From a virus, in the IMG/VR virus record IMGVR_UViG_3300045988_141197: 64,000 bases of DNA; one strand, written 5' to 3'. The translations under genes and the position numbers were made by a program. The notes under the pieces are model-generated. The model was not told where the DNA came from, did not search any database, and saw only the letters and a list, made by a program, of their open reading frames with translations. Every line of letters begins with the position of its first letter. Positions within the stretch are counted from its first letter, which is position 1. Shown piece by piece: positions 1 through 64,000 of the stretch.

Positions 1-2
1 CT

Positions 3-611
3 GAATTTGATGATATAGATTCTTTTGAAGATTTACAAAATGTTATTGAAAAATTATATGAAGAAGAAGCAATAAATGATGATCAATACGATGAAATATC
101 TGATTATATATCAACTAGAAAAGAAGAAGTGGAAAAGTATATAGAAGAAAGATCTAAAGTTACAAATACAGATGAAAAAGATATTGTTGGAATAATGGAA
201 GATAATGTATTAGATGCTATAACAAGAGTAAAAGAAATTATAAACGGTAAGGAAATAAAGACAGAAGATCATCAATTATATTATGATGATATTCAAGAAA
301 TGAGTACAGAGGAAAGACATAAACTTTGGATGACTGAACATGAAGAAGATTTTGAAGATAATGATGAAGGAAATAATAAATTCTGGGATTGGGCTGAAGA
401 AGAATTTCCTATGAAAGAATTAAATGAAGCTAAAACTAAATCAGCTAAGGACTATGTTTATGATGCTTGTAAAACAGCTTGGGAGGCAGGTCAGCTAGAT
501 GAAGATTTATTAAGATATATTTTTGAAGATTTAGAAGAAGATAATATTCCTTACGATAAGGAAGAAGTTACTGATTATTTCTATGAATTATTAAACAATA
601 GAGAATTTTAG
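3..611 (+). CDS. hypothetical highly acidic protein, 5'-truncated at window edge
   Basis: Open frame with no stop runs from the window start to 611. The product is very rich in D and E. A rho-independent terminator follows. Confidence 0.5.
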   Translation, partial: EFDDIDSFEDLQNVIEKLYEEEAINDDQYDEISDYISTRKEEVEKYIEERSKVTNTDEKDIVGIMEDNVLDAITRVKEIINGKEIKTEDHQLYYDDIQEMSTEERHKLWMTEHEEDFEDNDEGNNKFWDWAEEEFPMKELNEAKTKSAKDYVYDACKTAWEAGQLDEDLLRYIFEDLEEDNIPYDKEEVTDYFYELLNNREF

Positions 612-632
612 TAATATTAAAATTAAGATAAA

Positions 633-666
633 AGAGTTAGAATAAAATCTAACTCTTTTTTATTTT
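633..666 (+). terminator. rho-independent terminator
   Basis: Hairpin agagttag...ctaactct followed by a T-run. Confidence 0.6.
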
Positions 667-674
667 GCTTCAAA

Positions 675-690
675 GTAAAATATTATTGAG
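675..690 (+). promoter_or_regulatory. recurrent phage promoter-like motif GTAAAATATTATTGAG
   Basis: One of about 14 copies of GTAAAATATTAWTAG, found 15-35 bp upstream of RBS and start codons. Confidence 0.4.
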
Positions 691-717
691 ATAAAGTAAT
701 AAAGGAGAATATTAATT

Positions 718-909
718 ATGGTATTTATTGAATTAAATAATGGTAAAAAACTTAATGTTCTTCATATCAGTAAAATTTCTGTAGAAGGAAATGATGTTGT
801 TTATGAATCAGCTAAAGGTAGTCTAGATAATATTAAAGAGCATTTTGATTCTTCTCAAGAAGCTGAAACTAGATATCAAGAATTACAAAAAGAACTATTA
901 ATAAATTAA
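718..909 (+). CDS. hypothetical protein (63 aa)
   Basis: ORF preceded by RBS aaggag and the promoter motif. Confidence 0.5.
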   Translation: MVFIELNNGKKLNVLHISKISVEGNDVVYESAKGSLDNIKEHFDSSQEAETRYQELQKELLIN

Positions 910-970
910 ATAATTAAAGTCTAATTAAAGGGCTCTGGGTTACAGAGATGTTAGATAGGAGGGTTGAGGA

Positions 971-1432
971 ATGTTTATACTATTGAAATCTGGGGCTATG
1001 TTAAATTTATTTTGGTTACAAGATTGTTTCCAAGGTAAACATGATAAAAACATAGTCATTTTTTATACTATAAATGGTGTAAAATTAATTGAGGAATATG
1101 AAACTGAAGCAGAAGCTAGAAAAAGAATTGAAGATGTACACTTTGCAATGGATGAAGCTGGTGTAGGTGATAATAAACCTTTAATTGTTACTGAATTACC
1201 TACAGAAAATATTTCAACTAGAAGATCATATTTAATTCAAGTTTCATCTGATCCAGATGATGGATATCAAGAATGGAAATATATAGAATTAGAAGATGGT
1301 ACTTATAAATGGGAAATGCTAGGTATTCAAAAAGATTATTCATATTCAAAAGCTGATATTGATGCCATGAATACGAATTTGCAAAATCAAATTAATATAA
1401 TAAATGAAGTTCTAGAATGGAATGAATATTAA
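971..1432 (+). CDS. hypothetical protein
   Basis: ORF from the six-frame track; GGAGG-like RBS upstream. Confidence 0.45.
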   Translation: MFILLKSGAMLNLFWLQDCFQGKHDKNIVIFYTINGVKLIEEYETEAEARKRIEDVHFAMDEAGVGDNKPLIVTELPTENISTRRSYLIQVSSDPDDGYQEWKYIELEDGTYKWEMLGIQKDYSYSKADIDAMNTNLQNQINIINEVLEWNEY

Positions 1433-1451
1433 TAGAGGAGGTATTAAAAAA

Positions 1452-1988
1452 ATGATTGATACATGTGCTTGTAATAATACAATGACCTATAAAAAAGCAA
1501 TACCTTCAGAAATAATAGAACTCGGTGATATTGTTATGTTAGATCCTGGAACTAATTATATTAAAAGAGCTGTAGCTAATGACTTTGGAGATTTAATGAT
1601 AAACTCTCGTCTAATTGTTGGTGTATGTGTTAAATCTAATAACACAGCTCCAATACCTGATATGTTAGATGGAGGATCTTCAGAAGAGTTAGATAGAGAA
1701 TTAATAGATAGTGGTGTATCAGATTCTATACAAACAATTATTATAGAGAGTGGTACATCAGATCAAAATTCTAGAGAAATAATCCAAGTAGCTTATAGTG
1801 GAGAGCAAGTAGTAAATATATGTGGATTTGTAGATCTAGGAGATAGATTATGTATTAGTTCACGTCCAGGAAAGGCTAAATCAAAAGATTATCTTGATGA
1901 TGAGTATTTCAAAGCTAGGTCAATTGGAAAAGTTATACAATTTACAAATAAAAAAGAGCAAGTTAAAGCTCTTATAGATATTGAATAA
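1452..1988 (+). CDS. hypothetical virion-associated protein, CxC-N family, paralog of 9395-9781
   Basis: ATG at 1452 after RBS agaggagg. The C-terminus SIGKVIQF...ALIDIE closely matches SIGKVIGL...VLLDIE in ORF 9395-9781. Both start with a C-x-C-(V)N motif. Confidence 0.55.
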   Translation: MIDTCACNNTMTYKKAIPSEIIELGDIVMLDPGTNYIKRAVANDFGDLMINSRLIVGVCVKSNNTAPIPDMLDGGSSEELDRELIDSGVSDSIQTIIIESGTSDQNSREIIQVAYSGEQVVNICGFVDLGDRLCISSRPGKAKSKDYLDDEYFKARSIGKVIQFTNKKEQVKALIDIE

Positions 1989-2002
1989 GGAGGTAATTAA
2001 GA

Positions 2003-5000
2003 GTGGAAGAAGAAAAATTTTATACAATTATCTTACGTCATGATGAAAGTACTAAATGGATGATAAATGATCCTATCTTAGCACTTGGTGAATATGGTGT
2101 AGAAGATGACACTCATAGAATTAAACGTGGTGATGGTAAGTCAAAATGGTCTGAATTAAATTATGAACATTTTGGACTAGAATACATGATAACATATGCA
2201 AATTTACAAGGTAAAGTAGAAGATAATGAAGCTTTAAAATCTGCTTTAGATACTAAAATTTCATATGAAGTATTTAATGATATTCAAAATTCAGTAGTAG
2301 CAGGTATTACTATTAATTCAGAAGATGGAAAAATTGGAAAAATAACTAAAACTACTAAAGATGTTGCAACAGCTGGAACAAAACAAAATTATTTATTAAT
2401 TCAATCAGAAGATCAATCAATTCAAGGATTTTGGTCAATAGATGAAACTGGTATGAAAATATTAGATTTAAAAGCTAATGCTTCTATTGATGATTATACA
2501 CCTAAAAGAAAATATTATGTAGATCAAATATGCTTCTACGATAATAAATTATATAGAGCTATTACTGATTTTGAAGCAGGTGTTGTATTTAATCCTGAAC
2601 AATGGGTTATATTAGCTTCTCTTCATTCAAGTGATATTAGATATGATAATAAAATATCTGGTCTAGAATCTAAAACAGTAAAAACAGCATTAGATGAACT
2701 TAAAGATCTTGATGATGAAAAAGTTCAAAAAACAAGAAGACCTTATAAAGTTTATGGAACAAATGAAGATGGAGAGCAAATGCTATATGATAAAGATGAA
2801 CTAAGAACAGTTGATTCAGTTAATGGTATAGAAGCTAATCCAACTTCAAAAAATATACAAATTGATGCAGATGATATTAATTATGATGATGAAGCAAAAG
2901 TTAAACAAAGTATAAGAGAAGTTCTAGATTCAAAAGTAGATAAAGTTGTAGCTGGAGAAGGAGCTAAAATAGTTAGAGATGTAACATTAAATTATAACAA
3001 AGAAAATGGATCTATTGAATTAGTAGAAGATAAAGTTTCACTAAAAGATGGTTCATCTGAAGAACAAAGAACAAGTGTAGATGTAGTATCAGAACAAGAA
3101 TTAGCTAATGCCAAATCAGAATTACAAACAAACATTGATGCTAATAAACAAGAAATAAATAATAGAATAAATCAAGAAGTAGCAGGCTTAAATACTACTA
3201 TAGCAGCTAATAAAGCAGAAATTAATACTAAAGTAGATAACATAAAATCAGAAACTGATCAAACAATAGCTGATAATAAAGCTGATATAGAAGATAAGTT
3301 ACAAAAGGGATTAGATACAAAGATTGATAAAGACATTGCTGATAGCATTGTTGTAGATGTAAAGTTCTCTAATGAAGATGGTGAAAAAGTAAATGAACCT
3401 ACTTTAAAAATAACTTCTAAAAATACTGATACAGAGACAGAAGTTATTCATCATATGCATTTTAGACAAAAAGGTGATTTAAATATTACTAGAGAAAATG
3501 ATCATTTATTATTTGATTCAAGTGTAATCGATTTAAAAGTTAGGACTAATGCTGATAAAATTGCTACACATGATACTGAAATAGCTGCTTTACAAGAGCA
3601 TGATGTAAATCATGATAGACTATTAGCAACTCATACTGAACAAATAGCAAATCATGAAACTAGAATGCAACAAGCAGAAGCAGATATTAGAAGAATAGAT
3701 GTAGAATTAGATGATTTAGATGCTAAGATAGAAAATGAAACAACAAATAGAAAAGTAGCAGATGCCAAAATAGAAACAGATATATCTAGAAATGCATTAA
3801 ATATAGAAAATAATGCAGCAGCTATTAGAAAAAATGCTGATAATATAATTGAATTAAATGACTTGTTACAAGAAAATGTAACAAACTTAACTCAATCTAA
3901 AGCTGACAAAGTATTTGCAGAAGAAACTGATAATAAAGTTGTAGGATCAGTGGAGCTAGGTGAAACTGAAAATAATACAATAGCAAAAATGACTTTAAAA
4001 AGTGTATCACCAGTAGATGGAACACCTAGTTCAGAAGTAATTGAATTTAAATCTACTGATAATACTTTAGTATCAGTCCCTATAACAGATAAAGAAGGTA
4101 ATATAACTGGTTATGATTTAGCAACTAATTTAGATATAGATGTTAATTACTTTGTAACTACACAAATATTAAATACAACTATTCCAAGTGAAAATACAGT
4201 TTCATTTGATAGTTTAACATCTACAGATAAAGAAAAAGTAGAATTACATGATATTATTTCTGATTCTGAAGGTACTTGGTCAAGAGTAAAATCTATAGAT
4301 GAAGAAGCTAGAACTTGCGTAACTATAACTTATGCAAAACATGCTCAAGCTGTATGGGGAACTATAAAAGGTAATATAGCAGATCAAGCTGATTTACAAG
4401 AAGCTTTGGATAAAAAGATTGATGAATCTATTGCACCTGTCTTAATTTCAGGAATTAGAATTGATGATAGTGGATCTAATAGAGAAAACTTAGATAGTAT
4501 CAAATTTAAGTGGGATTATCAACCAACAGATGGTGCAGGTGGATATACAACACAAGGTGGTGTATTTGCTAAATCAGATTCTATACTATTAACTAAAGGT
4601 CAAGATGTAAATCCAACTACATATAGATTTAAAGTAGAAGCAGAAGGAGTAGAATTCAAACCAGAAGAGTCTGGGTTAACAAGTACTTTACTAGCTTCTG
4701 CAATAAGAGAATTAAAAGCATTAGATGATGAAAAAGTATTAATAACTGATTTTGAAACATTTAAAACAGAAAATACAACAAATATAAATAATCTAATAAA
4801 TACAGCAAAATCAGAATTACAAACTAATATAAATAATGAGGCAACAGCTAGAGAAACAAAAGATAATGAAATATTATCATCTATTAAGGATTTACAAATG
4901 CAATTAAACCTTCAAATAGTTGATTATACAGATGCTATTGATAATGTAACACCAATTACAAAATTTATAACATATACAAGGGATGATGGTGTTATGTTAA

Positions 5001-5128
5001 TGGCTATGAATATTTGGAATAGTTCATGGGTATTTAGTGCTACTGAACCAACAGTATATGAAAACTTTATGAAAGATGTAGAAAATGGTTATATGAAACT
5101 TATTGGAATACCTGAGCAGGTAGGTTAA
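2003..5128 (+). CDS. long tail fibre-like protein with central coiled coil (1041 aa)
   Basis: GTG start after RBS aggagg. Long heptad-rich segment (residues ~350-640). Lies upstream of the fibre pair and is followed by a terminator. Confidence 0.55.
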   Translation: MEEEKFYTIILRHDESTKWMINDPILALGEYGVEDDTHRIKRGDGKSKWSELNYEHFGLEYMITYANLQGKVEDNEALKSALDTKISYEVFNDIQNSVVAGITINSEDGKIGKITKTTKDVATAGTKQNYLLIQSEDQSIQGFWSIDETGMKILDLKANASIDDYTPKRKYYVDQICFYDNKLYRAITDFEAGVVFNPEQWVILASLHSSDIRYDNKISGLESKTVKTALDELKDLDDEKVQKTRRPYKVYGTNEDGEQMLYDKDELRTVDSVNGIEANPTSKNIQIDADDINYDDEAKVKQSIREVLDSKVDKVVAGEGAKIVRDVTLNYNKENGSIELVEDKVSLKDGSSEEQRTSVDVVSEQELANAKSELQTNIDANKQEINNRINQEVAGLNTTIAANKAEINTKVDNIKSETDQTIADNKADIEDKLQKGLDTKIDKDIADSIVVDVKFSNEDGEKVNEPTLKITSKNTDTETEVIHHMHFRQKGDLNITRENDHLLFDSSVIDLKVRTNADKIATHDTEIAALQEHDVNHDRLLATHTEQIANHETRMQQAEADIRRIDVELDDLDAKIENETTNRKVADAKIETDISRNALNIENNAAAIRKNADNIIELNDLLQENVTNLTQSKADKVFAEETDNKVVGSVELGETENNTIAKMTLKSVSPVDGTPSSEVIEFKSTDNTLVSVPITDKEGNITGYDLATNLDIDVNYFVTTQILNTTIPSENTVSFDSLTSTDKEKVELHDIISDSEGTWSRVKSIDEEARTCVTITYAKHAQAVWGTIKGNIADQADLQEALDKKIDESIAPVLISGIRIDDSGSNRENLDSIKFKWDYQPTDGAGGYTTQGGVFAKSDSILLTKGQDVNPTTYRFKVEAEGVEFKPEESGLTSTLLASAIRELKALDDEKVLITDFETFKTENTTNINNLINTAKSELQTNINNEATARETKDNEILSSIKDLQMQLNLQIVDYTDAIDNVTPITKFITYTRDDGVMLMAMNIWNSSWVFSATEPTVYENFMKDVENGYMKLIGIPEQVG

Positions 5129-5133
5129 TAATA

Positions 5134-5159
5134 AAAGGGCTTGAAATATAGCCCTTTTA
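5134..5159 (+). terminator. rho-independent terminator
   Basis: Hairpin aaagggcttgaaatatagcccttt followed by T. Confidence 0.6.
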
Positions 5160-5190
5160 CATAAATAATTATATAGAAAGGAAGTAAACT

Positions 5191-5901
5191 ATGAAAGTTA
5201 AATTTAGTAGATGTCAATCAAATAGTTTAACAGATGTACCTATTATAGATGGACAATTAATATTTGTAAAAGATAATGGTGAATGTTACTTAGATGTAGG
5301 TTCTCAAAGAGTTAGAATTGAAGATAAAATTTTAATAGAAAAAGTAACATCATTAGAAACTTTAATAGATACATATAAAGAATCAATAGATGAACAGTTA
5401 AATACTCATACTGAAGAAATAGCACAATTAAGACATGATATAGCTAATATAGAAGCAATGCATTCATTTAGTGAATATGAAGGATTAGTTACAAATGGAA
5501 CTACAGTTGAATTTTTTGAAAGTGTAAAAGCATTAAACTTAAATCCAGGAACGATAATATTAGGAGGAACTAGATTAACAGATATTGAAGATGTAGCTCC
5601 TGGAATGTTAAATGAAGAAATGAAAGTTGAAATATATTCAAATAATGTATTTCATGCAACAATGACTTCAACTGATATCGAACCATATGAATGGATTATT
5701 CAATATTGGAAAGGTAATGAAAAATGGAGACCTCTTATAGCTTCTGCTAGTGAGATTGTAATAGATACATCAGGAACTTCATTAGAAGCCACTACTGTAC
5801 AGGAAGCTGTAGTAGAATTAGATACTAAAGTAGGAGATATAAGTGCTTTATTAGATAAAATAAATGGTTCTGGTACTGAATCAGAAGGAGGTAATGCTTA
5901 A
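5191..5901 (+). CDS. fibre-associated protein (236 aa)
   Basis: ORF directly upstream of the fibre pair. Same position as the small ORF 59917-60147 upstream of the second fibre pair. Confidence 0.5.
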   Translation: MKVKFSRCQSNSLTDVPIIDGQLIFVKDNGECYLDVGSQRVRIEDKILIEKVTSLETLIDTYKESIDEQLNTHTEEIAQLRHDIANIEAMHSFSEYEGLVTNGTTVEFFESVKALNLNPGTIILGGTRLTDIEDVAPGMLNEEMKVEIYSNNVFHATMTSTDIEPYEWIIQYWKGNEKWRPLIASASEIVIDTSGTSLEATTVQEAVVELDTKVGDISALLDKINGSGTESEGGNA

Positions 5902-7598
5902 TGGAAGAAACAAATAATGAATCAATAGAGAAAAAACTGGCTTACCTTAATGAAACAAAAGGATTAATTAAATCAGCAATTATAAATAAAGGACAAGAAT
6001 TAACAGATGAAACACCTTTTAGAGATTATGTTCAAAAAATAGATGATATAGAAACAGGTGTAGATACTTCTGATGCTACTGCATTAGCAAGTGATATAGC
6101 TGCCAATAAAACAGCATATGCAAATGAGAGGAAAATTACAGGTACACTAATAGATAATAACAGTCAAATAACATTAGACAATCAAGACGATATTACTGCA
6201 AAAACTGGAAGTGATTATCTTGAAGTACATACTAATATAGGAACAGATACTATTGTTAGAGCTGATAATCAAATCAGTATAAGACCTTCTTTTGAAAAAG
6301 CAGCAGAAGCTATAGGACTTACAGCAGATAAAATAATAGAAGGAAATACTATACTTGGTATAGAAGGAACAGGTAAAACAAGTGAAGATTTACAAGAACA
6401 ACTAGACGCACAAGATACAGTTATACAACAATTACAAGATGAGTTAGCAAATAAAACAAGTGGCTCTGCTAAACCTAATGTATTTATGCAAGAAACAGAA
6501 CCAACTACTAAAAATGGTATTTGGCTTAAAGGGAGTTACCAAGTAGATAATATAGCTGCAGATGAAAATATATTTGCAGGAGAGGAATGGAATACTACTA
6601 AAATGGCTAGTTTAAAAGTAATTCCTTATAATTTTTATGGAGGTTCAGCTATACCAATAGAGACAAATGTATATTTATTTGGTGGTAGTGGCAATAGTAC
6701 AGCAGCTTATAAATATGATACATTGACAGATACATATACGCAATTAACAAATATTCCTTATGAATTTTATGGTTCAGTTGCATCTATAAGAACAGACATA
6801 TATTTATTTGGTAGTGATAGTAGTTCATATCATAAATATGCTTATAAATATGATACATTGACAGATACATACACAAAATTAACAAATATTCCTTATGAAT
6901 TTTCTAGTGGTTCAGTTGTATCTATAGGAACAAATATATATTTATTTGGTGATTTTACTAAGCGTAATATAGCTTATAAATATGATACATTGACAGATAC
7001 ATATACGCAATTAACAAATATTCCTTATGAATTTTATGGTTCAGTTGCATCTATAAGAACAGACATATATTTATTTGGTAGTGATAGTAGTTCATATCAT
7101 AAATATGCTTATAAATATGATACATTGACAGATACATACACAAAATTAACAAATATTCCTTATGAATTTTCTAGTGGTTCAGTTGTATCTATAGGAACAA
7201 ATATATATTTATTTGGTGATTTTACTAAGCGTAATATAGCTTATAAATATGATACATTGACAGATACATATACTAAATTAACTGATATTCCATATGATTT
7301 TTATCGAAGTTCAGCTATATTTACTGGAACAGATATATATTTATTTGGCGGAGCTGCAAACCAAACTAAAGTACAAGTAATGACAATGATACCAAATGAT
7401 TATGGTAATAACTCAATAGTAATATCTCAAGGTGGGTTTACAAAGAAGACAAACATAGCTGATTATGGAATACAAAATGCAAAATTCTATTATGATAAAG
7501 TATATTATCAAAATGAAAATGGAGAATTATTAAACACAATACCAACCTATAATGGAAACGGAACAGAATGGATTAAAATTTCAGGAGGTGAAGAATAA
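5901..7598 (+). CDS. tail fibre / receptor-binding protein with Kelch-like beta-propeller repeats
   Basis: The N-terminal ~190 aa are homologous to ORF 60170-60793 (shared blocks GKTAY.NG.K..G and TSEDLQ.QLDAQD). Six repeats of ~44 aa follow, of the form AYKYDTLTDTYT.LTNIPYEF......IYLFG. Confidence 0.6.
   Translation: MEETNNESIEKKLAYLNETKGLIKSAIINKGQELTDETPFRDYVQKIDDIETGVDTSDATALASDIAANKTAYANERKITGTLIDNNSQITLDNQDDITAKTGSDYLEVHTNIGTDTIVRADNQISIRPSFEKAAEAIGLTADKIIEGNTILGIEGTGKTSEDLQEQLDAQDTVIQQLQDELANKTSGSAKPNVFMQETEPTTKNGIWLKGSYQVDNIAADENIFAGEEWNTTKMASLKVIPYNFYGGSAIPIETNVYLFGGSGNSTAAYKYDTLTDTYTQLTNIPYEFYGSVASIRTDIYLFGSDSSSYHKYAYKYDTLTDTYTKLTNIPYEFSSGSVVSIGTNIYLFGDFTKRNIAYKYDTLTDTYTQLTNIPYEFYGSVASIRTDIYLFGSDSSSYHKYAYKYDTLTDTYTKLTNIPYEFSSGSVVSIGTNIYLFGDFTKRNIAYKYDTLTDTYTKLTDIPYDFYRSSAIFTGTDIYLFGGAANQTKVQVMTMIPNDYGNNSIVISQGGFTKKTNIADYGIQNAKFYYDKVYYQNENGELLNTIPTYNGNGTEWIKISGGEE
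6705..7238 (+). repeat. perfect tandem direct duplication, 2 x 267 bp
   Basis: 6705-6971 and 6972-7238 are identical at nucleotide level, each encoding two propeller blades. Confidence 0.85.
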
Positions 7599-8593
7599 TG
7601 AGTACAGGAACAAATAGAGAAAGATTAGAACAAAATAATACCTTACTAGAGGACATAAAAAACGAGGTAAGCAATTTACCTAATTTTATTGACACAACAG
7701 ATGCAACAGCAACAGCAGAAGATATTTTAGAAGGAAAAACAGCTTATTCAAATGGTGAAAAATTAGTTGGGACTATGTCTGAGAACCCTAATAATACCTT
7801 TATTGATTTTGGTACATCAACTTCGGCAAATTATATATATAAATACATAAAAAGTATAAACCAATTAAATACAAGTAATGTTACTAATATGGGATATATG
7901 TTTTCAGATTGCTCAAAATTAACGACAATATCATTATTTGATACAAGTAATGTTACTAACATGCAAAATATGTTTTATTATTGCTCATCATTAACAACAA
8001 TACCATTGTTAAATACAAGTAAAGTTACTAGCATGCAGAATATGTTTTCAAATTGTTCATCATTAACGACAATACCATTGTTAAATACAAGTAAAGTTAC
8101 TAACATGTATAATATGTTTTATTATTGCTCATCATTAACGACAATACCATTACTGAATACAGGTAATGTTATTAACATGCAGAATATGTTTTATTATTGC
8201 CCATCATTAACGACAATACCATTATTAGATACAAGTAAAGTTACTAGCATGAGTGGTATGTTTGCTCATTGTGATATATTAACAACAATACCATTATTAG
8301 ATACAAGTAAAGTTACTGACATGAGTATTATGTTTTCAAATTGCTCATCATTAACAACAATACCATTATTAAATACAAGTAATGTTACTAGCATGCAGAA
8401 TATGTTTTCTAATTGTCCAAATTTATCAGATGAAAGTTTAAATAACATTTTAGCAATGTGCACAAATGCTACAAAAATAACTTCAAGTAAAACATTAAGC
8501 CGAATCGGTTTGACATCAGACCAAGCAACAAGATGTCAATCATTATCAAACTATGAAGCATTTACAGCAGCTGGATGGACTACAGGATATTAA
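7598..8593 (+). CDS. tail fibre tip protein with BspA-type 26-residue leucine-rich repeats
   Basis: N-terminus is homologous to ORF 60799-61458. About 8 tandem repeats L(N/D)TS.VT.M..MF..CSSLTTIPL match the bacterial surface-protein 26-residue repeat (DUF285/BspA-like). Confidence 0.6.
   Translation: MSTGTNRERLEQNNTLLEDIKNEVSNLPNFIDTTDATATAEDILEGKTAYSNGEKLVGTMSENPNNTFIDFGTSTSANYIYKYIKSINQLNTSNVTNMGYMFSDCSKLTTISLFDTSNVTNMQNMFYYCSSLTTIPLLNTSKVTSMQNMFSNCSSLTTIPLLNTSKVTNMYNMFYYCSSLTTIPLLNTGNVINMQNMFYYCPSLTTIPLLDTSKVTSMSGMFAHCDILTTIPLLDTSKVTDMSIMFSNCSSLTTIPLLNTSNVTSMQNMFSNCPNLSDESLNNILAMCTNATKITSSKTLSRIGLTSDQATRCQSLSNYEAFTAAGWTTGY
7880..8440 (+). repeat. coding tandem repeats (~78 bp period)
   Basis: Imperfect nucleotide repeats underlying the 26-aa repeat units. 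Confidence 0.7.
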
Positions 8594-8677
8594 TAGTAAT
8601 TAAAAAGAATCAGAATAACTAAGCATATTATGTCTAAAAATTGAGTAATACTATAATACAAAATAAATATAAAAAAT

Positions 8678-8710
8678 AAAGATAGAACTTAAATTTCTAT
8701 CTTTATTTTT
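8678..8710 (+). terminator. rho-independent terminator
   Basis: Hairpin aaagatagaacttaaatttctatcttt followed by a T-run. Confidence 0.6.
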
Positions 8711-8712
8711 AT

Positions 8713-8727
8713 GTAAAATATTAATAG
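8713..8727 (+). promoter_or_regulatory. promoter-like motif GTAAAATATTAATAG
   Basis: Copy of the conserved motif upstream of RBS aggagg and ORF 8743. Confidence 0.4.
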
Positions 8728-8742
8728 GAGGTATAAATAACT

Positions 8743-8985
8743 ATGAAAACTAAATTTAATCTAATAGATATTGTTAAATTAATAGAAACTACATCAAATA
8801 CAAAAGCAAGATTAGATAATAAATTTGGATTAGAATATTTAATTCCAAATGTATCTGAACAGAATTTAATAGATGCTGGATTTGAATTTAAAGAAAAAAG
8901 TTCATTTAATGTATGCCCTATATATCAAAGAGCTAATATATTAGCACACTTTGATGAAAGTATATTACATGTTTATGAACTATAA
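8743..8985 (+). CDS. hypothetical protein (80 aa)
   Basis: ORF with strong RBS. Confidence 0.5.
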   Translation: MKTKFNLIDIVKLIETTSNTKARLDNKFGLEYLIPNVSEQNLIDAGFEFKEKSSFNVCPIYQRANILAHFDESILHVYEL

Positions 8986-9394
8986 ACAATAAATGGAGGT
9001 AGATTATATATGATTCAACTATATCCAACTAAAGCTTTTTATAAAGTAATATCTGAAGATGATAGTGTAACAGAAATTGATTATATTAGTGCTGATGAAG
9101 AAGGTAACTTATTTATAGAAAAACATTTAAAAAATGGATCTGTTAATAAATTTAAATTAGTTGAGGAGAAGATATAATTATGAGTTATGCTAGATCCTTA
9201 GAAACAGGAACTTATATATTCAGATGGAGAATATATGAATTTTAATCTTACTCAAGTTCCTGAAGATGATATTGATATATTCTTATACAAAATATATACA
9301 ACAAGAAGAAAAGAATTTAATCAAAGATTAAAACATGGTAAAGATTTAATAGAACAAAATAAAATGCTATCACAAGAAGGAGAATAATAAAAAT

Positions 9395-9781
9395 ATGAAA
9401 AGATGTGAATGTGTTAATCCTTATAAAAAATTATATGAAGAAGAAAATATTGAAGTAGGAGATATAATTAGTTTAGATCCTATTGCAAATCGTGTTAAAT
9501 TAAGTTTTAACAGAATTAATAAAAAAGATGAACAAGTTATAGGTATCTGTGAAAAAATTGAAAATAACATGATTTATGTCGCAAATACAGGTATTATTGA
9601 TGTAAATGTAGAAGGTATCATTTGTATTGGAGATAAATTAACTATTAGTAATAAACCAGGTAAAGCTGTTGCTATTAGATATGATCAAGATGAAACACAA
9701 TTCACAATAAGATCAATTGGTAAAGTAATTGGTTTATATAATAATTATGAAAAAGCTAAAGTATTATTGGATATAGAATAA
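9395..9781 (+). CDS. hypothetical protein, CxC-N family paralog of 1452-1988
   Basis: RBS gaaggag. Conserved C-terminus and N-terminal CxC motif shared with ORF 1452-1988. Confidence 0.55.
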   Translation: MKRCECVNPYKKLYEEENIEVGDIISLDPIANRVKLSFNRINKKDEQVIGICEKIENNMIYVANTGIIDVNVEGIICIGDKLTISNKPGKAVAIRYDQDETQFTIRSIGKVIGLYNNYEKAKVLLDIE

Positions 9782-9798
9782 TAAAGAAAGGAGCTCAT

Positions 9799-10404
9799 AT
9801 GGGATTACTTAACAGACAAGACTCTAAAATTTTTAGAGGTTATTTTAATGAAATGTGTAAATTAATTGGTATATCTGTAGGATATCAATATGTAACTAAA
9901 AAAGAATTAACTATTCATTCTGAAGATAATAGTGAATTATCTATGCCTATAAGAATAGATATTCTATTTGATGAAAATCCAAATATAGATACATTAAATA
10001 AAATAGGTTGGGTAAGTGAATTAAATGATCAAAAACCTATCATTGCAAATCTTCCTTATAATACACCTAACTTATCTGTTAATGCTAGAATCATAGTAGA
10101 AAGTATAGATGGTGTAGCTAGACCTAGAGTATTTAGAATAACAAAAATACAATCAGATCTAGAATTTCCAGATGCTTATACTTGTGCTTTAGTTCCTGTA
10201 TTTGATCAATACACTCAAAAGAATCAATATACTCTAGTTAATACTGAGAAGATTAGTCAAGATGAATCAAAACGTACATCAAAAGATCAACCATCAAAAT
10301 ATATAACAGGAGAGCATGATATTGATACCACTCCAAAAGAACATATAGAGTGGGAAAATAATTTTACTTATATTGATGATTCTAATAGTCCATATAGTGG
10401 GTAA
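9799..10404 (+). CDS. hypothetical protein
   Basis: ORF with RBS aaggag. Confidence 0.5.
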   Translation: MGLLNRQDSKIFRGYFNEMCKLIGISVGYQYVTKKELTIHSEDNSELSMPIRIDILFDENPNIDTLNKIGWVSELNDQKPIIANLPYNTPNLSVNARIIVESIDGVARPRVFRITKIQSDLEFPDAYTCALVPVFDQYTQKNQYTLVNTEKISQDESKRTSKDQPSKYITGEHDIDTTPKEHIEWENNFTYIDDSNSPYSG

Positions 10405-10892
10405 TGCTTATGCTAATTAGACAATTTCAATTTATTAACATTACTGAGGAAGAGTTAGAAATTATACCTGATTTCTGTGAATGGCTTTGTCAGCAAATGT
10501 ATAGTTATATAGATAATAAAATAAATAGAAGAAAAATTCAATTACGACTTAATTATATATATCAAGTTCCTTGGATAGAATGGAAGAAAAATAAATATAT
10601 TGGAGTATCTGAAATTATGGACGCTATAAATAAATCTTTTAGTTATGAAGAATATAGAAATAATATTTGGAAGATTCAAACAAATAGTAAAGTTTTAATT
10701 CCTGAATCTAATACTTTAATAGATAGATTAATTCGTTTTATTGAGTTTGGAGATCAACACCAAAGAGGAACTGGAATGTTTACAGGTTTGAAAAAACATT
10801 ATGATGCATCAAAATTAAATACCTTATGGAGAATATATAAATCATATGAATTAGGTACTTATTTATCTGATGTAAAAATTATTACAGATTAG
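10404..10892 (+). CDS. hypothetical protein
   Basis: ORF whose start overlaps the stop of the upstream gene. Confidence 0.45.
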   Translation: MLMLIRQFQFINITEEELEIIPDFCEWLCQQMYSYIDNKINRRKIQLRLNYIYQVPWIEWKKNKYIGVSEIMDAINKSFSYEEYRNNIWKIQTNSKVLIPESNTLIDRLIRFIEFGDQHQRGTGMFTGLKKHYDASKLNTLWRIYKSYELGTYLSDVKIITD

Positions 10893-10902
10893 AAGGTGAA
10901 GT

Positions 10903-11646
10903 ATGTCAAGTAAAGATGTAAATCAAAAAGAATTGGTAAATCAAAAAATTAATGAGCAAGATGTTTCTGTATATGCTTATGATAAAGCAATTGTAGAAGA
11001 TTTTAGAGCTCGTTTTAAAAAATCAATAGTGGATAGTGAAGTTAATCCTAATGTACAAATAGGATCTCCTGATCAAATGTTTAATATTATTGGTCAGTTG
11101 GATAATGATAATGTTATTATGCCTTTTATAGGATTACAAAGATTAGACTGGCAATTAAATCTTGATAGACAAGGATTCCAAACATTTATAGGAGATAGAG
11201 TATATCAAAGAATTGGACCTGATGATAAACCTATAAATGTTAGAGCACAAGTTATTCCTATAACAATTAATTATAGATTAAGTGTATGGTCTAAGGATAG
11301 AGTTACAAATGATGCTCTAGTGAGAGAATTATTATTTTATTACCATCTAAGGCCTTCTCTAATGGTATATGTAGGTCATGGACTAAATATAGCTCATAAG
11401 TTTAATATTTACTTTAATTCTGGAATTGAAGATAATTCAGATATTGCTAATTTTAATAATAATGGAACATATTTTAGACAAGATATGACTTTCTATACAG
11501 ATGATGCTTACTTGTGGAGAGCTAATTATGAGCAACTTGTTGAAATTGAACCAAATTTATATTTTAATTATGGTAATCCTTCAGAAGGTAGTTTAAAATA
11601 TGGGGCTAATATTGATAATACATCTCCTTATGAATTTAAACAATAG
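10903..11646 (+). CDS. hypothetical protein
   Basis: ORF with RBS gaaggtg. Confidence 0.45.
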   Translation: MSSKDVNQKELVNQKINEQDVSVYAYDKAIVEDFRARFKKSIVDSEVNPNVQIGSPDQMFNIIGQLDNDNVIMPFIGLQRLDWQLNLDRQGFQTFIGDRVYQRIGPDDKPINVRAQVIPITINYRLSVWSKDRVTNDALVRELLFYYHLRPSLMVYVGHGLNIAHKFNIYFNSGIEDNSDIANFNNNGTYFRQDMTFYTDDAYLWRANYEQLVEIEPNLYFNYGNPSEGSLKYGANIDNTSPYEFKQ

Positions 11647-11701
11647 AAAGAAAATATAGAGAAATATAGAGAAATATAATATTAAGTGCATACATAAATA
11701 A

Positions 11702-11728
11702 AAAGATCTTAATAGATCTTTTTATTTT
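11702..11728 (+). terminator. rho-independent terminator
   Basis: Hairpin aaagatcttaatagatcttt followed by a T-run. Confidence 0.6.
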
Positions 11729-11730
11729 CT

Positions 11731-11749
11731 GTAAAATAATTATTGATAG
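11731..11749 (+). promoter_or_regulatory. promoter-like motif GTAAAATAATTATTGATAG
   Basis: Variant of the conserved motif, immediately downstream of the terminator. Confidence 0.35.
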
Positions 11750-11760
11750 AGGTGAAAGAG

Positions 11761-12063
11761 ATGATAAAAGTTTTTAATAAAAGCAAACGATCAATATTTA
11801 TAGCAGGTATTCAAATTCTACCTAAGGATTCATTTACCTGGGTTGACAGTATGATTACACCTGATATAAAAAATAGAATAAATATACAAGAAAGATTAGG
11901 TTTTGCATTAGTTACTGAAATTGAAGAAATAAATGATATTCCAGAGCCTATAGAAGAAGTAACTAATAATATAGAAACTGTTTTAACAGAAACTGTAGAA
12001 GAAGTTAAAACTAAATCTACTAAACCTAAATCTAAATCTAAAAAGAAAACAAATAAGGAGTAA
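11761..12063 (+). CDS. hypothetical protein with lysine-rich C-terminal tail
   Basis: ATG at 11761 after RBS gaggtg. C-terminus KSTKPKSKSKKKTNKE. Confidence 0.45.
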   Translation: MIKVFNKSKRSIFIAGIQILPKDSFTWVDSMITPDIKNRINIQERLGFALVTEIEEINDIPEPIEEVTNNIETVLTETVEEVKTKSTKPKSKSKKKTNKE

Positions 12064-12069
12064 TGAATT

Positions 12070-12753
12070 ATGATATTATTAGAAGCTATAGAAGTTCATG
12101 ATAAATTAAATCCTAAAATATGGAATGAAGATACTACTATGAAACCTGAAGTAGAAACCAAATTATTAGATATAGCTAATGAGTTTATAGATAATACTGA
12201 AATACCACTTAATATAGTAGATATAGAAGTTGTAGGATCTAACGCTTCTTATAATTATAATGAAAATAGTGATATTGATTTACATATTATTGTAAATAGT
12301 GAAGTTAATTTCATGGATAAAGAATTATTACAACAATTTTATAATGCTAAAAAATCTTCTTTCAATGATAAATATGATATATCAGTTCATAATATACCAG
12401 TAGAACTATATATCGAAGATGTGAAAGATGGTAATGCTACAAATGGAAGGTATAGTATCTTAAAAAGTGAGTGGTTATTATTTCCAGAACCAATAAATTA
12501 TGATATACCTGATATTTCTCAAGATTTACAGACTTATTTAGAGAAATGTGAGAATATGCTTCAATCTAATGATGCTGAACAGATAAGAGTATTTATAAAT
12601 GATTTATATATGATGAGAAAATTAGGATTGGCTGAAGAGGGAGAAGCTAGTAAAGGTAACTTAATATTTAAAGAATTAAGAAATATGAATATGCTTTCAG
12701 ATTTACGTGATAGATATTATGAATTAAGAAGTGATAATTTAAGTTTAAATTAA
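12070..12753 (+). CDS. nucleotidyltransferase-fold (Pol-beta superfamily) protein
   Basis: Motif VVGSNASYNYNENSDIDLHII fits the GS-x9-13-DxD signature. A downstream acidic strand VELYIED follows. Confidence 0.5.
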   Translation: MILLEAIEVHDKLNPKIWNEDTTMKPEVETKLLDIANEFIDNTEIPLNIVDIEVVGSNASYNYNENSDIDLHIIVNSEVNFMDKELLQQFYNAKKSSFNDKYDISVHNIPVELYIEDVKDGNATNGRYSILKSEWLLFPEPINYDIPDISQDLQTYLEKCENMLQSNDAEQIRVFINDLYMMRKLGLAEEGEASKGNLIFKELRNMNMLSDLRDRYYELRSDNLSLN

Positions 12754-12820
12754 ATAGAAATCTCTTTCTATTTTTTGAAAACTATTATATAATATATTTA
12801 TTGAAAGGAGATAAAATTAT

Positions 12821-13579
12821 ATGGAATTTAATAATCAAGAAGAATTAATGCAAGCGGCTGCTGATATATATAGTATGGCAGAAACAATTTATAAAGGTAG
12901 TGAGATTAATGCTGATACTTTATATAGTACAGCTAAAAATCATTTTGATTTTACTGATGCTCAACTTAATCAATTAAGTGATTATTTTCAAAAGGAAGAA
13001 CAAGAATTTTGGGGATTAGAGGATGATTCATTAAAAGAAGCAAAAGAATTACCTAAATTAAAACAAACTCCTAGAACAGATGGTGGAAAAAATTATAAGA
13101 AAATAGACTTATATGTTGATGGAGAATATTGGTGCTCAACAAATGCTAGTAAAACAATAAAAGATGCTATAGAAAAAGCTAAAAAAGAATACCCAGAATT
13201 AAAAGATAGAGAAATTAAAGGTAGTTTTGCTGAATCTAAAAAAGTAGAAAATAGACCTAACAAAATAACTTATAAAGAATTAAAAGAAATATTTACAAAT
13301 ATAAATAAGAATAAAGAACCTGATAAATATGGAGTTATTGTATTTACAGAAGATTCTTTTGATAAACCATATTCTTTAGAATCAAGAAGTTATGAGGTAA
13401 GTAGTGATAATAAAGTATTTAAACCAGATGCTTTAGGGTATTCTTTATATGGATCTGCTTTAGATGGTTCTGATGATGGAGTTAGATTAGAATCTTATAT
13501 GAAAGAAGAACAGGGTGGTTCTAATGGCTGGAAAGTAGATTATTGTTATATTTTAGACAATGAAAAAGAGGTGGAATAA
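12821..13579 (+). CDS. hypothetical protein
   Basis: ORF with RBS aaggag. Confidence 0.45.
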   Translation: MEFNNQEELMQAAADIYSMAETIYKGSEINADTLYSTAKNHFDFTDAQLNQLSDYFQKEEQEFWGLEDDSLKEAKELPKLKQTPRTDGGKNYKKIDLYVDGEYWCSTNASKTIKDAIEKAKKEYPELKDREIKGSFAESKKVENRPNKITYKELKEIFTNINKNKEPDKYGVIVFTEDSFDKPYSLESRSYEVSSDNKVFKPDALGYSLYGSALDGSDDGVRLESYMKEEQGGSNGWKVDYCYILDNEKEVE

Positions 13580-14682
13580 TGAATAATTTTTGGACAGAAG
13601 CTGATAGTAGTGCTCCTTTTAATATGTATAAAGATAAAGTTCATTATGATTACATATTGACAGCTAAAATGCCTATTAAATTTATGATAGGTAATAGAGA
13701 GGCTGAATATGAAGATTTCGAAAAAGCTAACAAACATGAAGGAGATTATTATTTTGAAAAACAAGTAATTAATTTACTAAAAAATGAAGATTGGATGCAA
13801 TATCCTTTTGATGAATTAGGGTTAGGAACTCAATATGGTATATTGGAAAATGATTTAGATACTGATTTAGAAATAAAAGTAGGAATTTCCTTAAATGATG
13901 CTAAAAAAGAGGTTAATGAAAATATCTTAAAGGAAGATATGGAATCATTACTAGAAGGCATATTAGATAATTTGGATTCGGCTCTAGTTATTGATAAAGA
14001 TGATGTAGATAGAAATGTATACATGAAAGTTACAGGAGACCCTAAAAAAGCTGACATAAAAATAGAACATCAAGAAAATAAACAAGAATCTCTTCTAATA
14101 GATATTGATAAAAAATTAGTAACTGAAAGTAAATTGGTTTTAACAAATAAAGAATCCATTTATGAAGTTAAACTAAATGATGAAGGAAAAATAGAAAAGT
14201 ATCTAAATAATAATTTAGTAGAATCTATTAATTTTTCTAAAACTAGTTTAACTCAATTTGTAAAAGAATTATTTAAAGAAGGTTATGAGCTTCAAAATAG
14301 TCAAGGAGATGTAATTGATACTGATAAAGCAAAACAAGATATTGAAAAAAATATTGAGCAAATAGATGAATTACAGGAACTTCAAAATGAATTAGTTGAT
14401 AAAGTAGATCAATTAACAGGAGTTAATGAAAGTGTGCAAATAGACTTTCCATCCACTGAATTTACACAAAAAGTTTTAACTCCTAATGAAATAATGATAA
14501 GTTCTTTTGATAATAATTTAACAGATGACCAAAAAGTTTATATTTTAACTAAAGTTGATTCATTAGATGAGTTTAAAGAGTGTCTAAATCAATTATGTGA
14601 TTTGGCTGAATTTAATGAAAATGAGCCTATTATAAGTATTGATGATTATATAAATAATTTAAATAAAGGGGGTATTTGCTAA
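13579..14682 (+). CDS. hypothetical acidic protein
   Basis: ORF translationally coupled to the upstream gene. Confidence 0.45.
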   Translation: MNNFWTEADSSAPFNMYKDKVHYDYILTAKMPIKFMIGNREAEYEDFEKANKHEGDYYFEKQVINLLKNEDWMQYPFDELGLGTQYGILENDLDTDLEIKVGISLNDAKKEVNENILKEDMESLLEGILDNLDSALVIDKDDVDRNVYMKVTGDPKKADIKIEHQENKQESLLIDIDKKLVTESKLVLTNKESIYEVKLNDEGKIEKYLNNNLVESINFSKTSLTQFVKELFKEGYELQNSQGDVIDTDKAKQDIEKNIEQIDELQELQNELVDKVDQLTGVNESVQIDFPSTEFTQKVLTPNEIMISSFDNNLTDDQKVYILTKVDSLDEFKECLNQLCDLAEFNENEPIISIDDYINNLNKGGIC

Positions 14683-16823
14683 TGAATGGAATTTCTAATA
14701 AAGTTAGTTTAACTGAAGGAAATATTCAAAATATTGATGATGAAAATGTTACAGTAGCTGTTTCTACTGATGTTCCCAAAGAATTAGATAAAGTAGAAAA
14801 AGATGATAAACAATCTTTTGAAGAGTTTAAAACTTTATATAAAGATGTTATAACAATGAAATGTAAACAAGATTTTGGAGACTGTGAAGATCAAAAGCTT
14901 TGGGAAGATGCAGCTAAAGAATTATTTCTTCAATCTAAAAATTATATCTTAGAAGGAGAAGAATTTAAACCAAAAAAGGATTTACAAGAAGAACTTGAAA
15001 AAGAAAAGAAAACAGAAAATGTCATAGTAACTCCTCATGTAATTAAAGAGAATAACGAAAATGAATTTGATGATATTAAACCTGGTGATGAATTCATTAA
15101 TGATTCAGGATCTAAAATAGTTATGTTAGAACCAACTGAGACAGATGAATATAATTTCAAAATTATTAATACTAATACAAACGAAGAAGGAACTGGTAAG
15201 TTTTCTTGTACTTTTATGAGAGATTTATTAAAGGATAATCATTATAAGAAAGTTATATCTAGTGAATTGAATGAAAGTATTAATAATGAGCCTAAAAATG
15301 AATTAAGTGCAACTGAATTTGTATCTTTAATAGATAACCTTAAAAAGATGGATTTATGGGATGGTAAAGATGAAACTTTTAAAGATGCTGTAGAAAAATA
15401 TTATTCTATATTAGATACACAATCTAAACTAAAAAATGAAGGAACTATATTATCAGAAGAACAATTGAGAGAAGAAGCTGATTCTCCTGAATTTAAATAC
15501 CAATTATTAGATAGATTAAAATCAGATTGCGAATATTTCTTAAAAGCTGGAAATAGAAATGAAAAACATTTATGGGCAGGAAATGTAGATGATCAAATAG
15601 CTAAAATGAAAGAATTATGGAATAGCTTAGAAGAAAAACCAGAATGGCTATCTATGGAAGATATAGAAAATTATGAAAAAGAAATGAAACAAGATACAGT
15701 AGAAGAAGCATATGATATATCTTATCATTTAGCTGAATATGATAAAGTATTAAGAAATGATAATGATACATATTGTGTAAAAGTAGAAAATAGAACAGCC
15801 CAAACAGAAACTAAATGGTTATTAGTTGACAAAGCTTATGTAGAAAAAATGAAAGAACTTGAAAATAATTACAAACAAGAAGTAGATGAAGATAATAAAA
15901 TTGAAGAAAGTTATAGAGTACATTGGACTTACATAGATAAAAAAGATAATAAACATTCTACAAGTAAAGGACATTTTCTTACAATAGAAGAAGCTCAAGC
16001 ATTTGTTAATGAATTAAAAAAGAAACCTATATCACAACAAGGACCTGTTGATGAACCTGAAATAAAAACTGAATCTAAATCATTAGAAGAAGGAGCTAAA
16101 GAAGATTTAGGTATCGAACCTGGATCTGATGAAGAAGCAGAAGCCACTTTAACAGAATCAGTAAATATTGGAGATAAAGTTAAAATATTAAATTCAAATG
16201 AGCTTCATAATAATAAACAAGGTGAAGTTACATACATAGATGATGATATTATAACAGTCAAGTTAGATAATGGTAGATCATTTAACTATGATAAAAATCA
16301 AGTTCAAAAAATTGAAGAAGGAGTTGAAGAAGGAGTTGAAGAAAAAACAACTTTAGAGGAAGATAAATTCTTTAATTTATATCAATCATTTAATAACTTG
16401 TATGGAATTAACAAAATGAATCCTAGTGAATTAATTGAATTTATTAATGATTTGAAGAAAATGAATAGAATATCTGATAAAGACTTTAATGTAATGAATG
16501 ATTATGCTAATAAATGGCAAGATCTAATAAATAAAACTGGATACGAATCAAATATAGTTGATGAATCAAAAGAAGTTAAAACAGAAGATCAATATGAAGC
16601 AGAAAGAAGAAAAGGGAGACCTAATTTAGATAAAATCGCCCAAGAAGTTTTTGAATATGATGATTATTATATAAATGTAGTAGATAATTACAAAGATGAG
16701 TGGGATTTTGTTAAAGATAATGTAGCAGAAGTAGCAGCTGAATATAATCTAAGAGAACAAGCAGCTGAAGCTGTTATGAGAAAAATATATAAAATGGCTA
16801 AAGAAAATTCAAAGGAATCTTAA
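14676..16823 (+). CDS. hypothetical very acidic protein (715 aa)
   Basis: Long ORF rich in E, D and K with low-complexity acidic stretches. Confidence 0.45.
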   Translation: MLMNGISNKVSLTEGNIQNIDDENVTVAVSTDVPKELDKVEKDDKQSFEEFKTLYKDVITMKCKQDFGDCEDQKLWEDAAKELFLQSKNYILEGEEFKPKKDLQEELEKEKKTENVIVTPHVIKENNENEFDDIKPGDEFINDSGSKIVMLEPTETDEYNFKIINTNTNEEGTGKFSCTFMRDLLKDNHYKKVISSELNESINNEPKNELSATEFVSLIDNLKKMDLWDGKDETFKDAVEKYYSILDTQSKLKNEGTILSEEQLREEADSPEFKYQLLDRLKSDCEYFLKAGNRNEKHLWAGNVDDQIAKMKELWNSLEEKPEWLSMEDIENYEKEMKQDTVEEAYDISYHLAEYDKVLRNDNDTYCVKVENRTAQTETKWLLVDKAYVEKMKELENNYKQEVDEDNKIEESYRVHWTYIDKKDNKHSTSKGHFLTIEEAQAFVNELKKKPISQQGPVDEPEIKTESKSLEEGAKEDLGIEPGSDEEAEATLTESVNIGDKVKILNSNELHNNKQGEVTYIDDDIITVKLDNGRSFNYDKNQVQKIEEGVEEGVEEKTTLEEDKFFNLYQSFNNLYGINKMNPSELIEFINDLKKMNRISDKDFNVMNDYANKWQDLINKTGYESNIVDESKEVKTEDQYEAERRKGRPNLDKIAQEVFEYDDYYINVVDNYKDEWDFVKDNVAEVAAEYNLREQAAEAVMRKIYKMAKENSKES

Positions 16824-17208
16824 AAATTATTCTTATAGATACTTTAATAGGATTTGAAAAATCTTTAGGATAAATATAAAAAAGATACTAAAATTTAAAT
16901 TTATGTTGATTTTTTTAAATTTTTGAGTTATAATAAAATAAACATAGCAATAATAAATAGAGTACTGAACAGTATTCAATTATTGTTATTTGCTTTAATT
17001 GGTAAGTTATAGTGTTCGGATTGGCGTTTGAAAAACTATAACTTATTTTTATTTTATTAGTATTTATTTTAAGTCTTTCAAATTTAGTCTGTTATAATCC
17101 ATGAAAAACATCTACTTGTCATTTTTTAGCTTTAATATAAGTATTCTTTTAGTAGGTAGTAATACCTACTATTTTTATGCCCATTTTAATATTTTAAAAA
17201 CTCTTTGT

Positions 17209-17225
17209 GTAAAATATTATTAGAG
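17209..17225 (+). promoter_or_regulatory. promoter-like motif GTGTAAAATATTATTAGAG
   Basis: Copy of the conserved motif upstream of the head-module operon. Confidence 0.4.
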
Positions 17226-17283
17226 AAATAGCAAATACTATGGCTCTGTTTATTATAATAGAAAGAAAAGAGGAATTAAGGAT

Positions 17284-18762
17284 ATGGGAAAAGCTACAAT
17301 TATAGAAGCTCAAAACTCAAATACTGTATATGAAGAAGGAAAATCTAAAGGTATCCTTGGTAAACTTAAAGGTATATTTGCTGATTATAAACATGGAACA
17401 AGAAATGCAGATAGATTATATACAGAAGAGTTATGGGATAATAGAGTATTTGGTTCTGAAGATGTAATGGAAGCTTTAGAAACAAAAACATTATTTGGTG
17501 AATTAGATCATCCTGAAGGTGATAGATGTGAAACATTAGCTAAAAATGCTGCTATAACAATTACTAAATTAGAAAAAAGACCTGAAGAAGGTGTTATATA
17601 TGGTGAAGCTGAAATATTAGATACACCAACAGGTAGAATAGTAAAAGCATTGGCAGATAGTGGAGCTAAATTAGGAATATCTTCAAGAGGTATGGGTGAA
17701 GAAATATATCAAGAAGGAAAAAATATAATAGACCCTGAAACATATGATTTTATAACATTTGATGTTGTTGTAACTCCTGCAAACACAAAAGCTAGAGTTG
17801 CTTTGACTGAAAGTAAACATATAAGTAAATTAACAGAGAGTTTACAAAAAGAAATAGATGAAGCTGAAACAGCTAATCAATTAAATCAAATAAAAACAGT
17901 TGCTGAATGTACTTCAATATCTAATAAAGAAGATGTATTGAATTTAATAGAAACTAAATTACGTAAAGTTAACAATATAAAAATTAATGATAAGTTAACT
18001 GAAGCTAATAGACAAATTGCTTTAGATTTAATTAAAAAGAAATATACAGAAACAAAAGCTCAATTAGATGAATCATTAGAAGCTAATACAGCTCTTGCTG
18101 AAGAGAATACAAAATTAATAGAAGAAAATAACTATTATAAAGATTCTAAAGATTTATTAAAATCTAAACTAAAAGAAGCTAAATGCTCTGTAACTGATGA
18201 AGTTTCTAAATTACAAGAAGAATTAGAACAAGCAAAAGCTGAAATAAATAAATTAAATGAAGAAAAATTAGAAGAAGCTAAAAGACATGAAGATAATCTT
18301 AATAAATTAAAAGAAGTGCAAACTAGAAAAATAGAACAATTAAATAAAATTCATCAAGAAGAAATAGAAAAATTAGAAGAAGCTAAAACAATGTCAGAGG
18401 ATAAATTTAATAGATTACTTGAATCAAACAGAGAATTAAGTAAAAATATTGAAAGTAGTAGTAAAATATTAATAGAGAACCAAGAACTAAAACAAAAAGT
18501 AGAATCTCTAGAAGCTGATAAACAAAATAATGCTAAAAAATTAACTGAAAGTAAGCAAGCTGAGGCTAGAAAAGTATTAGAGTTAGAGAAACAAATAAAA
18601 GAATTAACTGAAAGTAAAGCTAAAATGGAAGAAGCTGAAAGCAGATTTTCAAAATTAGCTTTTAATCCAATTGGTACTGTTAAAGCAGTTGCTGAAAACT
18701 TTGGTACAGGAGATTACTCACAAGATGAAATAGATTTATTTAAAGCTTTAACAAATCAGTAA
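17284..18762 (+). CDS. putative prohead protease / scaffolding fusion protein
   Basis: Globular N-terminal domain (~190 aa, ELDHPEG motif) followed by ~300 aa of coiled coil. Lies two genes upstream of the major capsid gene. Confidence 0.4.
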   Translation: MGKATIIEAQNSNTVYEEGKSKGILGKLKGIFADYKHGTRNADRLYTEELWDNRVFGSEDVMEALETKTLFGELDHPEGDRCETLAKNAAITITKLEKRPEEGVIYGEAEILDTPTGRIVKALADSGAKLGISSRGMGEEIYQEGKNIIDPETYDFITFDVVVTPANTKARVALTESKHISKLTESLQKEIDEAETANQLNQIKTVAECTSISNKEDVLNLIETKLRKVNNIKINDKLTEANRQIALDLIKKKYTETKAQLDESLEANTALAEENTKLIEENNYYKDSKDLLKSKLKEAKCSVTDEVSKLQEELEQAKAEINKLNEEKLEEAKRHEDNLNKLKEVQTRKIEQLNKIHQEEIEKLEEAKTMSEDKFNRLLESNRELSKNIESSSKILIENQELKQKVESLEADKQNNAKKLTESKQAEARKVLELEKQIKELTESKAKMEEAESRFSKLAFNPIGTVKAVAENFGTGDYSQDEIDLFKALTNQ

Positions 18763-18983
18763 TTTTTTAAAAAATTGAAACAGCTTGTGTAAAATAATAT
18801 TAGATAATAATTAAATCATCTAAAAGATATTTGATGGATAATAATTATATAGTCTTTTAAAGATATTATGGACAACTAGGGAGTTAGTATAAAAACCAAC
18901 ATTATATATTATGATTAAATAATAATATGCTAATTATTAAAAATTAGTTAAAATTCAAAAAATTTTAAAAGGAGTGAATTATT

Positions 18984-19202
18984 ATGCCAGGAATGACAAA
19001 AGAGGCTTTAAACAGAGAAATCGCAGCTAATCCAGTTGCACAAAAATATGCTAAAAGAATTGGTCTTTTAGAATCTGCAAGAAAAGCTGTTGGTGCAAAA
19101 CCAATGAGCACATTTGAAAAATATTATGCAGGACAATTATTTGAAAATATTCAAAAAGGAAATCTTTATGAAGGATATACACAACCTTCAAACGTGGGTT
19201 AA
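18984..19202 (+). CDS. hypothetical small protein
   Basis: ORF with RBS aaggag. Confidence 0.45.
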   Translation: MPGMTKEALNREIAANPVAQKYAKRIGLLESARKAVGAKPMSTFEKYYAGQLFENIQKGNLYEGYTQPSNVG

Positions 19203-19375
19203 TAAATCTTTTTTAAAGCGGCTCACGCTAAACATCGTGAATTGCTGGAAACTCCTAAAGATTAAGATACTTGACATAAAGTAATAATTCTTAATATGTA
19301 ACAATGGACAATCAGCAGCTACATATAGTATAATATTATAATAATTAAATACATATTAGAAAGGTTTTAATTATT

Positions 19376-20221
19376 ATGATAGGTTATATCTATATTACAA
19401 CTAATTTAATAAATAATAAGCAATATATAGGCAAAAGAATATCTAATGAATTCTTAGGTACAAAATATCTAGGATCAGGAGTACTTCTCAAAAAAGCTGT
19501 AAATAAATACGGCGAAAGCAATTTTCAAGTAAAGTTAATTGAAGAATGTAATTCAAGACAGCAACTCATTGAACGAGAAGTATACTGGATACAATATTAT
19601 AATGCAGTAAACAATGATATGTTTTATAACTTATCTTATGGCAACGAAGGTCATGCAGGTAAGGGTACTTATAAACATTCTGAAGAATGTAAAAGAAAAA
19701 TAAGTATTGCTAACTCAAATAAAGTTAGAACACTTAAGAGCAAACGTCAAATAGCAGTTACACTTAAAAATAAACATCGTTTTTGGATAACTGACAATAT
19801 AAAAGAAAAGTTAGTTGATGCTTCAGAATTTGAAAAATATAAAAATAAAGGTTTTATAAAAGGTCGTAAACCTGTAAGTCAGGAACAAAGAAATAAAATG
19901 TCTATAATAGCAATAAATAGAAATAAAAAGTTAACAAAGAATCAATTATGTAATATATATGGTCATAATAAAGGAAGAAAGACATCTGACGAAGTTAAAC
20001 ATAAAATTAGTCAAGCATTAAAAAGTAGAAATACTTGGTCTAAAAATAGAATTTGGGTTCACAAAGATAATGTAAAAACTCGAATTTATGAATATCAATT
20101 AGATAATTATTTATTAAATGGTTACCACAGAGGTATGTATAAAGATAAATGTAAAATATGTAGTTCAACGACTATCGAAAACACTTGTATAGAAGAAAAA
20201 TTTATACAAGGAAGTGAGTAG
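19376..20221 (+). CDS. GIY-YIG homing endonuclease with NUMOD3-like repeats
   Basis: N-terminal GYIYITTNLINNKQYIGK (GIY...YIG), conserved R, E and N residues. C-terminal repeats of the form GRK..S.E.K.KIS. A sigma70-like promoter lies upstream (ttgaca ... tagtataat). Confidence 0.75.
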   Translation: MIGYIYITTNLINNKQYIGKRISNEFLGTKYLGSGVLLKKAVNKYGESNFQVKLIEECNSRQQLIEREVYWIQYYNAVNNDMFYNLSYGNEGHAGKGTYKHSEECKRKISIANSNKVRTLKSKRQIAVTLKNKHRFWITDNIKEKLVDASEFEKYKNKGFIKGRKPVSQEQRNKMSIIAINRNKKLTKNQLCNIYGHNKGRKTSDEVKHKISQALKSRNTWSKNRIWVHKDNVKTRIYEYQLDNYLLNGYHRGMYKDKCKICSSTTIENTCIEEKFIQGSE

Positions 20222-20348
20222 AGTAGGAATTAGTAATTCCGAAGTGCGATGCAACTTATTAACGGTTAAAGAAAATAGGTTGAAGATATAGTCTCAACTT
20301 AATAGAAATATTAAGAAAATAAGTGGAAACGACTTATTTGTAAGATAA

Positions 20349-21485
20349 ATGAACTTTAAAAGAGATGCTTTCAATATTGTATCATTAGCAATCCAAAATA
20401 CAATATTACCAGAAATCGTATCTGTACAACCAATGAGTACAGCAGCTCAATTATTACCATTACTAGAAATTAGATATGGAACAACTAAAGGTGCTGTTAC
20501 AGAAGGTGATCTAGTATTAGATTCAACAGGTATGGGAAGAACAGATAAAAATTATGATTCTAAAGTTGTTGAAAATCAAAAATTAACATCAGGAACAAAA
20601 GATATCGTAATTCCTTTCACACCAGTTGATGCTGGATCTTTCAAAGTAGTTAAAGGAACAACTGTTATCACAGATGACGGAAATGGAAATTTAACAGACG
20701 GTGGAAAAATTGATTATGCAAATGGTACAGTAACATTAAATACAGCATTAGATGCTGATGCATTAATGAGCTATACATATAACAATGCTGATGTACCAAC
20801 AACAGTTGGAGATATCACAATGGGAATTAACCCAGTTCTAATCGAAGCTGAAGAACACAAAATCAAAGCTGTATACGCTTTAACAGCTGCATACAGAATC
20901 AATAAAGAATATGGTGTAAATATGCCATTAGAATTTGAAAAACAAGTAGCTAACGAAATGAACAAAGAGAGAGAAAGAATCGTAATGGGAGATATCTTCG
21001 CTCAAGCTGCTGGTGGAAATTCAGTAATTTGGTCAGCTACACCAAGACCAGGTGTAAGTGATTCTGAACATGTAGAAAGTTTACCAATAGCTATTAACTT
21101 AGCTGCTGCTACAATCTACAACAGAACAAATGGTAACTTACAACCAAACTTTATAGTTGCTGGTGCAAACGTTATAGCTTACTTAGCTAAATCAAAAGTA
21201 TTTGAAGCAAACGAAGCTCCAAAAAATGGTGGATCTTTCGTAGCTGGTAAATTAGGTACTTTAACAGTATATCAAACACCTGCTATTGGAACAAATGACT
21301 TCTTCCTAGGAGCAATCGGAAATGACTTCTGGCAATCAGGATATGTTGTAGGTGATTATATGCCTATTACTTATACAACACCAGTTACATTAGCTGATTA
21401 TACTACTCAACAAGGATGGGTTTCTATCTATGGTAAGAAAATGGTTAATGCTAACCTATATATCAGAGGAAGAATTACAGTTTAA
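20349..21485 (+). CDS. major capsid protein (putative)
   Basis: 378 aa protein rich in G, A and T, downstream of the protease/scaffold gene and followed by a very strong terminator. No family-specific motif was verified. Confidence 0.5.
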   Translation: MNFKRDAFNIVSLAIQNTILPEIVSVQPMSTAAQLLPLLEIRYGTTKGAVTEGDLVLDSTGMGRTDKNYDSKVVENQKLTSGTKDIVIPFTPVDAGSFKVVKGTTVITDDGNGNLTDGGKIDYANGTVTLNTALDADALMSYTYNNADVPTTVGDITMGINPVLIEAEEHKIKAVYALTAAYRINKEYGVNMPLEFEKQVANEMNKERERIVMGDIFAQAAGGNSVIWSATPRPGVSDSEHVESLPIAINLAAATIYNRTNGNLQPNFIVAGANVIAYLAKSKVFEANEAPKNGGSFVAGKLGTLTVYQTPAIGTNDFFLGAIGNDFWQSGYVVGDYMPITYTTPVTLADYTTQQGWVSIYGKKMVNANLYIRGRITV

Positions 21486-21511
21486 TTTTAGAAATAAAAT
21501 TATATATAAAC

Positions 21512-21541
21512 AAAGAGATACAGAAATGTATCTCTTTTTTA
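21512..21541 (+). terminator. rho-independent terminator
   Basis: Hairpin aaagagatacagaaatgtatctcttt followed by tttt. Confidence 0.7.
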
Positions 21542-21634
21542 ATATCTTATACACCACCAGTAACTTTTGTGGATTTAATGGCTTGATAATATATTGATTA
21601 TATGTTATAATTATATTAAGGGAGGGTAATTGAG

Positions 21635-23245
21635 ATGAAAGATATTTGTCCAATTTGTAAAAAAGAATTTGAATTAAGTAAAGATCAAATTAGAAGAAAG
21701 AAAAAAGATGAAAATGCTAAATTGTATTGTAGTTTCTCTTGTAGAAATAAAGGAATAGCTCTATCTAAAATACAAAAAAGGCCTATATTAAAGTGTGCTT
21801 ATTGTGGAAAAGAGTTTGAACCATCTAGAGATCAATTTACCAGATATAATAAAGATCCTGAAGCCAACTTCTTTTGTTGTAAAGGTCATGCTATATCTTA
21901 TGGTAGTACTAAAGTAGATTATGAAGAGAGATCTAAGAAAGTATCTAAATTAGCTAAAGATAAAGAATATATAGCAGCTCGAACAACTAAAGCTAAACAA
22001 ACCAATCTAGAAAGATATGGAGTTGAAAATCCATTTCAAGCAGAGGTATTTAAGAAAAAAGCAAAAGAAACTAAGTTAGAAAAATATGGAGACTCTAATT
22101 ATAATAATAGAAAGAAAATGTTTGAAACAATGAAAGAAAATGGATTTAATATTTATGCTCCTAGGCCTGAAGTTGGTAAAAAAGTTAGTAATACTTGGAA
22201 AAATAAATCTGAAGAAGAAAAACAAATTATTAAAAATAAGCTTTCAGTTGCTAATACTAAAGCACATAATGAAATGACTTTAAGTAAAAAATTGGAAATC
22301 TCAATCAAGCAATCACAATCACAAAAAATTCGATGGGATGAAACTTCAGAAGCTGATAAAGCTAAAATATTTCAAAAAGTATTTAATCATCCTAATAATT
22401 CCATAAATGTAATTTCTAAATTAAATAAAGATATAGCTTCACACTTAGATATAAATGAATTCGAGTTTCAACTAGGTAGATATAGTTATGATCTTAAAAA
22501 AGAGAATACTTTAATTGAAATAGATCCTACTTATACACATAATTGTTTACAGAGTACTTGGTATGGTAGTGCTCCAAAATCTAAAGAATATCATAGAGAT
22601 AAAACTCAATACGCTCTAGATAATAATTTTGATTGTATTCATATATTTGATTGGGATGATATAGATAAAATATCTTATTTATTGCAAGATAAACAATCTT
22701 TATATGCTAGACAATTAACTATAAAAAGTGTGACTATAAATGAATGTGATGAATTCTTAAATAATTATCATTTACAAAACACTTGTAGAGATCAAACTAT
22801 TAGATTTGGGTTATATTATAAAGATACTTTAATACAAATAATGACATTTGGTAAACCTAGATATAATAAAAATTATGAATGGGAATTATTAAGATTATGT
22901 ACTCATAAAGATTATAAAGTTGTAGGAGGGGCTGAAAAATTATTTAAACATTTTGTAGATATTATTTCTCCTGAATCTATTATATCTTATTGTGATTTTA
23001 GTAAATTTACTGGAGAAGTATATAATAGATTAGGATTTAAAAAACAGGGAATAGCTATACCTTCTAAACATTGGGTTAAAGGAGCTCAGCATATAACAGA
23101 TAATTTATTAAGACAAAGAGGATATGATCAATTATTTAATACAAATTATGGTAAGGGAACTTCTAATGAAGAATTAATGTTAGAAAACGGTTGGTTACCT
23201 ATATATGACTGTGGTCAATTAACTTTTATTTGGAGAAAGGAATAG
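21635..23245 (+). CDS. zinc-ribbon protein, possible nuclease / homing-endonuclease-like
   Basis: Two C-x2-C...C-x3-C units at the N-terminus. Repeated ERYGVENPF and EKYGDSNY segments. Function is unverified. Confidence 0.35.
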   Translation: MKDICPICKKEFELSKDQIRRKKKDENAKLYCSFSCRNKGIALSKIQKRPILKCAYCGKEFEPSRDQFTRYNKDPEANFFCCKGHAISYGSTKVDYEERSKKVSKLAKDKEYIAARTTKAKQTNLERYGVENPFQAEVFKKKAKETKLEKYGDSNYNNRKKMFETMKENGFNIYAPRPEVGKKVSNTWKNKSEEEKQIIKNKLSVANTKAHNEMTLSKKLEISIKQSQSQKIRWDETSEADKAKIFQKVFNHPNNSINVISKLNKDIASHLDINEFEFQLGRYSYDLKKENTLIEIDPTYTHNCLQSTWYGSAPKSKEYHRDKTQYALDNNFDCIHIFDWDDIDKISYLLQDKQSLYARQLTIKSVTINECDEFLNNYHLQNTCRDQTIRFGLYYKDTLIQIMTFGKPRYNKNYEWELLRLCTHKDYKVVGGAEKLFKHFVDIISPESIISYCDFSKFTGEVYNRLGFKKQGIAIPSKHWVKGAQHITDNLLRQRGYDQLFNTNYGKGTSNEELMLENGWLPIYDCGQLTFIWRKE

Positions 23246-23270
23246 TATAAATCTATTCCTTTAATCTTAG

Positions 23271-23285
23271 GTAAAATATTAATAG
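23271..23285 (+). promoter_or_regulatory. promoter-like motif GTAAAATATTAATAG
   Basis: Copy of the conserved motif. Confidence 0.4.
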
Positions 23286-23307
23286 ATTAATTTAAAGGAG
23301 AATAAAT

Positions 23308-23667
23308 GTGAAAGATATACAAGATATAACAATTAACTTAATAACAGAATCATTTAAAGGTGATGAAGAATTATTAGCTCAATTTAAAGAAAGAGCTCCA
23401 AAATTCTATAAAGTATGTAGTATGATAGAAGAATTAAATCATGATATAGAATTTAAACCTAATTATAGTGTAGATTCTAAACAAAATGGTACTTTTGAGG
23501 TTAATTTTACTGTTGGTTTATCTAATGGTTCTATAATTAAAGGTTATTTAAATTCTAATGGTATTTGTAAAATCAAACCTAGTAATTTTATTCTTAATGA
23601 TGATACTATAGAATATTTAACTGGTTTAAATAATATATTAAAAAATTTTGAAAAACATGCTTGGTAA
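23308..23667 (+). CDS. hypothetical protein
   Basis: GTG start after RBS aaaggag. Confidence 0.45.
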   Translation: MKDIQDITINLITESFKGDEELLAQFKERAPKFYKVCSMIEELNHDIEFKPNYSVDSKQNGTFEVNFTVGLSNGSIIKGYLNSNGICKIKPSNFILNDDTIEYLTGLNNILKNFEKHAW

Positions 23668-24119
23668 GGAGATATAATATGAATCTACAAGAAATATATA
23701 TTAAATTAAGAGAATCTGAAGTATTTCCAAATAGTAAAATTGATAGTATAGTTTATCATGGAACTAATAATCAATTTGATAAATTTGATGTAACACATAG
23801 AACTAATAATGGTAAAATGTATGGAAATGGAATTTATTTTACATCTGATTTAGATTATGCTAAAAAATATACCAAAAGTGGAACAATACTTAAAGGGTAT
23901 ATTAATATAGAAAATCCATTTTATATTGGTTATCAAGAAACTTTAGAATATGCTATTCGTAGAGAAAACCCTTATGAAGTAGCTGATATATATTCCAAGA
24001 ATACAATTGATCCTAAGAAAGTAACCTCTTATTTAATATCTAGAGGTTATGATGGAATTAATATAGAAGATAAGATATTTGTGATTTTTAGCGAAGATCA
24101 ATTTAGTAAAATTGATTAA
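23661..24119 (+). CDS. hypothetical protein
   Basis: ORF with RBS aaggag. Confidence 0.45.
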   Translation: MVRRYNMNLQEIYIKLRESEVFPNSKIDSIVYHGTNNQFDKFDVTHRTNNGKMYGNGIYFTSDLDYAKKYTKSGTILKGYINIENPFYIGYQETLEYAIRRENPYEVADIYSKNTIDPKKVTSYLISRGYDGINIEDKIFVIFSEDQFSKID

Positions 24120-24158
24120 ATTAATAAATTGTTATAAAATATATGAGGAGGAAATAAT

Positions 24159-24923
24159 ATGCGTGCTTTATTTGTAGGTGATGTACATAATCATTCTTAT
24201 ATATTTGAGGATATTAAAAAATTAGATGATAAATATCACTTTGATAGAATAATATTTACAGGTGATTATGTAGATGATTGGATAACTGATAATCATCAAT
24301 CATTAGAAACTTTAGAAACTGTAATTAACTTAAAAAGAAGTAATCCTGAAAAATATACATTTTGTATAGGTAACCATGAATTAAGTTATTTAGGTTATCC
24401 TTGTTCAGGACATAGGTATGAACTAGATGATATTATGAATATGAAGTTAAAAGATAATATTGATTGTTTTGATTTATATACAATAGTCACTTTAGGAGAT
24501 ACTGACTATGTTTGTACCCATGCTGGAATTAATAACGACTATGTTAAACATGTATTACAAGGTGATTGGAGAGAAGAGCTTAAAAAATTAAATAAAGATA
24601 AGTTAGCTAATTTATATTTAACTACTATGTGTTCTTATCTTAGAGGAGGGTATAATGAATTTAGTTCTTTTTTATGGTGTGATAAAAGAGAACATGAATA
24701 TCTAAATAGATTTGAAGAACCTACAATCCCTTATCAAATTGTAGGACATACACCTGTTGAAACAATTACTGCTTTATCTAGTGAGAACTATACAACCTAT
24801 TTTATAGATACTCACTCTACTTATAAAGATGGTTCTGAATATGGTGATAAGTCATATTTATTTTGGAATGAAAATCAATTTGAATATTTAAAAAGGAGTG
24901 AAATAGATGAAAATAAAAAATAA
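24159..24923 (+). CDS. calcineurin-like metallophosphoesterase (lambda-type Ser/Thr protein phosphatase)
   Basis: Motifs GDVHN, GDYVD and GNHE in the canonical order. Confidence 0.75.
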   Translation: MRALFVGDVHNHSYIFEDIKKLDDKYHFDRIIFTGDYVDDWITDNHQSLETLETVINLKRSNPEKYTFCIGNHELSYLGYPCSGHRYELDDIMNMKLKDNIDCFDLYTIVTLGDTDYVCTHAGINNDYVKHVLQGDWREELKKLNKDKLANLYLTTMCSYLRGGYNEFSSFLWCDKREHEYLNRFEEPTIPYQIVGHTPVETITALSSENYTTYFIDTHSTYKDGSEYGDKSYLFWNENQFEYLKRSEIDENKK

Positions 24924-25248
24924 AAAGCTTGTATGGAATGTTTTATTACATGATTTTAATTCAGATAAAATAATAACATATAATGTGTTTAGTGATGAAT
25001 TTAAAGAAAATTTATATAAAGAATATAGAAAAAAGAAAATTAATAATAAGTTAGAATTGAAAGAGTATATTAAATCTAAAATGATGTATCATTATTGGTC
25101 ACGCTCTGAATATGAAATAGCTGTTGGTGGACTACATAGTAAGTATCCAGAAAACTTTGAAAAGATAGATGCATATCATCAACTAGAAATGAATTTAGAC
25201 CATATAGTAGATTATATTAATGATTATCTAGAGATGAATTTAGATTAG
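24907..25248 (+). CDS. hypothetical protein
   Basis: ORF overlapping the end of the upstream gene. Confidence 0.4.
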   Translation: MKIKNKKLVWNVLLHDFNSDKIITYNVFSDEFKENLYKEYRKKKINNKLELKEYIKSKMMYHYWSRSEYEIAVGGLHSKYPENFEKIDAYHQLEMNLDHIVDYINDYLEMNLD

Positions 25249-25284
25249 TTGAAATATTTTTGACTTAATAATATAATATAAGTG

Positions 25285-25322
25285 AAGATTAATAAATTTT
25301 GTAATTTATTAATCTTTTTTAT
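25285..25322 (+). terminator. rho-independent terminator
   Basis: Hairpin aagattaataaatt/aatttattaatctt followed by a T-run. Confidence 0.6.
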
Positions 25323-25362
25323 TTAATAAAGTTGTTATTATAAATAAAGGAGGGTATATAAT

Positions 25363-25548
25363 ATGAATCAAGATGATGTTATTATTAAAATACAGATAGA
25401 TAGTAATCTTTCAGCTGAAGCTAAACAAAAAATCTATATGGATGTTATTAATGGTCTTAATGATCGTTATCTACCTGTACTTAGTATTATGAATAATGAT
25501 GTTGAAGTATTTAATAATCAAACAGGTTTTACTGAAAGGAAGATTTAG
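25363..25548 (+). CDS. hypothetical small protein
   Basis: ORF with RBS aaggagg. Confidence 0.4.
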   Translation: MNQDDVIIKIQIDSNLSAEAKQKIYMDVINGLNDRYLPVLSIMNNDVEVFNNQTGFTERKI

Positions 25549-25721
25549 ATGGGAAAAATAATTGATATTGAAGCTAATTTAGAACATAAGGTTTCTGAGG
25601 TTATATGTATTAAATGCTTACATCGTTGGATAGGTATAATACCAACAAGAGTTTTATTAAAAGAATTAGAATGTCCTAATTGCAAAGAAATAGGTTATGT
25701 TATTGAAACAGGGGAGAGATT

Positions 25722-26279
25722 ATGAATGAGATTGATAAGATAATAGATTTAGCTACTAATTGGTGGATAGATGTAATTCAAGATCCTAAATTTGATAATG
25801 GAGATACGTCTCAAACAGGAGCTATATCTATGATAATGAGTAAGATGTTAGTTAAAGATACTAATCAAGAACAGCTAAATAAATTTAAGCAAATAATTCA
25901 AAATAAAATATATGAAAATTTAGTATATGATAGAGACTATATATTATCTGTAGATTATGGACCTTGTAGAGATTTATATGAAGCTGCTCAAGAATCTGGT
26001 ATAAGTGAAAATAACTTTCCTTGTAAAACAACTATGTGGATAGGTAAAGATCATTTGATTGTTTCTTATGGATATAGATCTCCTTTAGAAATATTATATG
26101 CAAACGAATCTTATTATGAAAATAAAATAGCTTCATGTTTAAAAGCTATTAGAGATCACAAACATAAACCTGATGATTATTATACATTTGGATCTAGAGA
26201 AGAAATAATAAAGGAATATGAAGATGAAATTGAACAATATAAAAAAGCTTTAGAGGAGTTGAAGAAAAATGAAGCATAG
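25722..26279 (+). CDS. hypothetical protein
   Basis: ORF from the six-frame track. Confidence 0.45.
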   Translation: MNEIDKIIDLATNWWIDVIQDPKFDNGDTSQTGAISMIMSKMLVKDTNQEQLNKFKQIIQNKIYENLVYDRDYILSVDYGPCRDLYEAAQESGISENNFPCKTTMWIGKDHLIVSYGYRSPLEILYANESYYENKIASCLKAIRDHKHKPDDYYTFGSREEIIKEYEDEIEQYKKALEELKKNEA

Positions 26280-26481
26280 TGAAATCTGTCCTGTTTGTAA
26301 AGGTACTGGAATATATAAAGAATATTATGATTATGTTAATACTACTGGAGCTTTTTCACAAAGAACTTGTCATGGTTGTCTAGGTAAGGGTTGGATAGTT
26401 ATAGAAGATTCTTCAAGTCCTTATAGACATCCTGATCAAGGACCTGAAATATTATATAATCAAGAAAGGAGCTTTAAATGA
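26269..26481 (+). CDS. DnaJ-type CxxCxGxG zinc-finger protein
   Basis: CPVCKGTG and CHGCLGKG motifs. Confidence 0.55.
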   Translation: MKHSEICPVCKGTGIYKEYYDYVNTTGAFSQRTCHGCLGKGWIVIEDSSSPYRHPDQGPEILYNQERSFK

Positions 26482-26999
26482 AGAAGACAATAGTTTTTGA
26501 TTTTGATGGTGTAATTCATAAATATAGTAAAGGTTGGCAAGATGGCTCTATTTATGATAAACCTAATGAAAACATTAAAGAAACAATTAAAAAGTTAAGA
26601 GCAAATAATTATGAAGTGGTAGTAGTCTCTACAAGATGCTCTACAGAAGAAGGAATTGATGCTATTCGTAATTGGTTATTTGATAATGGTATAGTAGTAG
26701 ATAAAGTCTGTAAAGAGAAACCTCCAGCTTTAGTTTATATTGATGATAGAGCTATTTGTTATGATCCCAATTCATCTACATTATATGATCAAATTATAAA
26801 CTTTGAACCTTATCAAAAAAGTTTAAAGAAATATGAAGAAATGAATGAATTAGAATTACTTGGCTATTTATCTATACAGAATAAATTATTTCAAGAAGTT
26901 AACGATCAATTAGAAGCTAAATATCCAGCTAAAGATAATCCTATTATATCTATTAAAATAATGGACGACTGGATTAAGGCTATACAGAAATATCTATAG
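26478..26999 (+). CDS. HAD-superfamily hydrolase (nucleotidase-like)
   Basis: N-terminal FDFDGVI (DxDG motif I). Confidence 0.6.
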   Translation: MKKTIVFDFDGVIHKYSKGWQDGSIYDKPNENIKETIKKLRANNYEVVVVSTRCSTEEGIDAIRNWLFDNGIVVDKVCKEKPPALVYIDDRAICYDPNSSTLYDQIINFEPYQKSLKKYEEMNELELLGYLSIQNKLFQEVNDQLEAKYPAKDNPIISIKIMDDWIKAIQKYL

Positions 27000-27011
27000 A
27001 GGCAATATTTT

Positions 27012-27257
27012 ATGTTAAAAGAATGTGAGGATTGTATTTATAATACAACTACATTAGCTTGCTTTAATTGTAACGTCTATAAAGTAGATAAAGCAATAAC
27101 TAATATTAATAAATATATAAAAGAGGGAGATACAGGTAAATTTTTATTTCTCTTTAACAATAAATATAAAGACATAATTAATAATAATATAAATACTCAA
27201 ATGATAGAGTGTAAGTTTATATCAACAAAAAGAATCCAAAAAGAAAGCAGTTTTTGA
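27012..27257 (+). CDS. hypothetical Cys-rich small protein
   Basis: ORF from the six-frame track. Confidence 0.4.
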   Translation: MLKECEDCIYNTTTLACFNCNVYKVDKAITNINKYIKEGDTGKFLFLFNNKYKDIINNNINTQMIECKFISTKRIQKESSF

Positions 27258-27833
27258 TCATGTTAAATTTAATTGGGATTTATTATTATCAAAAGATCCA
27301 TCTAAAGAAATCTTATTTGATATAGTTTTGAAAATTAATCAACTATTAGATTATTTGCAAGAAAATGAATAAAACCCGTTGTATTTTTTAAAAACCTATA
27401 GTATAATTTAGGTAGGTGATACTTAATTGAATTTATATGATATCTATATTTTGTAAACCATTATATTTATATTATAATAATCACCACCACACTTTCAGTA
27501 TTATAGAATATATTTAAAACCTATTGCCAAGTAGATATAAATAATATATTCTATAATGCATATATTAATTTTTTAAATCTTATTATGTAAAATAATAATA
27601 AGAAAGGAGTTTGAATTACTATGAAATTATTTAACACATTACAAGAATTAATTAGCTTTATGTGGCCGGTACAATATAGTATCGTTTATTCATCATGCTT
27701 AATTAATAATGTTAAATAATAGTAATTAGAAAACTCAACTAAAATACTAAGCTATCTTATATTCCACACATAGATAGAAAACAGATTACTGGGAAGATAT
27801 ATTCTAATTACTAGAATATATCTTTTTATTTAC

Positions 27834-27912
27834 CTGGGAGTTGGGGAGTTGGTCACCCCGCCAGCTTTGGGAGCTGGAGAACTCGTGAGTTCGAATCTCA
27901 CCTCTCAGACCA
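27834..27912 (+). tRNA. tRNA-Pro (anticodon TGG)
   Basis: Manually folded cloverleaf. C1-G72 acceptor pair, D-arm gggg/cccc, anticodon loop tttggga, T-arm gtgag-ttcgaat-ctcac. CCA is encoded. Confidence 0.7.
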
Positions 27913-27954
27913 AAAATCTAGCAATATAATATAGAAGGGAGGAAGTTAAAAGTT

Positions 27955-28551
27955 ATGTTTAGGAAATTAAAAGATTGGAATTTTGAAAGAAAAATGGCTA
28001 ATCAGAGAAAAAAGAAAAAATTCGCTGATTGTGACTGTTGGGGAATGCATTATTGGCTTAGTGATACATTTGCAGACATGATATTAAATCTTCGTGATAT
28101 GAAACATGGTGCACCTGAGTTAGAATTTGAAGAATATAATACATTACCTGCAGAATGGTTAGATAAAGAATTAGCTATTTATAAAGAAAAACAAATTAAA
28201 GAAGGATATACATATGAAATAAATATATTCACTAAATGGTATATTATATTAACAAGAATAGCTTATTGTTTAAAACAAGCTAATGATGAAATAACTATTA
28301 TTGATAATGAATATAGAGAAGAATTTGACCGAGTTGTTTGGGGAGATGGATCTTTTTTAGATCATATGGTACCTTGTAAGTTTGATTCCCAAGGTAAACC
28401 TACTTGCTATGAACTAAAAACAAATGAACCTCCTGAAGAACTTAAAGAAAAATATTTTAATAGAGAACAAGAAATATTTGAATATAGAAATAAAATGAAA
28501 GATGAAGCATTTGATCTAATTAAAAAATATTTCTGGAATTTATGGGATTAA
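27955..28551 (+). CDS. hypothetical protein
   Basis: ORF with RBS gggagg. Confidence 0.45.
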   Translation: MFRKLKDWNFERKMANQRKKKKFADCDCWGMHYWLSDTFADMILNLRDMKHGAPELEFEEYNTLPAEWLDKELAIYKEKQIKEGYTYEINIFTKWYIILTRIAYCLKQANDEITIIDNEYREEFDRVVWGDGSFLDHMVPCKFDSQGKPTCYELKTNEPPEELKEKYFNREQEIFEYRNKMKDEAFDLIKKYFWNLWD

Positions 28552-28781
28552 TGAAAATAACAAAGAACAGATCTTAATAAGACATAAGATGTTATTAATA
28601 AATAAAGGAGCTTAATAATGAAAAAACTAATTTATTTTATAAAACAACTATTTTGTGATCATATTTATGGAGATGGTATAATGAACCCTTTTGTAGATCA
28701 ATATGGAAATCATTCAGCTGTTTACCTTGTATAAAATGTGGTCATAGAAAGTTTAAAACTTTTGAAAAGAAATAATTAAAT

Positions 28782-28871
28782 GACACAATGGCAGAGTTTG
28801 GTTTAATGCACCAGTCTTGAAAACTGGCAGTCGGAAACGGCTCGTAGGTTCAAATCCTACTTGTGTCGCCA
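28782..28871 (+). tRNA. tRNA-Ser (anticodon TGA), type II
   Basis: Acceptor gacacaa/ttgtgtc, anticodon stem ccagt/actgg with loop cttgaaa, long variable arm, T-arm gtagg-ttcaaat-cctac. CCA is encoded. Confidence 0.7.
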
Positions 28872-28896
28872 GAATAAATATTAAAGGAGTTATCAT

Positions 28897-29775
28897 TTGA
28901 GTGGGATCAATTTAAAAGAACAAGAATATAGCAGTAGTCAAAATGAACTAACTGTTGAAGATAAAGATAAAATATTAAGAATAGATAATAAATTACCTCA
29001 AATCATATTACCTCAATCTAAAATAGGAATGTTTATAGATTGGTATAATAATGATCTAAGATTATTAGGTACTTTACCTGAAGCTTATAATGAAGGTTAT
29101 TTAATTATTGAAAATGATATAATTCAAATTGATATTAGTAAACAGTCTGAATATATTAAAAGTTTAGCAAAACAGTTAAATGGTACATATCGTCAAGTTG
29201 AAAATCGTTTAAAATATTTTATAGAAGGTCTTGAAAAAGTTACTATGTATTTTAAATATGCTGATAATAATATACAGATTTGGTTATATGGTAAAGACAA
29301 TACTATTGTATCTAAAATATCATTTCAAGTGCAAGAAGGAGAAAATAGTTTAGTTGCTGATAGATATATAGATGAATTTACTAACTGGGATGATTTATTA
29401 AATGAATTTAATTTTTACTGTGTAATATTACTAACATCTAGTTTATGGTATATAGCTACTACAACAAAGACTACTAAATACTATTATGAAGAAAATAGAC
29501 CTAGATATACATATTCAGCTAATGAAAAATCTATAAAATCAATATCTAAACACAAGACTATAAATACACCTATTTATGATTTTAATAAGATTAAGAAAGT
29601 TAAAGTTGAAAGTCTAATTAAGAAAAGAAAAGGATGGACATATTCACATTCTTTTCAAGTACATGGACATTATAGACATTATAGTAATGGTAAAACTGTA
29701 TTTATTAATTCTTATATTAAAGGAAAAAATAAAGAACTACAAAGTCAAATAATAACATTAAATCCAAAGGAGTAA
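28897..29775 (+). CDS. hypothetical protein
   Basis: TTG start after RBS aaaggag. Confidence 0.4.
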   Translation: MSGINLKEQEYSSSQNELTVEDKDKILRIDNKLPQIILPQSKIGMFIDWYNNDLRLLGTLPEAYNEGYLIIENDIIQIDISKQSEYIKSLAKQLNGTYRQVENRLKYFIEGLEKVTMYFKYADNNIQIWLYGKDNTIVSKISFQVQEGENSLVADRYIDEFTNWDDLLNEFNFYCVILLTSSLWYIATTTKTTKYYYEENRPRYTYSANEKSIKSISKHKTINTPIYDFNKIKKVKVESLIKKRKGWTYSHSFQVHGHYRHYSNGKTVFINSYIKGKNKELQSQIITLNPKE

Positions 29776-29780
29776 TTAAA

Positions 29781-30128
29781 ATGATTAGTTTAGAACAATT
29801 AATGAAAGATTTAAAAAGAGAATTTATAGTAGATGAAACATTAAAAGCTTATTTATATGAAAATAAAATTGAGTTTGTTGATTATACTTCTCCTATAGAT
29901 TTAGAAAATGGAGATAAATTAGAAGATTTCTATGGTAATCTTTGTACTATATATCTTGATAAAGAGAACAAAATTTCAACTATAGAAAACTCTTGTATTA
30001 ATTTAATAACTCCTGTTAATGTAAAAGTTATAAATTTTCTAACTAGTTTAATTGGAGAAGAGATTGAAGCTTATGATCAATATCCTAAACTTCCTTCTAT
30101 TAGAGAATTAGATTGTAAAGAATTATAA
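29781..30128 (+). CDS. hypothetical protein
   Basis: ORF with RBS aaggag. Confidence 0.45.
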   Translation: MISLEQLMKDLKREFIVDETLKAYLYENKIEFVDYTSPIDLENGDKLEDFYGNLCTIYLDKENKISTIENSCINLITPVNVKVINFLTSLIGEEIEAYDQYPKLPSIRELDCKEL

Positions 30129-30173
30129 AAATATTAGACTTTTATTATTAACATGTTATATATTATATAATAT

Positions 30174-30259
30174 GGTGGAGTGGCCGAGTGGTTAAAGGTG
30201 GTAGTCTGTAAAACTATTCTCATACGAGTTCATAAGTTCAAATCTTATCTCCACCACCA
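30174..30259 (+). tRNA. tRNA-Tyr (anticodon GTA), type II
   Basis: Acceptor ggtggag/ctccacc, anticodon loop ctgtaaa, long variable arm, T-arm ataag-ttcaaat-cttat. CCA is encoded. Confidence 0.7.
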
Positions 30260-30416
30260 CTGAAAGAAGATAATTAGATTTAAGGTAATTGCAAGCCTTT
30301 AAGCAAACCTATTAATAATAATTGTGAGACTGGCCAGATATAGTCAATTTGAAATAGGAATAAAGATACCAAATATATTATCTTCTTTCTTCATTAATAA
30401 TTTGGAGGTAGAATAT

Positions 30417-30656
30417 ATGACATATACAGAATGGTTAGATAAAAATTGGGAAAAAGATAATATGTTTCCACCTTGTTTAGAACCTCAAGAAGCTTTATCA
30501 TTTTTAGAAAAATATTTATTAGGAGAAGATTATTATATAGTTAATCCTATGCCTAATATTCAAGCAAATTGTGAAGTTGTCCATGATATATTATATAAAT
30601 ATTCTAGAAAATATAGAAAAGAAGTAAAAGAAAGAAATAAAATAAGAAAGAAATAA
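30417..30656 (+). CDS. hypothetical protein
   Basis: ATG at 30417 after RBS ggaggtag. The ORF track extends the frame back to 30324. Confidence 0.4.
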   Translation: MTYTEWLDKNWEKDNMFPPCLEPQEALSFLEKYLLGEDYYIVNPMPNIQANCEVVHDILYKYSRKYRKEVKERNKIRKK

Positions 30657-30661
30657 TTTAT

Positions 30662-30735
30662 GCAGGTTTAGTGTAACGGCAGCACTTTGATCTCCAAAAT
30701 CAACAGTTATGGTTCAAATCCATAAACCTGTGCCA
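30662..30735 (+). tRNA. tRNA-Trp (anticodon CCA)
   Basis: Acceptor gcaggtt/aacctgt with a G1-U72 wobble. Anticodon stem ttgat/atcaa with loop ctccaaa. T-arm tatgg-ttcaaat-ccata. CCA is encoded. Confidence 0.65.
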
Positions 30736-30901
30736 AAGATCTTTTACTAGAGAAGATCTTTTCACTGTATGTAATTGATTGTTCATTTTACCTATAAGAA
30801 GGACTCACCTCCTTTCTGGAAAAATGAGAGAAGATGAAGAAGAATATAGATATTATATAATTTGTTTCTAGTGCTTATTATATAATATCAAAACTTTATA
30901 T

Positions 30902-30978
30902 AGCGATATAGCATAGTTGGCTAATGCAGGGCGTTCATACCGCCAAGATCATTGGTTCGAATCCAATTATCGCTACCA
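30902..30978 (+). tRNA. tRNA-Met/Ile2-type (anticodon CAT)
   Basis: Acceptor agcgata/tatcgct, D-stem gcat/atgc, anticodon loop ttcatac, T-arm attgg-ttcgaat-ccaat. CCA is encoded. Confidence 0.65.
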
Positions 30979-31250
30979 CTGGGGTTCGGTTATATCTGTT
31001 GCAATGAAGTGCAAAATGCTAGCATTGTTCCTTCGTAACGGATGAAAAAAGATCTTATATATGACACCGATATAGACGCCTCGGCCCAGTTCGTACCGCC
31101 TCACTCTTTAGGTACCCTACAGGAATTTGTGAGGTCATAACTGTAGGTCAGGTGTACACGGCAACTTTGTCTCGCGTAAACGTTGTGTTGAGCAAGAAGT
31201 ACATTAAGAAGCAACGTGACTGCTAGGAGAGACTAGCAAAATATTATTTA
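30979..31250 (+). ncRNA. GC-rich structured-RNA candidate (unknown class) or leader of the flotillin gene
   Basis: ~270 nt at roughly 45-50 % GC against a ~28 % background. Several complementary pairs are visible: cctcac/gtgagg, ctacag/ctgtag, aacgttg/caacgtg, plus palindromes ggtacc and gtgtacac. No ORF is present. Confidence 0.3.
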
Positions 31251-31267
31251 TTCGGAGGTAGAGATAA

Positions 31268-32737
31268 ATGATAACCTTAATCATTGTTGTAGCAGTGATT
31301 ATAATTCTTACAATATTCTTATTTATGAGCTATGTTAAATGTCCACCAGATATGGTTTATTTAATATCAGGTCTAAAGAAAGAACCTAGAGTTATAATAG
31401 GAAAAGCTGCTTTAAGAGTTCCATTTTTTGAAAGAGTGGATAAACTAACTCTTGAGTTAATACAAATAGATGTAAAAACGTCAAGAGTACCTACAGCTGA
31501 TTTCATTAATGTAGATGTAGATGCTGTAGCAAATGTTAGAATTCCTAACAATCCTGAATTAATACAAGTTGCAGCTAGACATTTTTTGAATCAAGATTCA
31601 AATTATATAGCTAGAAATGTACAACAAGTATTAGAAGGAAATATGAGGGAAATAATTGGACAAATGAATTTAAAAGAATTAGTTAATAATAAACAATTAT
31701 TTTCTCAAAAAATTCAAGAAAATGCAAAAGATGATATCAATAATATAGGATTAGAAATTGTTAACTTAAATGTTCAAAGCTGTACTGATGAAAATAATGC
31801 TATAAATGATTTAGGTATAGATAATTTATCTAAAATCCAAAAAGATGCAAAAATTGCAAAAGCTGAAGCTGATAGAGATGTTCAAGTTGCACAAGCTAAA
31901 GCGGCTAAAGAAGGAAATGAAGCTGATGCACAAGCTAAAGCTGAAATAGCAAAACAAAATAAAGATTTAGCTTTAAAACAATATGAGTATCAAATTGAAC
32001 AAGATAAGAAAAAAGCTGAAGCTGATACAATATATGAAATCCAAAAAGCTGAGAGACAAAAACTAATTAATGAAAATACAGTACTTGCAGAAGTTGCTAA
32101 AACTGAAAAAGAAACTGAATTAAAAGAAAAACAAGTTGCTTTAAGAGAAAAACAATTAGATGCAGAAGTTAGAAAAACAGCTGATGCGGAAAAATATAAA
32201 GCTGAAGTAGAAGCTGAAGCTCAAAAGCAAGTAACAATACAAAGAGCTCAAGCTGAATTAGAAAAAGCTAAACAAGAGGCTCAAGCTAAGATAGAAATCG
32301 CAAAAGCTAATAAAGAAGCAGCAACTCTAGAGGCTGAAGCAATTAAAGCAAAAGCATTAGCTGAAGCTGAAGGAATAAAAGCTAAATTAGAAGCTGAAGC
32401 TGCTGGTATAGAAGCAAAAGGTATAGCAGAAGCAAAAGGTATTGAAAAGAAGGCTGAAGCTCAAGCAAAAATGCAACAAGCATCAGTAGTAGAAATGATT
32501 ATTAATAAATTACCTGATATTGCTAAAGAAGTATCAACTCCTTTATCTAATATTGATAGTATTACAATGTATGGTGATCAATCAACCCAACTTGTGGAAA
32601 ACAATACACAAAAAATTGATAAAATTTTAAAAGTAGCTCAAGATAGTTTAGGTATTGATTTAAAATCAATAATTGCAGGTTATGCTGTTGGTAAATTAGG
32701 TAATAATCAAAAAGATAATAATAAAGAAGAAGAATAA
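31268..32737 (+). CDS. floT: flotillin (FloT/YuaG-type SPFH domain protein)
   Basis: N-terminal transmembrane segment and SPFH domain. Ala/Glu/Lys-rich coiled coil with AEAEA repeats. C-terminal LPDIAKEVSTPLSNIDSITMYG matches the FloT LP..AK....PLSNIDKITV motif. Confidence 0.85.
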   Translation: MITLIIVVAVIIILTIFLFMSYVKCPPDMVYLISGLKKEPRVIIGKAALRVPFFERVDKLTLELIQIDVKTSRVPTADFINVDVDAVANVRIPNNPELIQVAARHFLNQDSNYIARNVQQVLEGNMREIIGQMNLKELVNNKQLFSQKIQENAKDDINNIGLEIVNLNVQSCTDENNAINDLGIDNLSKIQKDAKIAKAEADRDVQVAQAKAAKEGNEADAQAKAEIAKQNKDLALKQYEYQIEQDKKKAEADTIYEIQKAERQKLINENTVLAEVAKTEKETELKEKQVALREKQLDAEVRKTADAEKYKAEVEAEAQKQVTIQRAQAELEKAKQEAQAKIEIAKANKEAATLEAEAIKAKALAEAEGIKAKLEAEAAGIEAKGIAEAKGIEKKAEAQAKMQQASVVEMIINKLPDIAKEVSTPLSNIDSITMYGDQSTQLVENNTQKIDKILKVAQDSLGIDLKSIIAGYAVGKLGNNQKDNNKEEE

Positions 32738-32768
32738 AATTTAGTGGGTGAAACTCCCGCTACTATAT

Positions 32769-32844
32769 TGAGGTATAGCCAAGCGGTAAGGCAATGGGTT
32801 TTGATCCCATGATTTCCTAAGTTCGAATCTTAGTACCCCAACCA
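32769..32844 (+). tRNA. tRNA-Gln (anticodon TTG)
   Basis: Very similar to Firmicute tRNA-Gln (tagccaagcggtaaggca D-arm). Anticodon stem atggg/cccat with loop ttttgat. T-arm ctaag-ttcgaat-cttag. One A-C mismatch in the acceptor stem. Confidence 0.65.
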
Positions 32845-32848
32845 ATAT

Positions 32849-33219
32849 AGTTCCTTAGCTCAGTAGGTTAGAGCGCTGTGTTTTTAAATTATTAAGAGGA
32901 ATAAAGTATGTTTAAATGTATATGTAATAGAGAGTTTTTAACACAAAATGGTCTTAATAGTCATAAAGGTAAATGTTCTGTTGTAAAACCTGATTTTATA
33001 CTTGATGATATATACATTGAAATAAAAGGTTACTTTACTGAAAAAGATAAAGCTAAAATTGACCAATTTCCTTATAAGATAAAAGTATTATTTAAGGAAG
33101 ATATGAAATTATATTTAGATTATGTGAAATCTAAATATGGTAAAACATTTTATAATTTATATACACCTAAAACTTTAATAATTTAAAATCAATTGGTTCG
33201 ATTCCAATAGGAACTACCA
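32849..33219 (+). tRNA. split / interrupted tRNA gene (5' half 32849-~32886, 3' half ~33187-33219)
   Basis: The 5' segment agttcct-ta-gctc-agtaggtta-gagc has a perfect acceptor strand and D-arm. The 3' segment attgg-ttcgatt-ccaat-aggaact-a-cca has a perfect T-arm and a complementary acceptor strand. The two are separated by ~310 bp containing ORF 32908-33186. No matching 3' anticodon-stem strand was found. Confidence 0.45.
32908..33186 (+). CDS. small Zn-finger protein inserted in split tRNA, possible (D/E)xK nuclease
   Basis: C-x-C...H-x4-C N-terminus followed by LDDIYIEIKGY (D...E-I-K motif). RBS aagagg upstream. Confidence 0.4.
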   Translation: MFKCICNREFLTQNGLNSHKGKCSVVKPDFILDDIYIEIKGYFTEKDKAKIDQFPYKIKVLFKEDMKLYLDYVKSKYGKTFYNLYTPKTLII

Positions 33220-33341
33220 GAGGCTGGGTAGCTCCCAGATATGCGCGAGTATAAAGACGAGGCACCTCCGTTGAAAATAAAATTAAAACCTCGTACATTA
33301 TAATAGTGCTTTAACTGATTATTATAAAAGGAGATATTACA

Positions 33342-33704
33342 ATGGATAAATTTGCATTTGATTGGTTTCAAAAACAACTAGATAAAAGAAAAGAACCTAA
33401 AAAGTATTTATTATGGATAGATGATTTAAGACCTATACCAAATCATTATATTGATAATTATCATATAGTTACAGCTAGATCTTATAATGAAGCTATCCAT
33501 GAATTACATAGATTTAGATATAATATAATTTGTTTAGATCATGATTTGGGAGAAGAAAAAACAGGATATGATGTTTGTAAATACATTATAGAAAATAATA
33601 TCCCTTGTGATGAATATAGAATTCATACAAGTAATCCTGTTGGTAGAAAGAATATGACTGATCTTTTATCAAGATATACAAATGCTATTATAAGACAATG
33701 TTAA
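33342..33704 (+). CDS. CheY-like receiver-fold protein (atypical)
   Basis: LLWIDD acidic pair, LDHDLG putative phospho-acceptor Asp, HTSNP, K. Confidence 0.3.
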   Translation: MDKFAFDWFQKQLDKRKEPKKYLLWIDDLRPIPNHYIDNYHIVTARSYNEAIHELHRFRYNIICLDHDLGEEKTGYDVCKYIIENNIPCDEYRIHTSNPVGRKNMTDLLSRYTNAIIRQC

Positions 33705-33890
33705 AAAATATATGGAGGGGTAGTTTAAATAAAACGAATAGTCTGATAAACTATAACTATTATACTATATAATCCGGATATATAGATTAAATATAATAGT
33801 GGTAATAAGAAACTATATCAATTGCAAGCCTTATTACTTGATATGGATAATAGGTGAAACTTAAATTCCATCCCCTTACAATTTAATAAA

Positions 33891-34118
33891 GTGAGTGATA
33901 ATATGGAAGAAAATTTATATGATAAACAATGTATTATGTGTGGTAAGATATATACCAGTAAAGGTAAAGCTCCTGTAGGTGAATGTCCTGAATGTCTATC
34001 TAAAGAAGAATATTTCTGTAATAGATGTGGTCAACCAATTGACTATTGGGAATATAATAATAGTGTAGAGGGCTATTGTGAAGATTGTTTGGAAGAGGAA
34101 GAGCTAGAAAATGAATAA
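33891..34118 (+). CDS. small zinc-ribbon protein
   Basis: CIMCG...CPEC and CNRCG...CEDC motifs. Confidence 0.45.
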   Translation: MSDNMEENLYDKQCIMCGKIYTSKGKAPVGECPECLSKEEYFCNRCGQPIDYWEYNNSVEGYCEDCLEEEELENE

Positions 34119-34283
34119 TAAAGAAAAATTACCAAAATATGTAAATAGTGATTGGAAGAATAAAGGATTAAAAGCATTTATTTTATTTATAATGCTACTT
34201 ATAGAACTTCCATTCATACCATTTGTATATTTATGGGCTTGGATAGATGATATAAGAGATAAGTTCAAAAAATCTTAATCTAT

Positions 34284-34353
34284 GGTCATATAGTTTAATG
34301 GTAAAACATACTACGTAATGTAGATAGATAATGGTTCGATTCCATTAAGACCT
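34284..34353 (+). pseudogene. tRNA-like element / degenerate tRNA
   Basis: Good D-arm (gttt-aatggta-aaac) and T-arm (aatgg-ttcgatt-ccatt). The anticodon region folds only as ctac-gtaat-gtag with a 5-nt loop, and the acceptor stem has a mismatch. Confidence 0.3.
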
Positions 34354-34581
34354 GAAAAAGTGCTTTAGTGTATTGAGTACATAACAGAAAATACACAAAT
34401 CAATTAAAATAATTGGAGAACTTATATACTAACAGTTTAATCTCCTAAAAAACTTTATAGATATGTATAGAAGTGAGTTAGTACAGAGTATTCTATACGA
34501 AGGTAATGTCCACTCTATTGTACTTGAAAGTTAATTGTTTATGAAAGTACAAAATAAATATTATCATTTGGAGGTAATCAA

Positions 34582-34893
34582 TTGAATAATACTATTGAAC
34601 TTAAAGATATAATTATTATTAGCAATAATAAAATATTTAACAATATAATCAATTATAATACAACTTTTGAATCTTTATATGCATGGATAGGGGATAATAC
34701 TAGGTATAAACTTGGGAAAATTTATGATACTATTACCATAAAAAAGAATTATATAAAAAATATAGCTATGTTAAATGAATCTATTTCAACCTTTATTATT
34801 TTTAACTGTGCTTATAATCAAAAAATTATTAAATATTATGATACTAATAAAGAAGCCTATAGTGCTTATAAAATGTATCAGCAATTAATATAA
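34582..34893 (+). CDS. hypothetical protein
   Basis: TTG start after RBS ggaggtaa. Confidence 0.35.
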   Translation: MNNTIELKDIIIISNNKIFNNIINYNTTFESLYAWIGDNTRYKLGKIYDTITIKKNYIKNIAMLNESISTFIIFNCAYNQKIIKYYDTNKEAYSAYKMYQQLI

Positions 34894-35002
34894 TCTATAT
34901 AGGTGTTTTGGACTGATAGATATATCCTGTTCTGTTCGACTCAGAGTAATAATGTTGGAACTGTAAAAAATCAGATCGTTACTGATTGCCTATATTTTAT
35001 AT

Positions 35003-35091
35003 GTCAAGATGGGTGAGTTGGTTTAAACCAGTTGTCTACTAAACAACCGAAGTGTAAGCTTCCGTGAGTTCGAATCTCACTCTTGACGCCA
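35003..35091 (+). tRNA. type-II tRNA, Ser-like, anticodon ACT (unusual A34)
   Basis: Acceptor gtcaaga/tcttgac, anticodon stem gttgt/acaac with loop ctactaa, long variable arm, T-arm gtgag-ttcgaat-ctcac. CCA is encoded. Confidence 0.55.
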
Positions 35092-35097
35092 TAATAT

Positions 35098-35184
35098 GCA
35101 GATGTGGTGAAATTGGCAAACACACAGGACTTAAAATCCTGCGAGGTAAAACTCTTGTCGGTTCAAGTCCGACTATCTGCACCA
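35098..35184 (+). tRNA. tRNA-Leu (anticodon TAA), type II
   Basis: Acceptor gcagatg/tatctgc, anticodon stem cagga/tcctg with loop cttaaaa, long variable arm, T-arm gtcgg-ttcaagt-ccgac. CCA is encoded. Confidence 0.7.
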
Positions 35185-35201
35185 ATATATTATAAATAAT
35201 A

Positions 35202-35233
35202 AAAGAGATATTTTAATATATCTCTTTATTTTT
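35202..35233 (+). terminator. rho-independent terminator
   Basis: Hairpin aaagagatattttaatatatctcttt followed by a T-run. Confidence 0.65.
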
Positions 35234-35424
35234 ATGCAAAAATTATAATTCTTTAGGTAAAATAATATTAGAAGCTAATCAAAGATATTGATTTGTTTTT
35301 ATATCTTTTAAATTAAGCTTCTATTTTTAAGTGATATATAATTTATCATTTTTCAAATAAAAATCGTTTAAAATCGATTTATGTGCGAAATAAAAGCATA
35401 ATTTTTATAAAGGAGGAATTATAA

Positions 35425-35616
35425 ATGGCTAAATTTGGTAAATCTAAAGTTGAGACAGAAGAAAATAAAAATGAAGAGGTTGTAGAAAAAACTACTAAAG
35501 TTGAAGAACCTAAAGTAGAACAACCAAAAGTTGAAGAACCTAAAGTTGAAAATGAGAAAGCTAAAGAGGTTACAAAAGTTGTAAAACCTGAAAGTTTAGC
35601 AGATTTTCTATTTTAA
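35425..35616 (+). CDS. small repeat protein (EEPKVE repeats)
   Basis: ORF with RBS aaggagg; internal PKVE(E/Q) repeats. Confidence 0.4.
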   Translation: MAKFGKSKVETEENKNEEVVEKTTKVEEPKVEQPKVEEPKVENEKAKEVTKVVKPESLADFLF

Positions 35617-35772
35617 GTTAGTAAAATATTATCAAGATAGAAATATCTTGAGGTAGATAATATTTTAATAAAAACTTATCTCTTTATATATCTTTTGTCG
35701 AAAGACTAATCAGAAAATAAAGAGGAAAATTGGACTCAAAACCAATATTATTATTTAAAGGAGGTATGTGCA

Positions 35773-35979
35773 ATGAAGAAAGATTTAACTACACCAAAAA
35801 CAGTTACACTTAAAAATGTTGGAACTGAAGAAGTTGGATTTAGATATTTCAGAGTAAACTTTGTAGAAGTTTTACAACCTGCTGATGAAGTTGTTTTAAC
35901 AGCTGCATCAAGTGAAGAAGCAGCTTACTATTTAGCTTTAGCAGATGCTACAGTTGGATTAGAAGTAAAAGTTGCTTAA
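35773..35979 (+). CDS. hypothetical small protein
   Basis: ORF with RBS aaggagg. Confidence 0.45.
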   Translation: MKKDLTTPKTVTLKNVGTEEVGFRYFRVNFVEVLQPADEVVLTAASSEEAAYYLALADATVGLEVKVA

Positions 35980-36096
35980 TTAATTTAAGGTATTAAGTAT
36001 AAAATAATATAAACTTAATATATGTAATGGTAAGTCGAGATTCTACCTCCTCGATACTGCCATTACATCTTAATAAAAATAGTATGGAGGTAATAT

Positions 36097-36849
36097 ATGG
36101 AAGAGAATGAAAATTTAGATCCTATATATAAAGATAATGCTTTAACAAAACCCCGTACTTACCCTCGTATGAAGAAAAGAATGAAAAGAATTGTTCAATA
36201 TATAGAAAATCAATTAGGTGGTCAAGTATTAGATCTTGAATTAACTCCTGAGCAGATTAAACAAATAGTTGAGCAAGCTTTTGAGGAAATAGTTCATTAT
36301 ATGACTGATACTTATACTGTTACAGTTCCTTATTCTAATTGTATAGATTTATCTAAATATAATATAGATAATGTAGAATCAGTTATGAGAGCTCAAGATA
36401 GTATAATGACAGGAATTCCTTTTACAATTCCTGCAATGAATTTAATGAATGTTACAGGTATGTATAACATTGAAGATTATACAAATGCCTTATTAATAAA
36501 AAGAAATTTAAATATCTTATCTACAGATATGGATTTTGTATGGGATAAACCTAATCAAAAATTATATATAACAGCTAATCCTAATGCACCTAGTAAAGTT
36601 ACTATTAATTTTAAACCAGAATATTATTCAGTGGAAGATATAAGAGAACAATATTGGGATACTCAACTTAGGAAATTAGCTTTAGGTATGTGTAAAGTTA
36701 TATTAGGTAGAATACGTAGTAAATATAAATCAAGTTCATCTAAATTTCAATTAGATGGTGACCAATTATTAGCAGAAGGAAATGCAGAAATCCAATCTGT
36801 TAGACAATTTTTAGATGATAATAAAGATATATTTACAGTATTAAATTAA
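36097..36849 (+). CDS. hypothetical structural protein (neck / tail-completion candidate)
   Basis: ORF two genes upstream of the sheath gene; RBS tggagg. Confidence 0.35.
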   Translation: MEENENLDPIYKDNALTKPRTYPRMKKRMKRIVQYIENQLGGQVLDLELTPEQIKQIVEQAFEEIVHYMTDTYTVTVPYSNCIDLSKYNIDNVESVMRAQDSIMTGIPFTIPAMNLMNVTGMYNIEDYTNALLIKRNLNILSTDMDFVWDKPNQKLYITANPNAPSKVTINFKPEYYSVEDIREQYWDTQLRKLALGMCKVILGRIRSKYKSSSSKFQLDGDQLLAEGNAEIQSVRQFLDDNKDIFTVLN

Positions 36850-36885
36850 TTTAAAATTTTAAAGAAAGGGGTAAATTAAGGTATA

Positions 36886-38676
36886 ATGAAAAATAAGAAA
36901 AAACTAAATATCAATAAAGCTAGTTTAGTAGAAGCTACTATGTTAGCAATGCAAGGTAAATTAATTCTTGAAGAAGAAAAAGAAATAAAGACTGAAGATA
37001 TTGAAGTTGAAACAGATGATGTTGAAGTAACTTTAGGTACTGATAAAACTATTATTGATAGTGAAGAAGCTACAATTACAATTGAAAAAAATAGTGAATC
37101 TAGTGCTACTGAAACAGAACCTGAAACTATTGAAGTACCTGTAGAAGGTGATGAGACAATTATTCCTGAAGAAGTTGTAGAACCTGAAGAAGTTGAAGAT
37201 GAAGTACCTTCAATAGATGAAATAGTAGATGAAGAAGTACCTACAGAAGAAGTTAGTACTGAACCTGAAGAAGTTGAAGAAGATACTATAGAAGAAAGTA
37301 AGTCTTTAGAAGAAGATTTAACTTCTGAAGAATTTCCTGAAGATGGAACTTATTGGAGTGGAAATGGTAAGTATCAAGAAGATGTAGATATGCTAAATAA
37401 ATTAATACCTGCAACAGGTACAACTCCTACTATTCCAGATGTTTTACCTGATAAAGTTGTAGAAGACTATATTAACTTATCTAATAAATATTACAGATGG
37501 TTTAATGATGGAGATGTTCCATTTAAAAAATTAAAAGATGGTACAACTATTTATCCTTCTTATACAAGAGGTAATAATAGACAAACACCTTTAGGTCAAA
37601 AAACTTGTAATAGTATAAGTTTTGATCTTGAAAATAGAGTTAATTCTTTAATTGAAAAAATTAATTCTCAATATCCTGATTGGAAAGCAAAATTACAATC
37701 AACTGACACTTCAGTAGATGAACTTCAAGAATCTAAAGAAGTAAAAACTGAAGATGAAAAAATATCAAGAATAGGTGTTCATGAAGATGTAGTATCTAAT
37801 TTAGGGGATGGAGCTATAAAATTAGCCGATAAATACGATATACAAATGAATACTATATTAGATAATGTAGAAGATATTATCATAGAAAATAGTAATTTAT
37901 TTGAATCTAAAGAATTAAATGAATCAATAAAACCTGAAGATGACAATGGTGATTATAATTATTTCTATAGTCCTAGACAAATAATAGAAATATGCGAAGA
38001 TAGAAAATATGAACATGCTTTTGATGAAGAATCTGATACAATAGAAGAATTAGAGAAAGAACTTCAAGATGTTAAAAGAATAGAATCTGAAAAACCTATA
38101 ACAACTATAGAAGAACCTCTTACAGATAAATATCCAGGATGGAAAAATTGTAAAGTTAAAACTATATTAAAAGATGGAAGAGAATTTGTATCAGAAGAAG
38201 AAACATTATCTGTATGGGCAGCTGTTCAATTAGCTGTAGCTGATGAAATAAAAGAAGAATCTAAAGATTCTTGTGAAAACTGCAATAAAGAGAATTGTGA
38301 TTGTGATAACAAAGAAATTAAAACAGAGTCTAAAAATAAATTTAATGCTAATTCTTTTAAAACAGTAGTTGAAGGATTTTTAAAAGAATTAGATGAAACT
38401 ATAGATTCCTTTAAATTAAATAAAGTGTTAAAAAATGAATCAGCTATTAGAATTTATGGTGAAGTTTTAAGTCAAAATAATAGTAAAAGTATTTGTTTAG
38501 AAGGAAAAATGATACAAAAAGGTAAAGCATTCACTAAATATGAAATTGCAAAACCATCTGGATTAAAACTAGAATCTAAAGAATTTACAAGATCATCTAT
38601 GGTTACATTTACAAATAAAGAAAACATCTTAGAATGTAAATATTTTAAACAAGCTACTGCAAAAGTAGAAGAATAA
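36886..38676 (+). CDS. hypothetical acidic protein (596 aa)
   Basis: Acidic low-complexity N-terminal third; lies immediately upstream of the sheath gene. Confidence 0.4.
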   Translation: MKNKKKLNINKASLVEATMLAMQGKLILEEEKEIKTEDIEVETDDVEVTLGTDKTIIDSEEATITIEKNSESSATETEPETIEVPVEGDETIIPEEVVEPEEVEDEVPSIDEIVDEEVPTEEVSTEPEEVEEDTIEESKSLEEDLTSEEFPEDGTYWSGNGKYQEDVDMLNKLIPATGTTPTIPDVLPDKVVEDYINLSNKYYRWFNDGDVPFKKLKDGTTIYPSYTRGNNRQTPLGQKTCNSISFDLENRVNSLIEKINSQYPDWKAKLQSTDTSVDELQESKEVKTEDEKISRIGVHEDVVSNLGDGAIKLADKYDIQMNTILDNVEDIIIENSNLFESKELNESIKPEDDNGDYNYFYSPRQIIEICEDRKYEHAFDEESDTIEELEKELQDVKRIESEKPITTIEEPLTDKYPGWKNCKVKTILKDGREFVSEEETLSVWAAVQLAVADEIKEESKDSCENCNKENCDCDNKEIKTESKNKFNANSFKTVVEGFLKELDETIDSFKLNKVLKNESAIRIYGEVLSQNNSKSICLEGKMIQKGKAFTKYEIAKPSGLKLESKEFTRSSMVTFTNKENILECKYFKQATAKVEE

Positions 38677-38699
38677 TTAATGAAAGGAGATTAATTTAA

Positions 38700-40259
38700 A
38701 TGGCTTTTATCGATATTTATACAAATAATTTATCTAGAGAACTTAGAAATGCTACTACATACATCGATAACTGGGCTTACGTTCCTGGTACTGCAATTAC
38801 AGGTGATTATAAAAGAATTTATGCTTTTGAATCTCTTGATGATTTCAAAAATACTTGCGGAACTAGAGGTCCTGAAGGATCTATTACATTTGAATATGTA
38901 AGCGGATTATTAAATGCTGGAATACCTGTTTTATTCAGAAGAATAGCTTGTACCGGACAAGATACAGCATCTGAAACTTTAGGGGTTACTAAAGCAGAAA
39001 CTTACTTAACACATTTTGATGCTGATACTCAAGCAGATGTTAATGATGTTAAAGTAACAGAAAAATACGGTGGTACATTTGGTAATGATTTGAACATTAC
39101 TATAAGAAATACAGGTGTAGCTATTTATTTAGATGTATATCTAAAATATACACTTTTAGAAAGACAAAAACTAATTACTATAACAACTAAAGATTCTCAA
39201 TTAGAAATAAATCAAAAATTAATTGATGCTTTAACAAATGCTTCTTTTGAAAGAATAGATGTAGAAGTATTAATCAAAGATCCAGCTAAGTTTGATTTAC
39301 AAACAGTTACAGGAAAATATTTATCAGGAGGAACTGACTTTGATGAAAGTTTAGTAGCAGCTGAGATTCCAAAGAGTTATGAATTTATAACAGATAAAAT
39401 ATTATATCAACCTAAATTCTTAACATCTGGTGGATATACAGATCCTGATATGACATCAGCTACTGATATTGCATCAGCTATGATAAACTTATCATTAAAA
39501 AGACAAGATTGTAGAGCTTTAATAGATCTACCTATTGGAACCCCTGCAGAAGAACAACAATCATTGGCACAAACAGTTGCTTATCAACAATTAAGTGATG
39601 ATCAAGCTATTCCTAGTGCTAGTATATGTGCTCCATGGCAATATATGCAAGTTGGTACATCTCAATTATGGATGCCGCCATCATATGTATATTTAACAGT
39701 TATGGGAAGTTCTTTAAGTAAAGGGGGAAAACCTTATACACCAAAAGCAGGTATTACAACAGGACAAGTAGCTAATATTATAAGACCTGAGTTTGAAATA
39801 GGAGCTGATCTTTCAGAACAATGGCAATCAGATACAGCTGTTAATATAAACCCAATTATGAAATTGCAAGGTGGAAGATATGTAATAGCTGGAAATAGTA
39901 CATTGTTAATGCCTGATTCAGCTTTAGGTGAAGAAAATGCATTTTCAGAATCAAGTGCTGATTTAGCTATAATTGAAATAAGAAGATTTGTTTATAACTT
40001 AGCTACAGAATTACAATATCAATATAATTCAGCTGATGCTTTTGAAACATTTGCATTAAGAACATCAAACTTCTTAGATACAATGGAAAGTAACGGAGCT
40101 GTTATGGATTATGTAATTGAAAACATAAGTACAAATGCTGATCCTAGAACATTAAAAATTAAATTAGATGTTTATGTAGCACCTACAATTAAAAGAATTC
40201 AAATTTATCTTAACGTTGCTTATGGAAACATAGAATTAACAATGGGAGGTGAAGAATAA
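38700..40259 (+). CDS. tail sheath protein
   Basis: 519 aa protein directly followed by the tube gene and a terminator. Size and synteny match the sheath-tube pair of contractile tails. Confidence 0.65.
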   Translation: MAFIDIYTNNLSRELRNATTYIDNWAYVPGTAITGDYKRIYAFESLDDFKNTCGTRGPEGSITFEYVSGLLNAGIPVLFRRIACTGQDTASETLGVTKAETYLTHFDADTQADVNDVKVTEKYGGTFGNDLNITIRNTGVAIYLDVYLKYTLLERQKLITITTKDSQLEINQKLIDALTNASFERIDVEVLIKDPAKFDLQTVTGKYLSGGTDFDESLVAAEIPKSYEFITDKILYQPKFLTSGGYTDPDMTSATDIASAMINLSLKRQDCRALIDLPIGTPAEEQQSLAQTVAYQQLSDDQAIPSASICAPWQYMQVGTSQLWMPPSYVYLTVMGSSLSKGGKPYTPKAGITTGQVANIIRPEFEIGADLSEQWQSDTAVNINPIMKLQGGRYVIAGNSTLLMPDSALGEENAFSESSADLAIIEIRRFVYNLATELQYQYNSADAFETFALRTSNFLDTMESNGAVMDYVIENISTNADPRTLKIKLDVYVAPTIKRIQIYLNVAYGNIELTMGGEE

Positions 40260-40996
40260 TGGGTCAAATATTTGAAAATAATGATCTTCAACAACTACAA
40301 AATAGTAATGTTAATTACTTAGGAACAAGCTATATTTTAAATCATAAAGAAGATTTCGAACCAGGTAGATCTTCAGACTTCATATTAAAAATTAAGTTTA
40401 CTAGAGATTTATATGATATGGATGGTAACTTAGTTGCATATGCAGATGAAGCTACAGAAGCTTTAGCATTATCTTTAAGAGATTATACAGGACCTCAATT
40501 AGCAATTGAACCTATTTCTATTAAAACAGGTAATGGAACAGTTAATTATGCAGGAGTACCTTCAGTTGGTAACTCACCTATATCTTTTACAGATTATATA
40601 GGTATGAGAACAGAAAATATATTACTTGCTTGGTATTCAATGGCTCATAATATTCAAAATGATAAAATAGGATTTAAAGAATATTATGCACAAGATGGTT
40701 TATTATATAAATGGGCTCCTAATGGAACAAGACAAATATCTTGGAAATTATGGGGATGTTGGATTAATGAATATAATCAAGGTCAATTCTCAAGAAACAA
40801 TCCTGAATTAAGACAATTTAGTACAACAATTTATTATGATAAACCTACACCATTTGGAACACCAGAATATCCTAAATGGAATGTTAATTCATCAGATAAA
40901 ACAAGTGCTGCTTATACAAATTCTTCATCACAAGCATATATCGGAACATTAGGAAATTCTATGATAGATTCTACAAAAAATAGAGTTAATGCTTAA
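40259..40996 (+). CDS. tail tube protein
   Basis: Translationally coupled to the sheath gene (overlapping ATG); followed by a strong terminator. Confidence 0.6.
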   Translation: MGQIFENNDLQQLQNSNVNYLGTSYILNHKEDFEPGRSSDFILKIKFTRDLYDMDGNLVAYADEATEALALSLRDYTGPQLAIEPISIKTGNGTVNYAGVPSVGNSPISFTDYIGMRTENILLAWYSMAHNIQNDKIGFKEYYAQDGLLYKWAPNGTRQISWKLWGCWINEYNQGQFSRNNPELRQFSTTIYYDKPTPFGTPEYPKWNVNSSDKTSAAYTNSSSQAYIGTLGNSMIDSTKNRVNA

Positions 40997-41005
40997 TTAT
41001 ATAAC

Positions 41006-41039
41006 AAAGAGAGTCAATTTAGACTCTCTTTTTATTTTT
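41006..41039 (+). terminator. rho-independent terminator
   Basis: Hairpin aaagagagtcaatttagactctcttt followed by tttatttttg. Confidence 0.7.
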
Positions 41040-41040
41040 G

Positions 41041-41056
41041 GTAAAATATTAATAAG
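41041..41056 (+). promoter_or_regulatory. promoter-like motif GTAAAATATTAATAAG
   Basis: Conserved motif between the terminator and RBS ggaggtag. Confidence 0.45.
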
Positions 41057-41079
41057 AAGATATCTTGGAGGTAGAAATA

Positions 41080-44000
41080 TTGAAAGAAGATAAAAACCAA
41101 AATTTAGATGTACTATCTACTTTGACTAATGAGGAAAAATTAAAAGTCAAAGAGATATTAGCACAAATATCAGATAAGGGTAAATCTAAAGAATTAGATA
41201 ATTTATATTACGATGATTATGAAGAAATACCTGTAGATCTTGAAACTTTTTTAAGTAATGATTTATATTTAGGTAATTACACAAATCATGGTAAAGATAT
41301 TTATGAAACATGGAAAAAAGAATTAGCATATGTTCATAATCCTGCAACTTTTTGCGATCAGTGGGCTATTACAGGAAGTACAGGAACAGGTAAAGCAAGT
41401 CCATTAAGATCAAAAGTTTTTACAGCTAATGGTTATATAAAAATGGGAGATATACAGATAGGCACTAAAGTTATAAATGGAAAAGGGTATGAAACAGAGG
41501 TTACGCATATATATCCACAAGGTAAATTACCTGTTTACAGAATAACTTTTTCTGATAGGACATATATAGAATGCGCGGATAATCATTTATGGCAGGTAAC
41601 TGAATATGGCAAAGGTAGAGCTAAAGAAAATTTAGTATTAAATACTCTACAATTAAAAGAAAATTTAAATAAAGGTTATAAGTATAGAATACCTTTAGCT
41701 GTAATAGATTGTTGGAATAGTGATACTGAAATAGATCCTTACTTATTGGGATGTTTAATTGGTGATGGATGTTTACAAACTGATAGTATATCTATTTGTA
41801 CTCCTGAGCAAGATATAAAAATAAAAATAGAAAATATTGTTACTTCAATGGGATATAGCTTCAATTATATTGCTCGAGATAGTTATGGCATTCGTGCCAA
41901 TGGTAAATTTGGATTTAACAGTAATAAAGGCAGTATTAACCCTTTAAAAGATTATCTTAATTCTTTAGGATTACTATGTAAATCGGTGGATAAACATATT
42001 CCAAAAGAATATTTATATACTACTGTAGAAAATAGAATAAAATTATTACAAGGATTATTTGATACAGATGGGTGGGTTTGTAATAATGGAAAGGCTAGAT
42101 CAGTATTGATATGGAATACTTCTAGTCCTCAACTTTCTGAAGATTTTGCATTTTTAGTAAGATCTTTAGGCGGAACTGACACTGTAGTTAGAAAAAAAGC
42201 AAAATATTGTACAAAAAATTCTAAAGATTATATAGAATGTAATGATTCATATCAACATACCATAAAATTTAGCAATGATATATTACCTTTTAGCTCTAAT
42301 AAACATAAATCCAAGTATATAGAACCTCAAAATAAAGCTATTCGTAGGATTATAAATATTGAACATATAGGTGAGGAAGAATGTCAGTGTATTGTTGTGA
42401 AAAGTGACGATCATACATATTTAATGGATAATTTAACTGTAACTCATAATTCAACAGTATCTACTTATTCTTTATGCTATGAGTTATATAAGTTAATGTG
42501 TTTAAAAAATCCTAATAGATTTTATCTAGATGCTAATGAAACTATATGGATTTTATTCTTTAACCTTAATTTAAAATTAGCTGAAAAGACAATGTGGGGT
42601 AAATTTCAAAAAGCTTTACAAATGTCTCCTTGGTTTATGGAAAGAGGAACTGTAACGGGTAGAACAAATTTAGTTTATCAACCTAATAAAGATATTAAAT
42701 TAGGTATAGGATCTACTGAAGAACATGCATTATCTGTAGCTGTTATGTTTTGTGCTATAGATGAGATGTCTTTTGGAGATAACGATAATGTAGAATATAT
42801 GCAAGCAGGTATGATGCAGATATATAATCAGTTATATCTACGTCTATCTTCTCGTTTTTCTAAAGCAGGTAGAATACAAGGTAGAATGTATTTAATTTCA
42901 TCGGCTAAATCAACTAATGCTGTATTAGAATCATTTATTAGAGATAATGAAGGACAACCTGGAATGCATGTATCTAGATATAAACAATGGGAAGTATTAC
43001 CTGCATCTAAATTTTCTGGTAAGTGGTTTAAATTAGCTGTAGGAAATGAATTATTATCTAGTTATATAATGGGTACTAATGTAACAGATGAACAAGTAAA
43101 AGAAGCTGAAGAACAAGGTTATCAGGTTATTGATGTTCCTTTAGAAACGTTACATAGATTTGAAATGGACTTAAATAGAACATTAATAGATACATGTGGT
43201 ATTTCTGTTCAATCAAGTTATAAATACATTCCATATAGAATAGTTGAACCTTGTATTGGTAATGGTTCTAATCCTTTTAAAGATGAAATTATTAAAACAG
43301 GATTAAAGGATAAATTACAGATAAAGGACTTCTTTATATCAGAACTTGTTCCTGAAATGTTATATTCTAAAAAATTATATATTCATTGCGACTTATCAAA
43401 ATCAGGAGACATGACAGGTATAAGTGCTGTAGCTGTATTAGGTTACAAAAATCAAGAAAGATATGATGATACAGGTCAAACTAATACATTAAAAGAAATT
43501 GTATTTCGTCATGTATTTTCAGTTGGATTACAATGCCCACCTAATGATGAGTTAAGTATGATTAAGGTCAAGGACTTTCTTCATTATTTAAAATATGACT
43601 TAGGATGGAATATAGCAGGAGTAAGCTGTGATGGTTATCAATCCCTGATGTTATTACAAAGTTTACAATTAGATGGTTTCACTGTAAAAGAAGTATCTAT
43701 GGATATTATAAAAAATAAAGAATGTGTAGGCTACACAGCATTTAGAAATGTACTTGTAGAGCAAAGAATTAAATTATTAAAATTACATACATTATTAAAA
43801 GAAATAACAAATTTAGAAAAGAATGATACTACTGGAAAAGTAGATCACCCAAAGCAATGTTTAATAGGTGATACTAAAATTAAAATGTTGGATGGTAAAT
43901 CTAAAACAATATTAGAATTATTAAGTGATTATGAAAATAATATACCTAATTATGTATATACTTTTAATGAAAAAACTTTGAAAATAGAGCCTAAATTAAT

Positions 44001-45390
44001 TAAAAATGTATGGTTTACAGGATACCGAAAAGATCTGTATAAAATAACTTTAGATAACGGTGCTGTAATTATTTGCACTTCTAATCACCCTTTTATGCTA
44101 AGAGAGGGCTCATATAAATCAGCTGAAAATTTACAAGTAAATGAAGCTTTAATGCCTTTATATACAAAAATATCTAATAAAGGTTTAAAGGGATATAGAA
44201 TGTACTATGAGCCAATGGAATGTAGATGGCATTATGAGCATACTAACTTTGATCTAATAAGGCAAAATAATTATACAAAAGGCAATGTTACACATCATGC
44301 TAATTATAATAAGTTAGATAACAAGCCAACCAATCTTAAATATATAACTAAACAAAGACATAGATATATTCATAATAGAAATCAGTTTTTAGAAGAAAGA
44401 TTGAAGCGTAGTGAGTCTATCAAAAATTGGCATAAACTTAATAAAGATTCTGTTTTATATAAACAAAGGACTAAAAAAACTATAGATAGTTTAAAAAAAT
44501 ATAATTTGGAAAATAAAACTAAAATTTTAGCAGTTAGACAAAATATAGACTATAATAATTTTTCTGAAGAAGCTAAATTAAGAATGAATCATAAAGGTTA
44601 TATAAAGTATACAAATGGATATAAAAGCATATTATTACCTCCTGATTTAGATCCTCTGGCTAATTATTACAGGCCAATTTCTAATACGAGAATTAATAGA
44701 GGTAAACAAATATTGAGATTAAAGCAGTCTAAGTTAATTCATGCCTTTCAAAAAAATATAAAATATAAACATAAAAAATTATGTAACCTAAATAAAAGGT
44801 TATACCAGATAGGTAAAAAATTAGATAAACTAACTTATAATGACTTTAATAAATTCGTTTACAAGAATCATAAAATACTAAAAATTGAAAAATTAGATAA
44901 ATATGAAAAAGTATATGATATAGAAGTGGAAGATAATCATAATTTTGCTTTAGATGCGGGAATATTTGTACACAATTCAGTAAAAATATTAGAAGATGGA
45001 ACAAAAGTTAAATCTGTAGGAAAAGATATATCTGATAGTTTAGGAGGGGCTATTTATAATGCTATTTTAAGTGTAGATGTAAATGAGCTTGATTATCTGG
45101 AAAATATTACGATAGCTGAAACAGGGATAGCTACTTTAAATTCTTATGAAACTGTAGCAGATAGATTATTTGGATTTAACCGAGATGCTAGAGGTAATTT
45201 AATTCAGGTAGATAATAAAACAGATGAAAATGAAGATGAATTAATATCTAATGCTATTAATCAAGAAATAAAGAATAATCAAAAAGTACTAGATCAAATA
45301 AAGCAAAGTAATAAAAGTACTAAATTATCTGATCAGCAGTTACTAGATATGTATAATACAATGACTGGTAATGGATTTGTGATTTTTTAA
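41080..45390 (+). CDS. terminase large subunit-like ATPase/nuclease interrupted by two inteins
   Basis: Walker A GSTGTGK(A)|ST split by intein 1. Walker B CAIDEMSF. RNaseH-like nuclease motif YIHCDLSKSGDMTGISAVAV. C-terminal DISDSLGGAIYNAI. The spliced product would be ~717 aa. A TTG start at 41080 is preferred over the track start at 41065. Confidence 0.5.
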   Translation: MKEDKNQNLDVLSTLTNEEKLKVKEILAQISDKGKSKELDNLYYDDYEEIPVDLETFLSNDLYLGNYTNHGKDIYETWKKELAYVHNPATFCDQWAITGSTGTGKASPLRSKVFTANGYIKMGDIQIGTKVINGKGYETEVTHIYPQGKLPVYRITFSDRTYIECADNHLWQVTEYGKGRAKENLVLNTLQLKENLNKGYKYRIPLAVIDCWNSDTEIDPYLLGCLIGDGCLQTDSISICTPEQDIKIKIENIVTSMGYSFNYIARDSYGIRANGKFGFNSNKGSINPLKDYLNSLGLLCKSVDKHIPKEYLYTTVENRIKLLQGLFDTDGWVCNNGKARSVLIWNTSSPQLSEDFAFLVRSLGGTDTVVRKKAKYCTKNSKDYIECNDSYQHTIKFSNDILPFSSNKHKSKYIEPQNKAIRRIINIEHIGEEECQCIVVKSDDHTYLMDNLTVTHNSTVSTYSLCYELYKLMCLKNPNRFYLDANETIWILFFNLNLKLAEKTMWGKFQKALQMSPWFMERGTVTGRTNLVYQPNKDIKLGIGSTEEHALSVAVMFCAIDEMSFGDNDNVEYMQAGMMQIYNQLYLRLSSRFSKAGRIQGRMYLISSAKSTNAVLESFIRDNEGQPGMHVSRYKQWEVLPASKFSGKWFKLAVGNELLSSYIMGTNVTDEQVKEAEEQGYQVIDVPLETLHRFEMDLNRTLIDTCGISVQSSYKYIPYRIVEPCIGNGSNPFKDEIIKTGLKDKLQIKDFFISELVPEMLYSKKLYIHCDLSKSGDMTGISAVAVLGYKNQERYDDTGQTNTLKEIVFRHVFSVGLQCPPNDELSMIKVKDFLHYLKYDLGWNIAGVSCDGYQSLMLLQSLQLDGFTVKEVSMDIIKNKECVGYTAFRNVLVEQRIKLLKLHTLLKEITNLEKNDTTGKVDHPKQCLIGDTKIKMLDGKSKTILELLSDYENNIPNYVYTFNEKTLKIEPKLIKNVWFTGYRKDLYKITLDNGAVIICTSNHPFMLREGSYKSAENLQVNEALMPLYTKISNKGLKGYRMYYEPMECRWHYEHTNFDLIRQNNYTKGNVTHHANYNKLDNKPTNLKYITKQRHRYIHNRNQFLEERLKRSESIKNWHKLNKDSVLYKQRTKKTIDSLKKYNLENKTKILAVRQNIDYNNFSEEAKLRMNHKGYIKYTNGYKSILLPPDLDPLANYYRPISNTRINRGKQILRLKQSKLIHAFQKNIKYKHKKLCNLNKRLYQIGKKLDKLTYNDFNKFVYKNHKILKIEKLDKYEKVYDIEVEDNHNFALDAGIFVHNSVKILEDGTKVKSVGKDISDSLGGAIYNAILSVDVNELDYLENITIAETGIATLNSYETVADRLFGFNRDARGNLIQVDNKTDENEDELISNAINQEIKNNQKVLDQIKQSNKSTKLSDQQLLDMYNTMTGNGFVIF
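41398..42450 (+). mobile_element. intein 1 with LAGLIDADG homing-endonuclease domain (inserted in P-loop)
   Basis: Intein block A S/A-PLRSKVFTANGYIKMGDI. Two LAGLIDADG motifs, LLGCLIGDGCL and LLQGLFDTDGWV. C-terminal VTHN followed by S+1. The N-terminal boundary is ambiguous (A111 or S112 of the track protein). Confidence 0.75.
43858..44976 (+). mobile_element. intein 2 with HNH-type endonuclease domain
   Basis: Starts CLIGDTKIKMLDG and ends GIFVHN followed by S+1. Internal HNH-like segment WHYEHTN...GNVTHHAN...N...H. Confidence 0.75.
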
Positions 45391-45405
45391 GTTGTTATAA
45401 TATAT

Positions 45406-45420
45406 GTAAAATATTAATAG
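45406..45420 (+). promoter_or_regulatory. promoter-like motif GTAAAATATTAATAG
   Basis: Copy of the conserved motif. Confidence 0.4.
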
Positions 45421-45454
45421 AGATTAAAATATAATTTTGGAGGTAGAAAAGATT

Positions 45455-46252
45455 ATGAGTAATAAAAAAGATGAAAGTAAAGAAATATTACCAGATATTT
45501 CTAATATTAAAACTCAAGAAACATTTACATTACCAAGCAAGGGTTTGGTTTATGATGAAAGAGATAATATCCCTGCTAGTATTACTTTAAGAAGAATGAC
45601 CACAAAAGAGGATAAAATTCGTATGAGAAATTTATCTGAAGATAAAATAAGAAGAGATATTTTACAAGCTTGCATCTTAGAACCAGATGTTAAAGCTGAT
45701 AAATTAAAATTATCTGATGCTAATTTCTTATTATTTAAGTTAAGAGTATTGAGTCTATTAGATGATCTATACAAAGTGCAAATTGTATGTCCTAACTGTG
45801 CTACTACTTATATACATGAAGTTCATTTAAATGATGTTCCTGTAGATTATTTTACAAAAACTAAGTTAAATGAGATGTCTATGGTATTACCTTTATCAAA
45901 AGTAAAAATAGATTTTAAATATCCTTCATTAGGAGATATGATAAATATGGGAGAAAAATTAAGAACATATTTTGATAAATTCCCTAATGCAGATAGAGGA
46001 GAATCTATTTATACTACATCAGCAATGCTATATATTAAGCAAGTAAATGGAGAAAATCTTATATCAGAAGAATTAGAAGATTTTGTTGATAACATGGATA
46101 TAATTGATAATAAATATTTCAGAAAGCATTTAATGGCTTTAGATGATCTTTATGGATTATCATCTGATATAGCTTGTAGTTGTCCAAGCTGTGGTCATGA
46201 GACTAAACATGGTTTACCAATAACAGGTGAATTATTCAATCCCAGTTTATAA
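45455..46252 (+). CDS. zinc-ribbon protein at tail-assembly-chaperone position
   Basis: ATG at 45455 after RBS ggaggtag. C-terminal CPNC...CSCPSCGH. Lies between the tube and tape-measure genes. Confidence 0.4.
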   Translation: MSNKKDESKEILPDISNIKTQETFTLPSKGLVYDERDNIPASITLRRMTTKEDKIRMRNLSEDKIRRDILQACILEPDVKADKLKLSDANFLLFKLRVLSLLDDLYKVQIVCPNCATTYIHEVHLNDVPVDYFTKTKLNEMSMVLPLSKVKIDFKYPSLGDMINMGEKLRTYFDKFPNADRGESIYTTSAMLYIKQVNGENLISEELEDFVDNMDIIDNKYFRKHLMALDDLYGLSSDIACSCPSCGHETKHGLPITGELFNPSL

Positions 46253-46484
46253 AAAAGAGTTACAAAAAGCTGATATACAATTCATAAAAGAACATTTAAA
46301 TGACGTATTGGACCAGCAAGTTATAATAAGTCAGATGTCTAATGGTATAACTTATCAAGATACTGAAAATATGGATGAATATGAAAGAGTTTATATATTA
46401 AGTAAATTAATAGAAATGAAAAAAGAAGAAGTTGAAGCTAGACAAAAAGCTTATGATGAAATGAAAAATAAAAATGGATTATAA
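46227..46484 (+). CDS. overlapping +1-frame ORF (possible frameshift extension of 45455-46252)
   Basis: GTG-initiated ORF with no clear independent RBS. It overlaps the last 26 nt of the upstream gene in the +1 frame. Confidence 0.25.
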   Translation: MNYSIPVYKKELQKADIQFIKEHLNDVLDQQVIISQMSNGITYQDTENMDEYERVYILSKLIEMKKEEVEARQKAYDEMKNKNGL

Positions 46485-46520
46485 AAGATACTAGAGAATT
46501 AGTTCTCTAGTATCTTTGTT
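46485..46520. terminator. bidirectional rho-independent terminator
   Basis: Palindrome aagatactagagaa-tt-agttctctagtatctt between convergent genes. Confidence 0.6.
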
Positions 46521-47353
46521 TTAAAATATTCATTATATTCTTCTATAGTACCTCTATCTTGAGAAACTTCTAATTTAGGTAATTCAATACCAAATCTTTT
46601 AAATAATAATTCTACATCTTTATTATAGTGATTCTTACGAAATTCTTCAAAATCTTGTTTTACTGTTTTCATATCATTAGGTTTATTTAAGTAATCTTGT
46701 AATTCATTAATATTTGTTGTATAGTTTTTAATTTTATCTTCAATTTCAGCTTTTATATTATCTTTTGAGTTTTTAAATTCATCTTCTACTTTTTTAATCT
46801 GTGCTTCTATAGCAGTTATGGTTTCTTCATTATCTTTTATTTTTGCTTTATTTAAAGATCTAGAAATTATAGACTTTGATAATTTAGTATTTTCACTTTT
46901 TATTCGCTCTACTTTTCTTTTAAGTTTTTTTGTATTAGGTTCTAAGTTTTCTAAATTTTCTTTTAATTCATCAATTACTTTTTGACCTTCTTTAATACTT
47001 TCTAATATTATTTGTCTTTTAATTTCTTCTTTATCAATATTATATATAGATAAGAATTCTTTGAAATCGATATAAGATATTCCTAAATCTTCACATAATC
47101 TTCTTCTATAATCTTCTTGGTCTTGTTTAACTTGGTCTTGTAATTCTTCTTTTTGGCTTAAAGAATTTTCATATGCTTGCTCTTTCATAAGATTTAATTT
47201 TTCTTGTTCTATCTGGTTTGCTTTTTCTTGAGCATCTAGTAAATCCCAAATATTTTGAGCTTGAATTCTTTCATTTAATGTAGTTCCTTCCCAGCCATAA
47301 TCAAATTCTCCAAATAGACCACCTGGTCTTTGATTTCTTGGCATATAAATCAT
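46499..47353 (-). CDS. coiled-coil protein, the only minus-strand gene (moron candidate)
   Basis: 284 aa ORF with RBS aaggagatg on the minus strand; predicted coiled coil over most of its length. Confidence 0.5.
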   Translation of the reverse strand: MIYMPRNQRPGGLFGEFDYGWEGTTLNERIQAQNIWDLLDAQEKANQIEQEKLNLMKEQAYENSLSQKEELQDQVKQDQEDYRRRLCEDLGISYIDFKEFLSIYNIDKEEIKRQIILESIKEGQKVIDELKENLENLEPNTKKLKRKVERIKSENTKLSKSIISRSLNKAKIKDNEETITAIEAQIKKVEDEFKNSKDNIKAEIEDKIKNYTTNINELQDYLNKPNDMKTVKQDFEEFRKNHYNKDVELLFKRFGIELPKLEVSQDRGTIEEYNEYFKTKILEN

Positions 47354-47444
47354 CTCCTTTACAGAATACTCTTCTTATATATATTATAACATATTTTTTA
47401 AAAAATGGAACGGGATTTATAAAAAATAACTATATTGTTTATTT

Positions 47445-47459
47445 GTAAAATATTATTAG
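47445..47459 (+). promoter_or_regulatory. promoter-like motif GTAAAATATTATTAG
   Basis: Copy of the conserved motif upstream of the tape-measure gene. Confidence 0.4.
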
Positions 47460-47485
47460 AAATAAAAGATTTAAGGAGATATAAT

Positions 47486-50400
47486 ATGGCTAAAAAACGT
47501 AACGTAGATGCTTATGGTAAATCATGGAGTCCTTTTGATATACCTAATTTAGAAAGAGCAATTGAATTATATAAACGTTTAAATGAATTAAATGATCATT
47601 TTGCTGATTCTTTAAGTGGTTCTAATAAAATATGGGCACAAATAAATGAAAGAGCAGAACTACAAGAAGCCTTGAGTAAAACAGGTATTAAAATTACTCA
47701 ACAACAAAGTGAAGAGGTTTTAAAATTACTAAAAAATCAGCAAGCTTTAAATAAAGAGACTTCTAAAACAGTAAGTAGTCTAGATACAGTTAGACAACGT
47801 GCAGGAATTGGCTCAGGTCCAACTACTTTAAATAGTGGTAACTTTGGTAATGCTATTATGGGAGCTATACAGCAAAATTATGCTCAACGTCAACTTAATA
47901 ATAATTATAACTATTTTTCTAAAAATTCTACAAGTAAAAATCCTGAATTAATATCTAGATTAGCACAAAATAAGACAGTTAATGATTTAAATAAATCAGC
48001 TAATAAGTTTAGTTTAGCTGCTGATGTTTTACAAGTTGGTGCTAATACTTTCAAGGAAGCTGTATCTACTTTTTCTAGGTTATTCTTTGGTGGAATGAAT
48101 AATCAAGCTAATAGTTATAATAATAACTTTACAAATATATCTGTAAGAACAGGTTTATCTAAGTCTCAATATTTTTCAGGACAATCAGCTATCAATTCTA
48201 CTCTAAGCTCTAGAGGATTATACAATAATGTAAGTAATTCTGAAGTTACAGAGATGTGGAATAAATTAGCTAGTAATGGTCTAAATTCAGAAGATATGAT
48301 GGCTAATGCATTAGATACTGTTATTACAAATAAAATTGTTCCTTTTCTTGATACTTCTACTGCCTATTTCCAACAACTAACTGATCAACAACCTAGTTTA
48401 ATGAAGCAAATAAGAGGTATTGGATTAGCTACTCAAGAAATAAATGGGAGTTCTGTATTTGCTAATAAGTATTTACAAGATATGATAGATAGCCTATCAC
48501 CTATGGCGAGTTTAGCTGAAAATCAATTAGGTGTTCAATATGCTCAAATGACAGGTGCTTATGAAAGTCTTAGAGCTCAAGGATTATCAGATGCTACAAT
48601 AGGAGAAATGTATAAAGGATCTGCTGCATTATATAATGATCCATTAGCTGCATTAAAAAGTAATAACCTAGATTTAAAACTAGCAGCTGCACAAGGAATA
48701 GTTAATGGTATAGATTTTAGAGATGCTTCACAAGTTAATGCTCAATATATGAGATCTGCTAACTATGTTGCAAATCTAACACCTGAAGGATATATGTCAC
48801 CTTTATATGCTGGTATAACCAATACATATATGAGTACTGTTGGAAAGACAGAGTTAAATGAACGTAATGTTAGTATAGAAGAAGCTCTTAGAAAAGGTAC
48901 ATTAGTAGCCAATAGTTTAGATGAATATGCTAATATAGCAACAAATAGATTATCTTCAGATTATAACCAAACAGCTAAAACCTTACAAGAAGTTCAACTT
49001 GAAAATATGTCAACATGGTTAGCTAAAATTTATGAACAAATAGGATACTGGGGTAATGTCTTAGGTGTATTGGTTAAAGGTATAGCTGGAGTAATAGGAG
49101 CCAGAGTTGGATCTAAATTATTAGGAAGCATAATAAAAGGAAAATCTGGTGGTGCTAGTTTAGGAGGCACTATAGCTGGTAATATTGCAAGTAATGGAGG
49201 ATTAGGTGCAACTACTGGATTAGGGGCTGCTGGAACAGCTGTAGCAGGTATTGCTGGTATTGCTGGAGGAATTTATGGTATCTCTGAGGGTATAAGTGAT
49301 ATTAATAGAGGTAGTACAGTAAGAGGTGTTGGTAGTACTGTTGCTGGAGGAGCTGCTGTTGCTGGAGGAGCTATGCTTGCTGGAGGAGTAGCAGCTAGTG
49401 CTTTAGGTATAGGTGTTGCTAATGCTTGGAATCCTGTTGGATGGGTCTTAATGGCAGCAGGTCTAATAGGAGTAGCTGGAACAGCTGTTGCTAGAGTTAT
49501 GGATACTACTGTAGACTTATCACAAGAACTAGAAGCTGAAAAGAAAAACGCTGTTAATCAAATTAAAGCTAAAAATGATGAAACTTTAGATACAATGTAT
49601 GAAGTAAGAGAAGCTATGAAACAATCTACTTCATATGAAGAAGCTAAACAAATAGCACTACAATCAGGAATTGTTAGCCAAGAGGAATTAAATAAAGCTA
49701 CAGATAAAAGTGTTGATAGTTTATTAAAATTAGCAGATGTTAGCATTGAAAAACAAAAAGATATGAATATGATATCAGAACAAACTGTTGCTGCTTATGA
49801 AGATATCAAAAATGGTATAAAAGAAAAAGCTGGTAATGATATTCTTGACCTTGTTAATACTGGTAAGATGGGTGGAAGAAGCTATGATGATTTAAGTGAT
49901 GATGAGAAGAAAAAGTTAAATTCATTTATGCAAGAATATATTAAAGCTAATAAAAACTCAGATAATAAAGATATAAAATGGCGTATTGAACAGTGGGGCG
50001 GAGCTTTTGATGATGATATTCTATCTAAAGATGATTTTAATAAAATATTTAATGGTAATAATGGAACTACTTCAGATTTGTTTGAAGCTTGGGTAGCAAG
50101 TGATAGTGGAGCTAAAGCATTATCTTCAAATAAAAATCTTGAAGGATATTATGGTGGTTATTATGGTACAATGAATTCTGATACTGTAAGTAATTATATT
50201 TTATCAGCTTTGAATGCTAGTAGTGCTGGCAAAGCTAAATCATATTTAAAAGTATTAAAAGATTATGGATTGGTTTGGGATAAACTACCTGAAAGTGCTA
50301 GAACTGAGTTGGTAAATAAGTTTAGTGATGATATTAAATCATATAGAACAGGTTTAAATTCAGTACCTTATGATAATTATTTAGCTAACTTACATGAAGG

Positions 50401-50647
50401 TGAAGCGGTATTAACAGCCTCAACTGCTAATGAATTAAGAGGATTATTGACTGAATATCGAGAAAGTCAAAATCAAGGTGCTATAATTGAAGTAGCTATT
50501 TCAAATCAAACAACTATTTTAGTAGAGAAAATGAGTGAAATTATACAAACAATTCAAAGTGTAAATACATCTTCTACAAATACATCTAATTGGAGTAGTG
50601 CTGTAAGAACAAGTATGAGAAACATGATAAGTACAAAAAGTTTTTAA
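47486..50647 (+). CDS. tail tape measure protein
   Basis: ~1050 aa. Central Gly/Ala-rich hydrophobic segment GGASLGGTIAGN...AGIAGIAGGIYG with helical flanks. Preferred start ATG 47486 after RBS aaggag. Confidence 0.65.
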   Translation: MAKKRNVDAYGKSWSPFDIPNLERAIELYKRLNELNDHFADSLSGSNKIWAQINERAELQEALSKTGIKITQQQSEEVLKLLKNQQALNKETSKTVSSLDTVRQRAGIGSGPTTLNSGNFGNAIMGAIQQNYAQRQLNNNYNYFSKNSTSKNPELISRLAQNKTVNDLNKSANKFSLAADVLQVGANTFKEAVSTFSRLFFGGMNNQANSYNNNFTNISVRTGLSKSQYFSGQSAINSTLSSRGLYNNVSNSEVTEMWNKLASNGLNSEDMMANALDTVITNKIVPFLDTSTAYFQQLTDQQPSLMKQIRGIGLATQEINGSSVFANKYLQDMIDSLSPMASLAENQLGVQYAQMTGAYESLRAQGLSDATIGEMYKGSAALYNDPLAALKSNNLDLKLAAAQGIVNGIDFRDASQVNAQYMRSANYVANLTPEGYMSPLYAGITNTYMSTVGKTELNERNVSIEEALRKGTLVANSLDEYANIATNRLSSDYNQTAKTLQEVQLENMSTWLAKIYEQIGYWGNVLGVLVKGIAGVIGARVGSKLLGSIIKGKSGGASLGGTIAGNIASNGGLGATTGLGAAGTAVAGIAGIAGGIYGISEGISDINRGSTVRGVGSTVAGGAAVAGGAMLAGGVAASALGIGVANAWNPVGWVLMAAGLIGVAGTAVARVMDTTVDLSQELEAEKKNAVNQIKAKNDETLDTMYEVREAMKQSTSYEEAKQIALQSGIVSQEELNKATDKSVDSLLKLADVSIEKQKDMNMISEQTVAAYEDIKNGIKEKAGNDILDLVNTGKMGGRSYDDLSDDEKKKLNSFMQEYIKANKNSDNKDIKWRIEQWGGAFDDDILSKDDFNKIFNGNNGTTSDLFEAWVASDSGAKALSSNKNLEGYYGGYYGTMNSDTVSNYILSALNASSAGKAKSYLKVLKDYGLVWDKLPESARTELVNKFSDDIKSYRTGLNSVPYDNYLANLHEGEAVLTASTANELRGLLTEYRESQNQGAIIEVAISNQTTILVEKMSEIIQTIQSVNTSSTNTSNWSSAVRTSMRNMISTKSF

Positions 50648-50675
50648 AGAGTTGAATTAATTCAACTCTTTTTAT
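50647..50675 (+). terminator. rho-independent terminator
   Basis: Hairpin aagagttgaattaattcaactctt followed by ttt. Confidence 0.65.
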
Positions 50676-50702
50676 ATTAAAAAATGCAAATTTGTTAAAT
50701 TA

Positions 50703-50717
50703 GTAAAATATTATTAG
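50703..50717 (+). promoter_or_regulatory. promoter-like motif GTAAAATATTATTAG
   Basis: Copy of the conserved motif. Confidence 0.4.
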
Positions 50718-50827
50718 AAAATAATGTTCTAAATTAAACTTAGCTATATAAGAATATGTTTAATTACTAAAATATTAAATTTGCATTATTTTTGTTGGAA
50801 ATAAATATATAAAATTAGGAGTAATAA

Positions 50828-52720
50828 ATGAATATTAAATTTGGTGATGATAATTTTTATGTTAAATATTTAAAAAGATTTTTAAATAATGAGATGTCTC
50901 AAACAAATACAATTCTAGGTAAATTCGATAAAAATGATCTAGAATTATTAATTAAATATTTAAATCTTCCAAATGTTGAAGATATGTTCTCTGTTTATAA
51001 AAAAATTGTTATTGAATTTCCAGAATTAAATAAGTTATTTAATTATAAGTATAAGGATAATATGATTCAATGGACAGCTAAAGAAATTAGTTCTGAGGTA
51101 TCTGAATTTATTATAAATAATTTAGATAAGATCAAAGAATTCTGCGCCTCTGTAGGTTGGGAAGTGTCTGACCTTAATGAATGGATTGATTTAAGTAAAG
51201 ATATTAATCAAGATGGTAAAGTAGATGAATTAGATCGACAAATTCTAAATAATATAGTATTTAATCAAGCTGTTTATGATGAGAATATTACAAAAAGAGC
51301 AGATTTGAATCTTGATGGTTTAATTAATGAATTAGATATTAATGAATTAGATAATTATATTATATCTAATAAATTATATTTAGAAATAAAAATGTCTAAT
51401 AGAAAGAACTATTTTCCAAATAAAGATATGCTTGTATTTATTAATCAATTTACTGGATCATTTATGTATAATTATGCTATAAGAGATAGTATAGGTATTG
51501 ATGATGTTCCTCATGTTAGTAATGGTACAAATTTAAAGATAGCTTTATATCAATGTAAACCTGGTCAAAAAATAACAATTGCTCATAATAATGATAAAAA
51601 AGTTCATTTAGTTATAGGATCATCACCTGCAAAACTTAAACAAGATATAACTGGTTTTATGTTACAGAATGTAGTAGAAGTGGATCTAAAAGCAGGAGAA
51701 GGATTTCAATATACTTGTTCAAGTACTGCTGATAATACAGGATATAATGCTAATTGGGTATGTATTCAATGTCCATCTAATTATGGAAATTTAGAAGGAG
51801 AAAGAACAGTATCTACTGAAATTGAAGTAGGAGATATTAATGGAGATGGACAAATTAATCTTCAGGATTATCATTTATTAGCTGCTTATACATCTACAGG
51901 TCCAGGTTCTGAAAAACTACACTGGGAAGCAACAGCTCGACAAAAAGTAGCTATGGATTGTAATAAGGATGGTGTAATTGACAATAAAGATACTCTCATG
52001 TTTGAGGATTATCTAAATGGTAAGATAATGAGTTTAGGTTTGGCTCCCTTTACTTATGTAATTCCTGATGATTATGGAGATAGTGAAAATGTAAGTAACT
52101 TATTAATAATAGATGGTCATTATGATAGGTCTATAAATATTCCTTTTATGGATTTTCTAGCAGATGATTGGGTTATTCATGAAAAATTCTTTAATTATTT
52201 ATTAAATATAGCTATTCATAAATATAGTGACTCTACTAATATAACATATTTACAAAAATTATTAAAGGAAGCTTATCCTGGGCATATGTATGATGAATCA
52301 TTTTTCTATCCTGGGTATTACAGTGATAATATGCAAGCATTAGTAAGAGAATTTCAAATAAGTCAAATTAATTATACAAAAGGAGATTTAAACAGAGATA
52401 ATAAATTAACAGATGTGGATCTACTATTATTAAGAAACTATTTAGATGATCCCCAACATAAATTATATGAAGAAGATCCTAAAAATAATAAAGATAGTAC
52501 TTTATTGTCCGAGATTCAAAAAGTAAGAGCTGATGTTAATGATGATGGATATATCAATGAATTAGATTATGAATTTCTACGAAAAGAAGTAAATAAAGAA
52601 ACTCAAAATTTAAAAAATTATGATATAACGTTTAATTTAGGTTGGTATGATGTACAAACTGAAGCTTTATTTGAGGAGCAATATAATTTTGCAGGTACTA
52701 TATCGGAGGTGAGTAAATAA
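50828..52720 (+). CDS. baseplate / distal-tail protein with three dockerin-like modules
   Basis: Six EF-hand-like segments arranged as three pairs: DINQDGKVDELD / DLNLDGLINELD; DINGDGQINLQDYHLL / DCNKDGVIDNKDTLMF; DLNRDNKLTDVDLLLL / DVNDDGYINELDYEFL. This is the dockerin type I repeat pattern. Confidence 0.6.
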   Translation: MNIKFGDDNFYVKYLKRFLNNEMSQTNTILGKFDKNDLELLIKYLNLPNVEDMFSVYKKIVIEFPELNKLFNYKYKDNMIQWTAKEISSEVSEFIINNLDKIKEFCASVGWEVSDLNEWIDLSKDINQDGKVDELDRQILNNIVFNQAVYDENITKRADLNLDGLINELDINELDNYIISNKLYLEIKMSNRKNYFPNKDMLVFINQFTGSFMYNYAIRDSIGIDDVPHVSNGTNLKIALYQCKPGQKITIAHNNDKKVHLVIGSSPAKLKQDITGFMLQNVVEVDLKAGEGFQYTCSSTADNTGYNANWVCIQCPSNYGNLEGERTVSTEIEVGDINGDGQINLQDYHLLAAYTSTGPGSEKLHWEATARQKVAMDCNKDGVIDNKDTLMFEDYLNGKIMSLGLAPFTYVIPDDYGDSENVSNLLIIDGHYDRSINIPFMDFLADDWVIHEKFFNYLLNIAIHKYSDSTNITYLQKLLKEAYPGHMYDESFFYPGYYSDNMQALVREFQISQINYTKGDLNRDNKLTDVDLLLLRNYLDDPQHKLYEEDPKNNKDSTLLSEIQKVRADVNDDGYINELDYEFLRKEVNKETQNLKNYDITFNLGWYDVQTEALFEEQYNFAGTISEVSK

Positions 52721-53574
52721 TGGCATATACTAGAAATTTAAACAACAGAAATTTAAATTTTGCGGGAAAATATAATTCTTATCAAAATTCCTACTCTGCA
52801 GGTACAAATGGTTTAACTGGATTTCAAGCATGGGAGTGTTATATGCTATTAAAATATGGTCATGCAGATTCATATGGTTTAGCTGGAGATTCAGAATATT
52901 TAATTGAATTACCTCTTTATCCTGAAGAAGTAACTGAAAGTATTTCAACTACTTGGTCTAAACAAAATATATTAGGAAGATCTTCAGCTTTAGCAGCTTA
53001 TGCTAATACTGAACTTAAAAATGTTAATTTCAGTTTAGATTTACACAGAGACTTTTTAACAGGAAGTTTCAGTCATACCGCTAAGACTCTAAGTGATATA
53101 GGAGGAAATCTGGCAAATCAAGCTGCTGGTTACCAGAAGCAATCTGATAAAGGTCCCTTTGATACAAGAACTTGGTATATTAATATAAATAAAATGCTTC
53201 AGATGAGTTGTTATCCTCAATATACAACAGCTGGACTTATGCCTCCTACAACATATTTTATATTTGGACAAATGATATTAAAAGGATTTGTAGAGAGTTA
53301 TAGTACGACTTGGAAAAAACCAATAATAAACACTTTTTATGGGTGGAATAGTGTTACTATTCAAATGAGTTGTTATCCTGATTCTATAATTTCAGCTAGT
53401 GATATGATTAGTGGTACAGGGGCAACTAGTACACAAAATACTTATAATACTCTTTATCCTGCTAATAAAGCTTTAAATAGTAATGTAATGACCAGAAATT
53501 TTGGTAGATCTAATGCTAGAACATATTCAGCTATAAATGGAGGAACTCCTGGAGGACAAGTAATTGATACTTAA
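52720..53574 (+). CDS. baseplate component (hypothetical)
   Basis: ORF coupled to the upstream gene; rich in S, T, G, N. Confidence 0.4.
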   Translation: MAYTRNLNNRNLNFAGKYNSYQNSYSAGTNGLTGFQAWECYMLLKYGHADSYGLAGDSEYLIELPLYPEEVTESISTTWSKQNILGRSSALAAYANTELKNVNFSLDLHRDFLTGSFSHTAKTLSDIGGNLANQAAGYQKQSDKGPFDTRTWYININKMLQMSCYPQYTTAGLMPPTTYFIFGQMILKGFVESYSTTWKKPIINTFYGWNSVTIQMSCYPDSIISASDMISGTGATSTQNTYNTLYPANKALNSNVMTRNFGRSNARTYSAINGGTPGGQVIDT

Positions 53575-53598
53575 ATTAATTAGAAAGGAAATGGATAT

Positions 53599-54015
53599 AT
53601 GACAAGTGAATTAGATATTATAAGAAGATATAATGTATCTCCGCAATATCTTGAAGAAATGAGAGAAGAATTTACAATGCGATCATATTTAAAACCTCGT
53701 CAATATGTAAACAATAGTCGTTATACTAAAATACGTAGACTACAAGATGAGGAAACTGGAAAAATATATAATGAAAATTGGATAGCTCAAACAATTGATG
53801 AATCTAGTGAAGATCAATTTTATGTTGTTACAATGAGTGAAGAAGATCGTTTAGATATTATATCTACTTCATTTTATGGAACTCCTAAATATTGGTGGGT
53901 TATTGCATTAGCTAACAATATTATTGATCCTTTTACTTTAGAGATAGGTACTAATTTAAGAATACCTCCTATTATTTCACTTTATAATAAAGGTGGTGTA
54001 TTAAGCAGTGACTAG
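53599..54015 (+). CDS. LysM-like baseplate protein (gpX/gp53-like)
   Basis: C-terminal DRLDIISTSFYGTPKYWWVIALANNIIDPFTLEIGTNLRIPP fits the LysM fold consensus. Confidence 0.6.
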   Translation: MTSELDIIRRYNVSPQYLEEMREEFTMRSYLKPRQYVNNSRYTKIRRLQDEETGKIYNENWIAQTIDESSEDQFYVVTMSEEDRLDIISTSFYGTPKYWWVIALANNIIDPFTLEIGTNLRIPPIISLYNKGGVLSSD

Positions 54016-55576
54016 AGATTATGTTGATATAAAACCTATAACAGATTCTACATCTATGGCTACTAGATTTGATAAAATGTTAAATAATGTAGCTGATATG
54101 TTAGCTAAGGCTCCTATATATACTACATGGATAAGATTTCAAATAGGCAAAAAGCAACCTTTAACATTTAATACAGCTTCAACCAATAAAAAACAAAATT
54201 TAATCGCTGATCTAGAGGTGGAAAAACAAGGTGTTGGAGTTTGTAATGATTTTACTATAAATGTATACTATGATCCTTTTGATTATGGGCAAAATCCTTC
54301 TGACCAAATTGAATTATTAGATGATTTAATAGCATATGCAATGTCATTTGATATTTCTGATGATGCAAGTGAAAATAACTTAGATAGTTTAAGAGGATAT
54401 ATACAATATGGATATAATTATTCAGATGATACAACCCTTGTATCACCTAAATATCAATTTATGTTAACTGGAGCGGAAACAAGAGTAACTGCTAAAAATG
54501 GTATAACTAGATATACTTTTACAGGAACATCTGATTTAGCTATAGATTGCGATTTTAATGTTACCTTTCCAGAGTTTAGTAATGTTAGTTTGCTTGATGT
54601 CATTACTACCGTATTATATTGTTATTATGGTGATTCAGAAAATCCACCTAGTTCTTCTCATCTATTAGATAATATTACATATGTAGAAAATGATTTTAAA
54701 TATAAAATAGATATAAGTGATAGCTTATATGCAGATTCTCCTACAATAGAATCAATAGAAGCATCAGCAGCAATATCTCCTTGGAGTTATTGTAAAAATC
54801 TTTTAACTGGTAAAATTTCTAAATCTGATGGAGAGAGTGAAGATTATAAAAATTTAGATACTTTAAAAGAAAATGAAAAACCTCAATATATACTATATAT
54901 GACAGATGAAGCAGGAGCTAAATGTATCCACTTAAATTATATTTCACCTAAAAAGGAAGGAAATACCAAATTAGATTTTGAATTTACATGGAGTATACAA
55001 GCTAAAAACTTAGTTGAGGACTGGAACCCTCAGGTAGATTTACAATTATATCTTATTAGAAAAGCTCAAGCAATAAGAAAAGCTAGACTTGCTGCTATAA
55101 ATCCTGATACTGGAACAACTATTTATGATAGTTTACAAAATATTGATTCAAGTGCTATTTATAATATAGCTACTAATGCTAAAAATGGAACTTTTGAATT
55201 AGGAGATAATCCTGTAGCTAATTTTTTGGAACTTTTACTAAATAATTCAACAACAGTTAAAGTTGCAGGAGCAGCCGGTACTTCTATAATGGATTCATTA
55301 AAGGGAATAGATTTAGCTGCTATACAAGCTTATATAAAAGCAGCTACCCCAAATACACAAATAAAGGATGAAATGTATGATGCAGAATTAACACTAGTAG
55401 GTATTCCTGCAGATATACCTTTAGGTTGTGAAATAAAAATTAAGCCTAGAATAAATCAAGCTATAAGTAGAACCGCAGGTATTTATATGGTAAGGGGATG
55501 TACTGATAGAATTGATACTAATGGAAAATTTAGTTCCACTTTAAAACTGTTAAGATTAAAAAGTTTGGATGAATAA
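54008..55576 (+). CDS. baseplate hub-like protein (hypothetical)
   Basis: 522 aa ORF between the LysM and spike genes. Confidence 0.4.
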   Translation: MTRDYVDIKPITDSTSMATRFDKMLNNVADMLAKAPIYTTWIRFQIGKKQPLTFNTASTNKKQNLIADLEVEKQGVGVCNDFTINVYYDPFDYGQNPSDQIELLDDLIAYAMSFDISDDASENNLDSLRGYIQYGYNYSDDTTLVSPKYQFMLTGAETRVTAKNGITRYTFTGTSDLAIDCDFNVTFPEFSNVSLLDVITTVLYCYYGDSENPPSSSHLLDNITYVENDFKYKIDISDSLYADSPTIESIEASAAISPWSYCKNLLTGKISKSDGESEDYKNLDTLKENEKPQYILYMTDEAGAKCIHLNYISPKKEGNTKLDFEFTWSIQAKNLVEDWNPQVDLQLYLIRKAQAIRKARLAAINPDTGTTIYDSLQNIDSSAIYNIATNAKNGTFELGDNPVANFLELLLNNSTTVKVAGAAGTSIMDSLKGIDLAAIQAYIKAATPNTQIKDEMYDAELTLVGIPADIPLGCEIKIKPRINQAISRTAGIYMVRGCTDRIDTNGKFSSTLKLLRLKSLDE

Positions 55577-55588
55577 AGGGAGGTATTT

Positions 55589-57217
55589 ATGGAAGTTAGT
55601 AATAGAAATGTATATTATAACTGTATATATCAAGCTGTTGTAGTTAATGCTGATACTTCACAAGATCCTAATAGTTCAAATAGAATTCAAATTTATGTAC
55701 CTGCTTTACATTATAATTTTGAAGGAGTTTATAAACAATATATTCAAGATACAAATAAAGCTAATAGTATTTATAAGAGTTATTTTCCATGGGCTACAAC
55801 AGCTGTAGATGAATTAACTAACGGTGATATTGTTTTTTGTAATTTTCTTAATAATGACCCTAATAGTTTTATAATTATAGGAAAAGATATTGCTGCAAGT
55901 AAGAGTATTAATGGAGAAGGAGGATATTCAAATACTCCTATGGATACTGCAGATTTATTAAATCTAACAATGCCTATTATTATATCTAATGAGGTTGGTA
56001 TAAAACCCTCACAGTGGCCTGATAGTATTTCAGATTCCCAATATACTAATATAAATCCTTATGATAATGGAGGTTGGTCTATAGGTTTAATACAATGGCA
56101 TCATTGTAGAGCTTTTGATGTTTTGCATTATATAGCATCTAGAGATCCTTCATGGAAAACTAAATTTACTGACACTAGTATTGATTTATATTCTGATCTA
56201 GAAAAAAGCTTAGCATCTAATAGTACTTCACCTTATAGAAATAAATATCAAGGTAGTTATCATCCAACATCAGGAACAGCTGCAAATCGTAGTATAAAAA
56301 ACATGCTAGGATCTGAAATAGGTAAAGTAGCTCAAAGAGAATATGCATCTCGAGATACAAATGATTTAATAACTCATTTACAAAATGATTATTCAATTAA
56401 AAATCCTGCAGTAATTATATTTTTAACAGATATACTAAACCAGTATGGAAAATATAAGACTACCGCTAAAAATAAAGCTAAAGAAATATGTTCATCCTCA
56501 GATGATATGATGACTCAATTAACTAAATTTAGATTATGGTGGGATGGAGCTACTGGTGGTGCAGGAACATGTACACAAGGTAGCAAAAGAGGAGCTTACT
56601 CATCAAGAAGAGATAAAACTTATTCATATATAGTAGGACTTGAAAGTCAAGGAAAACTATATAGTGCAGGTAATGTAGACTTAGGAGATATTGCAAGTTC
56701 TAAATACATTCCTGAAATAGGTGAATATTATTGGCCTTTATTAAAATCTACTCAAATCAATTGTTATTGGGGAGAAAAATCAATGCGAATTCCTTATACT
56801 TTTAAGTATAATACATATCAGAAAAATATGGGATATTCTAGTATGAATAGATTTCACTATGGAACTGATTTTGGTCCAGCTAAAGCTGGTGTTGATGGTG
56901 ATCCTGTTATAGCTGTAGGAAGTGGTACTGTGCAATATGTTTCAGGTAATACTGGAGGACAAGGTAATTGTATTGGTATTCAAATGAATAAAAATAAAAA
57001 TCATTATTTTGTTTATATGCATTTATGTAAAAAACCTCAATTTAAAGTTGGAGATAAAGTAACAGCAGGACAAATAATAGGCTATATGGGAACTACAGGA
57101 AACTCTACTGGAACTCATTTACATTTAGGTTTGCACATTGGTTCTGTATGGCCTACATCTAGTAAAACAACAAGAATTGACCCACTACCTTATTTAGGTA
57201 AAAAAGCTAATGCATAA
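55589..57217 (+). CDS. baseplate central spike / tail lysin with C-terminal M23 peptidase domain
   Basis: N-terminal gp5/gpV-like segment. C-terminal HYGTDFG ... HLHLGLH (HxxxD and HxH motifs of LytM/M23). Confidence 0.7.
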   Translation: MEVSNRNVYYNCIYQAVVVNADTSQDPNSSNRIQIYVPALHYNFEGVYKQYIQDTNKANSIYKSYFPWATTAVDELTNGDIVFCNFLNNDPNSFIIIGKDIAASKSINGEGGYSNTPMDTADLLNLTMPIIISNEVGIKPSQWPDSISDSQYTNINPYDNGGWSIGLIQWHHCRAFDVLHYIASRDPSWKTKFTDTSIDLYSDLEKSLASNSTSPYRNKYQGSYHPTSGTAANRSIKNMLGSEIGKVAQREYASRDTNDLITHLQNDYSIKNPAVIIFLTDILNQYGKYKTTAKNKAKEICSSSDDMMTQLTKFRLWWDGATGGAGTCTQGSKRGAYSSRRDKTYSYIVGLESQGKLYSAGNVDLGDIASSKYIPEIGEYYWPLLKSTQINCYWGEKSMRIPYTFKYNTYQKNMGYSSMNRFHYGTDFGPAKAGVDGDPVIAVGSGTVQYVSGNTGGQGNCIGIQMNKNKNHYFVYMHLCKKPQFKVGDKVTAGQIIGYMGTTGNSTGTHLHLGLHIGSVWPTSSKTTRIDPLPYLGKKANA

Positions 57218-57229
57218 AGGAGGTATATT

Positions 57230-57619
57230 ATGAATCAAAATACATTTAGTTTTCCTCAGATTATAAATAGAAGTAGTCACAAAATTGAATTGTCTAGTAA
57301 TACTAAATCTATTAATGAGTGCTTAGGAATTTTATTAAGAACCAGACCAGGAGAATTATTAGGAGATCCTGAATATGGTTGTAATTTAATAGAAAGAATA
57401 TTTATGTATAATGGAGTTTTAATACAAAAACTTATAAAGGAAGATATCATAGAAGCTGTTAATAAATATGAACCTAGAATATTCATGAATGAAAATGATA
57501 TATCAATAGTTCAAAATCAAACAACTGTAGAAATTTATATACAATATGAAATTTTACAAACAGGTGAAATAAATCAATATAATATGGAAATTACTGCTGA
57601 TGATAATCCATATAAATAA
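57230..57619 (+). CDS. baseplate wedge protein gp25/GPW-like
   Basis: INECLGILLRTRPGELLGDPEYGCNL matches the GPW/gp25 motif; size 129 aa. Confidence 0.7.
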   Translation: MNQNTFSFPQIINRSSHKIELSSNTKSINECLGILLRTRPGELLGDPEYGCNLIERIFMYNGVLIQKLIKEDIIEAVNKYEPRIFMNENDISIVQNQTTVEIYIQYEILQTGEINQYNMEITADDNPYK

Positions 57620-57625
57620 TTAAAA

Positions 57626-57643
57626 GTAAAATATTATTGAGAG
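57626..57643 (+). promoter_or_regulatory. promoter-like motif GTAAAATATTATTGAGAG
   Basis: Copy of the conserved motif. Confidence 0.4.
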
Positions 57644-57676
57644 ATCAATAATATTTTTTATGAAAGAAGGTAAATA

Positions 57677-59863
57677 ATGGCAACAATAAATCAAGTTGAA
57701 AAAATAGATTATTCAGCTCAAAAAATAGATTATACTAGTAAAGACTATGTAGCTATATTAGATGATTTAATTAATTCTATACCCGGTATAACTCAAAAAT
57801 GGAATTCAACTGATCAAAATGATCCTGGTATGATTTTAGTTAAATTAATGTCTATAATTGGTGATATGTTATTCTTTAATCAAGATATGCAATCTTTAGA
57901 AGTATATCCTAATTCAGTTACATTAAGAAAAAATGCTGCTAGTATTTATAAACTAATTGGTTATAAAATGAGATGGTATAAATCAGCTACTCTAGAGGCT
58001 AATGTTATAAACACTTTCTCTAACTCTGCTACTTTACCTAGATTTTGTACATTCAAAACTGATACAGGAATAACTTACACAACATTTGATCAATATGAAT
58101 TACCTTCTAATATGACTAATAATGGTACTGAAACTTTAGTAGAATTAGTACAAGGTACACCTGTAACTCCTGTTCGTACATCTTCTAGTCCATATCCAGA
58201 AGCTGGTAGATCTTGGCATAGTATATACGGATATAATTATACTACTGATGATATCATTAATAATAGAATATATTTGAAAGATAATAATATAGATCAATCA
58301 CATATTATTTTAGTTGATGATCAAAATGAAGTTTGGGAATTAAGAGAAAATATTTATTTAACTACTGATGTTGGTAGATTTTTTGAATTTGGTGTAGATG
58401 TTAATGATGATGTTTATATTGAATTAGTTGATTATTACACAAATTTTAATATTAATAAATTTAAAATATTCTATATTAAAAGTGATGGTGAATCTGGTCA
58501 AATATATGCTAATACTTTAAAGGCTATAACTGGAAATGTATGGAGTCGTCAAGGCAGTGATCAAAATATTTATAATGTTAGTAGTTTTATTCATTTTACT
58601 CATTATGATAGTACTCTTGGTTATAATCCTGAAACTCCTGATGAAGCTAGAAAGAATAGTGTTAAATATCAAAATACTATGGATACTTTAATTACCCTTG
58701 CAGATTTTGAAAGAGCTGTTCTAAGAGAACCAGGAGTAGCTAATGTAAGAGCAACTGATTTAACAAATGATCCAGGAGAACCAATTGAATTTTCTGTTGG
58801 AAATATTAATATGGATTATACTCAAAGTATGGAAGATGGTGTAACTTTAAGAAGTGAAATAATTGATCAAGCTGACTATGATTTATTATCAAATTATTTA
58901 ACTGATAAATCTAAATATCCTTTAACTACATATCAACTTAAATTAGCTGATTGTAATCAAGATGGAGAAGTTAATGAAGATGATTTAAAATGCTTAGAGT
59001 ATTATATCAAAGGAGATCCGGCTGATATAGATAAAACTGGCTATATAGGAATTCAAAAAATTAAAGATATAGAAATGTTAAATGGATTTACTGTTAAATT
59101 ATATATTTTAAGAAATGATATAGGAGAACAGATGAATGAAGAAAGTTTTGAAAGTATGATTTTATCTGATCTAGAAGATTATAAAATCTTACCTTTATCT
59201 TTAAAAGTTGATATAAACTCAATAAATAAATACTATTGGACAATAACTGGATCTTTCTTTACTAAACAACCATTATCAAGAGATGAACTACAATCTATAA
59301 TTGTTAGAATAAATAATCAGTTAAGATTTCAATATTCTGTAGAGAAAGTTAATTTTAATACTTTAATTAATTATAAAGAAATCATAGAAACAATTTTATC
59401 AGTTGATTCAAGAATACTGATGGTTGATTTAGATCCAATAGTATATAAAGATTATGAAGGTAATGAAATTTCTAAAGCAGAATTAACAGGAAATTATACC
59501 TATACTGAACCTCAATTAAATAATAAAAATGATGAACAGAATTTACATTATCATTTTATTATTCCAGGTACACCGATTTTACCAGGATCTGTAATGTTAA
59601 AGATTAATAATGGTCAATATACATTGAGAGATAATAATAATGGGCATATTTATAATGTTGATAATATATTAACTAAAAAAGGTGATATAGATTATATTAC
59701 TGGAGAGGTGGATTTACAATTTAACGCTCCTTTAACGGATGATATAGTTATAAACTTTATTCATAATGCTACAAATATAGCTGTATATAAAAACTTAAAT
59801 ACACAAACATTTTATTTTGATCAATCATCTTTAGAAAAAGATGATATGCAAGATATGGTTTAA
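57677..59863 (+). CDS. baseplate J-like protein (gp6-like) with an inserted dockerin-like segment
   Basis: Position immediately after the gp25-like gene; size 728 aa. Internal LADCNQDGEVNEDDLKCLEYYIKG Ca-loop-like repeat. Confidence 0.5.
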   Translation: MATINQVEKIDYSAQKIDYTSKDYVAILDDLINSIPGITQKWNSTDQNDPGMILVKLMSIIGDMLFFNQDMQSLEVYPNSVTLRKNAASIYKLIGYKMRWYKSATLEANVINTFSNSATLPRFCTFKTDTGITYTTFDQYELPSNMTNNGTETLVELVQGTPVTPVRTSSSPYPEAGRSWHSIYGYNYTTDDIINNRIYLKDNNIDQSHIILVDDQNEVWELRENIYLTTDVGRFFEFGVDVNDDVYIELVDYYTNFNINKFKIFYIKSDGESGQIYANTLKAITGNVWSRQGSDQNIYNVSSFIHFTHYDSTLGYNPETPDEARKNSVKYQNTMDTLITLADFERAVLREPGVANVRATDLTNDPGEPIEFSVGNINMDYTQSMEDGVTLRSEIIDQADYDLLSNYLTDKSKYPLTTYQLKLADCNQDGEVNEDDLKCLEYYIKGDPADIDKTGYIGIQKIKDIEMLNGFTVKLYILRNDIGEQMNEESFESMILSDLEDYKILPLSLKVDINSINKYYWTITGSFFTKQPLSRDELQSIIVRINNQLRFQYSVEKVNFNTLINYKEIIETILSVDSRILMVDLDPIVYKDYEGNEISKAELTGNYTYTEPQLNNKNDEQNLHYHFIIPGTPILPGSVMLKINNGQYTLRDNNNGHIYNVDNILTKKGDIDYITGEVDLQFNAPLTDDIVINFIHNATNIAVYKNLNTQTFYFDQSSLEKDDMQDMV

Positions 59864-59916
59864 AGAAGGGAGAAAATAGACCTAACACATAGAATTAAAA
59901 TAAGGAGGAATTTATA

Positions 59917-60147
59917 ATGTCAAATTTTTATAAAAATATGAAATTTCCTAATTTAGAAAAAGGAAAATTATTAACTCTTAATGAAGAGGGTATATTAATA
60001 GCTAGTGATACTAATACAGCTGAAGTAATAGATGAAACAAAATTAGCTACTAAATTAAATCCTTTAAATGATAGAGTTACAGCTCTTGAAACTTCAATGG
60101 GGAATGTTCAATCTCGTTTAGAAAATATAAATGGAGAAACTGTTTAA
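59917..60147 (+). CDS. small fibre-associated protein
   Basis: Same position as ORF 5191-5901, upstream of a fibre pair. Confidence 0.4.
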   Translation: MSNFYKNMKFPNLEKGKLLTLNEEGILIASDTNTAEVIDETKLATKLNPLNDRVTALETSMGNVQSRLENINGETV

Positions 60148-60169
60148 TCAAATAGAAAGGAGTTAAAAG

Positions 60170-60793
60170 ATGGATACAAATACAATTGATAGTCAATTAG
60201 TTTATCTTGAAGAAACTAAATTATTGTTAAAAGATGCAATTATTAATAAAGGTCAAAATATTCAAGATACTGATACATTTAGATCATATGCTAATAAAAT
60301 AGATCAAATTTCAACATTAGCAGAAGAAACAGCTGATGCAACAGCAACAGCAAATAATATAGTGGAAGGTAAAACAGCATATGTAAATGGTCTAAAGGTT
60401 GAAGGTAATATAACTAGAATAATGAATATAGATAGTCCTTGTGATACGGTAACTAACGGAGAAAATGTAATTTATATTAGTAAAGATAATATTACTTCTG
60501 GATATTACCCTGAAACAAATAATATTAGACTAAATGCTTCTTATGAACTGATAGCGGAGGCTATAAATTTATTACCTAGTCAAATAATAGAAGGAAATAC
60601 TATATTAGGAATAGCTGGTACTGGTAAAACAAGTGAAGATTTACAAGCTCAATTAGATGCACAAGATGAGTTAATAGCATCTCAACAAGCTCAAATAGAA
60701 GAATTAAAATCATTATTAGCTGATAAAGCAAGTAACATAACAAATGAGAGCATAGAAATAGTTAATAATATTTTAGGAAATGTGGAGGTGTAG
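60170..60793 (+). CDS. tail fibre protein, paralog of the N-terminal part of 5901-7598
   Basis: Shared blocks (YLEETK..LK.AIINKGQ; GKTAY.NG.K; IIEGNTILGI.GTGKTSEDLQAQLDAQD) but no propeller domain. Confidence 0.6.
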   Translation: MDTNTIDSQLVYLEETKLLLKDAIINKGQNIQDTDTFRSYANKIDQISTLAEETADATATANNIVEGKTAYVNGLKVEGNITRIMNIDSPCDTVTNGENVIYISKDNITSGYYPETNNIRLNASYELIAEAINLLPSQIIEGNTILGIAGTGKTSEDLQAQLDAQDELIASQQAQIEELKSLLADKASNITNESIEIVNNILGNVEV

Positions 60794-60798
60794 TATAA

Positions 60799-61458
60799 AT
60801 GTCAAGTGGAACAAATATAGAAAGATTAAATCAAAACAATGAAATATTAACAAGTAATAATTCAGAGCTTACTAACTTAAAAACTTTAGTTCAATCTTTA
60901 CCTGCAGCTATTGATACAAGTGATGCAACAGCAACTGTAAATGATATAGCTATAGGTAAGACAGCATATGTAAATGGAAGCAAAATAACTGGTACAGTTG
61001 TAGAAGATGTCAATACCAGTATGGCATATGAATTAAGTGCATTTAATGATATTCCTAGCATGGAAATGTTAAGTGTTAGTTCAGTCGGTTTGCCTTTTGA
61101 TAGATTAGTTAGAGCAGGTTGTAATTATAGTATAAATATACCTTATGAAACTGCAGTAAATACTATAGGTTTAACTGCAGATAAAATCATAAAAGGTAAT
61201 ACTATACTTGGAGTAGAGGGAACAGCTAAATTAGGTACCCCTACATATGAATCATTAGAGGCTTTGCAAGCAACTACTGGATCAGATGGAGATATTGCTG
61301 TTGTAATAGATTCAACTAATACATATATAGGGACTTATAAATTCAGTGTGGATAATGCTGCTTGGGTAGAGATTGTTAGTGCCACAGCTTATGATTCAAC
61401 ACTAACAGATAATGAATATAACGAAGCTTTAACTACATCAAACGATATTTTAGGATAA
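60799..61458 (+). CDS. tail fibre tip protein, paralog of the N-terminus of 7598-8593 with a different C-terminal domain
   Basis: N-terminal 60 aa conserved (GTN.ERL.QNN ... DTSDATATV.DI..GKTAY.NG.KI.GT). The C-terminus contains TIGLTADKIIKGNTILGVEGT, a module shared with 5901-7598. Confidence 0.6.
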   Translation: MSSGTNIERLNQNNEILTSNNSELTNLKTLVQSLPAAIDTSDATATVNDIAIGKTAYVNGSKITGTVVEDVNTSMAYELSAFNDIPSMEMLSVSSVGLPFDRLVRAGCNYSINIPYETAVNTIGLTADKIIKGNTILGVEGTAKLGTPTYESLEALQATTGSDGDIAVVIDSTNTYIGTYKFSVDNAAWVEIVSATAYDSTLTDNEYNEALTTSNDILG

Positions 61459-61629
61459 GAGGTAATTATTAATGATTAAAAATGAATTTGATATAGATTC
61501 CCTTTATGATGCAGCTAGAAAAGCTATGAGTAAAGTAGGATCTGTAGAATATATGGGAATTAAATTTAATGAAGCTGATGTAGATAGTTTGTATAACTAT
61601 ATAAAAAGAAGTTAAATTATAAATTAAAA

Positions 61630-61644
61630 GTAAAATATTATTAG
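61630..61644 (+). promoter_or_regulatory. promoter-like motif GTAAAATATTATTAG
   Basis: Copy of the conserved motif. Confidence 0.4.
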
Positions 61645-61692
61645 GAGAAGAGTAATGGTATTTTACTTTTATTTTTTTATGTTTAAATATAA

Positions 61693-61711
61693 GTAAAATA
61701 TTATTGAAAAG
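61693..61711 (+). promoter_or_regulatory. promoter-like motif GTAAAATATTATTGAAAAG
   Basis: Second copy 60 bp downstream of the previous one, preceding the putative lysis genes. Confidence 0.4.
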
Positions 61712-61722
61712 GAGTGGTAATT

Positions 61723-61989
61723 ATGAAGTTTAAACTTTTAGAACATTTAAAAAAGATGGATAAAAATAATAGAAAATTATCAATACTTACATTTGTAATA
61801 ATAATTCTATTAGCTATATTAATAGGTTTGGATATATTCCATATAAAAGATTATAATAGTAAAGTTGCTTCAGGTAATGCTAGATGGGAACAAGTAGAAG
61901 ATAGGATCTTAGAATATGAACATAAAATTGATTTATTAGAAAAAGATGTAGAAAATTTACAATTGAAAATAAACAAAGGAGGACAATAA
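61723..61989 (+). CDS. small single-pass membrane protein (holin-like candidate)
   Basis: Transmembrane segment LSILTFVIIILLAILIGLDIF followed by a charged coiled-coil tail. ATG at 61723 after RBS aaggag. Confidence 0.4.
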   Translation: MKFKLLEHLKKMDKNNRKLSILTFVIIILLAILIGLDIFHIKDYNSKVASGNARWEQVEDRILEYEHKIDLLEKDVENLQLKINKGGQ

Positions 61990-62780
61990 TGGAATTTACA
62001 AACGTTATATCAGCTTATACAGAAATAGGAGTTTTAGGATTATGTGCAGTTTTAATGATAATTTTATTCTACAGAAGTTTTAAAAAACATGAGGATGATT
62101 CAATTAAAAAAGATGAAAGAATTGATCATAAGGATCAATTTACAGAAGCTAATTATACTTCTATGATGCAAATGTTTCAAGATCAACAAAAACAATTTTT
62201 AGATCAGCAAATGAAACAAAATGAAATGATGTTAAATGCCTTTGTTGACAAAGTTACAACACATGTACCTAGTAATGAAGAAAATGAAAAAATAACTCAA
62301 ATATCTAACAAGATTGATTCTCTTTTACAAGATATTTTAAATAAAGCAAATGCAAGTAGAGTAAATGTGGTTCAATTCCATAATGGTGGACGTGGTATAA
62401 ATAAACAATCTTTTTTAAAGATGTCTATGACTAATGAACAAGTTAGACTTGGAGTAAAACCTTTTATGCCTGAGTTTAAAGATCAATTTAGAAGTGTCTT
62501 ATCATATTTTATAAAGGAAATGACTGAAAATGGAATTTGTTGTATTCAAGATGTCAATGATATGATTAATGTAGATACAGGTATGTATGAATTTATGCAA
62601 AATAGAGGTATTGAAGCTAAATTTGGAATGCCTGTTAAAAATGATGAAGGATATCTAATAGGATTTGTGTGCATTGAATTTAATAATAAAGAAGATGCTA
62701 ATTTAGATGTCATAAAACAAATCTTTACAGAAAAACAAGGCGTATTTGAAACACTTCTTAACTTTAAAATTAGTAAGTAG
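61989..62780 (+). CDS. membrane-anchored protein (N-terminal TM)
   Basis: N-terminal hydrophobic helix GVLGLCAVLMIILFY. Start overlaps the upstream gene's stop codon. Confidence 0.4.
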   Translation: MEFTNVISAYTEIGVLGLCAVLMIILFYRSFKKHEDDSIKKDERIDHKDQFTEANYTSMMQMFQDQQKQFLDQQMKQNEMMLNAFVDKVTTHVPSNEENEKITQISNKIDSLLQDILNKANASRVNVVQFHNGGRGINKQSFLKMSMTNEQVRLGVKPFMPEFKDQFRSVLSYFIKEMTENGICCIQDVNDMINVDTGMYEFMQNRGIEAKFGMPVKNDEGYLIGFVCIEFNNKEDANLDVIKQIFTEKQGVFETLLNFKISK

Positions 62781-62790
62781 GTGATGAACT

Positions 62791-63561
62791 ATGTATTATG
62801 GTTGCAAAAAAGAGCAAGATGATAAACGTGATTATAAAATAAAAGTAGCTAAAACAACCCAATTTCCAGAGAGTTTTATTCTTGATATTTCTAATGTAAA
62901 AGATCAAGGTATTGTTAATTCCTGTGTAGCTCATAGTTTATCTACTTTCTTAGAAACTATACATTTAAAAGATAATAAAATATTTTCTGCTGGATTTATA
63001 TATGGTTATAGACCTTTAGGTTATTCACAAGAAGAAGGAATGTATCCTAGAGAAGCTATAAAAACTTTACAAAAATTAGGAGATGTAGAAAATCAATATT
63101 TTGACCATAATAAGGAAATTCCTGAAATAAAAAAATTAGTAGATCAAAATATTAGTCAATTAAAATCACTAGCATTACCTTATAAAATAAATTCATATGC
63201 TAGAATATATACTATAACTGATATAAAAAACTGTCTTTTAAATAACTGTTTAGTACCAATATCTATACCTGTTAAAAATAATTTAAAATTAGATGAAAAT
63301 TTTGTAGTTTTAAATGAAGGTGATATTGAAGGCTATCATATGATTATTTTATATGGATGGAATGAAAAAGGATTTTTATTTCAGAATAGCTGGGGAAAAT
63401 ATTGGGGTAATGAAGGAAGAGCGATTTTACCATATGATTATCCAATAGATAGTGCTTGGGCTATTTCTACTGATAATAATTCTATTAATACTTATCAAAG
63501 TATTTTACAAAAATTATATAACTTAATTTTAAAAATTATAAATATATTTAAGGAGAAATAA
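62791..63561 (+). CDS. papain-like (C1 family) cysteine peptidase
   Basis: QGIVNSCVAHSL (catalytic Cys context), H in GYHMIILYGW, and NSWGKYWGNEG (conserved NSWG..WG motif). Confidence 0.6.
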   Translation: MYYGCKKEQDDKRDYKIKVAKTTQFPESFILDISNVKDQGIVNSCVAHSLSTFLETIHLKDNKIFSAGFIYGYRPLGYSQEEGMYPREAIKTLQKLGDVENQYFDHNKEIPEIKKLVDQNISQLKSLALPYKINSYARIYTITDIKNCLLNNCLVPISIPVKNNLKLDENFVVLNEGDIEGYHMIILYGWNEKGFLFQNSWGKYWGNEGRAILPYDYPIDSAWAISTDNNSINTYQSILQKLYNLILKIINIFKEK

Positions 63562-63564
63562 TGA

Positions 63565-64000
63565 ATGTCAAAAGCAATTATTGAAAGTAAAAATTATATA
63601 CCTTCTATAATGAGACAAAGTAGAGATATGCAAATATTTTGTAAATTATTTGATTTATTAATAAATCATTTTAAGACAAATACTGATTATTGGGTATCAT
63701 TAATAGATTTTGATGAATGTCCTGATAATTTATTACCTCTACTTGCATCTTATGTGGGATATAAATATGATTATACAGAATCTTATTCTACTAATAGATT
63801 AATAATAAAACATTATCCTGAAATGATTCGTAATAGAGGATCTAGAGTTGGTATGTCTTTAGCAACAGCTTTATCAGTTAATGCTTTGGGTACAATAGAT
63901 AAAGTGGAAGCTTTAAATATGTTTCATATAGAACCTATACAAAGTGATTCTATGATAAAAATATATATATATTTTCCTAGTAATTTATCTAAAATAAGAG
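63565..64000 (+). CDS. hypothetical protein, 3'-truncated at window edge
   Basis: ATG after RBS aaggag; the frame stays open to the end of the window. Confidence 0.4.
   Translation, partial: MSKAIIESKNYIPSIMRQSRDMQIFCKLFDLLINHFKTNTDYWVSLIDFDECPDNLLPLLASYVGYKYDYTESYSTNRLIIKHYPEMIRNRGSRVGMSLATALSVNALGTIDKVEALNMFHIEPIQSDSMIKIYIYFPSNLSKIR

Follow-up and report, generated by a model that had tools for sequence, protein, structure and literature searches.

Two distant clusters of paralogous, modular genes for probable fibre-like appendages in a ~200-kb gut phage

Why does a phage carry two sets of related fibre-like genes 52 kb apart, and could their products serve in host recognition? The question arises from a 64,000-nt stretch of viral DNA (the window), in which an initial annotation had described two paralogous tail-fibre cassettes with shuffled modules. 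All six open reading frames that it had listed were found at the positions given for them. They lie on the + strand and are named here A0, A1 and A2 (cluster A, 5191-8593) and B0, B1 and B2 (cluster B, 59917-61458). The source genome, that of a gut phage with 27% GC, is about 200 kb long, and the 52-kb gap between the clusters is therefore real and no artefact of where the window was cut. A circular genome of ~64 kb that had been cut to give this gap was ruled out by contigs of 198-206 kb on which identical proteins sit. In relatives, the sequence runs on past the window end into portal (Portal_T4) and thymidine kinase genes, and the phage has further T4-like parts, namely gp25, a gp19-like tube protein and a T4 baseplate protein (PF12322). 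A megablast search against 50,697 deposited phages gave no match. With B2 as query, tblastn against deposited phages returned a single distant metagenomic record; in the only deposited phage with the module described below, the gene is annotated as a tail protein (an automated label).

Pairwise BLASTP showed 46.8% identity between A1 and B1 over 188 aa (E 1e-36) and 52.8% between A2 and B2 over 72 aa (E 1e-16). The A and B gene pairs are true paralogues, and the common N-terminal domains proposed for each pair in the initial annotation are confirmed by this alignment of the four genes. Similarity was also detected across the pairs, between A1 and B2 (44.5% identity over 128 aa, E 1e-21), B1 and B2 (35.8% over 120 aa) and A1 and A2 (39% over 51 aa). 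In the alignment, A1, B1 and B2 all carry the motif IGLTADKIIxGNTILGxEGT, and A2 alone lacks it. The suggestion that this module had moved between paralogs does not hold within the window, where three of the four proteins share it. The small leading genes are likewise no part of a repeated cassette. A0 and B0 show only marginal similarity over a C-terminal stretch of ~45 aa, and each is conserved without regard to the cassette; we therefore rejected them as homologous cassette leaders.

The N-terminal adaptors are of two kinds: N1, in A1 and B1, is a helical hairpin, and N1', in A2 and B2, is a single long helix. A third adaptor type was found in relatives. The unit that we call M-insert-L consists of two helix-plus-beta-hairpin halves clamping a variable beta insert, and it is confidently predicted to fold into a compact beta-rich domain. 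Its nearest viral models are metagenomic proteins that carry the automated label 'tail protein' in BFVD. The same modules occur in 11,887 cluster representatives, often in long multi-unit arrays typical of fibre shafts, and other members of the family end in Lcl_C lectin-like domains. The two PHROGs with the module (38337 and 13589) have no known function, and the family has neither a Pfam model nor a solved structure. A C-terminal ending of the form ...I(N/L)G(E/N)xV is shared by A0, B0, B1 and B2. A literature search on the sequence motifs returned only irrelevant papers, and neither B1, A1 nor the 1041-aa fibre of cluster A gave a match when used singly in pattern scans of viral contigs.

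A1 (565 aa; 5901-7598) was delimited by alignment, BLASTP, Pfam Kelch families and the KLHL propellers in PDB. The N1 adaptor (aa 1-49) is followed by the M motif (aa ~54-82), the variable insert (aa 83-133), the L motif (aa 134-157), a coiled coil (aa 158-188) and a linker, and then by six Kelch blades (aa ~246-500) and a C-terminal part of ~65 aa. The Kelch-like propeller of the initial annotation is well supported, as the scores lie above the gathering cutoffs (PF24681, 81.5 bits, cutoff 50; Kelch_6, 65 bits, cutoff 25.3; Kelch_1, 49.8 bits, cutoff 20.1; families PF01344 and PF13964) and the six repeats are visible in the sequence. The matches in PDB were the propellers of KLHL12 and KLHL17 (E 4e-6 to 1e-5). 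Within the array, a two-blade unit of 267 nt is duplicated in tandem (6612-7145, + strand; copies 6612-6878 and 6879-7145, 90% identical), and TRF reported a period of 267, 2.4 copies and 95% matches.

A2 (331 aa; 7598-8593) was defined by PF03382, alignment and a 72-nt tandem array, and its start codon overlaps the A1 stop (ATGA). It has the N1' adaptor (aa 1-27) and the M motif (aa ~31-59) without the L motif, followed by about eight DUF285/BspA-like LRR repeats of 24 aa and a C-terminal cap ending in GWTTGY. At the DNA level, the repeats form an array of 7.7 copies (7864-8419) that are ~83% identical. Pfam DUF285 (PF03382) scored 203 bits against a cutoff of 25 in four stretches, and among solved structures, BspA-like LRR surface proteins come closest (4fs7, E 3e-13; 4gt6; TpLRR 6mlx; E 3e-13 to 4e-5). 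The designation as BspA-type LRR is thus acceptable. In the strict Pfam sense, however, LRR_5 (PF13306) gave no match in A2 at E up to 0.1, where the related DUF285 was the sole model to match, and it is present only in proteins of relatives.

Cluster A is headed by a large fibre gene (1041 aa; 2003-5128, + strand), assigned by matches to tail-fibre PHROGs. Residues 8-58 match tail fibre and tailspike families (E 2e-7 to 2e-3), and the N-terminal ~55 aa are of the tail-fibre/Mtd_N type, with a Pfam Mtd_N score of 21 bits that is below the cutoff of 26.3. This gene lies upstream of A0 in all relatives examined (63-75% identity). With regard to a possible Mtd-like target of a diversity-generating retroelement, a repeat search gave no long direct repeat pairing its 3' end with another site. 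A0 (236 aa; 5191-5901) is a conserved frame gene ahead of the variable array; its product forms a coiled coil near residues 48-90 and ends in ...DKINGSG.... The transcription unit appears to end at 8680-8728 (+ strand), where an AT-rich hairpin read by eye, AGATAGAA-loop-TTCTATCT, is followed by a T-run and, at 8713-8728, by a copy of a promoter-like motif, GTAAAATATTAATAGG. A terminator scan did not flag this hairpin because it has too few G-C pairs. Since the genes after cluster A look non-structural (e.g., a nucleotidyltransferase), it is the adjoining 1041-aa fibre gene that assigns this cluster to the tail.

The position of cluster B in the tail/baseplate module is clearer. An M23-peptidase hub gene (55589-57217) and a gp25-like gene (57230-57619, identified by gp25 PHROGs) lie upstream of a gene for a probable baseplate J/wedge-type protein of 728 aa (57677-59863, + strand), which directly precedes the cluster and was assigned by tblastn and position. 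The tblastn matches are annotated as baseplate J of Bacillus phage HSE3 (E 5e-19) and baseplate wedge of a Streptococcus phage (E 4e-15); they cover the N-terminal half at ~26% identity, and there was no Pfam Baseplate_J match and no informative PHROG. The place of this gene after gp25 fits a baseplate J. In relatives, cluster B precedes a Tail_P2_I protein. B0 (76 aa; 59917-60147), a small coiled-coil protein ending in ...ENINGETV, belongs to the conserved baseplate frame and is kept in relatives without B1 and B2.

B1 (207 aa; 60170-60793) and B2 (219 aa; 60799-61458) were both analysed by BLASTP, alignment and AF2. B1 carries the N1 adaptor (aa 1-47), M (aa ~52-80), an insert (aa 81-127) and L (aa 128-151), followed by a coiled coil of ~35 residues (aa 152-189) and a short tail ending in NNILGNVEV, with no large distal domain. 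Its AF2 model is weak (pLDDT 67, pTM 0.29), refers to the monomer and is silent on trimerisation; Foldseek searches with this low-confidence model gave only meaningless matches. In B2, the long N1' helix (aa 1-35) leads into the M-insert-L unit (aa ~38-143), a small beta knob (aa ~150-196) and a terminal helix ending in SNDILG. Its AF2 model reached a pLDDT of 80.5 overall and 87-94 over residues 40-145, the beta-rich M-insert-L unit. The statement that the C-terminal parts of the two gene pairs differ completely needs correction for B1, whose C-terminal part is mostly the coiled coil common to A1 plus about 20 residues. The promoter-like motif is recurrent (14 matches vs 2.1 expected). Both clusters lack a copy of their own and stop shortly before one, cluster B being followed by two (61630-61708, + strand), upstream of a holin-like gene at 61714. 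This layout is consistent with co-transcription of both clusters with the upstream structural genes.

Comparison with near-identical genomes revealed modular exchange at this locus directly, as the initial annotation had proposed from the paralogues. In the compared genomes the flanks are collinear at 93-99.7% identity, the N-termini are conserved, and the distal parts have been exchanged among close relatives. In L007/L008, 99.3% identity extends up to window nt 6463 and breaks at A1 residue ~187, the end of the coiled coil. P0068/L007 has a 50-aa tail in place of the Kelch propeller and a separate Kelch gene after it, P0074 joins an N1-type N-terminus to an A2-type DUF285 end, P0064 and P0066 combine the B1 N-terminus with other ends, and P0110 has a different N-terminus on the same Kelch domain. 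P0068/P0108, P0109, P0110 and P0106 are allelic variants of A1, P0106 being a diverged six-blade allele. B1 residues 53-151 are 72% identical (E 2e-48) to residues 141-239 of a B2-type protein of another phage (L014_385), and the B2 versions in relatives have 385-417 aa, with two units and the same knob. Repeat numbers vary as well: in a 99.7%-identical genome, one 267-nt copy is missing, giving an A1 of 476 aa with four rather than six blades, and A2 has three more LRR repeats (403 aa in the L010 allele), differences that come from short-read metagenome assemblies and may in part reflect assembly collapse or expansion. The 476-aa and 565/566-aa forms of A1 each recur on several independent contigs. 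Cassette presence also varies, since B1-B2 is absent from the equivalent slot in more distant relatives. The idea that an N1-type and an N1'-type gene always form a two-gene unit was rejected: such pairs make up both clusters of this phage and occur at cluster B of relatives, but the cluster A arrays of relatives do not follow the rule.

Our preferred explanation, to which we assign a probability of roughly 0.6, is that the products of the four genes belong to a single family of modular virion appendages resembling fibres, in a gut phage of ~200 kb with a contractile tail. Each protein would consist of a short N-terminal adaptor, at least one M-insert-L unit, sometimes a coiled coil, and a distal binding part, i.e., a Kelch propeller in A1, a DUF285/BspA-like LRR solenoid in A2, a small knob in B2 and none in B1. 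We infer incorporation into the virion, docking through the N-terminus, receptor binding and the oligomeric state. Most likely, the adaptors anchor the proteins at two types of tail site. The proteins of cluster B would attach at the baseplate, as their genes lie between the baseplate J and gpI homologues; those of cluster A would sit on, or be attached together with, the 1041-aa fibre and A0. The distal domains would contact the host surface. Diversity could then arise by recombination at module borders, by whole-gene insertion and deletion in two hypervariable slots, and by copy-number change of the Kelch (267-nt) and LRR (72-nt) tandem repeats through slippage or unequal crossing-over. Gene position, the adhesin-type distal domains (Kelch and BspA-like LRR) and analogy suggest that the proteins are present in the virion, dock to the baseplate and bind receptors, possibly with two specificities; nothing, by experiment or by homology, links them to a characterised receptor-binding protein. 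The proposal of two adhesins agrees with the clear binding-type domains of A1 and A2, but less well with a B2 that ends in a small knob, a B1 that has no such domain, and the additional 1041-aa fibre.

The proteins could also be virion components that are not primary receptor-binding proteins, such as whiskers, fibritin-like collars or decoration and adhesion fibres, with host range set by the 1041-aa fibre and other baseplate proteins. Their ligands might then be mucus, glycans, or debris of plant or host origin, or the proteins could serve as sensors or assembly scaffolds. The architecture of B1 (adaptor, shaft unit and coiled coil) and of B0 (a 76-aa coiled coil) would fit such a role, and B1-B2 is dispensable in related phages. 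The ending shared by A0, B0, B1 and B2 suggests a common role in assembly or docking, Kelch and LRR domains are generic protein or glycan binders, and dockerin repeats carried in the same virion module hint at non-classical binding targets. However, the turnover of distal domains and repeat numbers at strain level is the pattern expected under host-range selection, and the slot beside baseplate J encodes receptor-binding proteins in many myoviruses (P2- and Mu-like gene order). We consider this explanation rather unlikely.

Could the proteins instead act outside the virion, as effectors, surface mimics or exclusion factors that the infected cell makes or that lysis sets free? The targets of the LRR and Kelch domains might then be the bacterial envelope, competing phages or the animal host, and the N-terminal modules would serve oligomerisation or export. 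By their Pfam description and PDB names, DUF285 and BspA-like LRR proteins typically sit on bacterial surfaces, cluster A borders non-structural genes, and no characterised structural homologue of these proteins was found. Against this, the conserved N-termini are hydrophilic, and neither a signal peptide nor a lipobox can be seen in the sequences; A1, A2, B1 and B2 lie directly 3' of fibre and baseplate genes, in the same orientation and without a promoter motif of their own; and the fibre-shaft-like arrays among the 11,887 cluster representatives speak for structural proteins. A role outside the virion is improbable. Even less probable is that the two clusters or the polymorphisms are metagenome assembly artefacts (a chimeric contig, collapsed or expanded repeats). 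All sequences are metagenomic, and the Kelch (90-95% identical) and LRR repeats are difficult for short reads. Both clusters, however, recur across numerous independent ~200-kb contigs (38 carry an identical B2, and 33 carry A0 at 97% identity), the flanks are collinear, the four- and six-blade forms each appear in several assemblies alongside the diverged P0106, and the domain-swap breakpoints are clean and lie at module borders.

A conserved anchor, a swappable tip and several fibres per phage are textbook phage biology, and the fibre-like appendages that we favour leave the general view of how phages work unchanged. In T4, short fibres and fibritin are encoded next to the baseplate (genes 9-12, wac), the long-fibre cluster (genes 34-38) is distant, and the fibre tips are mosaic. 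The phage studied here likewise has a contractile tail, one fibre cluster at the baseplate genes with another tens of kb away, and short coiled-coil proteins adjoining the baseplate genes. To our knowledge, the two T4 clusters share no paralogous N-terminal modules, whereas those described here do. Pfam and PHROG searches gave no match to T4 fibre or fibritin families for any of these proteins. Receptor-binding proteins of Klebsiella and E. coli phages combine a conserved N-terminal anchor or docking peptide with an exchangeable depolymerase or tailspike domain (PMC6872550, PMC10408124, PMC13352976). Common to both systems are short conserved adaptors with freely exchanged distal domains, several per phage, breakpoints at the adaptor/domain border and exchange between near-identical genomes. 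However, neither in sequence nor in fold do the proteins of this phage resemble the T7 gp17-type anchor, the T4 gp10-like branching domain or the beta-helix depolymerases. Their distal domains are Kelch and LRR binders and not enzymes. Exchange also involves the shaft, itself a repeatable unit, and the genes occupy two separate loci; docking is putative.

Rak2-like (Alcyoneusvirus) and CBB jumbo phages also have many fibre genes and Kelch-domain structural proteins (PMC5259590, PMC10253068), and the Kelch protein CBB_552 of phage CBB was confirmed as a virion component by mass spectrometry (PMC5259590). The large genome, the arrays of fibre-like genes and the Kelch propeller proteins are similar. 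In contrast, the lineage and host are different (a 27% GC gut phage vs Enterobacteria), there is no detectable homology outside the Kelch repeats, and Kelch is here fused to a defined adaptor and shaft. As for the DUF285/BspA-like LRR_5 surface proteins of Mollicutes, Firmicutes and Bacteroidota, the C-terminal 250 aa of A2 are a bona fide DUF285 array, but where those proteins have a signal peptide or lipoprotein anchor, A2 has a phage-specific N-terminal adaptor and the M motif, and its gene belongs to a phage fibre locus.

Of practical value are the module borders, the three adaptor types and the repeatable shaft unit for a large unannotated family in uncultured ~200-kb gut phages, together with the real-time variation (domain swaps, blade and LRR repeat numbers) between genomes that are 99.3-99.7% identical. 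These results could help to annotate thousands of phage proteins now called 'hypothetical' as probable host-recognition components, to predict host-range differences between strains and, once a cultured representative exists, to design chimeric fibres. A more speculative idea, which we regard as doubtful, is that N1, N1', the third adaptor and M-insert-L form an undescribed and very widespread 'plug-and-socket' fibre kit of gut phages. Each adaptor type would then specify a distinct docking site, alternative cargo from distant loci might compete for or co-occupy these sites, and Kelch/LRR slippage could act as a rapid contingency mechanism by which host range changes inside one phage population.

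Two smaller observations concern the DNA of the clusters. An 86-nt tract of 87% identity between A1 and B1 raised the possibility of recent gene conversion, which was not supported: the identity peaks at 82-84% over the most constrained residues, and third-position identity is uninformative for this question at 27% GC. Directly after B2, a deletion of ~1.7 kb is marked by a 47-codon remnant (61473-61616, + strand) of a 107-aa gene that is intact in the relative L004.

The coordinates of all six open reading frames were confirmed: A0 (5191-5901), A1 (5901-7598) and A2 (7598-8593) in one cluster, and B0 (59917-60147), B1 (60170-60793) and B2 (60799-61458) in a second one, about 52 kb away. The initial annotation had described the clusters as paralogous tail-fibre cassettes with related N-termini. 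Pairwise BLASTP showed that the similarity is real, with E values from 1e-36 to 1e-16 for A1/B1 (188 aa at 46.8% identity, E 1e-36), A1/B2 (128 aa at 44.5%, E 1e-21) and A2/B2 (72 aa at 52.8%, E 1e-16). Identities were lower within the clusters (B1/B2, 120 aa at 36%; A1/A2, 51 aa at 39%).

Module borders were taken from an alignment of A1, A2, B1 and B2. A1 (residues 1-49) and B1 (residues 1-47) begin with an adaptor, N1 (LxYLxETKxLIKxAIINKGQ...FRxYxxKI), predicted to form a helical hairpin, while A2 (residues 1-27) and B2 (residues 1-35) begin with N1' (MSxGTNxERLxQNN...), predicted to be a single long helix. All four contain the motif M (DTSDATATAxDIxxGKTAYxNGxKxTGT). The next modules are a variable insert of about 50 residues, the motif L (IGLTADKIIEGNTILGIEGTGK), which A1, B1 and B2 have and A2 lacks, and a coiled coil (TSEDLQxQLDAQD...) shared by A1 and B1. 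No other genes of the window contain M or L. In the many-repeat homologues P0087 and P0095, the preceding L runs straight into M, indicating that M and L are two halves of one repeating unit. All structures were predicted as monomers. The AlphaFold2 model of B2 was reasonably confident (pLDDT 80.5 overall, 87-94 across residues 40-145) and that of B1 weaker (pLDDT 67); in the latter, the insert is flanked by M and L, each a short helix plus beta-hairpin.

The C-terminal ends are of different types. As initially proposed, A1 carries a Kelch-like propeller of six blades (PF24681, 81.5 bits) and A2 BspA-type LRRs: its end consists of about eight DUF285 repeats of 24 aa (PF03382, 203 bits), and the closest solved structures are BspA-like LRR surface proteins. 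B1 adds only about 20 residues, and B2 a beta knob of about 50 residues followed by a terminal helix. The ending '...I(N/L)G...' is common to A0 (where it lies near the terminus), B0, B1 and B2, and in B0 and B1 it extends to '...I(N/L)G(E/N)xV'; 1 other of the 83 ORFs has the same ending. In the general form '...I(N/L)G(E/N)x(E)V', with a helix before it, this ending recurs among small proteins of the two clusters and their homologues, as well as at 12201-12485 and 15357-16211 of contig L001. Its role may be that of a shared tag for docking or assembly.

Exchange of modules was directly visible in relatives. In two related contigs (L007 and L008), 99.3% identity stops at window nt ~6463, i.e., at A1 residue ~187, where the coiled coil ends. 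Past this break A1 has an unrelated 50-aa tail (238 aa in total) and is followed by a separate 488-aa Kelch-like gene, whose final residues resemble the A1 C-terminus, and then by the A2 homologue. In the homologous protein P0110, the coiled coil and Kelch domain of A1 are preceded by another N-terminus that lacks L, and in P0074 an N-terminus of the N1 type is combined with a DUF285 end like that of A2. In a 201-kb contig (L010) with 99.7% identity to the window on either side of the variation, A1 lacks one 267-nt two-blade unit (476 aa, 4 blades) and A2 has three more LRR repeats (403 aa); repeat copy numbers may be affected by assembly, yet the 4-blade and the 6-blade form were each seen repeatedly, in independent assemblies. 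More distant relatives keep the order of large fibre, then A0. Downstream of these they have between two and at least five genes (238 to >1000 aa), all bearing M/L units and each opening with an adaptor of type N1, N1' or a third kind (...NLxPENIKxGVxxLGVxGT).

Cluster B varies by gene content as well. B0 is kept, and B1 and B2 are missing, in relatives whose baseplate protein is 67% identical. In another relative, identity is 95% over the baseplate genes and only 84.7% over B0-B2; this one has an additional 451-aa fibre-repeat gene upstream of B0 and ~1.7 kb of additional genes downstream of B2. Of one of these additional genes, the window retains a remnant at 61473-61616: 47 codons that match without change the C-terminal part of a 107-aa gene intact in the related contig L004. 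This remnant marks a ~1.7-kb deletion immediately 3' of B2. In still more distant relatives, the same slot holds a glycosyltransferase, an N1-DUF285 protein of 935-1068 aa, a B1 orthologue and a B2-type protein of 385-417 aa with two M-insert-L units. One of these units is 72% identical to window B1 residues 53-151 (E 2e-48), against only ~49% identity for that phage's true B1 orthologue, indicating that whole units move between the two protein types. A moved internal module had been proposed before; transfer between B1- and B2-type proteins bears this out, although in a different form. The glycosyltransferase gene (family 2; 2570-3613 in contig L012, 2950-3993 in L014) lies between B0 and the large N1-DUF285 protein, which raises the possibility of glycosylated fibre proteins.

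The tail is of the contractile type, with genes in the window for sheath-like, gp19-like tube, T4 baseplate (PF12322), gp25-like and gp53-like wedge and M23-peptidase hub proteins. Pfam does not recognise the 728-aa protein upstream of B0 (57677-59863), but it is a distant homologue of proteins annotated as baseplate J (E 5e-19) and as wedge (E 4e-15). Cluster B lies within the baseplate module, since relatives encode a Tail_P2_I protein just past the papain-like peptidase gene. Cluster A is assigned to the tail through a single adjoining gene, encoding the preceding 1041-aa protein (2003-5128), whose N-terminus matches tail-fibre PHROGs. The window contains 14 copies of the 16-nt motif GTAAAATAWTATTAGA with at most 2 mismatches (2.1 expected), mostly in intergenic positions directly upstream of genes; the motif is probably a phage-specific promoter (+ strand: 8713, 17209, 18461, 18789, 23271, 35257, 45406, 47445, 50703, 61630 and 61693). 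Since it lies directly 3' of A2 and of B2 and is absent inside or just 5' of either cluster, each cluster appears to be the last part of a longer operon.

We consider A1, A2, B1 and B2 to be receptor-binding or adhesin fibres, with a probability of roughly 0.62. They would be modular fibre-like appendages, each composed of an N-terminal adaptor, shaft unit(s) and a distal binding domain. Their diversity comes from recombination where modules meet, from gain and loss of genes in two hypervariable slots, and from changes in repeat number. This matches the known logic of receptor-binding proteins in Klebsiella phages with branched systems (PMC6872550, PMC13352976) and of E. coli tailspikes (PMC10408124). 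A Kelch protein has been proven to be part of the virion in jumbo phage CBB (PMC5259590). The proteins might instead be accessory fibres or whiskers with no primary receptor role, which we regard as unlikely; non-virion functions or an artefact account for the small remainder. Existing annotations of the adaptor and shaft modules are automated 'tail protein' labels only, and no resembling solved structure was found for them.

At E ≤ 1e-3, the very large M-insert-L family has 11,887 cluster representatives (1,078 at ≤ 1e-30), with members of up to 2,122 aa and up to 19 matched stretches, ending in adhesin-type domains (DUF285, Lcl_C, Kelch). The module is covered by no Pfam model, has no structure, and matches PHROGs without a function label. 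Module exchange itself is ordinary among phages and the novelty is descriptive; the strain-level polymorphisms provide a clean natural case of module swapping.

The window is one slice of a ~200-kb genome (GC 27%), and its genes lie almost entirely on the + strand; identical or near-identical proteins were found on 198-206 kb contigs from human and animal gut samples, every sequence in the dataset being metagenomic. Eight tRNA genes (Pro, Ser x2, Tyr, Trp, Met, Gln, Leu) with interspersed small ORFs lie at 27834-35184. Between the tail tube and baseplate genes, a 1441-aa ORF (41065-45390) contains two intein-type insertions (Intein_splicing, 90 bits; LAGLIDADG_3; HNH_3). A 630-aa baseplate-block protein (50828-52720) has four dockerin type I repeats (90 bits), and the baseplate J homologue a dockerin-like stretch (aa 395-444; 22.2 bits, slightly below cutoff). 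Dockerins are unusual for proteins of the virion; here they may point to a host with cellulosomes or to docking that depends on calcium. A lysis-like cassette (61714-63561) lies inside the tail module, in the interval separating the homologues of baseplate J and gpI. It comprises two membrane or holin-like genes plus one for a papain-family peptidase (Peptidase_C1), which may be the endolysin or a structural lysin. The sole large minus-strand ORF (46499-47353, 284 aa) coincides with a local GC-skew dip, between a T4-baseplate-like gene and a 1070-aa ORF.

Follow-up and report, generated by a model that had tools for sequence, protein, structure and literature searches.

A FloT-like flotillin in the tRNA island of a T4-like phage from the human gut

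Does a phage from the human gut encode a complete flotillin, and what could such a membrane scaffold contribute to an infection? The question is raised by an open reading frame at 31268..32737 (+), which starts with ATG and encodes 489 amino acids followed by a stop codon, in a stretch of 64,000 nucleotides of viral DNA (IMG/VR record IMGVR_UViG_3300045988_141197), here called the window. The window derives from a T4-like myovirus of ~200 kb from the human gut, the host of which is uncultured; dockerin proteins give a hint of a Ruminococcus/cellulosome connection. A preliminary description had interpreted the product as a horizontally acquired, phage-encoded flotillin of the FloT type. Flotillins form dome-like scaffolds on membranes, and relatives of the window gene are common in large phages; the role of bacterial flotillins is still debated. 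A literature search on phage-encoded flotillin or SPFH proteins yielded no more than a brief mention concerning an N4-like phage and a prophage that integrates into floA.

Profile searches place the product in the SPFH/flotillin family, and hydropathy, Pfam matches and amino acid composition all agree with the proposed succession of an N-terminal anchor, an SPFH/Band 7 domain and a long coiled coil. A hydrophobic membrane anchor is predicted at residues 1–22 (31268..31333, +), ending at about residue 22, where the Kyte-Doolittle profile reaches a 19-residue maximum of 3.34 and a helix is predicted at residues 2–22; no other hydrophobic segment occurs in the protein. The anchor is variable in sequence among phage copies (24–59% identity) and is followed by Lys and Arg, from which the bulk of the protein is predicted to be cytoplasmic. 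The SPFH (Band 7) region (residues 23–200; 31334..31867, +), supported by Pfam and Foldseek matches, is 76–94% identical among phage copies as against ~30% to bacterial FloT. The coiled coil CC1 (residues 201–395; 31868..32452, +), the presumed wall of a dome, consists for 66% of Ala, Glu, Lys and Gln, contains no Pro, and aligns with CC1 of flotillin-1 in phmmer; a low-confidence model predicts long helices at residues 186–299 and 307–422. It is followed by CC2 and the roof motif of the C-terminal domain (residues 396–440, LPDIAKEVSTPLSNIDSITMYG; 32453..32587, +), which was aligned with flotillin-1 residues 308–385 and is 71–98% identical among phage copies, with L415, P416, P425, L426, I432 and T433 invariant. 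The C-terminal motif INKLPDIAKEVSTPLSNIDSITMYG aligns with human flotillin-1 and corresponds, by eye, to MIPELAKQISIPLQNIDKLTVID in Shimazuella FloT.

Both models suggested as a check in the preliminary description scored above their Pfam cut-offs, Band_7 clearly (PF01145, residues 48–202, E = 1.9e-23, 83.8 bits against 23.6) and the flotillin C-terminus marginally (PF15975, residues 377–435, 27.5 bits against a gathering score of 27.0); PF15975 was also found in phage relatives, in some of them strongly. In phmmer, residues 23–332 and 362–439 matched human flotillin-1 of the solved 44-mer (chains searched, 9bq2_B and 9l3g_A; E = 2e-58). Covered by this alignment are the SPFH region, both coiled coils and the roof motif, in the same domain order (SPFH1-SPFH2-CC1-CC2-CTD) as in the solved flotillin complex, where cryo-EM revealed CC1 as the dome wall and the C-terminal part as a beta-barrel roof (PMC13000311). 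An AlphaFold2 model of low confidence (27-sequence phage-clade alignment, mean pLDDT 58.7) served only for secondary structure and as a sanity check with Foldseek, in which 9bq2 and 9l3g were the top matches, the flotillin-2 Band 7 domain 1win was matched with a target-normalised TM-score of 0.76, and SPFH domains overall reached 0.76–0.85. From these analyses, we conclude that the open reading frame encodes what is, judged by its sequence, a full-length and complete flotillin.

The flotillin gene belongs to the phage. Genes for a prohead protease, a Gp23-type capsid protein, a tail sheath and a T4 gp13-like protein are distributed over both sides of it, and the window further encodes an intein-bearing terminase and homing endonucleases. 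In at least five independent gut assemblies, including a contig of 201 kb, an identical flotillin is joined to the same phage genes, and its GC3 of 8.4% compares with a mean of 11.3% for the phage genes. Given the SPFH profile matches and the same context in independent assemblies, neither a placement outside the SPFH family nor an explanation as host contaminant holds. The proposed horizontal acquisition is supported as far as exchange among phages is concerned, but not as a recent capture from a host, which is ruled out by the phage-like GC3, by synonymous sites near saturation among the phage copies, and by an identity of 34% to the nearest bacterial FloTs from named isolates (Bacillales). 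Representatives of 50% clusters at 40–48% identity are metagenome proteins, one of them from a Coriobacteriia MAG, and single out no donor lineage. A near-identity DNA search of INPHARED with 15 kb around the gene returned nothing related, the sole match being a 55-nt tRNA-like sequence.

The location in a tRNA island was confirmed by ARAGORN and Rfam, with tRNA-Met (CAT; 30902..30978, +) 290 nt upstream and tRNA-Gln (TTG; 32769..32844, +) 32 nt downstream of the flotillin gene; ARAGORN counts eight tRNAs and Rfam adds a ninth. Read from the sequence, a Shine-Dalgarno GGAGG (31254..31258, +) lies 9 nt 5' of the ATG and is invariant in five related phages. The gene had also been credited with a GC-rich 5' leader of its own. 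The spacer at 30979-31267 is indeed GC-rich (43% G+C against 27% in the window), but its conserved part is a separate element of ~100 nt (31135..31245, +) ending in a hairpin (31221-31238) with three covarying pairs. This element comes after tRNA-Trp or tRNA-Met, and in contig L019 it is located elsewhere, 1 kb downstream of flotillin, where it separates tRNA-Trp from tRNA-Glu. Searches by nhmmer and with a covariance model matched it only in the window and in contigs L017, L018, L019 and L037, the covariance model finding no copies beyond its source sequences and duplicates of two source contigs. The GC-rich core is an independent element of the tRNA array and is not flotillin-specific. A riboswitch-like leader is not supported, since the spacer folds no better than shuffled sequence (z = −0.45); Rfam, searched over 27000-36500 at E up to 0.1, gave nothing in the spacer. 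The T4 late-promoter motif TATAAATA was only marginally enriched and is missing from the spacer that precedes the flotillin gene, and scans for sigma-70 promoters and terminators remained at chance level.

Among phage copies, dN/dS values of 0.06–0.28 at dS of 0.5–1.1 indicate strong purifying selection, with the SPFH region and the roof motif as the best-conserved parts. Over 120 clusters show an identity of 72% or higher. IMG/VR contains at least 197 flotillin stretches, with many copies at 40–49% identity; 80 of these loci were retrieved, and all 79 that were new carried a flotillin, 77 as open reading frames of 456–545 aa and two truncated. Some of the phage contigs with a flotillin gene have been submitted as bacterial MAGs. 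Conservation of the gene far exceeds that of the core genes: in diverged phage lineages the flotillin is 66–91% identical (77–91% in its best aligned block of ~287 aa) as against 26–40% for core genes, namely 35–40% for the prohead protease and ~26% for the terminase. Within 8 kb on either side it is often the sole gene resembling the window, and L019 and L017 share 90% nucleotide identity in the flotillin gene between otherwise unrelated neighbours. Presence of the gene varies among close relatives, being missing from the equivalent tRNA island (within about 10 kb) in L049, L050 and L055, so that it is probably not essential. These comparisons identify the flotillin as an accessory cassette exchanged among diverged T4-like phages of gut and rumen. 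In the clade at 40–49% identity, an AAA_33 kinase-like gene, a PIN_4 gene, a zinc ribbon and a metallophosphatase recur as neighbours; they were considered as functional partners and rejected, as the pattern looks like lineage synteny instead.

Two features of the surroundings bear on function. In each of the six bacterial loci examined, flotillin is preceded by an NfeD gene, and none was found in the window or in any phage flotillin locus searched with a custom HMM, which was built from six sequences and is of limited sensitivity. Bacterial SPFH proteins normally work with NfeD, and the absence of this partner could mean a different mode of action. Furthermore, the flotillin gene tends to sit among counter-defence genes. 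In the window, a gene for Tad8, a type II Thoeris inhibitor (30417..30656, +; Pfam PF25189, 83.1 bits, E = 1.2e-23), precedes it by 0.6 kb, and a cREC_REC protein, whose receiver domain has been connected with cyclic-phosphate processing, is encoded downstream (33342..33704, +; Pfam PF20274, 86.7 bits) and is also kept in related phages. Tad8 lies 0.3 kb downstream of the flotillin in L023 (99 bits). In four phages of 120–130 kb (L035, L036, L039 and L022), a Tad2-like gene (84.9 bits) either stops 13 nt short of the flotillin start or runs into it, and the unrelated contig L119 carries two Tad2-like genes, of which one precedes, by 39 nt, a flotillin only 42% identical to that of the window. 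No Tad gene is nearby in about two thirds of the phage flotillin loci, and L055 has kept Tad8 in the absence of flotillin.

On balance, we somewhat favour a functional phage flotillin that scaffolds the host membrane as the best overall explanation. The protein would be made during infection from its strong Shine-Dalgarno site, and its N-terminal hydrophobic segment would anchor it in the cytoplasmic membrane of the host. As in other members of the SPFH family, its copies would then come together in a large homo-oligomeric dome. In this dome, the SPFH domains would rest on the membrane, the coiled coil of ~200 residues would form the wall and the LP...PL...IT motif would close the roof; homology makes such an assembly probable. 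The dome would fence a nanometre-scale patch of membrane without an NfeD partner. As to the benefit for the phage, the likeliest use, proposed only tentatively and much less probable than the dome itself, would be to keep the host membrane organised and intact during takeover, so that the phage would supply its own version of the envelope-stress function of host flotillins, which form part of membrane-stress and organisation networks (PMC8581546, PMC8844932, PMC4312047). Against this proposal speaks the very high conservation of the SPFH region among the phage copies, which points to one particular partner more than to a general action on the membrane.

Other explanations differ widely in how well they account for these observations. 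Host contamination, mis-assembly or a decaying, functionless passenger might be suspected because flotillins are typically cellular genes and because of the contigs deposited as MAGs, but this is so improbable that we consider it refuted by the recurrence in independent assemblies, the phage-like GC3, the intact full-length open reading frames in 77 of 79 further viral loci and a dN/dS well below 1; moreover, neither an NfeD gene nor bacterial genes lie nearby. Also very unlikely is a modulator resembling HflK/C, in which the flotillin would cage a host membrane protease such as FtsH and protect phage proteins or redirect proteolysis. Membership of the SPFH family, HflK/C-FtsH cage structures among the Foldseek matches (7wi3, 9cz2) and the strong SPFH conservation, with the specific partner it suggests, are consistent with this role, but the hflC model (TIGR01932) scored 29.2 bits, below its cut-off of 134.4, the long CC1 is a flotillin-like and not an HflK/C-like architecture, and HflK/C face the periplasm whereas the bulk of the phage protein is predicted to be cytoplasmic. 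A little more credible, yet still improbable, is a role in lysis timing or superinfection exclusion, with the flotillin corralling holins, other lysis proteins, or host membrane proteins needed by incoming DNA. The flotillin is a membrane scaffold encoded by a lytic-looking T4-like phage, T4-type phages are known to devote membrane proteins to lysis inhibition and exclusion, and the presence and absence polymorphism fits a competition trait. However, no recognisable holin or endolysin gene adjoins the flotillin, an M23-type peptidase being encoded 23 kb away, and no context conserved across lineages ties it to lysis genes.

The strongest competitor, although unlikely in our judgement, is a dedicated counter-defence function, in which membrane-anchored effectors of abortive infection, for example ThsA of type II Thoeris, would be sequestered, kept out or blunted by the cage, or the damage they cause would be sealed, alongside the action of the neighbouring Thoeris inhibitors. 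Type II Thoeris ThsA combines a Macro domain with transmembrane helices. These helices are required for defence (bioRxiv 10.64898/2026.01.22.701046), and the authors of the cryo-EM study propose that flotillin domes sequester membrane proteins (PMC13000311). Tad8 and Tad2-like genes adjoin the flotillin in several independent arrangements, and the downstream cREC_REC gene points in the same direction. This is, however, guilt by association, as accessory genes of any function cluster in variable regions; the roughly two thirds of loci with no Tad gene nearby and the persistence of Tad8 without flotillin in L055 weaken the link. The flotillin itself matches no anti-defence family and no PADLOC model (0 families at E up to 0.1), and one studied type II Thoeris system causes no membrane depolarisation (bioRxiv 10.64898/2026.01.22.701046). 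A more general version, in which phage flotillins are a widespread, so far unrecognised class of NfeD-free viral membrane cages, co-inherited with Tad8 or Tad2-like proteins, that act in counter-defence by corralling effectors or sealing the membrane, seems to us slightly less likely again.

A phage flotillin that is under strong purifying selection, exchanged and NfeD-free would imply that phages draw a selectable advantage from the scaffold by itself while infecting. It offers a compact experimental handle on the roles considered for flotillins, including membrane integrity, membrane-protein sequestration and resistance to membrane-acting abortive infection, and its recurring adjacency to Thoeris inhibitors provides a concrete, testable hypothesis. 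If the counter-defence cage were real, a viral SPFH protein would for the first time have a defined role, and a natural minimal system would be at hand for asking what bacterial flotillins do. In practice, the gene is also a recognisable marker for a T4-like phage group of gut and rumen Bacillota that is both large and abundant.

Comparison with known systems sets the scaffold reading in context. Flotillins are also present on gut phage genomes of 121–151 kb, as the 'flotillin family protein' WOZ57345.1 of csAssE-Sib (OR575929) and an unannotated, full-length 517-aa open reading frame in MT835492; these are 31% and 49% identical, respectively, to the window flotillin over the aligned parts and belong to other phage lineages and contexts, and our literature search found no publications on them. 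The phage SPFH 'lipoprotein' family PHROG_200, found for example in the N4-like phage GIB1 (PMC13239085), shares a phage-borne SPFH domain, and its profile matched residues 2–247 only (45 bits, profile positions 81–336 of 379), the rest of the protein being uncovered. The window protein differs in having the flotillin coiled coil and the C-terminal domain in full, and inspection by eye shows no evident lipobox before Cys25. With the E. coli SPFH-NfeD pair QmcA-YbbJ (8z5g) and with HflK/C-FtsH (7wi3) it has the SPFH fold and a cage-forming family in common, but QmcA (E = 3e-4) and HflC (29 bits) are weak matches, and the phage protein is without an NfeD partner and has a much longer coiled coil.

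The human flotillin-1/flotillin-2 dome, a 44-mer (9bq2, 9l3g), resembles the phage protein in its SPFH region, long CC1, CC2 and C-terminal domain, and the roof motif is kept. The human proteins have been reported to depend on a hairpin plus acylation (PMC4312047) in place of the hydrophobic N-terminal anchor, and form an alternating hetero-oligomer, whereas a homo-oligomer is presumed for the phage because it has a single flotillin gene; the position of the regulatory Tyr160, counted from the alignment, is Ala178. Against bacterial FloT (B. subtilis YuaG), the assignment to the FloT type must be refined. The phage copy resides in a phage of lytic type, is passed from phage to phage, has no NfeD/YuaF gene upstream, and reaches 263 bits with the NCBIfam FloT model (NF058507), below the equivalog (ortholog) cut-off of 700; its identity to the FloTs retrieved from named Bacillales isolates is only 34%. 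The long FloT-like architecture does stand: the proteins belong to the same length class (489 against ~510 aa), share the N-terminal hydrophobic anchor, the PHB/SPFH domain, the EA-rich coiled coil and the C-terminal LP..A...S.PL.NID.IT motif, and the FloT model is matched end to end (positions 3–475 of 477).

The gene at 31268-32737 (+) encodes a protein of 489 aa. Its ATG start codon is preceded at 9 nt by GGAGG, and the 30 nt directly before it are nearly invariant among five related phages. From profile searches and comparisons with solved structures, which place the protein in the SPFH/flotillin family as the preliminary description had claimed, we conclude that it is a true flotillin. 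Residues 1 to ~22 form the N-terminal and sole strongly hydrophobic segment, Pfam Band_7 matched residues 48-202 (E 1.9e-23, 83.8 bits), and residues 201-395 consist for 66% of Ala, Glu, Lys and Gln and contain no proline. The NCBIfam FloT model aligned over positions 3-475 of 477 (E 6e-78, 263 bits), the HflC model scored only 29 bits, and the Pfam flotillin C-terminal family was narrowly above its threshold (27.5 vs 27.0 bits). The best solved-structure matches were human flotillin-1 and flotillin-2 of the 44-mer dome (9bq2, 9l3g; E 2e-58 and 1e-41), aligned with residues 23-332 and 362-439, comprising the SPFH region, coiled coils and C-terminal motif. This motif, INKLPDIAKEVSTPLSNIDSITMYG, aligned with its human counterpart and is also found in the genuine bacterial FloT of Shimazuella. 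In the cryo-EM flotillin complex, coiled coil CC1 makes up the dome wall, and the beta-barrel roof consists of CC2 together with the C-terminal domain (PMC13000311). The AlphaFold2 model of the phage protein was of low confidence (pLDDT 58.7) with a secondary structure compatible with flotillin, and a Foldseek search with this low-confidence model again ranked the flotillin complex first. Cys25 (31340-31342) and Cys172 (31781-31783) do not vary within the phage clade of flotillins; of the two, Cys25 at least, directly C-terminal to the membrane anchor, lacks conservation in a broader alignment of the family.

The window has 27% G+C, is coded almost entirely on one strand, and encodes a tail-fibre-like protein, prohead protease, Gp23-type major capsid protein, tail sheath, homing endonucleases and an M23-type peptidase. 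The identical flotillin occurs on seven contigs, with the same gene neighbourhood in the five places displayed, and on one of these contigs (201 kb) Gp23 and T4 gp13 families flank the gene. Its GC3 (8.4%) lies inside the range of the window genes (mean 11.3%, s.d. 2.8). Contamination or mis-assembly is excluded because of the surrounding phage genes, the same context on other contigs and this phage-like GC3; the check for a host-DNA contaminant found the gene contiguous with phage genes in independent assemblies, and the claim that it is phage-encoded is upheld.

Several other genes of the window deserve mention. The Gp23-like capsid gene (20349-21485) is flanked on both sides by free-standing homing endonucleases, of the GIY-YIG (19376-20221, +) and HNH/DUF7487 (21635-23245, +) types, and the large terminase subunit (41065-45390, +; 1441 aa) is split by an intein splicing domain and a LAGLIDADG homing-endonuclease domain. 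The sequence TATAAATA is repeated at 6708, 6843, 6975, 7110 and 7242 (+; 6708-7249 in ORF 5901-7598), and its spacing of 132-135 nt implies a tandem repeat of ~45 aa in a virion structural protein. An ART-PolyVal ADP-ribosyltransferase domain protein (23661-24119, +) and a 715-aa LPD11-domain protein (14676-16823, +) contain modules characteristic of 'polyvalent' proteins, which are introduced into cells by phages and conjugative elements.

A low-GC bacterium of the phylum Bacillota is the probable host. The nearest cultured relatives of the capsid protein belong to large myoviruses of Listeria, Bacillus and Streptococcus (~30% identity), and related phage contigs are contained in 'Erysipelotrichaceae' and 'Bacilli' MAG bins. 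Such labels are borne by flotillin-carrying contigs deposited as bacterial MAGs, namely CACYRE010000001.1 (L006/L035, 124.8 kb), a T4-like phage genome that encodes a portal, an S77 protease and Gp23, and JAFRAK010000039.1 and JAFQXM010000001.1 (L007 and L009, 132 kb), which carry a phage-clade flotillin. Dockerin type I repeats in the phage protein at 50828-52720 (+; 90 bits, four stretches), and a sub-threshold match in that at 57677-59863 (+; 22 bits), hint at binding to cohesins of cellulosome-bearing Clostridia such as Ruminococcus and so offer a lead as to the host.

Over 120 clusters (90% identity) match this flotillin at 72% identity or higher. A profile scan of IMG/VR yielded at least 197 flotillin-encoding stretches, of which 80 loci were retained, with contigs of 50-424 kb among them; among 79 new loci, the ORF measured 456-545 aa in 77 and was truncated in two. 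The dN/dS among phage copies is 0.06-0.28 at a synonymous divergence of 0.5-1.1, with constraint strongest in the SPFH region (76-94% identity) and C-terminal roof motif (71-98%) and weakest in the membrane anchor. At least three distinct genomic contexts were found: within the tRNA island and flanked by gp23 and gp13 in ~200 kb phages, flanked by nucleotide-metabolism genes and portal in 120-130 kb T4-like phages, and amid DNA ligase and deaminase genes in a third group. Between the window and other lineages with common core genes, flotillin is 77-91% identical (best aligned block), versus 35-40% for the prohead protease and ~26% for the terminase, and at most loci flotillin alone, within 8 kb on each side, shows similarity to any part of the 64 kb window. 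Loci L019 and L017 share 90% nucleotide identity in flotillin, with neighbouring genes unrelated or shuffled. Close relatives identified by gp13 (65-79% identity) have no flotillin within ~10 kb of gp13, and of these L049, L050 and L055 retain a tRNA island and the cREC gene. From the dN/dS, the varied contexts, the gap in identity between flotillin and core genes, and the presence/absence pattern, we therefore conclude that the gene is a mobile accessory cassette under strong selection. The horizontal acquisition suggested previously did not take place recently from the host: among the FloTs retrieved from named bacterial isolates, the closest are 34% identical, and the tier of 40-48% consists of metagenome proteins, with many IMG/VR viral copies in that same range.

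The gene sits inside an island of nine tRNAs (ARAGORN and Rfam), with tRNA-Met at 290 nt on its 5' side and tRNA-Gln at 32 nt on its 3' side; the ORF, anchor, Band_7 domain, coiled coil and tRNA flanks of the preliminary description were all found. The ninth tRNA (34284-34353, +) was detected by Rfam (37 bits) and missed by ARAGORN, and a tRNA-Ser (35003-35091, +) has the unusual anticodon ACT, likewise in L055. Near flotillin in relatives (L022 7264-7334; L007 and L009 7869-7955), ARAGORN predicted a suppressor tRNA ('tRNA-Stop') alongside a tRNA without an assigned identity, which may reflect stop-codon reassignment in some of these phages. The gene had also been credited with its own GC-rich 5' leader. 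The spacer is indeed GC-rich (43% G+C), has no Rfam match and folds no better than shuffled sequence, but its conserved GC-rich core of ~100 nt (31135-31245, +), which ends in a hairpin (31221-31238) whose stem covaries at three pairs and which belongs to no Rfam family, is an independent element. Found only in the window and in L017, L018, L037 and L019, it is preceded in each case by tRNA-Trp, or by tRNA-Met in the window, and its position in L019 is 1 kb 3' of flotillin, detached from the gene, with tRNA-Trp on one side and tRNA-Glu on the other. It is better described as part of the tRNA array, and may represent a small RNA or a module for processing or terminating the transcript of the tRNAs.

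Homology to solved complexes makes it quite likely that the protein would insert into the membrane and assemble into an SPFH-type dome enclosing a membrane patch. As the leading reading of its physiological role, we infer that the host membrane would be maintained and reorganised during takeover. The strongest competing reading, in which the protein would counter immune effectors that act on the membrane, appears unlikely. Thoeris inhibitors recurrently accompany the gene in several unrelated phage contexts, as an association and not as proof. Tad8 lies 0.6 kb upstream of flotillin in the window (30417-30656, +) and 0.3 kb downstream in L023 (3488-3745), a Tad2-like gene abuts the flotillin start in 120-130 kb phages (L035 9733-9987), and two Tad2-like genes (L119 3010-3381 and 1929-2225) stand beside a 42% identical flotillin on an unrelated contig (83-99 bits for Tad8, 61-85 for Tad2-like). 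The type II Thoeris effector is moreover a membrane-anchored Macro-TM protein whose transmembrane helices are needed for defence (bioRxiv 10.64898/2026.01.22.701046). However, the majority of flotillin loci have no Tad gene close by, and Tad8 is kept in the L055 island although flotillin is absent. Lysis control or superinfection exclusion is less probable again than counter-defence, and HflK/C-like protease modulation is the most doubtful. The cREC_REC protein (33342-33704, +; 86.7 bits), a receiver domain linked to cyclic-phosphate processing, is encoded by a gene conserved 3' of flotillin in ~200 kb phages, and is possibly a further factor against nucleotide-signal defence.

In GenBank, a 'flotillin family protein' is annotated for at least one phage (csAssE-Sib), and an unannotated 121 kb gut phage encodes a copy of 517 aa; the JGI annotation already reads 'flotillin' for some of these proteins. 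No study of flotillins encoded by phages emerged from full-text literature searches; the only relevant matches were a prophage integrating into floA and an SPFH 'lipoprotein' of an N4-like phage, remarked to have no known role (PMC13239085). The prevalence, conservation and mobility of flotillin in large phages and its Thoeris-inhibitor company, which are not described in the searchable literature, offer a testable hypothesis. An NfeD-type gene is located directly upstream of flotillin in all six retrieved bacterial loci, and an HMM built from these six sequences gave no match in the window or at any phage locus, 79 additional IMG/VR loci among them. The absence of this partner and the recurring Thoeris inhibitors are the two features that mark out phage flotillins. 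The designation FloT-type thus stands in part: the phage protein aligns end to end with the model of bacterial FloT, yet falls far short of the ortholog cut-off of 700 bits and is not accompanied by NfeD. Given the annotated database copies and the absence of studies from the literature searched, the phage flotillin is therefore an unstudied member of a well-known protein family and not a new kind of system.

Follow-up and report, generated by a model that had tools for sequence, protein, structure and literature searches.

A phage tRNA gene probably destroyed by an intron-less homing endonuclease gene that has itself decayed

A tRNA gene in the tRNA array of a phage has most probably been destroyed by an intron-less homing endonuclease gene (HEG), which has itself decayed in this genome. 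The locus lies in a 64,000-nt stretch of the IMG/VR virus record IMGVR_UViG_3300045988_141197 (the whole stretch analysed, hereafter the window), where a 92-aa open reading frame (ORF) separates the two pieces of the tRNA gene. Both the split tRNA and the nuclease remnant that it encloses are probably dead relics.

With a G+C content of 27%, the window uses the standard genetic code and is densely packed with genes on its + strand. Its phage genes include those for a T4-type prohead protease, dockerin-bearing proteins, an anti-Thoeris Tad8 homologue and an SPFH/Band_7 protein, and its tRNA array spans 27.8-35.2 kb, with eight tRNAs called by ARAGORN and a ninth (34284-34353) added by Rfam. Contigs of up to ~200 kb from human-gut-type metagenome assemblies contain DNA identical or near-identical to the window. 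The gene neighbouring the split tRNA encodes a cREC_REC domain (a cyclic-phosphate-processing receiver domain), and an upstream ORF gave a weak PNKP-phosphatase-like match. Downstream of the split tRNA lies a GC-rich element (33220-33310), in which no covariation supporting a structure was found; it was also considered as a tRNA-Leu remnant, which was rejected given that the alignment scored no better than shuffles.

As listed in Table 1, both pieces of the tRNA gene can be read directly. The acceptor strands of the 5′ and 3′ portions are complementary at 7/7 positions, and an acceptor stem, a D arm and a T arm are all present; the anticodon stem lacks its 3′ strand, so that the locus does not hold a functional, canonical tRNA gene. 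On inspection, no complement of CTGTG was found at the place where that strand is required. A sequence-only reading of this DNA had described a perfect 5′ portion and a perfect 3′ portion with exactly complementary acceptor strands around an ORF with CxC...H...C and PDFILDDIYIEIKG, and had failed to find the 3′ strand of the anticodon stem; our inspection agrees with it on each of these points, including the absence. Neither default ARAGORN nor the Rfam tRNA model at its gathering score called the split tRNA (the 5′ part scored 16.4 bits in Rfam, against a cutoff of 29), and the intron mode of ARAGORN joined both portions over exactly 32849-33219. Furthermore, a custom scan over both strands of the 64-kb window (128 kb), which matched orphan D-arm-bearing 5′ halves to orphan T-arm-plus-acceptor 3′ halves, returned this pair and only two poor candidates. 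Among the related loci, the sequence of the 5′ portion is identical in L002-L006 and L140/141/144/145, and position 26 is changed from G to A in L143 and L148. The direct reading, the intron-mode join and the scan for orphan halves show, at the sequence level, that the two tRNA pieces derive from one gene.

Table 1 Coordinates of the split tRNA gene, the enclosed ORF and the inverted repeat in the window.
Feature	Position	Strand	Sequence	Basis or remark
tRNA 5′ portion	32849-32887	+		Direct reading; ARAGORN intron mode; Rfam tRNA partial match
Acceptor stem, 5′ strand	32849-32855	+	AGTTCCT	Direct reading
TA	32856-32857	+	TA	Direct reading
D stem, 5′ strand	32858-32861	+	GCTC	Direct reading
D loop	32862-32870	+	AGTAGGTTA	Direct reading
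D stem, 3′ strand	32871-32874	+	GAGC	Direct reading
G26	32875	+	G	Direct reading
Anticodon stem, 5′ strand	32876-32880	+	CTGTG	Direct reading
Loop-like heptamer	32881-32887	+	TTTTTAA	Direct reading
Inverted repeat (17 nt), 5′ arm	32879-32895	+	TGTTTTTAAATTATTAA	Repeat search; pairs 16/17 with 33175-33191; end adjoins ribosome-binding site
Ribosome-binding site for the ORF	32894-32900	+	AAGAGGA	Sequence; fold; partly within closing helix
92-aa ORF, internally deleted HEG remnant	32908-33186	+		phrog_945 'endonuclease', E 1e-4; homologue comparison
Deletion junction, single repeat copy	32988-32995	+	ACCTGATT	Exact reconstruction from L141
Inverted repeat, 3′ arm	33175-33191	+	TTAATAATTTAAAATCA	Covers last three codons, stop codon and 5 nt before T stem
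tRNA 3′ portion	33187-33219	+		Direct reading; ARAGORN intron mode
Variable-loop remnant	33187-33191	+	AATCA	Direct reading
T stem, 5′ strand	33192-33196	+	ATTGG	Direct reading
T loop	33197-33203	+	TTCGATT	Direct reading
T stem, 3′ strand	33204-33208	+	CCAAT	Direct reading
Acceptor stem, 3′ strand	33209-33215	+	AGGAACT	Direct reading
A73	33216	+	A	Direct reading
Encoded CCA	33217-33219	+	CCA	Direct reading

The ORF between the two pieces has a good Shine-Dalgarno sequence of its own, an ATG and a TAA stop. A word-indexed homologue search with the 92-aa sequence found nothing; in an exhaustive HMMER search the best relative was P0001, a protein of 222 aa whose two ends are matched by ORF residues 1-28 and 29-92, respectively. 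P0001 occurs at full length within the same split tRNA in L004-L006, L140, L141, L143-L145 and L148. When the 390 bp between the two copies of ACCTGATT, an 8-bp direct repeat, were taken out of the full-length L141 allele, which spans 761 nt at 1618-2378 of L141, the 371-bp element of the window was obtained with 0 mismatches, one copy of the repeat being left after the in-frame loss. This exact string reconstruction resolved the deletion, the gap of which had been misplaced in a MAFFT alignment. The window therefore carries a very recent, in-frame, microhomology-mediated deletion derivative of the 222-aa gene. The remnant retains the N-terminal C2H2-like zinc finger, the PD...ExK half and the C-terminal helices, and is devoid of the NUMOD3-like region and of the SSWE helix that bears the first catalytic Glu (E124). 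Because DNA-binding motifs and one catalytic acidic residue have been lost, the window ORF is probably inactive as a nuclease, and from its residue content it is unlikely to be an active, site-specific enzyme. It may nevertheless retain some residual function, being in frame and present in six contigs from different samples.

The parent protein belongs to a large family. Exhaustive HMMER searching returned 887 representatives at E<=1e-3, and a second protein search returned 655 cluster representatives at E<=1e-10. Across a 22-sequence alignment, E124, P158-D159-F160 and E168-x-K170 are invariant, all within a conserved domain of ~110 residues. The matches of this domain to Phage_endo_I range from E 5.7e-6 to 4.4e-3, all of them below the Pfam gathering score, and the family-domain profile matched solved T7 endonuclease I chains with E 6e-5. 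NUMOD3 motifs (E 4e-8 in P0003) and N-terminal zinc fingers were also found in family members, and GIY-YIG gave no match in Pfam scans of six family members or the window ORF. The AlphaFold model has a pLDDT above 90 over the nuclease domain; its Foldseek matches in the PDB were weak (best E 0.03, none <=0.001), and the best-scoring of these weak matches are mostly nuclease structures, for example Bax1. Judged by these motif and profile matches, the family appears to be an uncharacterised type of HEG in which a T7-endonuclease-I-like PD-(D/E)xK domain is combined with a zinc finger and NUMOD3-type motifs. A search of the papers accessible to us found no description of the family or of endonuclease-split phage tRNA genes.

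Members of this family keep close company with tRNA genes. In a survey of 80 family loci taken from IMG/VR, tRNA genes were found within 2 kb in 78, nearly always on the same strand, and 45 of the 80 have the start of a complete tRNA at -40 to +10 nt relative to the endonuclease stop codon, tRNA-Ser being the commonest. A free-standing homologue is likewise located within a tRNA array in Lak megaphages. Split or orphan tRNA halves surround the family gene at 7 of 86 loci, compared with none of 205 position-shifted controls, which answers the concern, raised with the original observation, that the halves might be complementary by chance. The split architecture, defined as a tRNA 5′ half directly upstream of the gene and a T arm plus a 7/7-complementary acceptor strand downstream, was seen in six independent lineages (window/L004, L061, L070, L096, L007 and L259). 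The 'insert' of L061 consists of the gene and a whole tRNA-Ser, and that of L096 of the gene and tRNA-Pro; since these inserts hold whole tRNA genes, they are not simple introns. At L070, which carries a distant family member, neither the anticodon arm nor the variable arm remains, and a second tRNA-Ser, which is complete, follows. L007 and L259 hold the closest relatives of P0001, and there the ORF runs with its last five codons into the first 17 nt of a complete tRNA(CAU), the 3′ strand of which also matches the orphan 5′ half upstream. By their arrangement, these other split cases fit a selfish cassette that invades tRNA genes, not splicing.

Additional evidence comes from the alleles at the locus itself, for which the region between the Band_7 gene and the cREC gene was compared among near-identical phage genomes. 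In L004, L140, L141 and others, tRNA-Gln is followed by the split tRNA with the 222-aa gene; in the window, L002 and L003, it is followed by the split tRNA with the 92-aa remnant, and a further allele is as this split-tRNA type plus an extra 275-aa ORF. The endonuclease is absent from L139 and L146, which have a different tRNA-Gln and a tRNA-Leu(UAA) instead, and from L142, where a tRNA-Cys body is fused to the AGGAACT-ACCA end of the split tRNA. This L142 chimera is joined within shared T-arm sequence and its acceptor stem has two mismatches; the tRNA-Cys of L008 and L009 has the same T arm as the 3′ piece. Close relatives thus differ in the presence or absence of the gene at one locus, as is typical of an HEG, and the gene is also associated with its target genes (nearby arrays, abutting tRNAs and split tRNAs, at the frequencies given above) and with a rearranged flank (the L142 chimera). 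Such presence/absence alleles and T-arm chimeras are the expected footprint of homing and of break-induced recombination among tRNA genes. The earlier proposal of a small mobile insertion with a putative nuclease is accordingly supported and can be made more precise: the HEG-type gene and its presence/absence polymorphism speak for it, and the copy in the window is probably not an active nuclease.

No uninterrupted copy from the same lineage was recovered with the exact 5′ and 3′ patterns in IMG/VR, with a degenerate 5′ pattern in metagenomes, with the 3′ pattern in GTDB genomes or with a gapped whole-tRNA pattern in IMG/VR. Because no uninterrupted allele was found in any of these collections, we infer the target site and the state before insertion. 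Phage tRNAs with AGTTCCT...AGGAACT-A are mostly tRNA-Val(UAC/GAC) and in some cases tRNA-Ile, and this acceptor family points to tRNA-Val(UAC) as the probable identity of the dead tRNA. If the heptamer after CTGTG is taken at face value, the anticodon would be UUU and the tRNA a tRNA-Lys.

We propose the following course of events for the destruction of the tRNA gene by the HEG. During co-infection, the full-length enzyme would cut the tRNA gene or array of a phage without the HEG, and repair would copy the HEG in, with the tRNA halves and the neighbouring tRNAs serving as homology arms. The interrupted target would thereby be protected from re-cutting, and the tRNA, having lost its anticodon arm, would no longer be functional. 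Later slippage between the two ACCTGATT repeats would have removed residues ~29-158, including the DNA-binding motifs and the first catalytic Glu, and the outcome would be an immobile 92-aa remnant. Alternatively, the arrangement at L007 and L259 suggests a two-step origin, in which the HEG would arrive with a replacement tRNA at its 3′ end and a deletion would then extend from the end of the nuclease domain into the variable region of the replacement tRNA.

A question raised by the good state of both tRNA halves is whether the tRNA-like shell, made up of the acceptor stem, the D and T arms and the closing helix, has been kept to serve the endonuclease gene, be it by RNase P/RNase Z release of the mRNA, by protection of an mRNA with paired ends or by helix-based translational control. 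In the predicted minimum-free-energy fold of 32849-33219 (z -2.7), the acceptor, D and T arms all form, and the inverted repeat makes a long A-U helix (16/17 bp) that replaces the anticodon arm and lies beside the ribosome-binding site. In our main reading, that of a decayed HEG, the closing helix would most likely hide part of the ribosome-binding site and thereby restrain translation; translational restraint is usual among phage homing endonuclease genes. The perfect preservation of both halves and the encoded CCA around such a helix makes selection on RNA structure possible. Furthermore, the distant family member at L070 likewise sits in a shell without an anticodon arm, and family ORFs usually adjoin or overlap tRNA ends, as with the 17-nt overlaps at L007 and L259. 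Against a kept shell, covariation is absent and, because all available copies are nearly identical, conservation carries little information on shell versus scar; a recent insertion would leave such a shell anyway. Moreover, the inverted repeat was not seen at the L007, L259 and L070 junctions, the CCA is mutated to CTA in L140, L144 and L145, and about 79 of the 86 family members have no such shell. We therefore regard a shell maintained for the endonuclease gene as improbable. The same doubt applies to a broader version, in which the family homes into the anticodon/variable region, sometimes with a replacement tRNA segment, and uses the shell for its own mRNA; if true, the split tRNA would be a functional 'tRNA-embedded mRNA' and not merely a scar.

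It is very unlikely that the insert is a true intron, self-splicing or removed by protein, whose removal regenerates a working tRNA, as modelled on the group I introns in bacterial tRNA anticodon loops and the bulge-helix-bulge introns of archaea. The insert does occupy the anticodon-loop region, which is the classical intron site, the long helix draws both of its junctions together, and the cREC_REC neighbour with the weak PNKP-phosphatase-like upstream ORF hints at RNA-repair chemistry. On the other side, group I introns, group II introns and any other ribozyme were rejected, as Rfam with permissive filters (4227 models) gave no match at E<=10 over 32700-33400; in Rfam, the other interrupted tRNAs in related loci were likewise without an intron or ribozyme match, and neither the sequence nor the fold of the locus shows an evident bulge-helix-bulge motif. 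Apart from 20 nt on the 5′ side and 5 nt on the 3′ side, the whole insert is ORF, and its 390-nt internal deletion has been tolerated. With the strand that should pair with CTGTG missing, no single excision yields a canonical anticodon arm with normal spacing. The related split cases also argue against an intron, as they enclose whole tRNA genes (L061, L096) or are without an anticodon arm (L070). The non-canonical intron that the sequence-only reading had offered as its second option thus finds no support, since there is no ribozyme match, the anticodon-stem 3′ strand is missing and no excision restores the cloverleaf.

The intron mode of ARAGORN can nevertheless build a tRNA model at this locus. 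Its only model has a 4-bp stem (GTGT/ACAC), the anticodon UUA, which reads a stop codon, and a 24-nt unpaired variable region; this 'variable arm' overlaps the last ten codons of the ORF. Of the 35 x 67 end-point splices, all of which were tested, 860 passed as tRNA in ARAGORN, and these had more than 40 different anticodons between them. The intron-mode call is therefore uninformative, because the strong acceptor, D and T arms let 860 arbitrary splices pass. A suppressor tRNA(UUA) with an intron (ARAGORN -i) was rejected on these grounds, namely the poor model, the standard code of the window and the arbitrary variants accepted. These results also have a practical side: standard tRNA finders miss split genes, and the intron mode mis-calls them as a 'suppressor tRNA with intron', which could mislead the annotation of stop-codon recoding in phages.

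That the two pieces are unrelated tRNA fragments, joined by array rearrangement and complementary by coincidence, is scarcely credible: the locus is indeed a recombination hot spot, with the tRNA-Cys body of L142 fused to this very 3′ end and the T arm shared with the tRNA-Cys of L008 and L009, but seven Watson-Crick pairs out of seven at the right positions are expected by chance in ~1 of 16,000 trials, the position-shifted controls gave no case, and AGTTCCT/AGGAACT with A73 occurs repeatedly in nature as the acceptor stem of phage tRNA-Val and tRNA-Ile.

Destruction of the tRNA gene by an HEG that later decayed thus remains the most probable explanation, and the locus can be compared with several known systems on this basis. 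Like tmRNA and the archaeal split or intron-bearing tRNAs, it presents an acceptor and T-arm shell around other sequence, or tRNA halves that stand apart. It differs from tmRNA in that the ORF has a ribosome-binding site and ATG of its own and encodes a nuclease remnant, not a tag peptide, and neither ARAGORN nor Rfam found a tmRNA in the window. The nuclease domain resembles T7 endonuclease I (Phage_endo_I, PF05367) in its core motif, YxPDF...(I/V)E(I/T)KG, and in the local sequence, a likeness to be read with the Pfam matches below the gathering cutoff and the weak fold match; T7 endonuclease I differs from the family in being a structure-specific junction resolvase that has neither zinc-finger nor NUMOD3 modules.

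The combination of a PD-(D/E)xK-type homing endonuclease with an interrupted tRNA gene recalls I-Ssp6803I, which is located in the tRNA-fMet intron of Synechocystis. In endonuclease-bearing group I introns of this kind, which lie in the anticodon loops of bacterial tRNA genes, a self-splicing ribozyme restores the tRNA, whereas our locus lacks a detectable ribozyme and offers no way to restore the anticodon stem. Another precedent, for an interruption without an intron, is mobE, reportedly (Friedrich et al. 2007, PNAS) an intron-less HEG that splits nrdA of Aeromonas phage Aeh1 into two collinear pieces. The two NrdA polypeptides of Aeh1 reassemble into an active form; in contrast, a tRNA without half of its anticodon stem cannot decode. 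A review covers the group I introns of tRNA genes (PMC13011429).

A known precedent is SegB of phage T4, a free-standing GIY-YIG endonuclease encoded in a tRNA cluster; it recognises tRNA genes by their T-psi-C motif and promotes its own inheritance along with that of the flanking tRNAs (PMC2330249). SegB cuts the tRNA genes of phages lacking SegB and thereby reshapes the array (PMC2330249, PMC13096335), and its homologues are statistically tRNA-associated and, by amplifying tRNA genes, can evade tRNA-cleaving defence (PMC13096335). Phage tRNA arrays are now regarded as a counter-defence against tRNA-cleaving bacterial immunity, and endonucleases of the SegB type reshape them (PMC13096335). 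By analogy, the gene described here would likewise be a selfish endonuclease gene within a phage tRNA array, and the presence/absence alleles and the T-arm chimera at this locus are what the T4 SegB example leads one to expect. The populations sampled here provide a footprint series, from an intact HEG in the split tRNA through the decayed HEG to HEG-less alleles and a chimeric tRNA, which illustrates how selfish endonuclease genes reshuffle phage tRNA clusters. Two differences from T4 SegB stand out. The family nuclease is predicted to be of the T7-endonuclease-I-like PD-(D/E)xK type with a zinc finger, not GIY-YIG, and the gene lies inside a tRNA gene here and at five other loci, splitting the tRNA, whereas SegB lies between tRNA genes. 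Overall, the locus appears to reveal a second, unrelated and apparently uncharacterised nuclease family doing a SegB-like job, one that is tied more tightly to tRNA genes than SegB and whose members are candidate site-specific nucleases against conserved tRNA gene sequence.

The nearest relatives of the window's endonuclease were found in the contigs L007 and L259, in both of which the first 17 nt of a tRNA(CAU) gene lie within the endonuclease ORF. This tRNA contains a conserved, unpaired variable region of 17-18 nt (..AATAAATGC.AGT), and upstream lies an orphan tRNA 5' half whose acceptor strand matches the 3' strand of tRNA(CAU). The ORF-tRNA overlap together with the matching orphan half suggests that the cassette carries a replacement tRNA segment. 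The features compared here are collected in the table.

Features at the window locus and in the compared contigs
Feature	Position	Remark
PNKP-phosphatase-like HAD protein	window 26478-26999	weak match
541-aa ORF	window 21620-23245	Pfam DUF7487, E 4.8e-8
Anti-Thoeris Tad8 homologue	window 30324-30656	E 2.8e-23
Structured element, comparatively G+C-rich	window 33220-33310	immediately 3' of the split tRNA's CCA
Cyclic-phosphate-processing receiver domain protein (cREC_REC)	window 33342-33704	E 1.7e-24
tRNA	window 34284-34353	Rfam 37.4 bits; no ARAGORN call
tRNA-Ser, unusual anticodon ACT (A34)	window 35003-35091	
Endonuclease ORF + tRNA(CAU)	L007 38-1117; L259 1416-2490	nearest relatives of the window's endonuclease
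Chimeric tRNA	L142 2303-2379	tRNA-Cys(GCA) body + AGGAACT-ACCA end of the split tRNA
275-aa ORF	about 1681-2508 in L140; L139/L140/L143-L148	between G+C-rich element and cREC gene
Class I tRNA gene with anticodon-loop insert	L033-L037 2079-2510; L045 1957-2388	
Interrupted tRNA gene	L014/L017/L019/L022/L029, about 4474-5378 in L014	
Interrupted tRNA genes	L012 4778-5300 and 5370-6079	
Interrupted tRNA gene	L013 5160-5856	
Interrupted tRNA gene	L028 4558-5254	

A probable trace of recombination at this locus was seen in the sister genome L142, where the body of the chimeric tRNA is as in L008 and L009. The join falls inside a T-arm sequence common to both tRNAs and has left two mismatches in the acceptor stem; the gene looks like a product of recombination between T arms. 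The G+C-rich element, which forms a hairpin (CTGGG-TAGCT-CCCAG) followed by ACGAGG...CCTCGT, is an independent module, because different tRNAs precede its copies in sister genomes (tRNA-Leu in L139 and the chimeric tRNA-Cys in L142). Rfam gave no hit for the element, covariation was absent, and its resemblance to tRNA-Leu was not significant. An identical C-to-T change was also observed at both neighbouring CCAG copies in L140 (1553-1590), L144 and L145, which turns the CCA of the tRNA into CTA and the CCCAG of the downstream hairpin into CCTAG, with pairing kept via G-U. Furthermore, the 275-aa ORF, which has no Pfam match and occurs in only part of the alleles, is one more indel-polymorphic gene of this hot spot.

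Elsewhere in the array, the gene corresponding to the window's tRNA-Ser reads GCT in the sister contigs L144 and L145, and the tRNA at 34284-34353 has an anticodon arm of irregular appearance. The array's neighbours include the cREC protein, the Tad8 homologue and the PNKP-phosphatase-like protein, and homologues of the cREC protein likewise adjoin tRNA arrays in other phages (L008-L058). Because the endonuclease relative P0002 also matches DUF7487 weakly, this phage may encode, in the 541-aa ORF, a second relative of the nuclease family.

Interrupted tRNA genes were also found in other phage arrays. The gene shared by L033-L037 and L045 lacks no part of the tRNA, both strands of the anticodon stem (ACAGC/GCTGT) being present, and its insert of ~355 nt contains no ORF; the insert position and exon ends fit a tRNA-Arg(UCU) with a group-I-like intron, and Rfam at E<=10 returned no intron match. 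The inserts in L012-L014, L017, L019, L022, L028 and L029 are 450-830 nt long with small ORFs, none was called a group I intron by Rfam, and tRNA-Leu(UAA)-like genes are among those interrupted. Overall, interrupted tRNA genes appear to be common in the gut phage tRNA arrays examined here.

What the first reader, a model, noticed from the sequence alone, without database searches (positions are those of the whole stretch)
50828..52720. Baseplate/distal-tail protein carrying three dockerin-like modules
The 630-aa protein encoded directly after the tape-measure gene contains six ~22-residue segments. Each has a D-x-N-x-D-G-x-I/V-x-x-x-D calcium-loop followed by a hydrophobic helix (LL/FL). They are arranged as three pairs with short linkers, which is the architecture of type I dockerin domains from cellulosomal enzymes. 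A further single copy sits in the baseplate J-like protein (about 58945-59015). Dockerins bind cohesins on scaffoldins and on cell-wall-anchored proteins. A phage baseplate carrying three of them suggests adsorption to a host with cohesin-bearing surface structures, or decoration of the virion with host proteins. I am not aware of this being a described receptor-recognition strategy.
Basis: partly seen in the sequence, partly recalled or inferred. Interest (0 to 1): 0.8.

Follow-up and report, generated by a model that had tools for sequence, protein, structure and literature searches.

The report
Dockerin modules on a phage baseplate
Two tail-baseplate genes of an uncultured ~200-kb gut phage carry genuine calcium-binding "dockerin" modules, the plugs bacteria use to assemble cellulosomes; this has not been described in the literature I could search, but nothing yet shows that they bind a cohesin.

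Summary

New findings. The 630-aa protein is not a Dit. It is an elaborated member of a conserved "post-tape-measure" family built from two PG_binding_1 bundles, an alpha/beta domain and a CBM-like beta-sandwich. Relatives in the same gene slot have no dockerins. In the window's 25-31% GC clade, dockerins were inserted cleanly at three domain junctions. The J protein of the same clade holds 1 to about 6 tandem dockerins.

Calcium ligands are nearly invariant. The canonical cohesin-contact positions are hypervariable, mostly polar, and show no two-fold symmetry. No cohesin was found in about 74 kb of phage DNA. The host is unknown.

Verdict: real dockerin-fold modules on a phage baseplate, a new context for a known module. 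Adsorption through cohesins remains an open hypothesis. Calcium-dependent adhesion or spacer modules on a peptidoglycan-binding baseplate accessory is the best-supported reading.

The parts
47435..50647 (+). Putative tape-measure protein (1070 aa) immediately upstream
   Evidence: Weak PHROG 1533 hit, E = 4e-4. Same position as the annotated TMP in Bacillus phage HSE3: gp26-like, small ORF, TMP. Same position in loci L023 and L024.
50646..50671 (+). Terminator-like hairpin (11-bp stem plus T-run) between the TMP gene and the dockerin gene. It is followed by an AT-rich spacer and an AGGAG ribosome-binding site before the ATG at 50828.
   Evidence: This is a consensus match only; function was not shown.
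50828..52720 (+). 630-aa 'post-tape-measure' protein: a peptidoglycan-binding scaffold carrying three inserted dockerin modules
   Evidence: ORF. Pfam Dockerin_1 at 90 bits. AF2 model with pLDDT 88.7 and pTM 0.72. More than 187 full-length homologs, many on contigs of about 200 kb.
50828..51022 (+). N-terminal PG_binding_1-like three-helix bundle (aa 1-65)
51023..51178 (+). Alpha/beta domain (aa 66-117)
51197..51361 (+). Dockerin module 1 (aa 124-178; F-hands at aa 125 and 159)
   Evidence: Pfam 36.0 bits, profile positions 2-56 of 57. phmmer alignment to the CelS dockerin 1DAQ/2MTE. It is a clean insertion relative to P0288, P0285 and P0280.
51377..51826 (+). Beta-sandwich core (aa 184-333), weakly CBM-like
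51830..52018 (+). Dockerin module 2 (aa 335-397; F-hands at aa 336 and 377). Its first half is the most conserved dockerin segment of the family.
   Evidence: Pfam 38.6 bits. Entropy analysis. Absent from P0285 and P0280, with a single F-hand in P0288.
52220..52372 (+). Second PG_binding_1-like domain, helices 1-2 (aa 465-515). Its third helix appears to be aa about 605-620, after dockerin 3.
   Evidence: Pfam PG_binding_1 at the homologous position in P0285 (28.7 bits), P0288 (37.1 bits, profile 2-57 of 57) and P0289 (29.7 bits), cut-off 23. Alignment A5 and sequence motifs ITYLQKLL...ALVREFQ...LGWYDVQTEAL. The split-domain reading is inferred.
52379..52594 (+). Dockerin module 3 (aa 518-589; F-hands at aa 520 and 569). 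Relatives have an extra F-hand here.
   Evidence: Pfam 43.1 bits, profile 1-57 of 57. Family alignment.
52718..52722 (+). TAATG stop/start overlap with the next baseplate gene. The GGAGG ribosome-binding site lies inside the conserved C-terminal SEVSK codons.
   Evidence: Read directly from the sequence. Translational coupling is inferred.
52720..53574 (+). Tube-initiator-like protein (284 aa)
   Evidence: Weak CIS_tube hit. BLASTP E = 6e-11 to HSE3 gp077, the gene that directly follows the TMP gene in that phage.
53599..54015 (+). gp53/LysM-like baseplate wedge subunit (138 aa)
   Evidence: PHROG 7145, E = 1e-20.
54008..55576 (+). Putative baseplate hub (522 aa)
   Evidence: Position, plus a weak BLASTP match (E = 5e-4) to the HSE3 'baseplate protein' gp079.
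55589..57217 (+). Spike or tail-lysin protein with a Peptidase_M23 domain and a weak tail-lysozyme domain
   Evidence: Pfam M23, E = 1.9e-19.
57230..57619 (+). gp25-like wedge or sheath-initiator protein
   Evidence: Pfam GPW_gp25, E = 1.9e-14.
57677..59863 (+). gp6/Baseplate-J wedge protein (728 aa) with an inserted dockerin
58799..59011 (+). Dockerin insertion in the J-like protein (aa about 375-445). The first Ca loop is interrupted and the second is canonical (aa 425). This is the hypervariable site that holds 1 to about 6 tandem dockerins in relatives.

Best explanation
The 630-aa ORF is an accessory protein of the baseplate gene module of an uncultured T4-like myophage. The genome is about 200 kb at 25-31% GC, and the host is probably a low-GC Gram-positive gut bacterium. 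The core of the protein is two PG_binding_1 bundles, an alpha/beta domain and a CBM-like beta-sandwich. This core is a conserved 'post-tape-measure' peptidoglycan-binding protein that exists without dockerins in related phages. In the window's clade, genuine type-I-dockerin-fold modules, each with two Ca sites, were inserted at three domain junctions. One insertion lies inside the second PG_binding_1 domain. In the same clade, 1 to about 6 such modules were inserted between the wedge core and the distal domains of the gp6/J protein. Proposed mechanism: the protein is made in the Ca-poor cytoplasm and is built into or onto the baseplate. After lysis, extracellular Ca2+ folds and rigidifies the dockerin modules. 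They then act as Ca-dependent adhesion or spacer elements that position the PG-binding and CBM-like domains, and the distal J domains, on the host envelope. They may add low-specificity or fast-evolving protein contacts, and a canonical conserved cohesin partner is not required. Shown here: dockerin identity and predicted fold; conservation of the Ca ligands; modular insertion into a dockerin-less scaffold; conserved gene position; J-protein identity. Inferred: presence in the virion, Ca-dependent folding, the adhesion or spacer role, and the host type.
For: Dockerin identity. Ca-ligand positions have 0.15-1.0 bits of entropy against 2.1-2.7 bits at the canonical cohesin-contact positions, and the two halves of each module do not co-vary. 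Junctions between domains are 2-8 residues and pTM is 0.72, which indicates an integrated body rather than beads on linkers. PG_binding_1 and CBM-like folds. PG_binding_1 passes the Pfam cut-off in relatives. Dockerin-less orthologs P0285 and P0280 have the same scaffold. P0285, and P0288 with a single F-hand, sit in the same slot: gp26-like, TMP, this gene, tube-like, LysM-like, hub, M23 spike, gp25, J. Module number varies from 3 to 5 in this protein and from 1 to about 6 in J, as expected for avidity or spacer modules. In 20 related loci the motifs occur only in these two genes, and the outgroup J proteins have none. The TAATG overlap with the next baseplate gene suggests translational coupling. 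Ca-triggered baseplate activation and CBM decoration of adhesion devices are established for Gram-positive phages (PMC6115969, PMC6669499, PMC4742702).
Against: There is no direct evidence that the protein is in the virion: no cultured relative and no proteomics, and tblastn against 50,697 GenBank phage records found nothing. Variable surface residues fit a rapidly co-evolving specific partner equally well. The conserved face of dockerin 2a implies at least one fixed contact whose nature is unknown. Model coordinates and PAE were not available, so I could not see whether the cohesin-binding faces are exposed or buried. Dockerins are best known as specific cohesin ligands, so a partner-less role departs from the default expectation. 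Only about 74 kb of a genome of about 200 kb was checked for a cohesin.
Confidence: 0.45

Rival explanations
1. Host-cohesin receptor recognition. The exposed dockerins on the baseplate bind cohesin modules of cell-wall-anchored scaffoldins or other surface proteins of the host. This gives Ca-dependent, multivalent adsorption.
Against: The host is unidentified. Positions 10/11 are mostly charged or polar rather than the small or hydrophobic pairs of characterised dockerins, and there is no a/b symmetry. The modules are internal and tightly packed. Dockerin-less orthologs show that the scaffold works without them. From my own knowledge, the well-known gut cellulosome producers (Ruminococcus) have much higher GC than these phages.
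Confidence: 0.22
2. Intra-virion plug-and-socket. The dockerins bind cohesin-like, or otherwise complementary, domains on the phage's own fibres or receptor-binding proteins. Variable numbers of dockerins would then recruit variable sets of fibres to the baseplate.
For: The J-type wedge protein is where fibres attach in known baseplates (established knowledge of T4 gp6/gp7 and Mu gp47/gp48). Dockerin number and the downstream fibre genes both vary between relatives: the window has 207- and 219-aa fibre-like ORFs, while L001 has a 279-aa ORF and an 806-aa LamG protein. Dockerin 2a has a conserved face.
Confidence: 0.13
3. Not a virion component. The protein is a tail-assembly factor, or a protein released at lysis that binds the cell wall. 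It is encoded in the tail module only for co-expression.
For: It is an extra gene relative to HSE3. PG_binding_1 domains are typical of endolysins. It has its own upstream terminator-like hairpin and ribosome-binding site.
Against: No catalytic domain was found. The position between TMP and tube-initiator genes is strictly conserved across distant relatives with 30-40% identity. The start of the next baseplate gene overlaps its stop. The same module type was acquired by the J wedge protein, which is certainly structural.
Confidence: 0.1
4. The segments are only generic EF-hand or D/N-rich Ca loops, or chance motifs, and not dockerins.
For: Weak sub-threshold EF-hand hits overlap the same residues.
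Confidence: 0.02

Closest known systems
Type I dockerin modules of cellulosomal enzymes (C. thermocellum Xyn10B, PDB 2CCL/1OHZ; CelS, 1DAQ/2MTE; GH9, 4FL4)
   Same: About 60-70 residues; a duplicated 22-residue F-hand with the D-x-[DN]-x-[DN]-G-x-[IVL]-x-x-x-D loop followed by a helix. Passes PF00404. The predicted fold superposes at rmsd 1.0-1.2 A with 25-34% identity.
   Different: Not at the terminus of a secreted enzyme on a flexible linker. Three internal modules with junctions of 2-8 residues, in a protein with no evident signal peptide that is made in the cytoplasm of an infected cell. The contact positions are polar, hypervariable and not two-fold symmetric. No cohesin partner is known.
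Non-cellulosomal dockerins: C. perfringens NagH/NagJ toxin complex (PDB 2OZN); dockerin/S-layer proteins of ANME archaea (PMC9012536); the double dockerin of Clo1313_0689 (PDB 8X39)
   Different: Those are secreted cellular proteins. Here the carriers are phage tail-module proteins, and the arrays reach about 6 modules.
Adhesion-domain decoration of Gram-positive phage adhesion devices: 'evolved' Dit, Tal, BppA and NPS with inserted CBMs (PMC6669499, PMC4742702, PMC9863714)
   Same: Accessory binding modules are inserted modularly into conserved tail-tip or baseplate proteins. Their number and type vary between close relatives, and they are thought to add avidity for the cell envelope. The 630-aa protein also contains a CBM-like beta-sandwich.
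   Different: The inserted module here is a dockerin, a protein-binding Ca-dependent helical domain, not a beta-sandwich CBM. The carrier is not a Dit: no Dit match.
Ca2+-activated baseplate of lactococcal phage p2 (reviewed in PMC6115969)
   Same: Extracellular Ca2+ as a structural trigger or stabiliser of an infection-competent baseplate in a Gram-positive phage.
   Different: In p2 a single Ca site in Dit drives RBP rotation. Here the Ca sites belong to autonomous dockerin folds, and any switch behaviour is only inferred.
PG_binding_1 domains of phage cell-wall enzymes (phiKZ gp144, PDB 3BKH; Burkholderia phage AP3 endolysin, 5NM7)
   Different: No catalytic domain is attached. There are two copies, one apparently split by a dockerin insertion. 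The gene lies in the baseplate module, not the lysis cassette.
gp6 / Baseplate-J wedge proteins (T4 gp6, 3H2T; Mu gp47; Klebsiella phage KP1 gp6; diffocin TRI-2)
   Different: It carries a dockerin array inserted after the conserved N-terminal about 370 residues. HSE3 J is 483 aa and lacks it.

Membership tests
Type I dockerin (Pfam PF00404 Dockerin_1) | Match to the family profile above the curated gathering score | tested here: met
   Whole protein 90 bits. Isolated modules 36.0, 38.6 and 43.1 bits. J insert 28.2 bits isolated and 22.2 bits in the whole protein. Cut-off 22.9.
Type I dockerin (Pfam PF00404 Dockerin_1) | Two tandem F-hand segments of about 22 residues, each a 12-residue Ca loop with D/N ligands at positions 1, 3, 5, 9 and 12 followed by a helix | tested here: met
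   Six segments in three pairs. Ligand positions are nearly invariant in 55 homologs, at 0.15-1.0 bits. Helices are predicted after each loop.
Type I dockerin (Pfam PF00404 Dockerin_1) | Three-dimensional dockerin fold | tested here: met
Type I dockerin (Pfam PF00404 Dockerin_1) | Ca2+ binding and Ca-dependent folding | not testable with these tools
   Needs ITC or CD with and without EDTA on recombinant modules.
Type I dockerin (Pfam PF00404 Dockerin_1) | Specific binding to a cohesin module | not testable with these tools
   No partner is known. No Pfam Cohesin in the 46 other window ORFs scanned or in the next 10 kb. No PDB-sequence cohesin hit for the neighbouring proteins. The rest of the genome and the host were not examined.
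Type I dockerin (Pfam PF00404 Dockerin_1) | Conserved, internally symmetric recognition residues (positions 10, 11, 17, 18, 22), as in dual-binding cellulosomal dockerins | tested here: not met
   These positions have 2.1-2.7 bits of entropy. The a and b halves are no more alike than in shuffles: 13 observed against 13.5 expected for Doc1 positions 10/11. Residues are mostly E, D, K, N, Q, S or T. This is typical of many dockerins but not required of all of them.
Type I dockerin (Pfam PF00404 Dockerin_1) | Usual context: a terminal module of a secreted (signal-peptide) protein, joined by a linker | tested here: not met
   The N-terminus MNIKFGDDNFYVKYLKRF has no hydrophobic signal region and belongs to a folded PG_binding_1-like bundle. 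No dedicated signal-peptide predictor was run. The modules are internal with junctions of 2-8 residues. This concerns context and is not a defining domain feature.
Distal tail protein (Dit) | Dit fold or profile (N-terminal beta-sandwich ring domain plus galectin-like domain) | tested here: not met
PG_binding_1 (Pfam PF01471) | Profile match above the gathering score | tested here: inconclusive
   The window copy has no hit at E <= 1 for aa 1-117. Family members P0285 (28.7 bits), P0288 (37.1), P0289 (29.7) and P0277 (23.5) exceed the cut-off of 23 at homologous positions.
PG_binding_1 (Pfam PF01471) | Three-helix-bundle fold of PG-binding domains | tested here: met
gp6 / Baseplate_J wedge protein (for ORF 57677-59863) | Homology or fold match to gp6/J proteins, and position after the gp25-like gene | tested here: met
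EF-hand (PF13499, PF00036, PF13202) | Profile match above the gathering score | tested here: not met
   All EF-hand models score 11-22 bits against cut-offs of 25-30.

The most novel reading that the evidence does not exclude
A clade of jumbo gut phages has co-opted the cohesin-dockerin system. Arrays of dockerins on the baseplate, on the post-tape-measure protein and on the gp6/J wedge, plug specifically into cohesin modules. Those cohesins could be on the host surface, which would be a new protein-receptor recognition strategy. They could instead be on exchangeable phage fibres, which would be a modular plug-and-socket system for swapping receptor-binding proteins. The hypervariable contact residues would encode specificity.
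Probability: 0.3. Interest if true: 0.85.

Novelty: new variant of a known kind. Interest (0 to 1): 0.58.

Why it matters
Dockerins are the textbook high-affinity, Ca-dependent connectors of cellulosomes and are widely used in synthetic biology. Finding them, in varying numbers, in two baseplate-module proteins of a widespread uncultured phage clade extends the module to virions. It also gives a concrete, testable hypothesis for how phages of Gram-positive gut anaerobes attach: through Ca-dependent, multivalent modules, possibly recognising cohesins. The work also defines a previously unnamed, conserved 'post-tape-measure' PG_binding_1 protein family of myophage baseplate modules. It shows a clear natural example of domain accretion, with clean insertions at three junctions, one of them inside another domain. 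If a partner exists, the many natural variants would be a ready-made library of orthogonal dockerin specificities.

Tried and rejected
1. Megablast and tblastn of the 630-aa gene against 50,697 GenBank phage records found no match. There is therefore no annotated precedent and no cultured relative.

2. PHROGs gave no family for the protein.

3. Search for a phage-encoded cohesin. Pfam found none on 46 further window ORFs, none in the precomputed Pfam of the next 10 kb, and a PDB sequence search with the concatenated neighbours gave only spurious scFv hits. Walking further along the genome failed. An exact 41-mer and the next protein had no match in IMG/VR. The look-up of the first window ORF was not on record. 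About 125 kb of the genome therefore remains unchecked.

4. Host assignment. The genome-contig scan returned only two phage contigs mis-binned as 'Bacilli' and 'Clostridia' MAGs. A tblastn intended for the capsid hit a homing endonuclease ORF instead. The nearest cultured baseplate relatives are Bacillus and Streptococcus phages, which gives only 'probably Bacillota'.

5. The test for dual-binding symmetry of the recognition residues was negative.

8. The generic EF-hand reading was rejected.

9. Literature searches on dockerin with phage, tail, baseplate, virion or RBP gave only engineering papers, a structural-template mention of a 'dockerin-CBM', a BLAST remark on Vibrio phage VvAW1 gene 40, and dockerin domains on a putative ANME virus contig. 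None describes baseplate dockerins.
Full report
**1. The observation**

ORF 50828..52720 (+) encodes 630 aa and starts 180 nt after a 1070-aa ORF. That upstream ORF is the likely tape-measure protein. It has a weak PHROG 1533 hit and the same position as the annotated TMP of Bacillus phage vB_BceM-HSE3.

A motif scan finds six Ca-loop/helix segments at aa 125, 159, 336, 377, 520 and 569. One more lies at aa 425 of ORF 57677..59863, and none occurs in the other 69 ORFs. Shuffling the protein gives 0.012 hits on average, and 0 of 20,000 shuffles reach 3.

Pfam Dockerin_1 scores 90 bits on the whole protein (E = 1.1e-25, cut-off 22.9). Each pair cut out on its own scores 36.0, 38.6 and 43.1 bits over essentially the whole 57-position profile. 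The J-protein insert scores 28.2 bits. Every generic EF-hand model stays below its threshold.

phmmer aligns module 1 directly to the C. thermocellum CelS dockerin (1DAQ/2MTE). A family profile hits only dockerins in the PDB, with E down to 2e-7.

**2. Structure**

I built an alignment of 55 homologs. AlphaFold2 on it gives a confident model, with mean pLDDT 88.7 and pTM 0.72.

- The rest of the protein is not a Dit.
- No cohesin appears among the top hits.
- Junctions between consecutive domains are only 2-8 residues. With the high pTM, this indicates an integrated body rather than modules on flexible linkers. I could not inspect coordinates or PAE.

**3. Who carries it**

The window has 24-33% GC. 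It encodes T4-type head genes (Gp23, S77 prohead protease), an intein-containing terminase and eight tRNAs.

The 630-aa protein has more than 187 full-length homologs at 43-96% identity, all unannotated. Many lie on contigs of 190-213 kb. It has no match in 50,697 GenBank phage records. One near-identical 199-kb contig is named XIAO16-1...METAG, which I read as a pig-gut catalogue sample; that reading rests on the record name only. The only genome-collection hits are whole phage contigs binned as 'Bacilli' or 'Clostridia' MAGs.

Synteny is conserved: terminase, gp26-like, TMP, this gene, tube-like, gp53/LysM-like, hub, M23 spike, gp25, J.

**4. The second carrier is a real baseplate wedge protein**

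The family alignment shows that the stretch after residue about 371 is a hypervariable insertion site. It holds one dockerin in some relatives and two, three or up to about six tandem dockerins in others, with protein lengths of 715-964 aa. In the window copy the first Ca loop is interrupted by about 12 residues. HSE3 J is 483 aa and lacks the insert.

**5. The key new result: dockerins were added to a pre-existing scaffold**

An exhaustive HMMER search with the beta-sandwich core (aa 184-333) finds only 34 cluster representatives among 1.84 billion proteins.

- The more distant ones (30-40% identity) include P0280 (374 aa) and P0285 (402 aa). These have the same order of N-terminal PG_binding_1, alpha/beta domain, beta-sandwich, second PG_binding_1 and conserved C-terminus, but no dockerin.
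- P0288 (529 aa) has a single F-hand at the module-2 position.
- PG_binding_1 passes Pfam's cut-off in these relatives, at 28.7-37.1 bits.
- P0285 and P0288 lie in exactly the same slot between the TMP and tube-initiator-like genes. Their phages have 35% GC, and their J proteins have no F-hand motif.
- Alignment A5 shows modules 1 and 2 of the window protein as clean insertions. Module 3 sits between helix 2 and the 'LGY(V/L)D..TE' helix 3 of the second PG_binding_1 domain.
- In 20 loci of the window's clade (GC 25-31%) the motifs occur only in these two genes.
- HSE3 has no equivalent gene at all. The ortholog of the window's next gene (E = 6e-11) follows its TMP gene directly.

The protein is therefore an accessory of the module. 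It is conserved in a wider phage group, and it was decorated with dockerins, together with J, in one clade.

**6. Do they bind cohesin?**

This could not be tested directly. The indirect evidence is mixed.

- Ca-ligand positions are nearly invariant (0.15-1.0 bits). The positions that contact cohesin in cellulosomal dockerins (10, 11, 14, 17, 18, 21, 22) are the most variable (2.1-2.7 bits). The exception is the first half of module 2, at 1.4 bits.
- The two halves of each module do not co-vary. For example, 13 identical cells are observed against 13.5 expected for module 1 positions 10/11. Those positions are mostly charged or polar. That argues against a conserved, dual-binding cohesin interface. 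It remains compatible with a fast-evolving one.
- No Pfam Cohesin occurs in the 46 other window ORFs scanned or in the next 10 kb. No cohesin is seen by PDB sequence search of the neighbours. About 125 kb of the genome was out of reach.
- The host is unknown.

**7. Expression context**

A terminator-like hairpin (50646-50671) follows the TMP gene. The dockerin gene has an AGGAG ribosome-binding site. Its TAA stop overlaps the ATG of the next baseplate gene (TAATG), and that gene's GGAGG site lies inside the conserved C-terminal codons. This suggests co-translation with baseplate components. The promoter scan was not above background.

**8. Interpretation**

- **Best reading (0.45).** This is a virion baseplate accessory whose conserved job is peptidoglycan and envelope binding. 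In this clade it acquired Ca-dependent dockerin-fold modules that fold outside the cell. They serve as adhesion or spacer elements, by analogy with CBM decoration of Gram-positive phage adhesion devices and with Ca-activated baseplates (PMC6669499, PMC4742702, PMC6115969).
- **Rivals.** Specific recognition of host cohesins (0.22). Plug-and-socket attachment of phage fibres (0.13). A non-virion role (0.10). Not dockerins at all (0.02).
- **Shown.** Module identity and predicted fold, ligand conservation, insertion history, gene position, and J identity.
- **Inferred.** Virion location, Ca switching, binding partners, and host type.

**9. Novelty**

Full-text searches combining dockerin with phage, tail, baseplate, virion, RBP or cohesin returned no description of dockerins in phage structural proteins. 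The nearest items are dockerin domains on a putative ANME virus contig (PMC13452462), a BLAST remark on Vibrio phage VvAW1 gene 40 (PMC3558961) and a template-based 'dockerin-CBM' mention (PMC5967307). Subscription literature was not searchable.

I rate this a new variant of a known kind: a known module and a known decoration principle, in a new carrier and context. It is of moderate to high interest, because it yields a sharply testable hypothesis and a large natural series of variants.

Noticed in passing
window 2003-8593: Three adjacent genes look like a second adhesin or fibre cluster far from the baseplate module. They are a 1041-aa protein with an Mtd_N-like N-terminus (E = 3e-4, below cut-off), a 565-aa Kelch beta-propeller protein (E = 7e-23), and a 331-aa DUF285/BspA-like repeat protein (E = 1e-60).
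   Followed up: partly
window 41065-45390: The terminase large-subunit ORF is 1441 aa. It contains an intein splicing domain and a LAGLIDADG homing-endonuclease domain, and the sequence suggests two inteins.
   Followed up: no
window 19376-23245: The Gp23-type major capsid gene (20349-21485) is flanked by mobile endonucleases. A GIY-YIG/NUMOD3 ORF lies at 19376-20221. A 536-aa ORF at 21635-23245 resembles the Hef-like homing endonucleases of Campylobacter and other T4-like phages.
   Followed up: partly
window 27834-35184: A cluster of eight tRNA genes (Pro, Ser x2, Tyr, Trp, Met, Gln, Leu), interspersed with small ORFs.
   Followed up: no
window 28897-47353 (exact ORFs not localised): Pfam hits to Tad8 (type II Thoeris inhibitor, E = 2.8e-23), cREC_REC (E = 1.7e-24) and an SPFH/Band_7 protein among the ORFs of this stretch. 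Among the ORFs of 129-28548 there are ART-PolyVal/PARP-like hits, and an LPD11 polyvalent-protein domain was localised to 14676-16823. These suggest anti-defence cargo.
   Followed up: no
window 62791-63561: A 256-aa papain-like (Peptidase_C1, weak) protein follows two small membrane-like ORFs after the fibre genes. It may be part of the lysis cassette.
   Followed up: no
L019, L020, L021 (IMG/VR relatives), locus positions about 10001-12080: In these 41-43% identical relatives the dockerin gene is broken by a frameshift near codon 255 and reads on in another frame. This could be an assembly error, a pseudogene or programmed frameshifting.
   Followed up: partly
P0113, P0120, P0106; L005, L017, L018, L022 (884-886 aa homologs): Some homologs carry an insertion of about 200 residues after dockerin 1. 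It contains a further beta-rich domain that looks CarboxypepD_reg-like on reading the sequence, plus extra F-hands, giving up to 9 motif hits. P0277 also shows weak Ig_J and SdrD_B-like hits.
   Followed up: partly
window 46499-47353 (minus strand): This is the only sizeable minus-strand ORF in the structural region. It encodes a 284-aa highly charged coiled-coil protein between the gp26-like and tape-measure genes, and its position is conserved in relatives.
   Followed up: no
window 52700-52722: The invariant C-terminal peptide ISEVSK of the family coincides with the GGAGG ribosome-binding site and the TAATG overlap of the next gene. Part of its conservation may therefore be at the nucleotide level.
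   Followed up: partly
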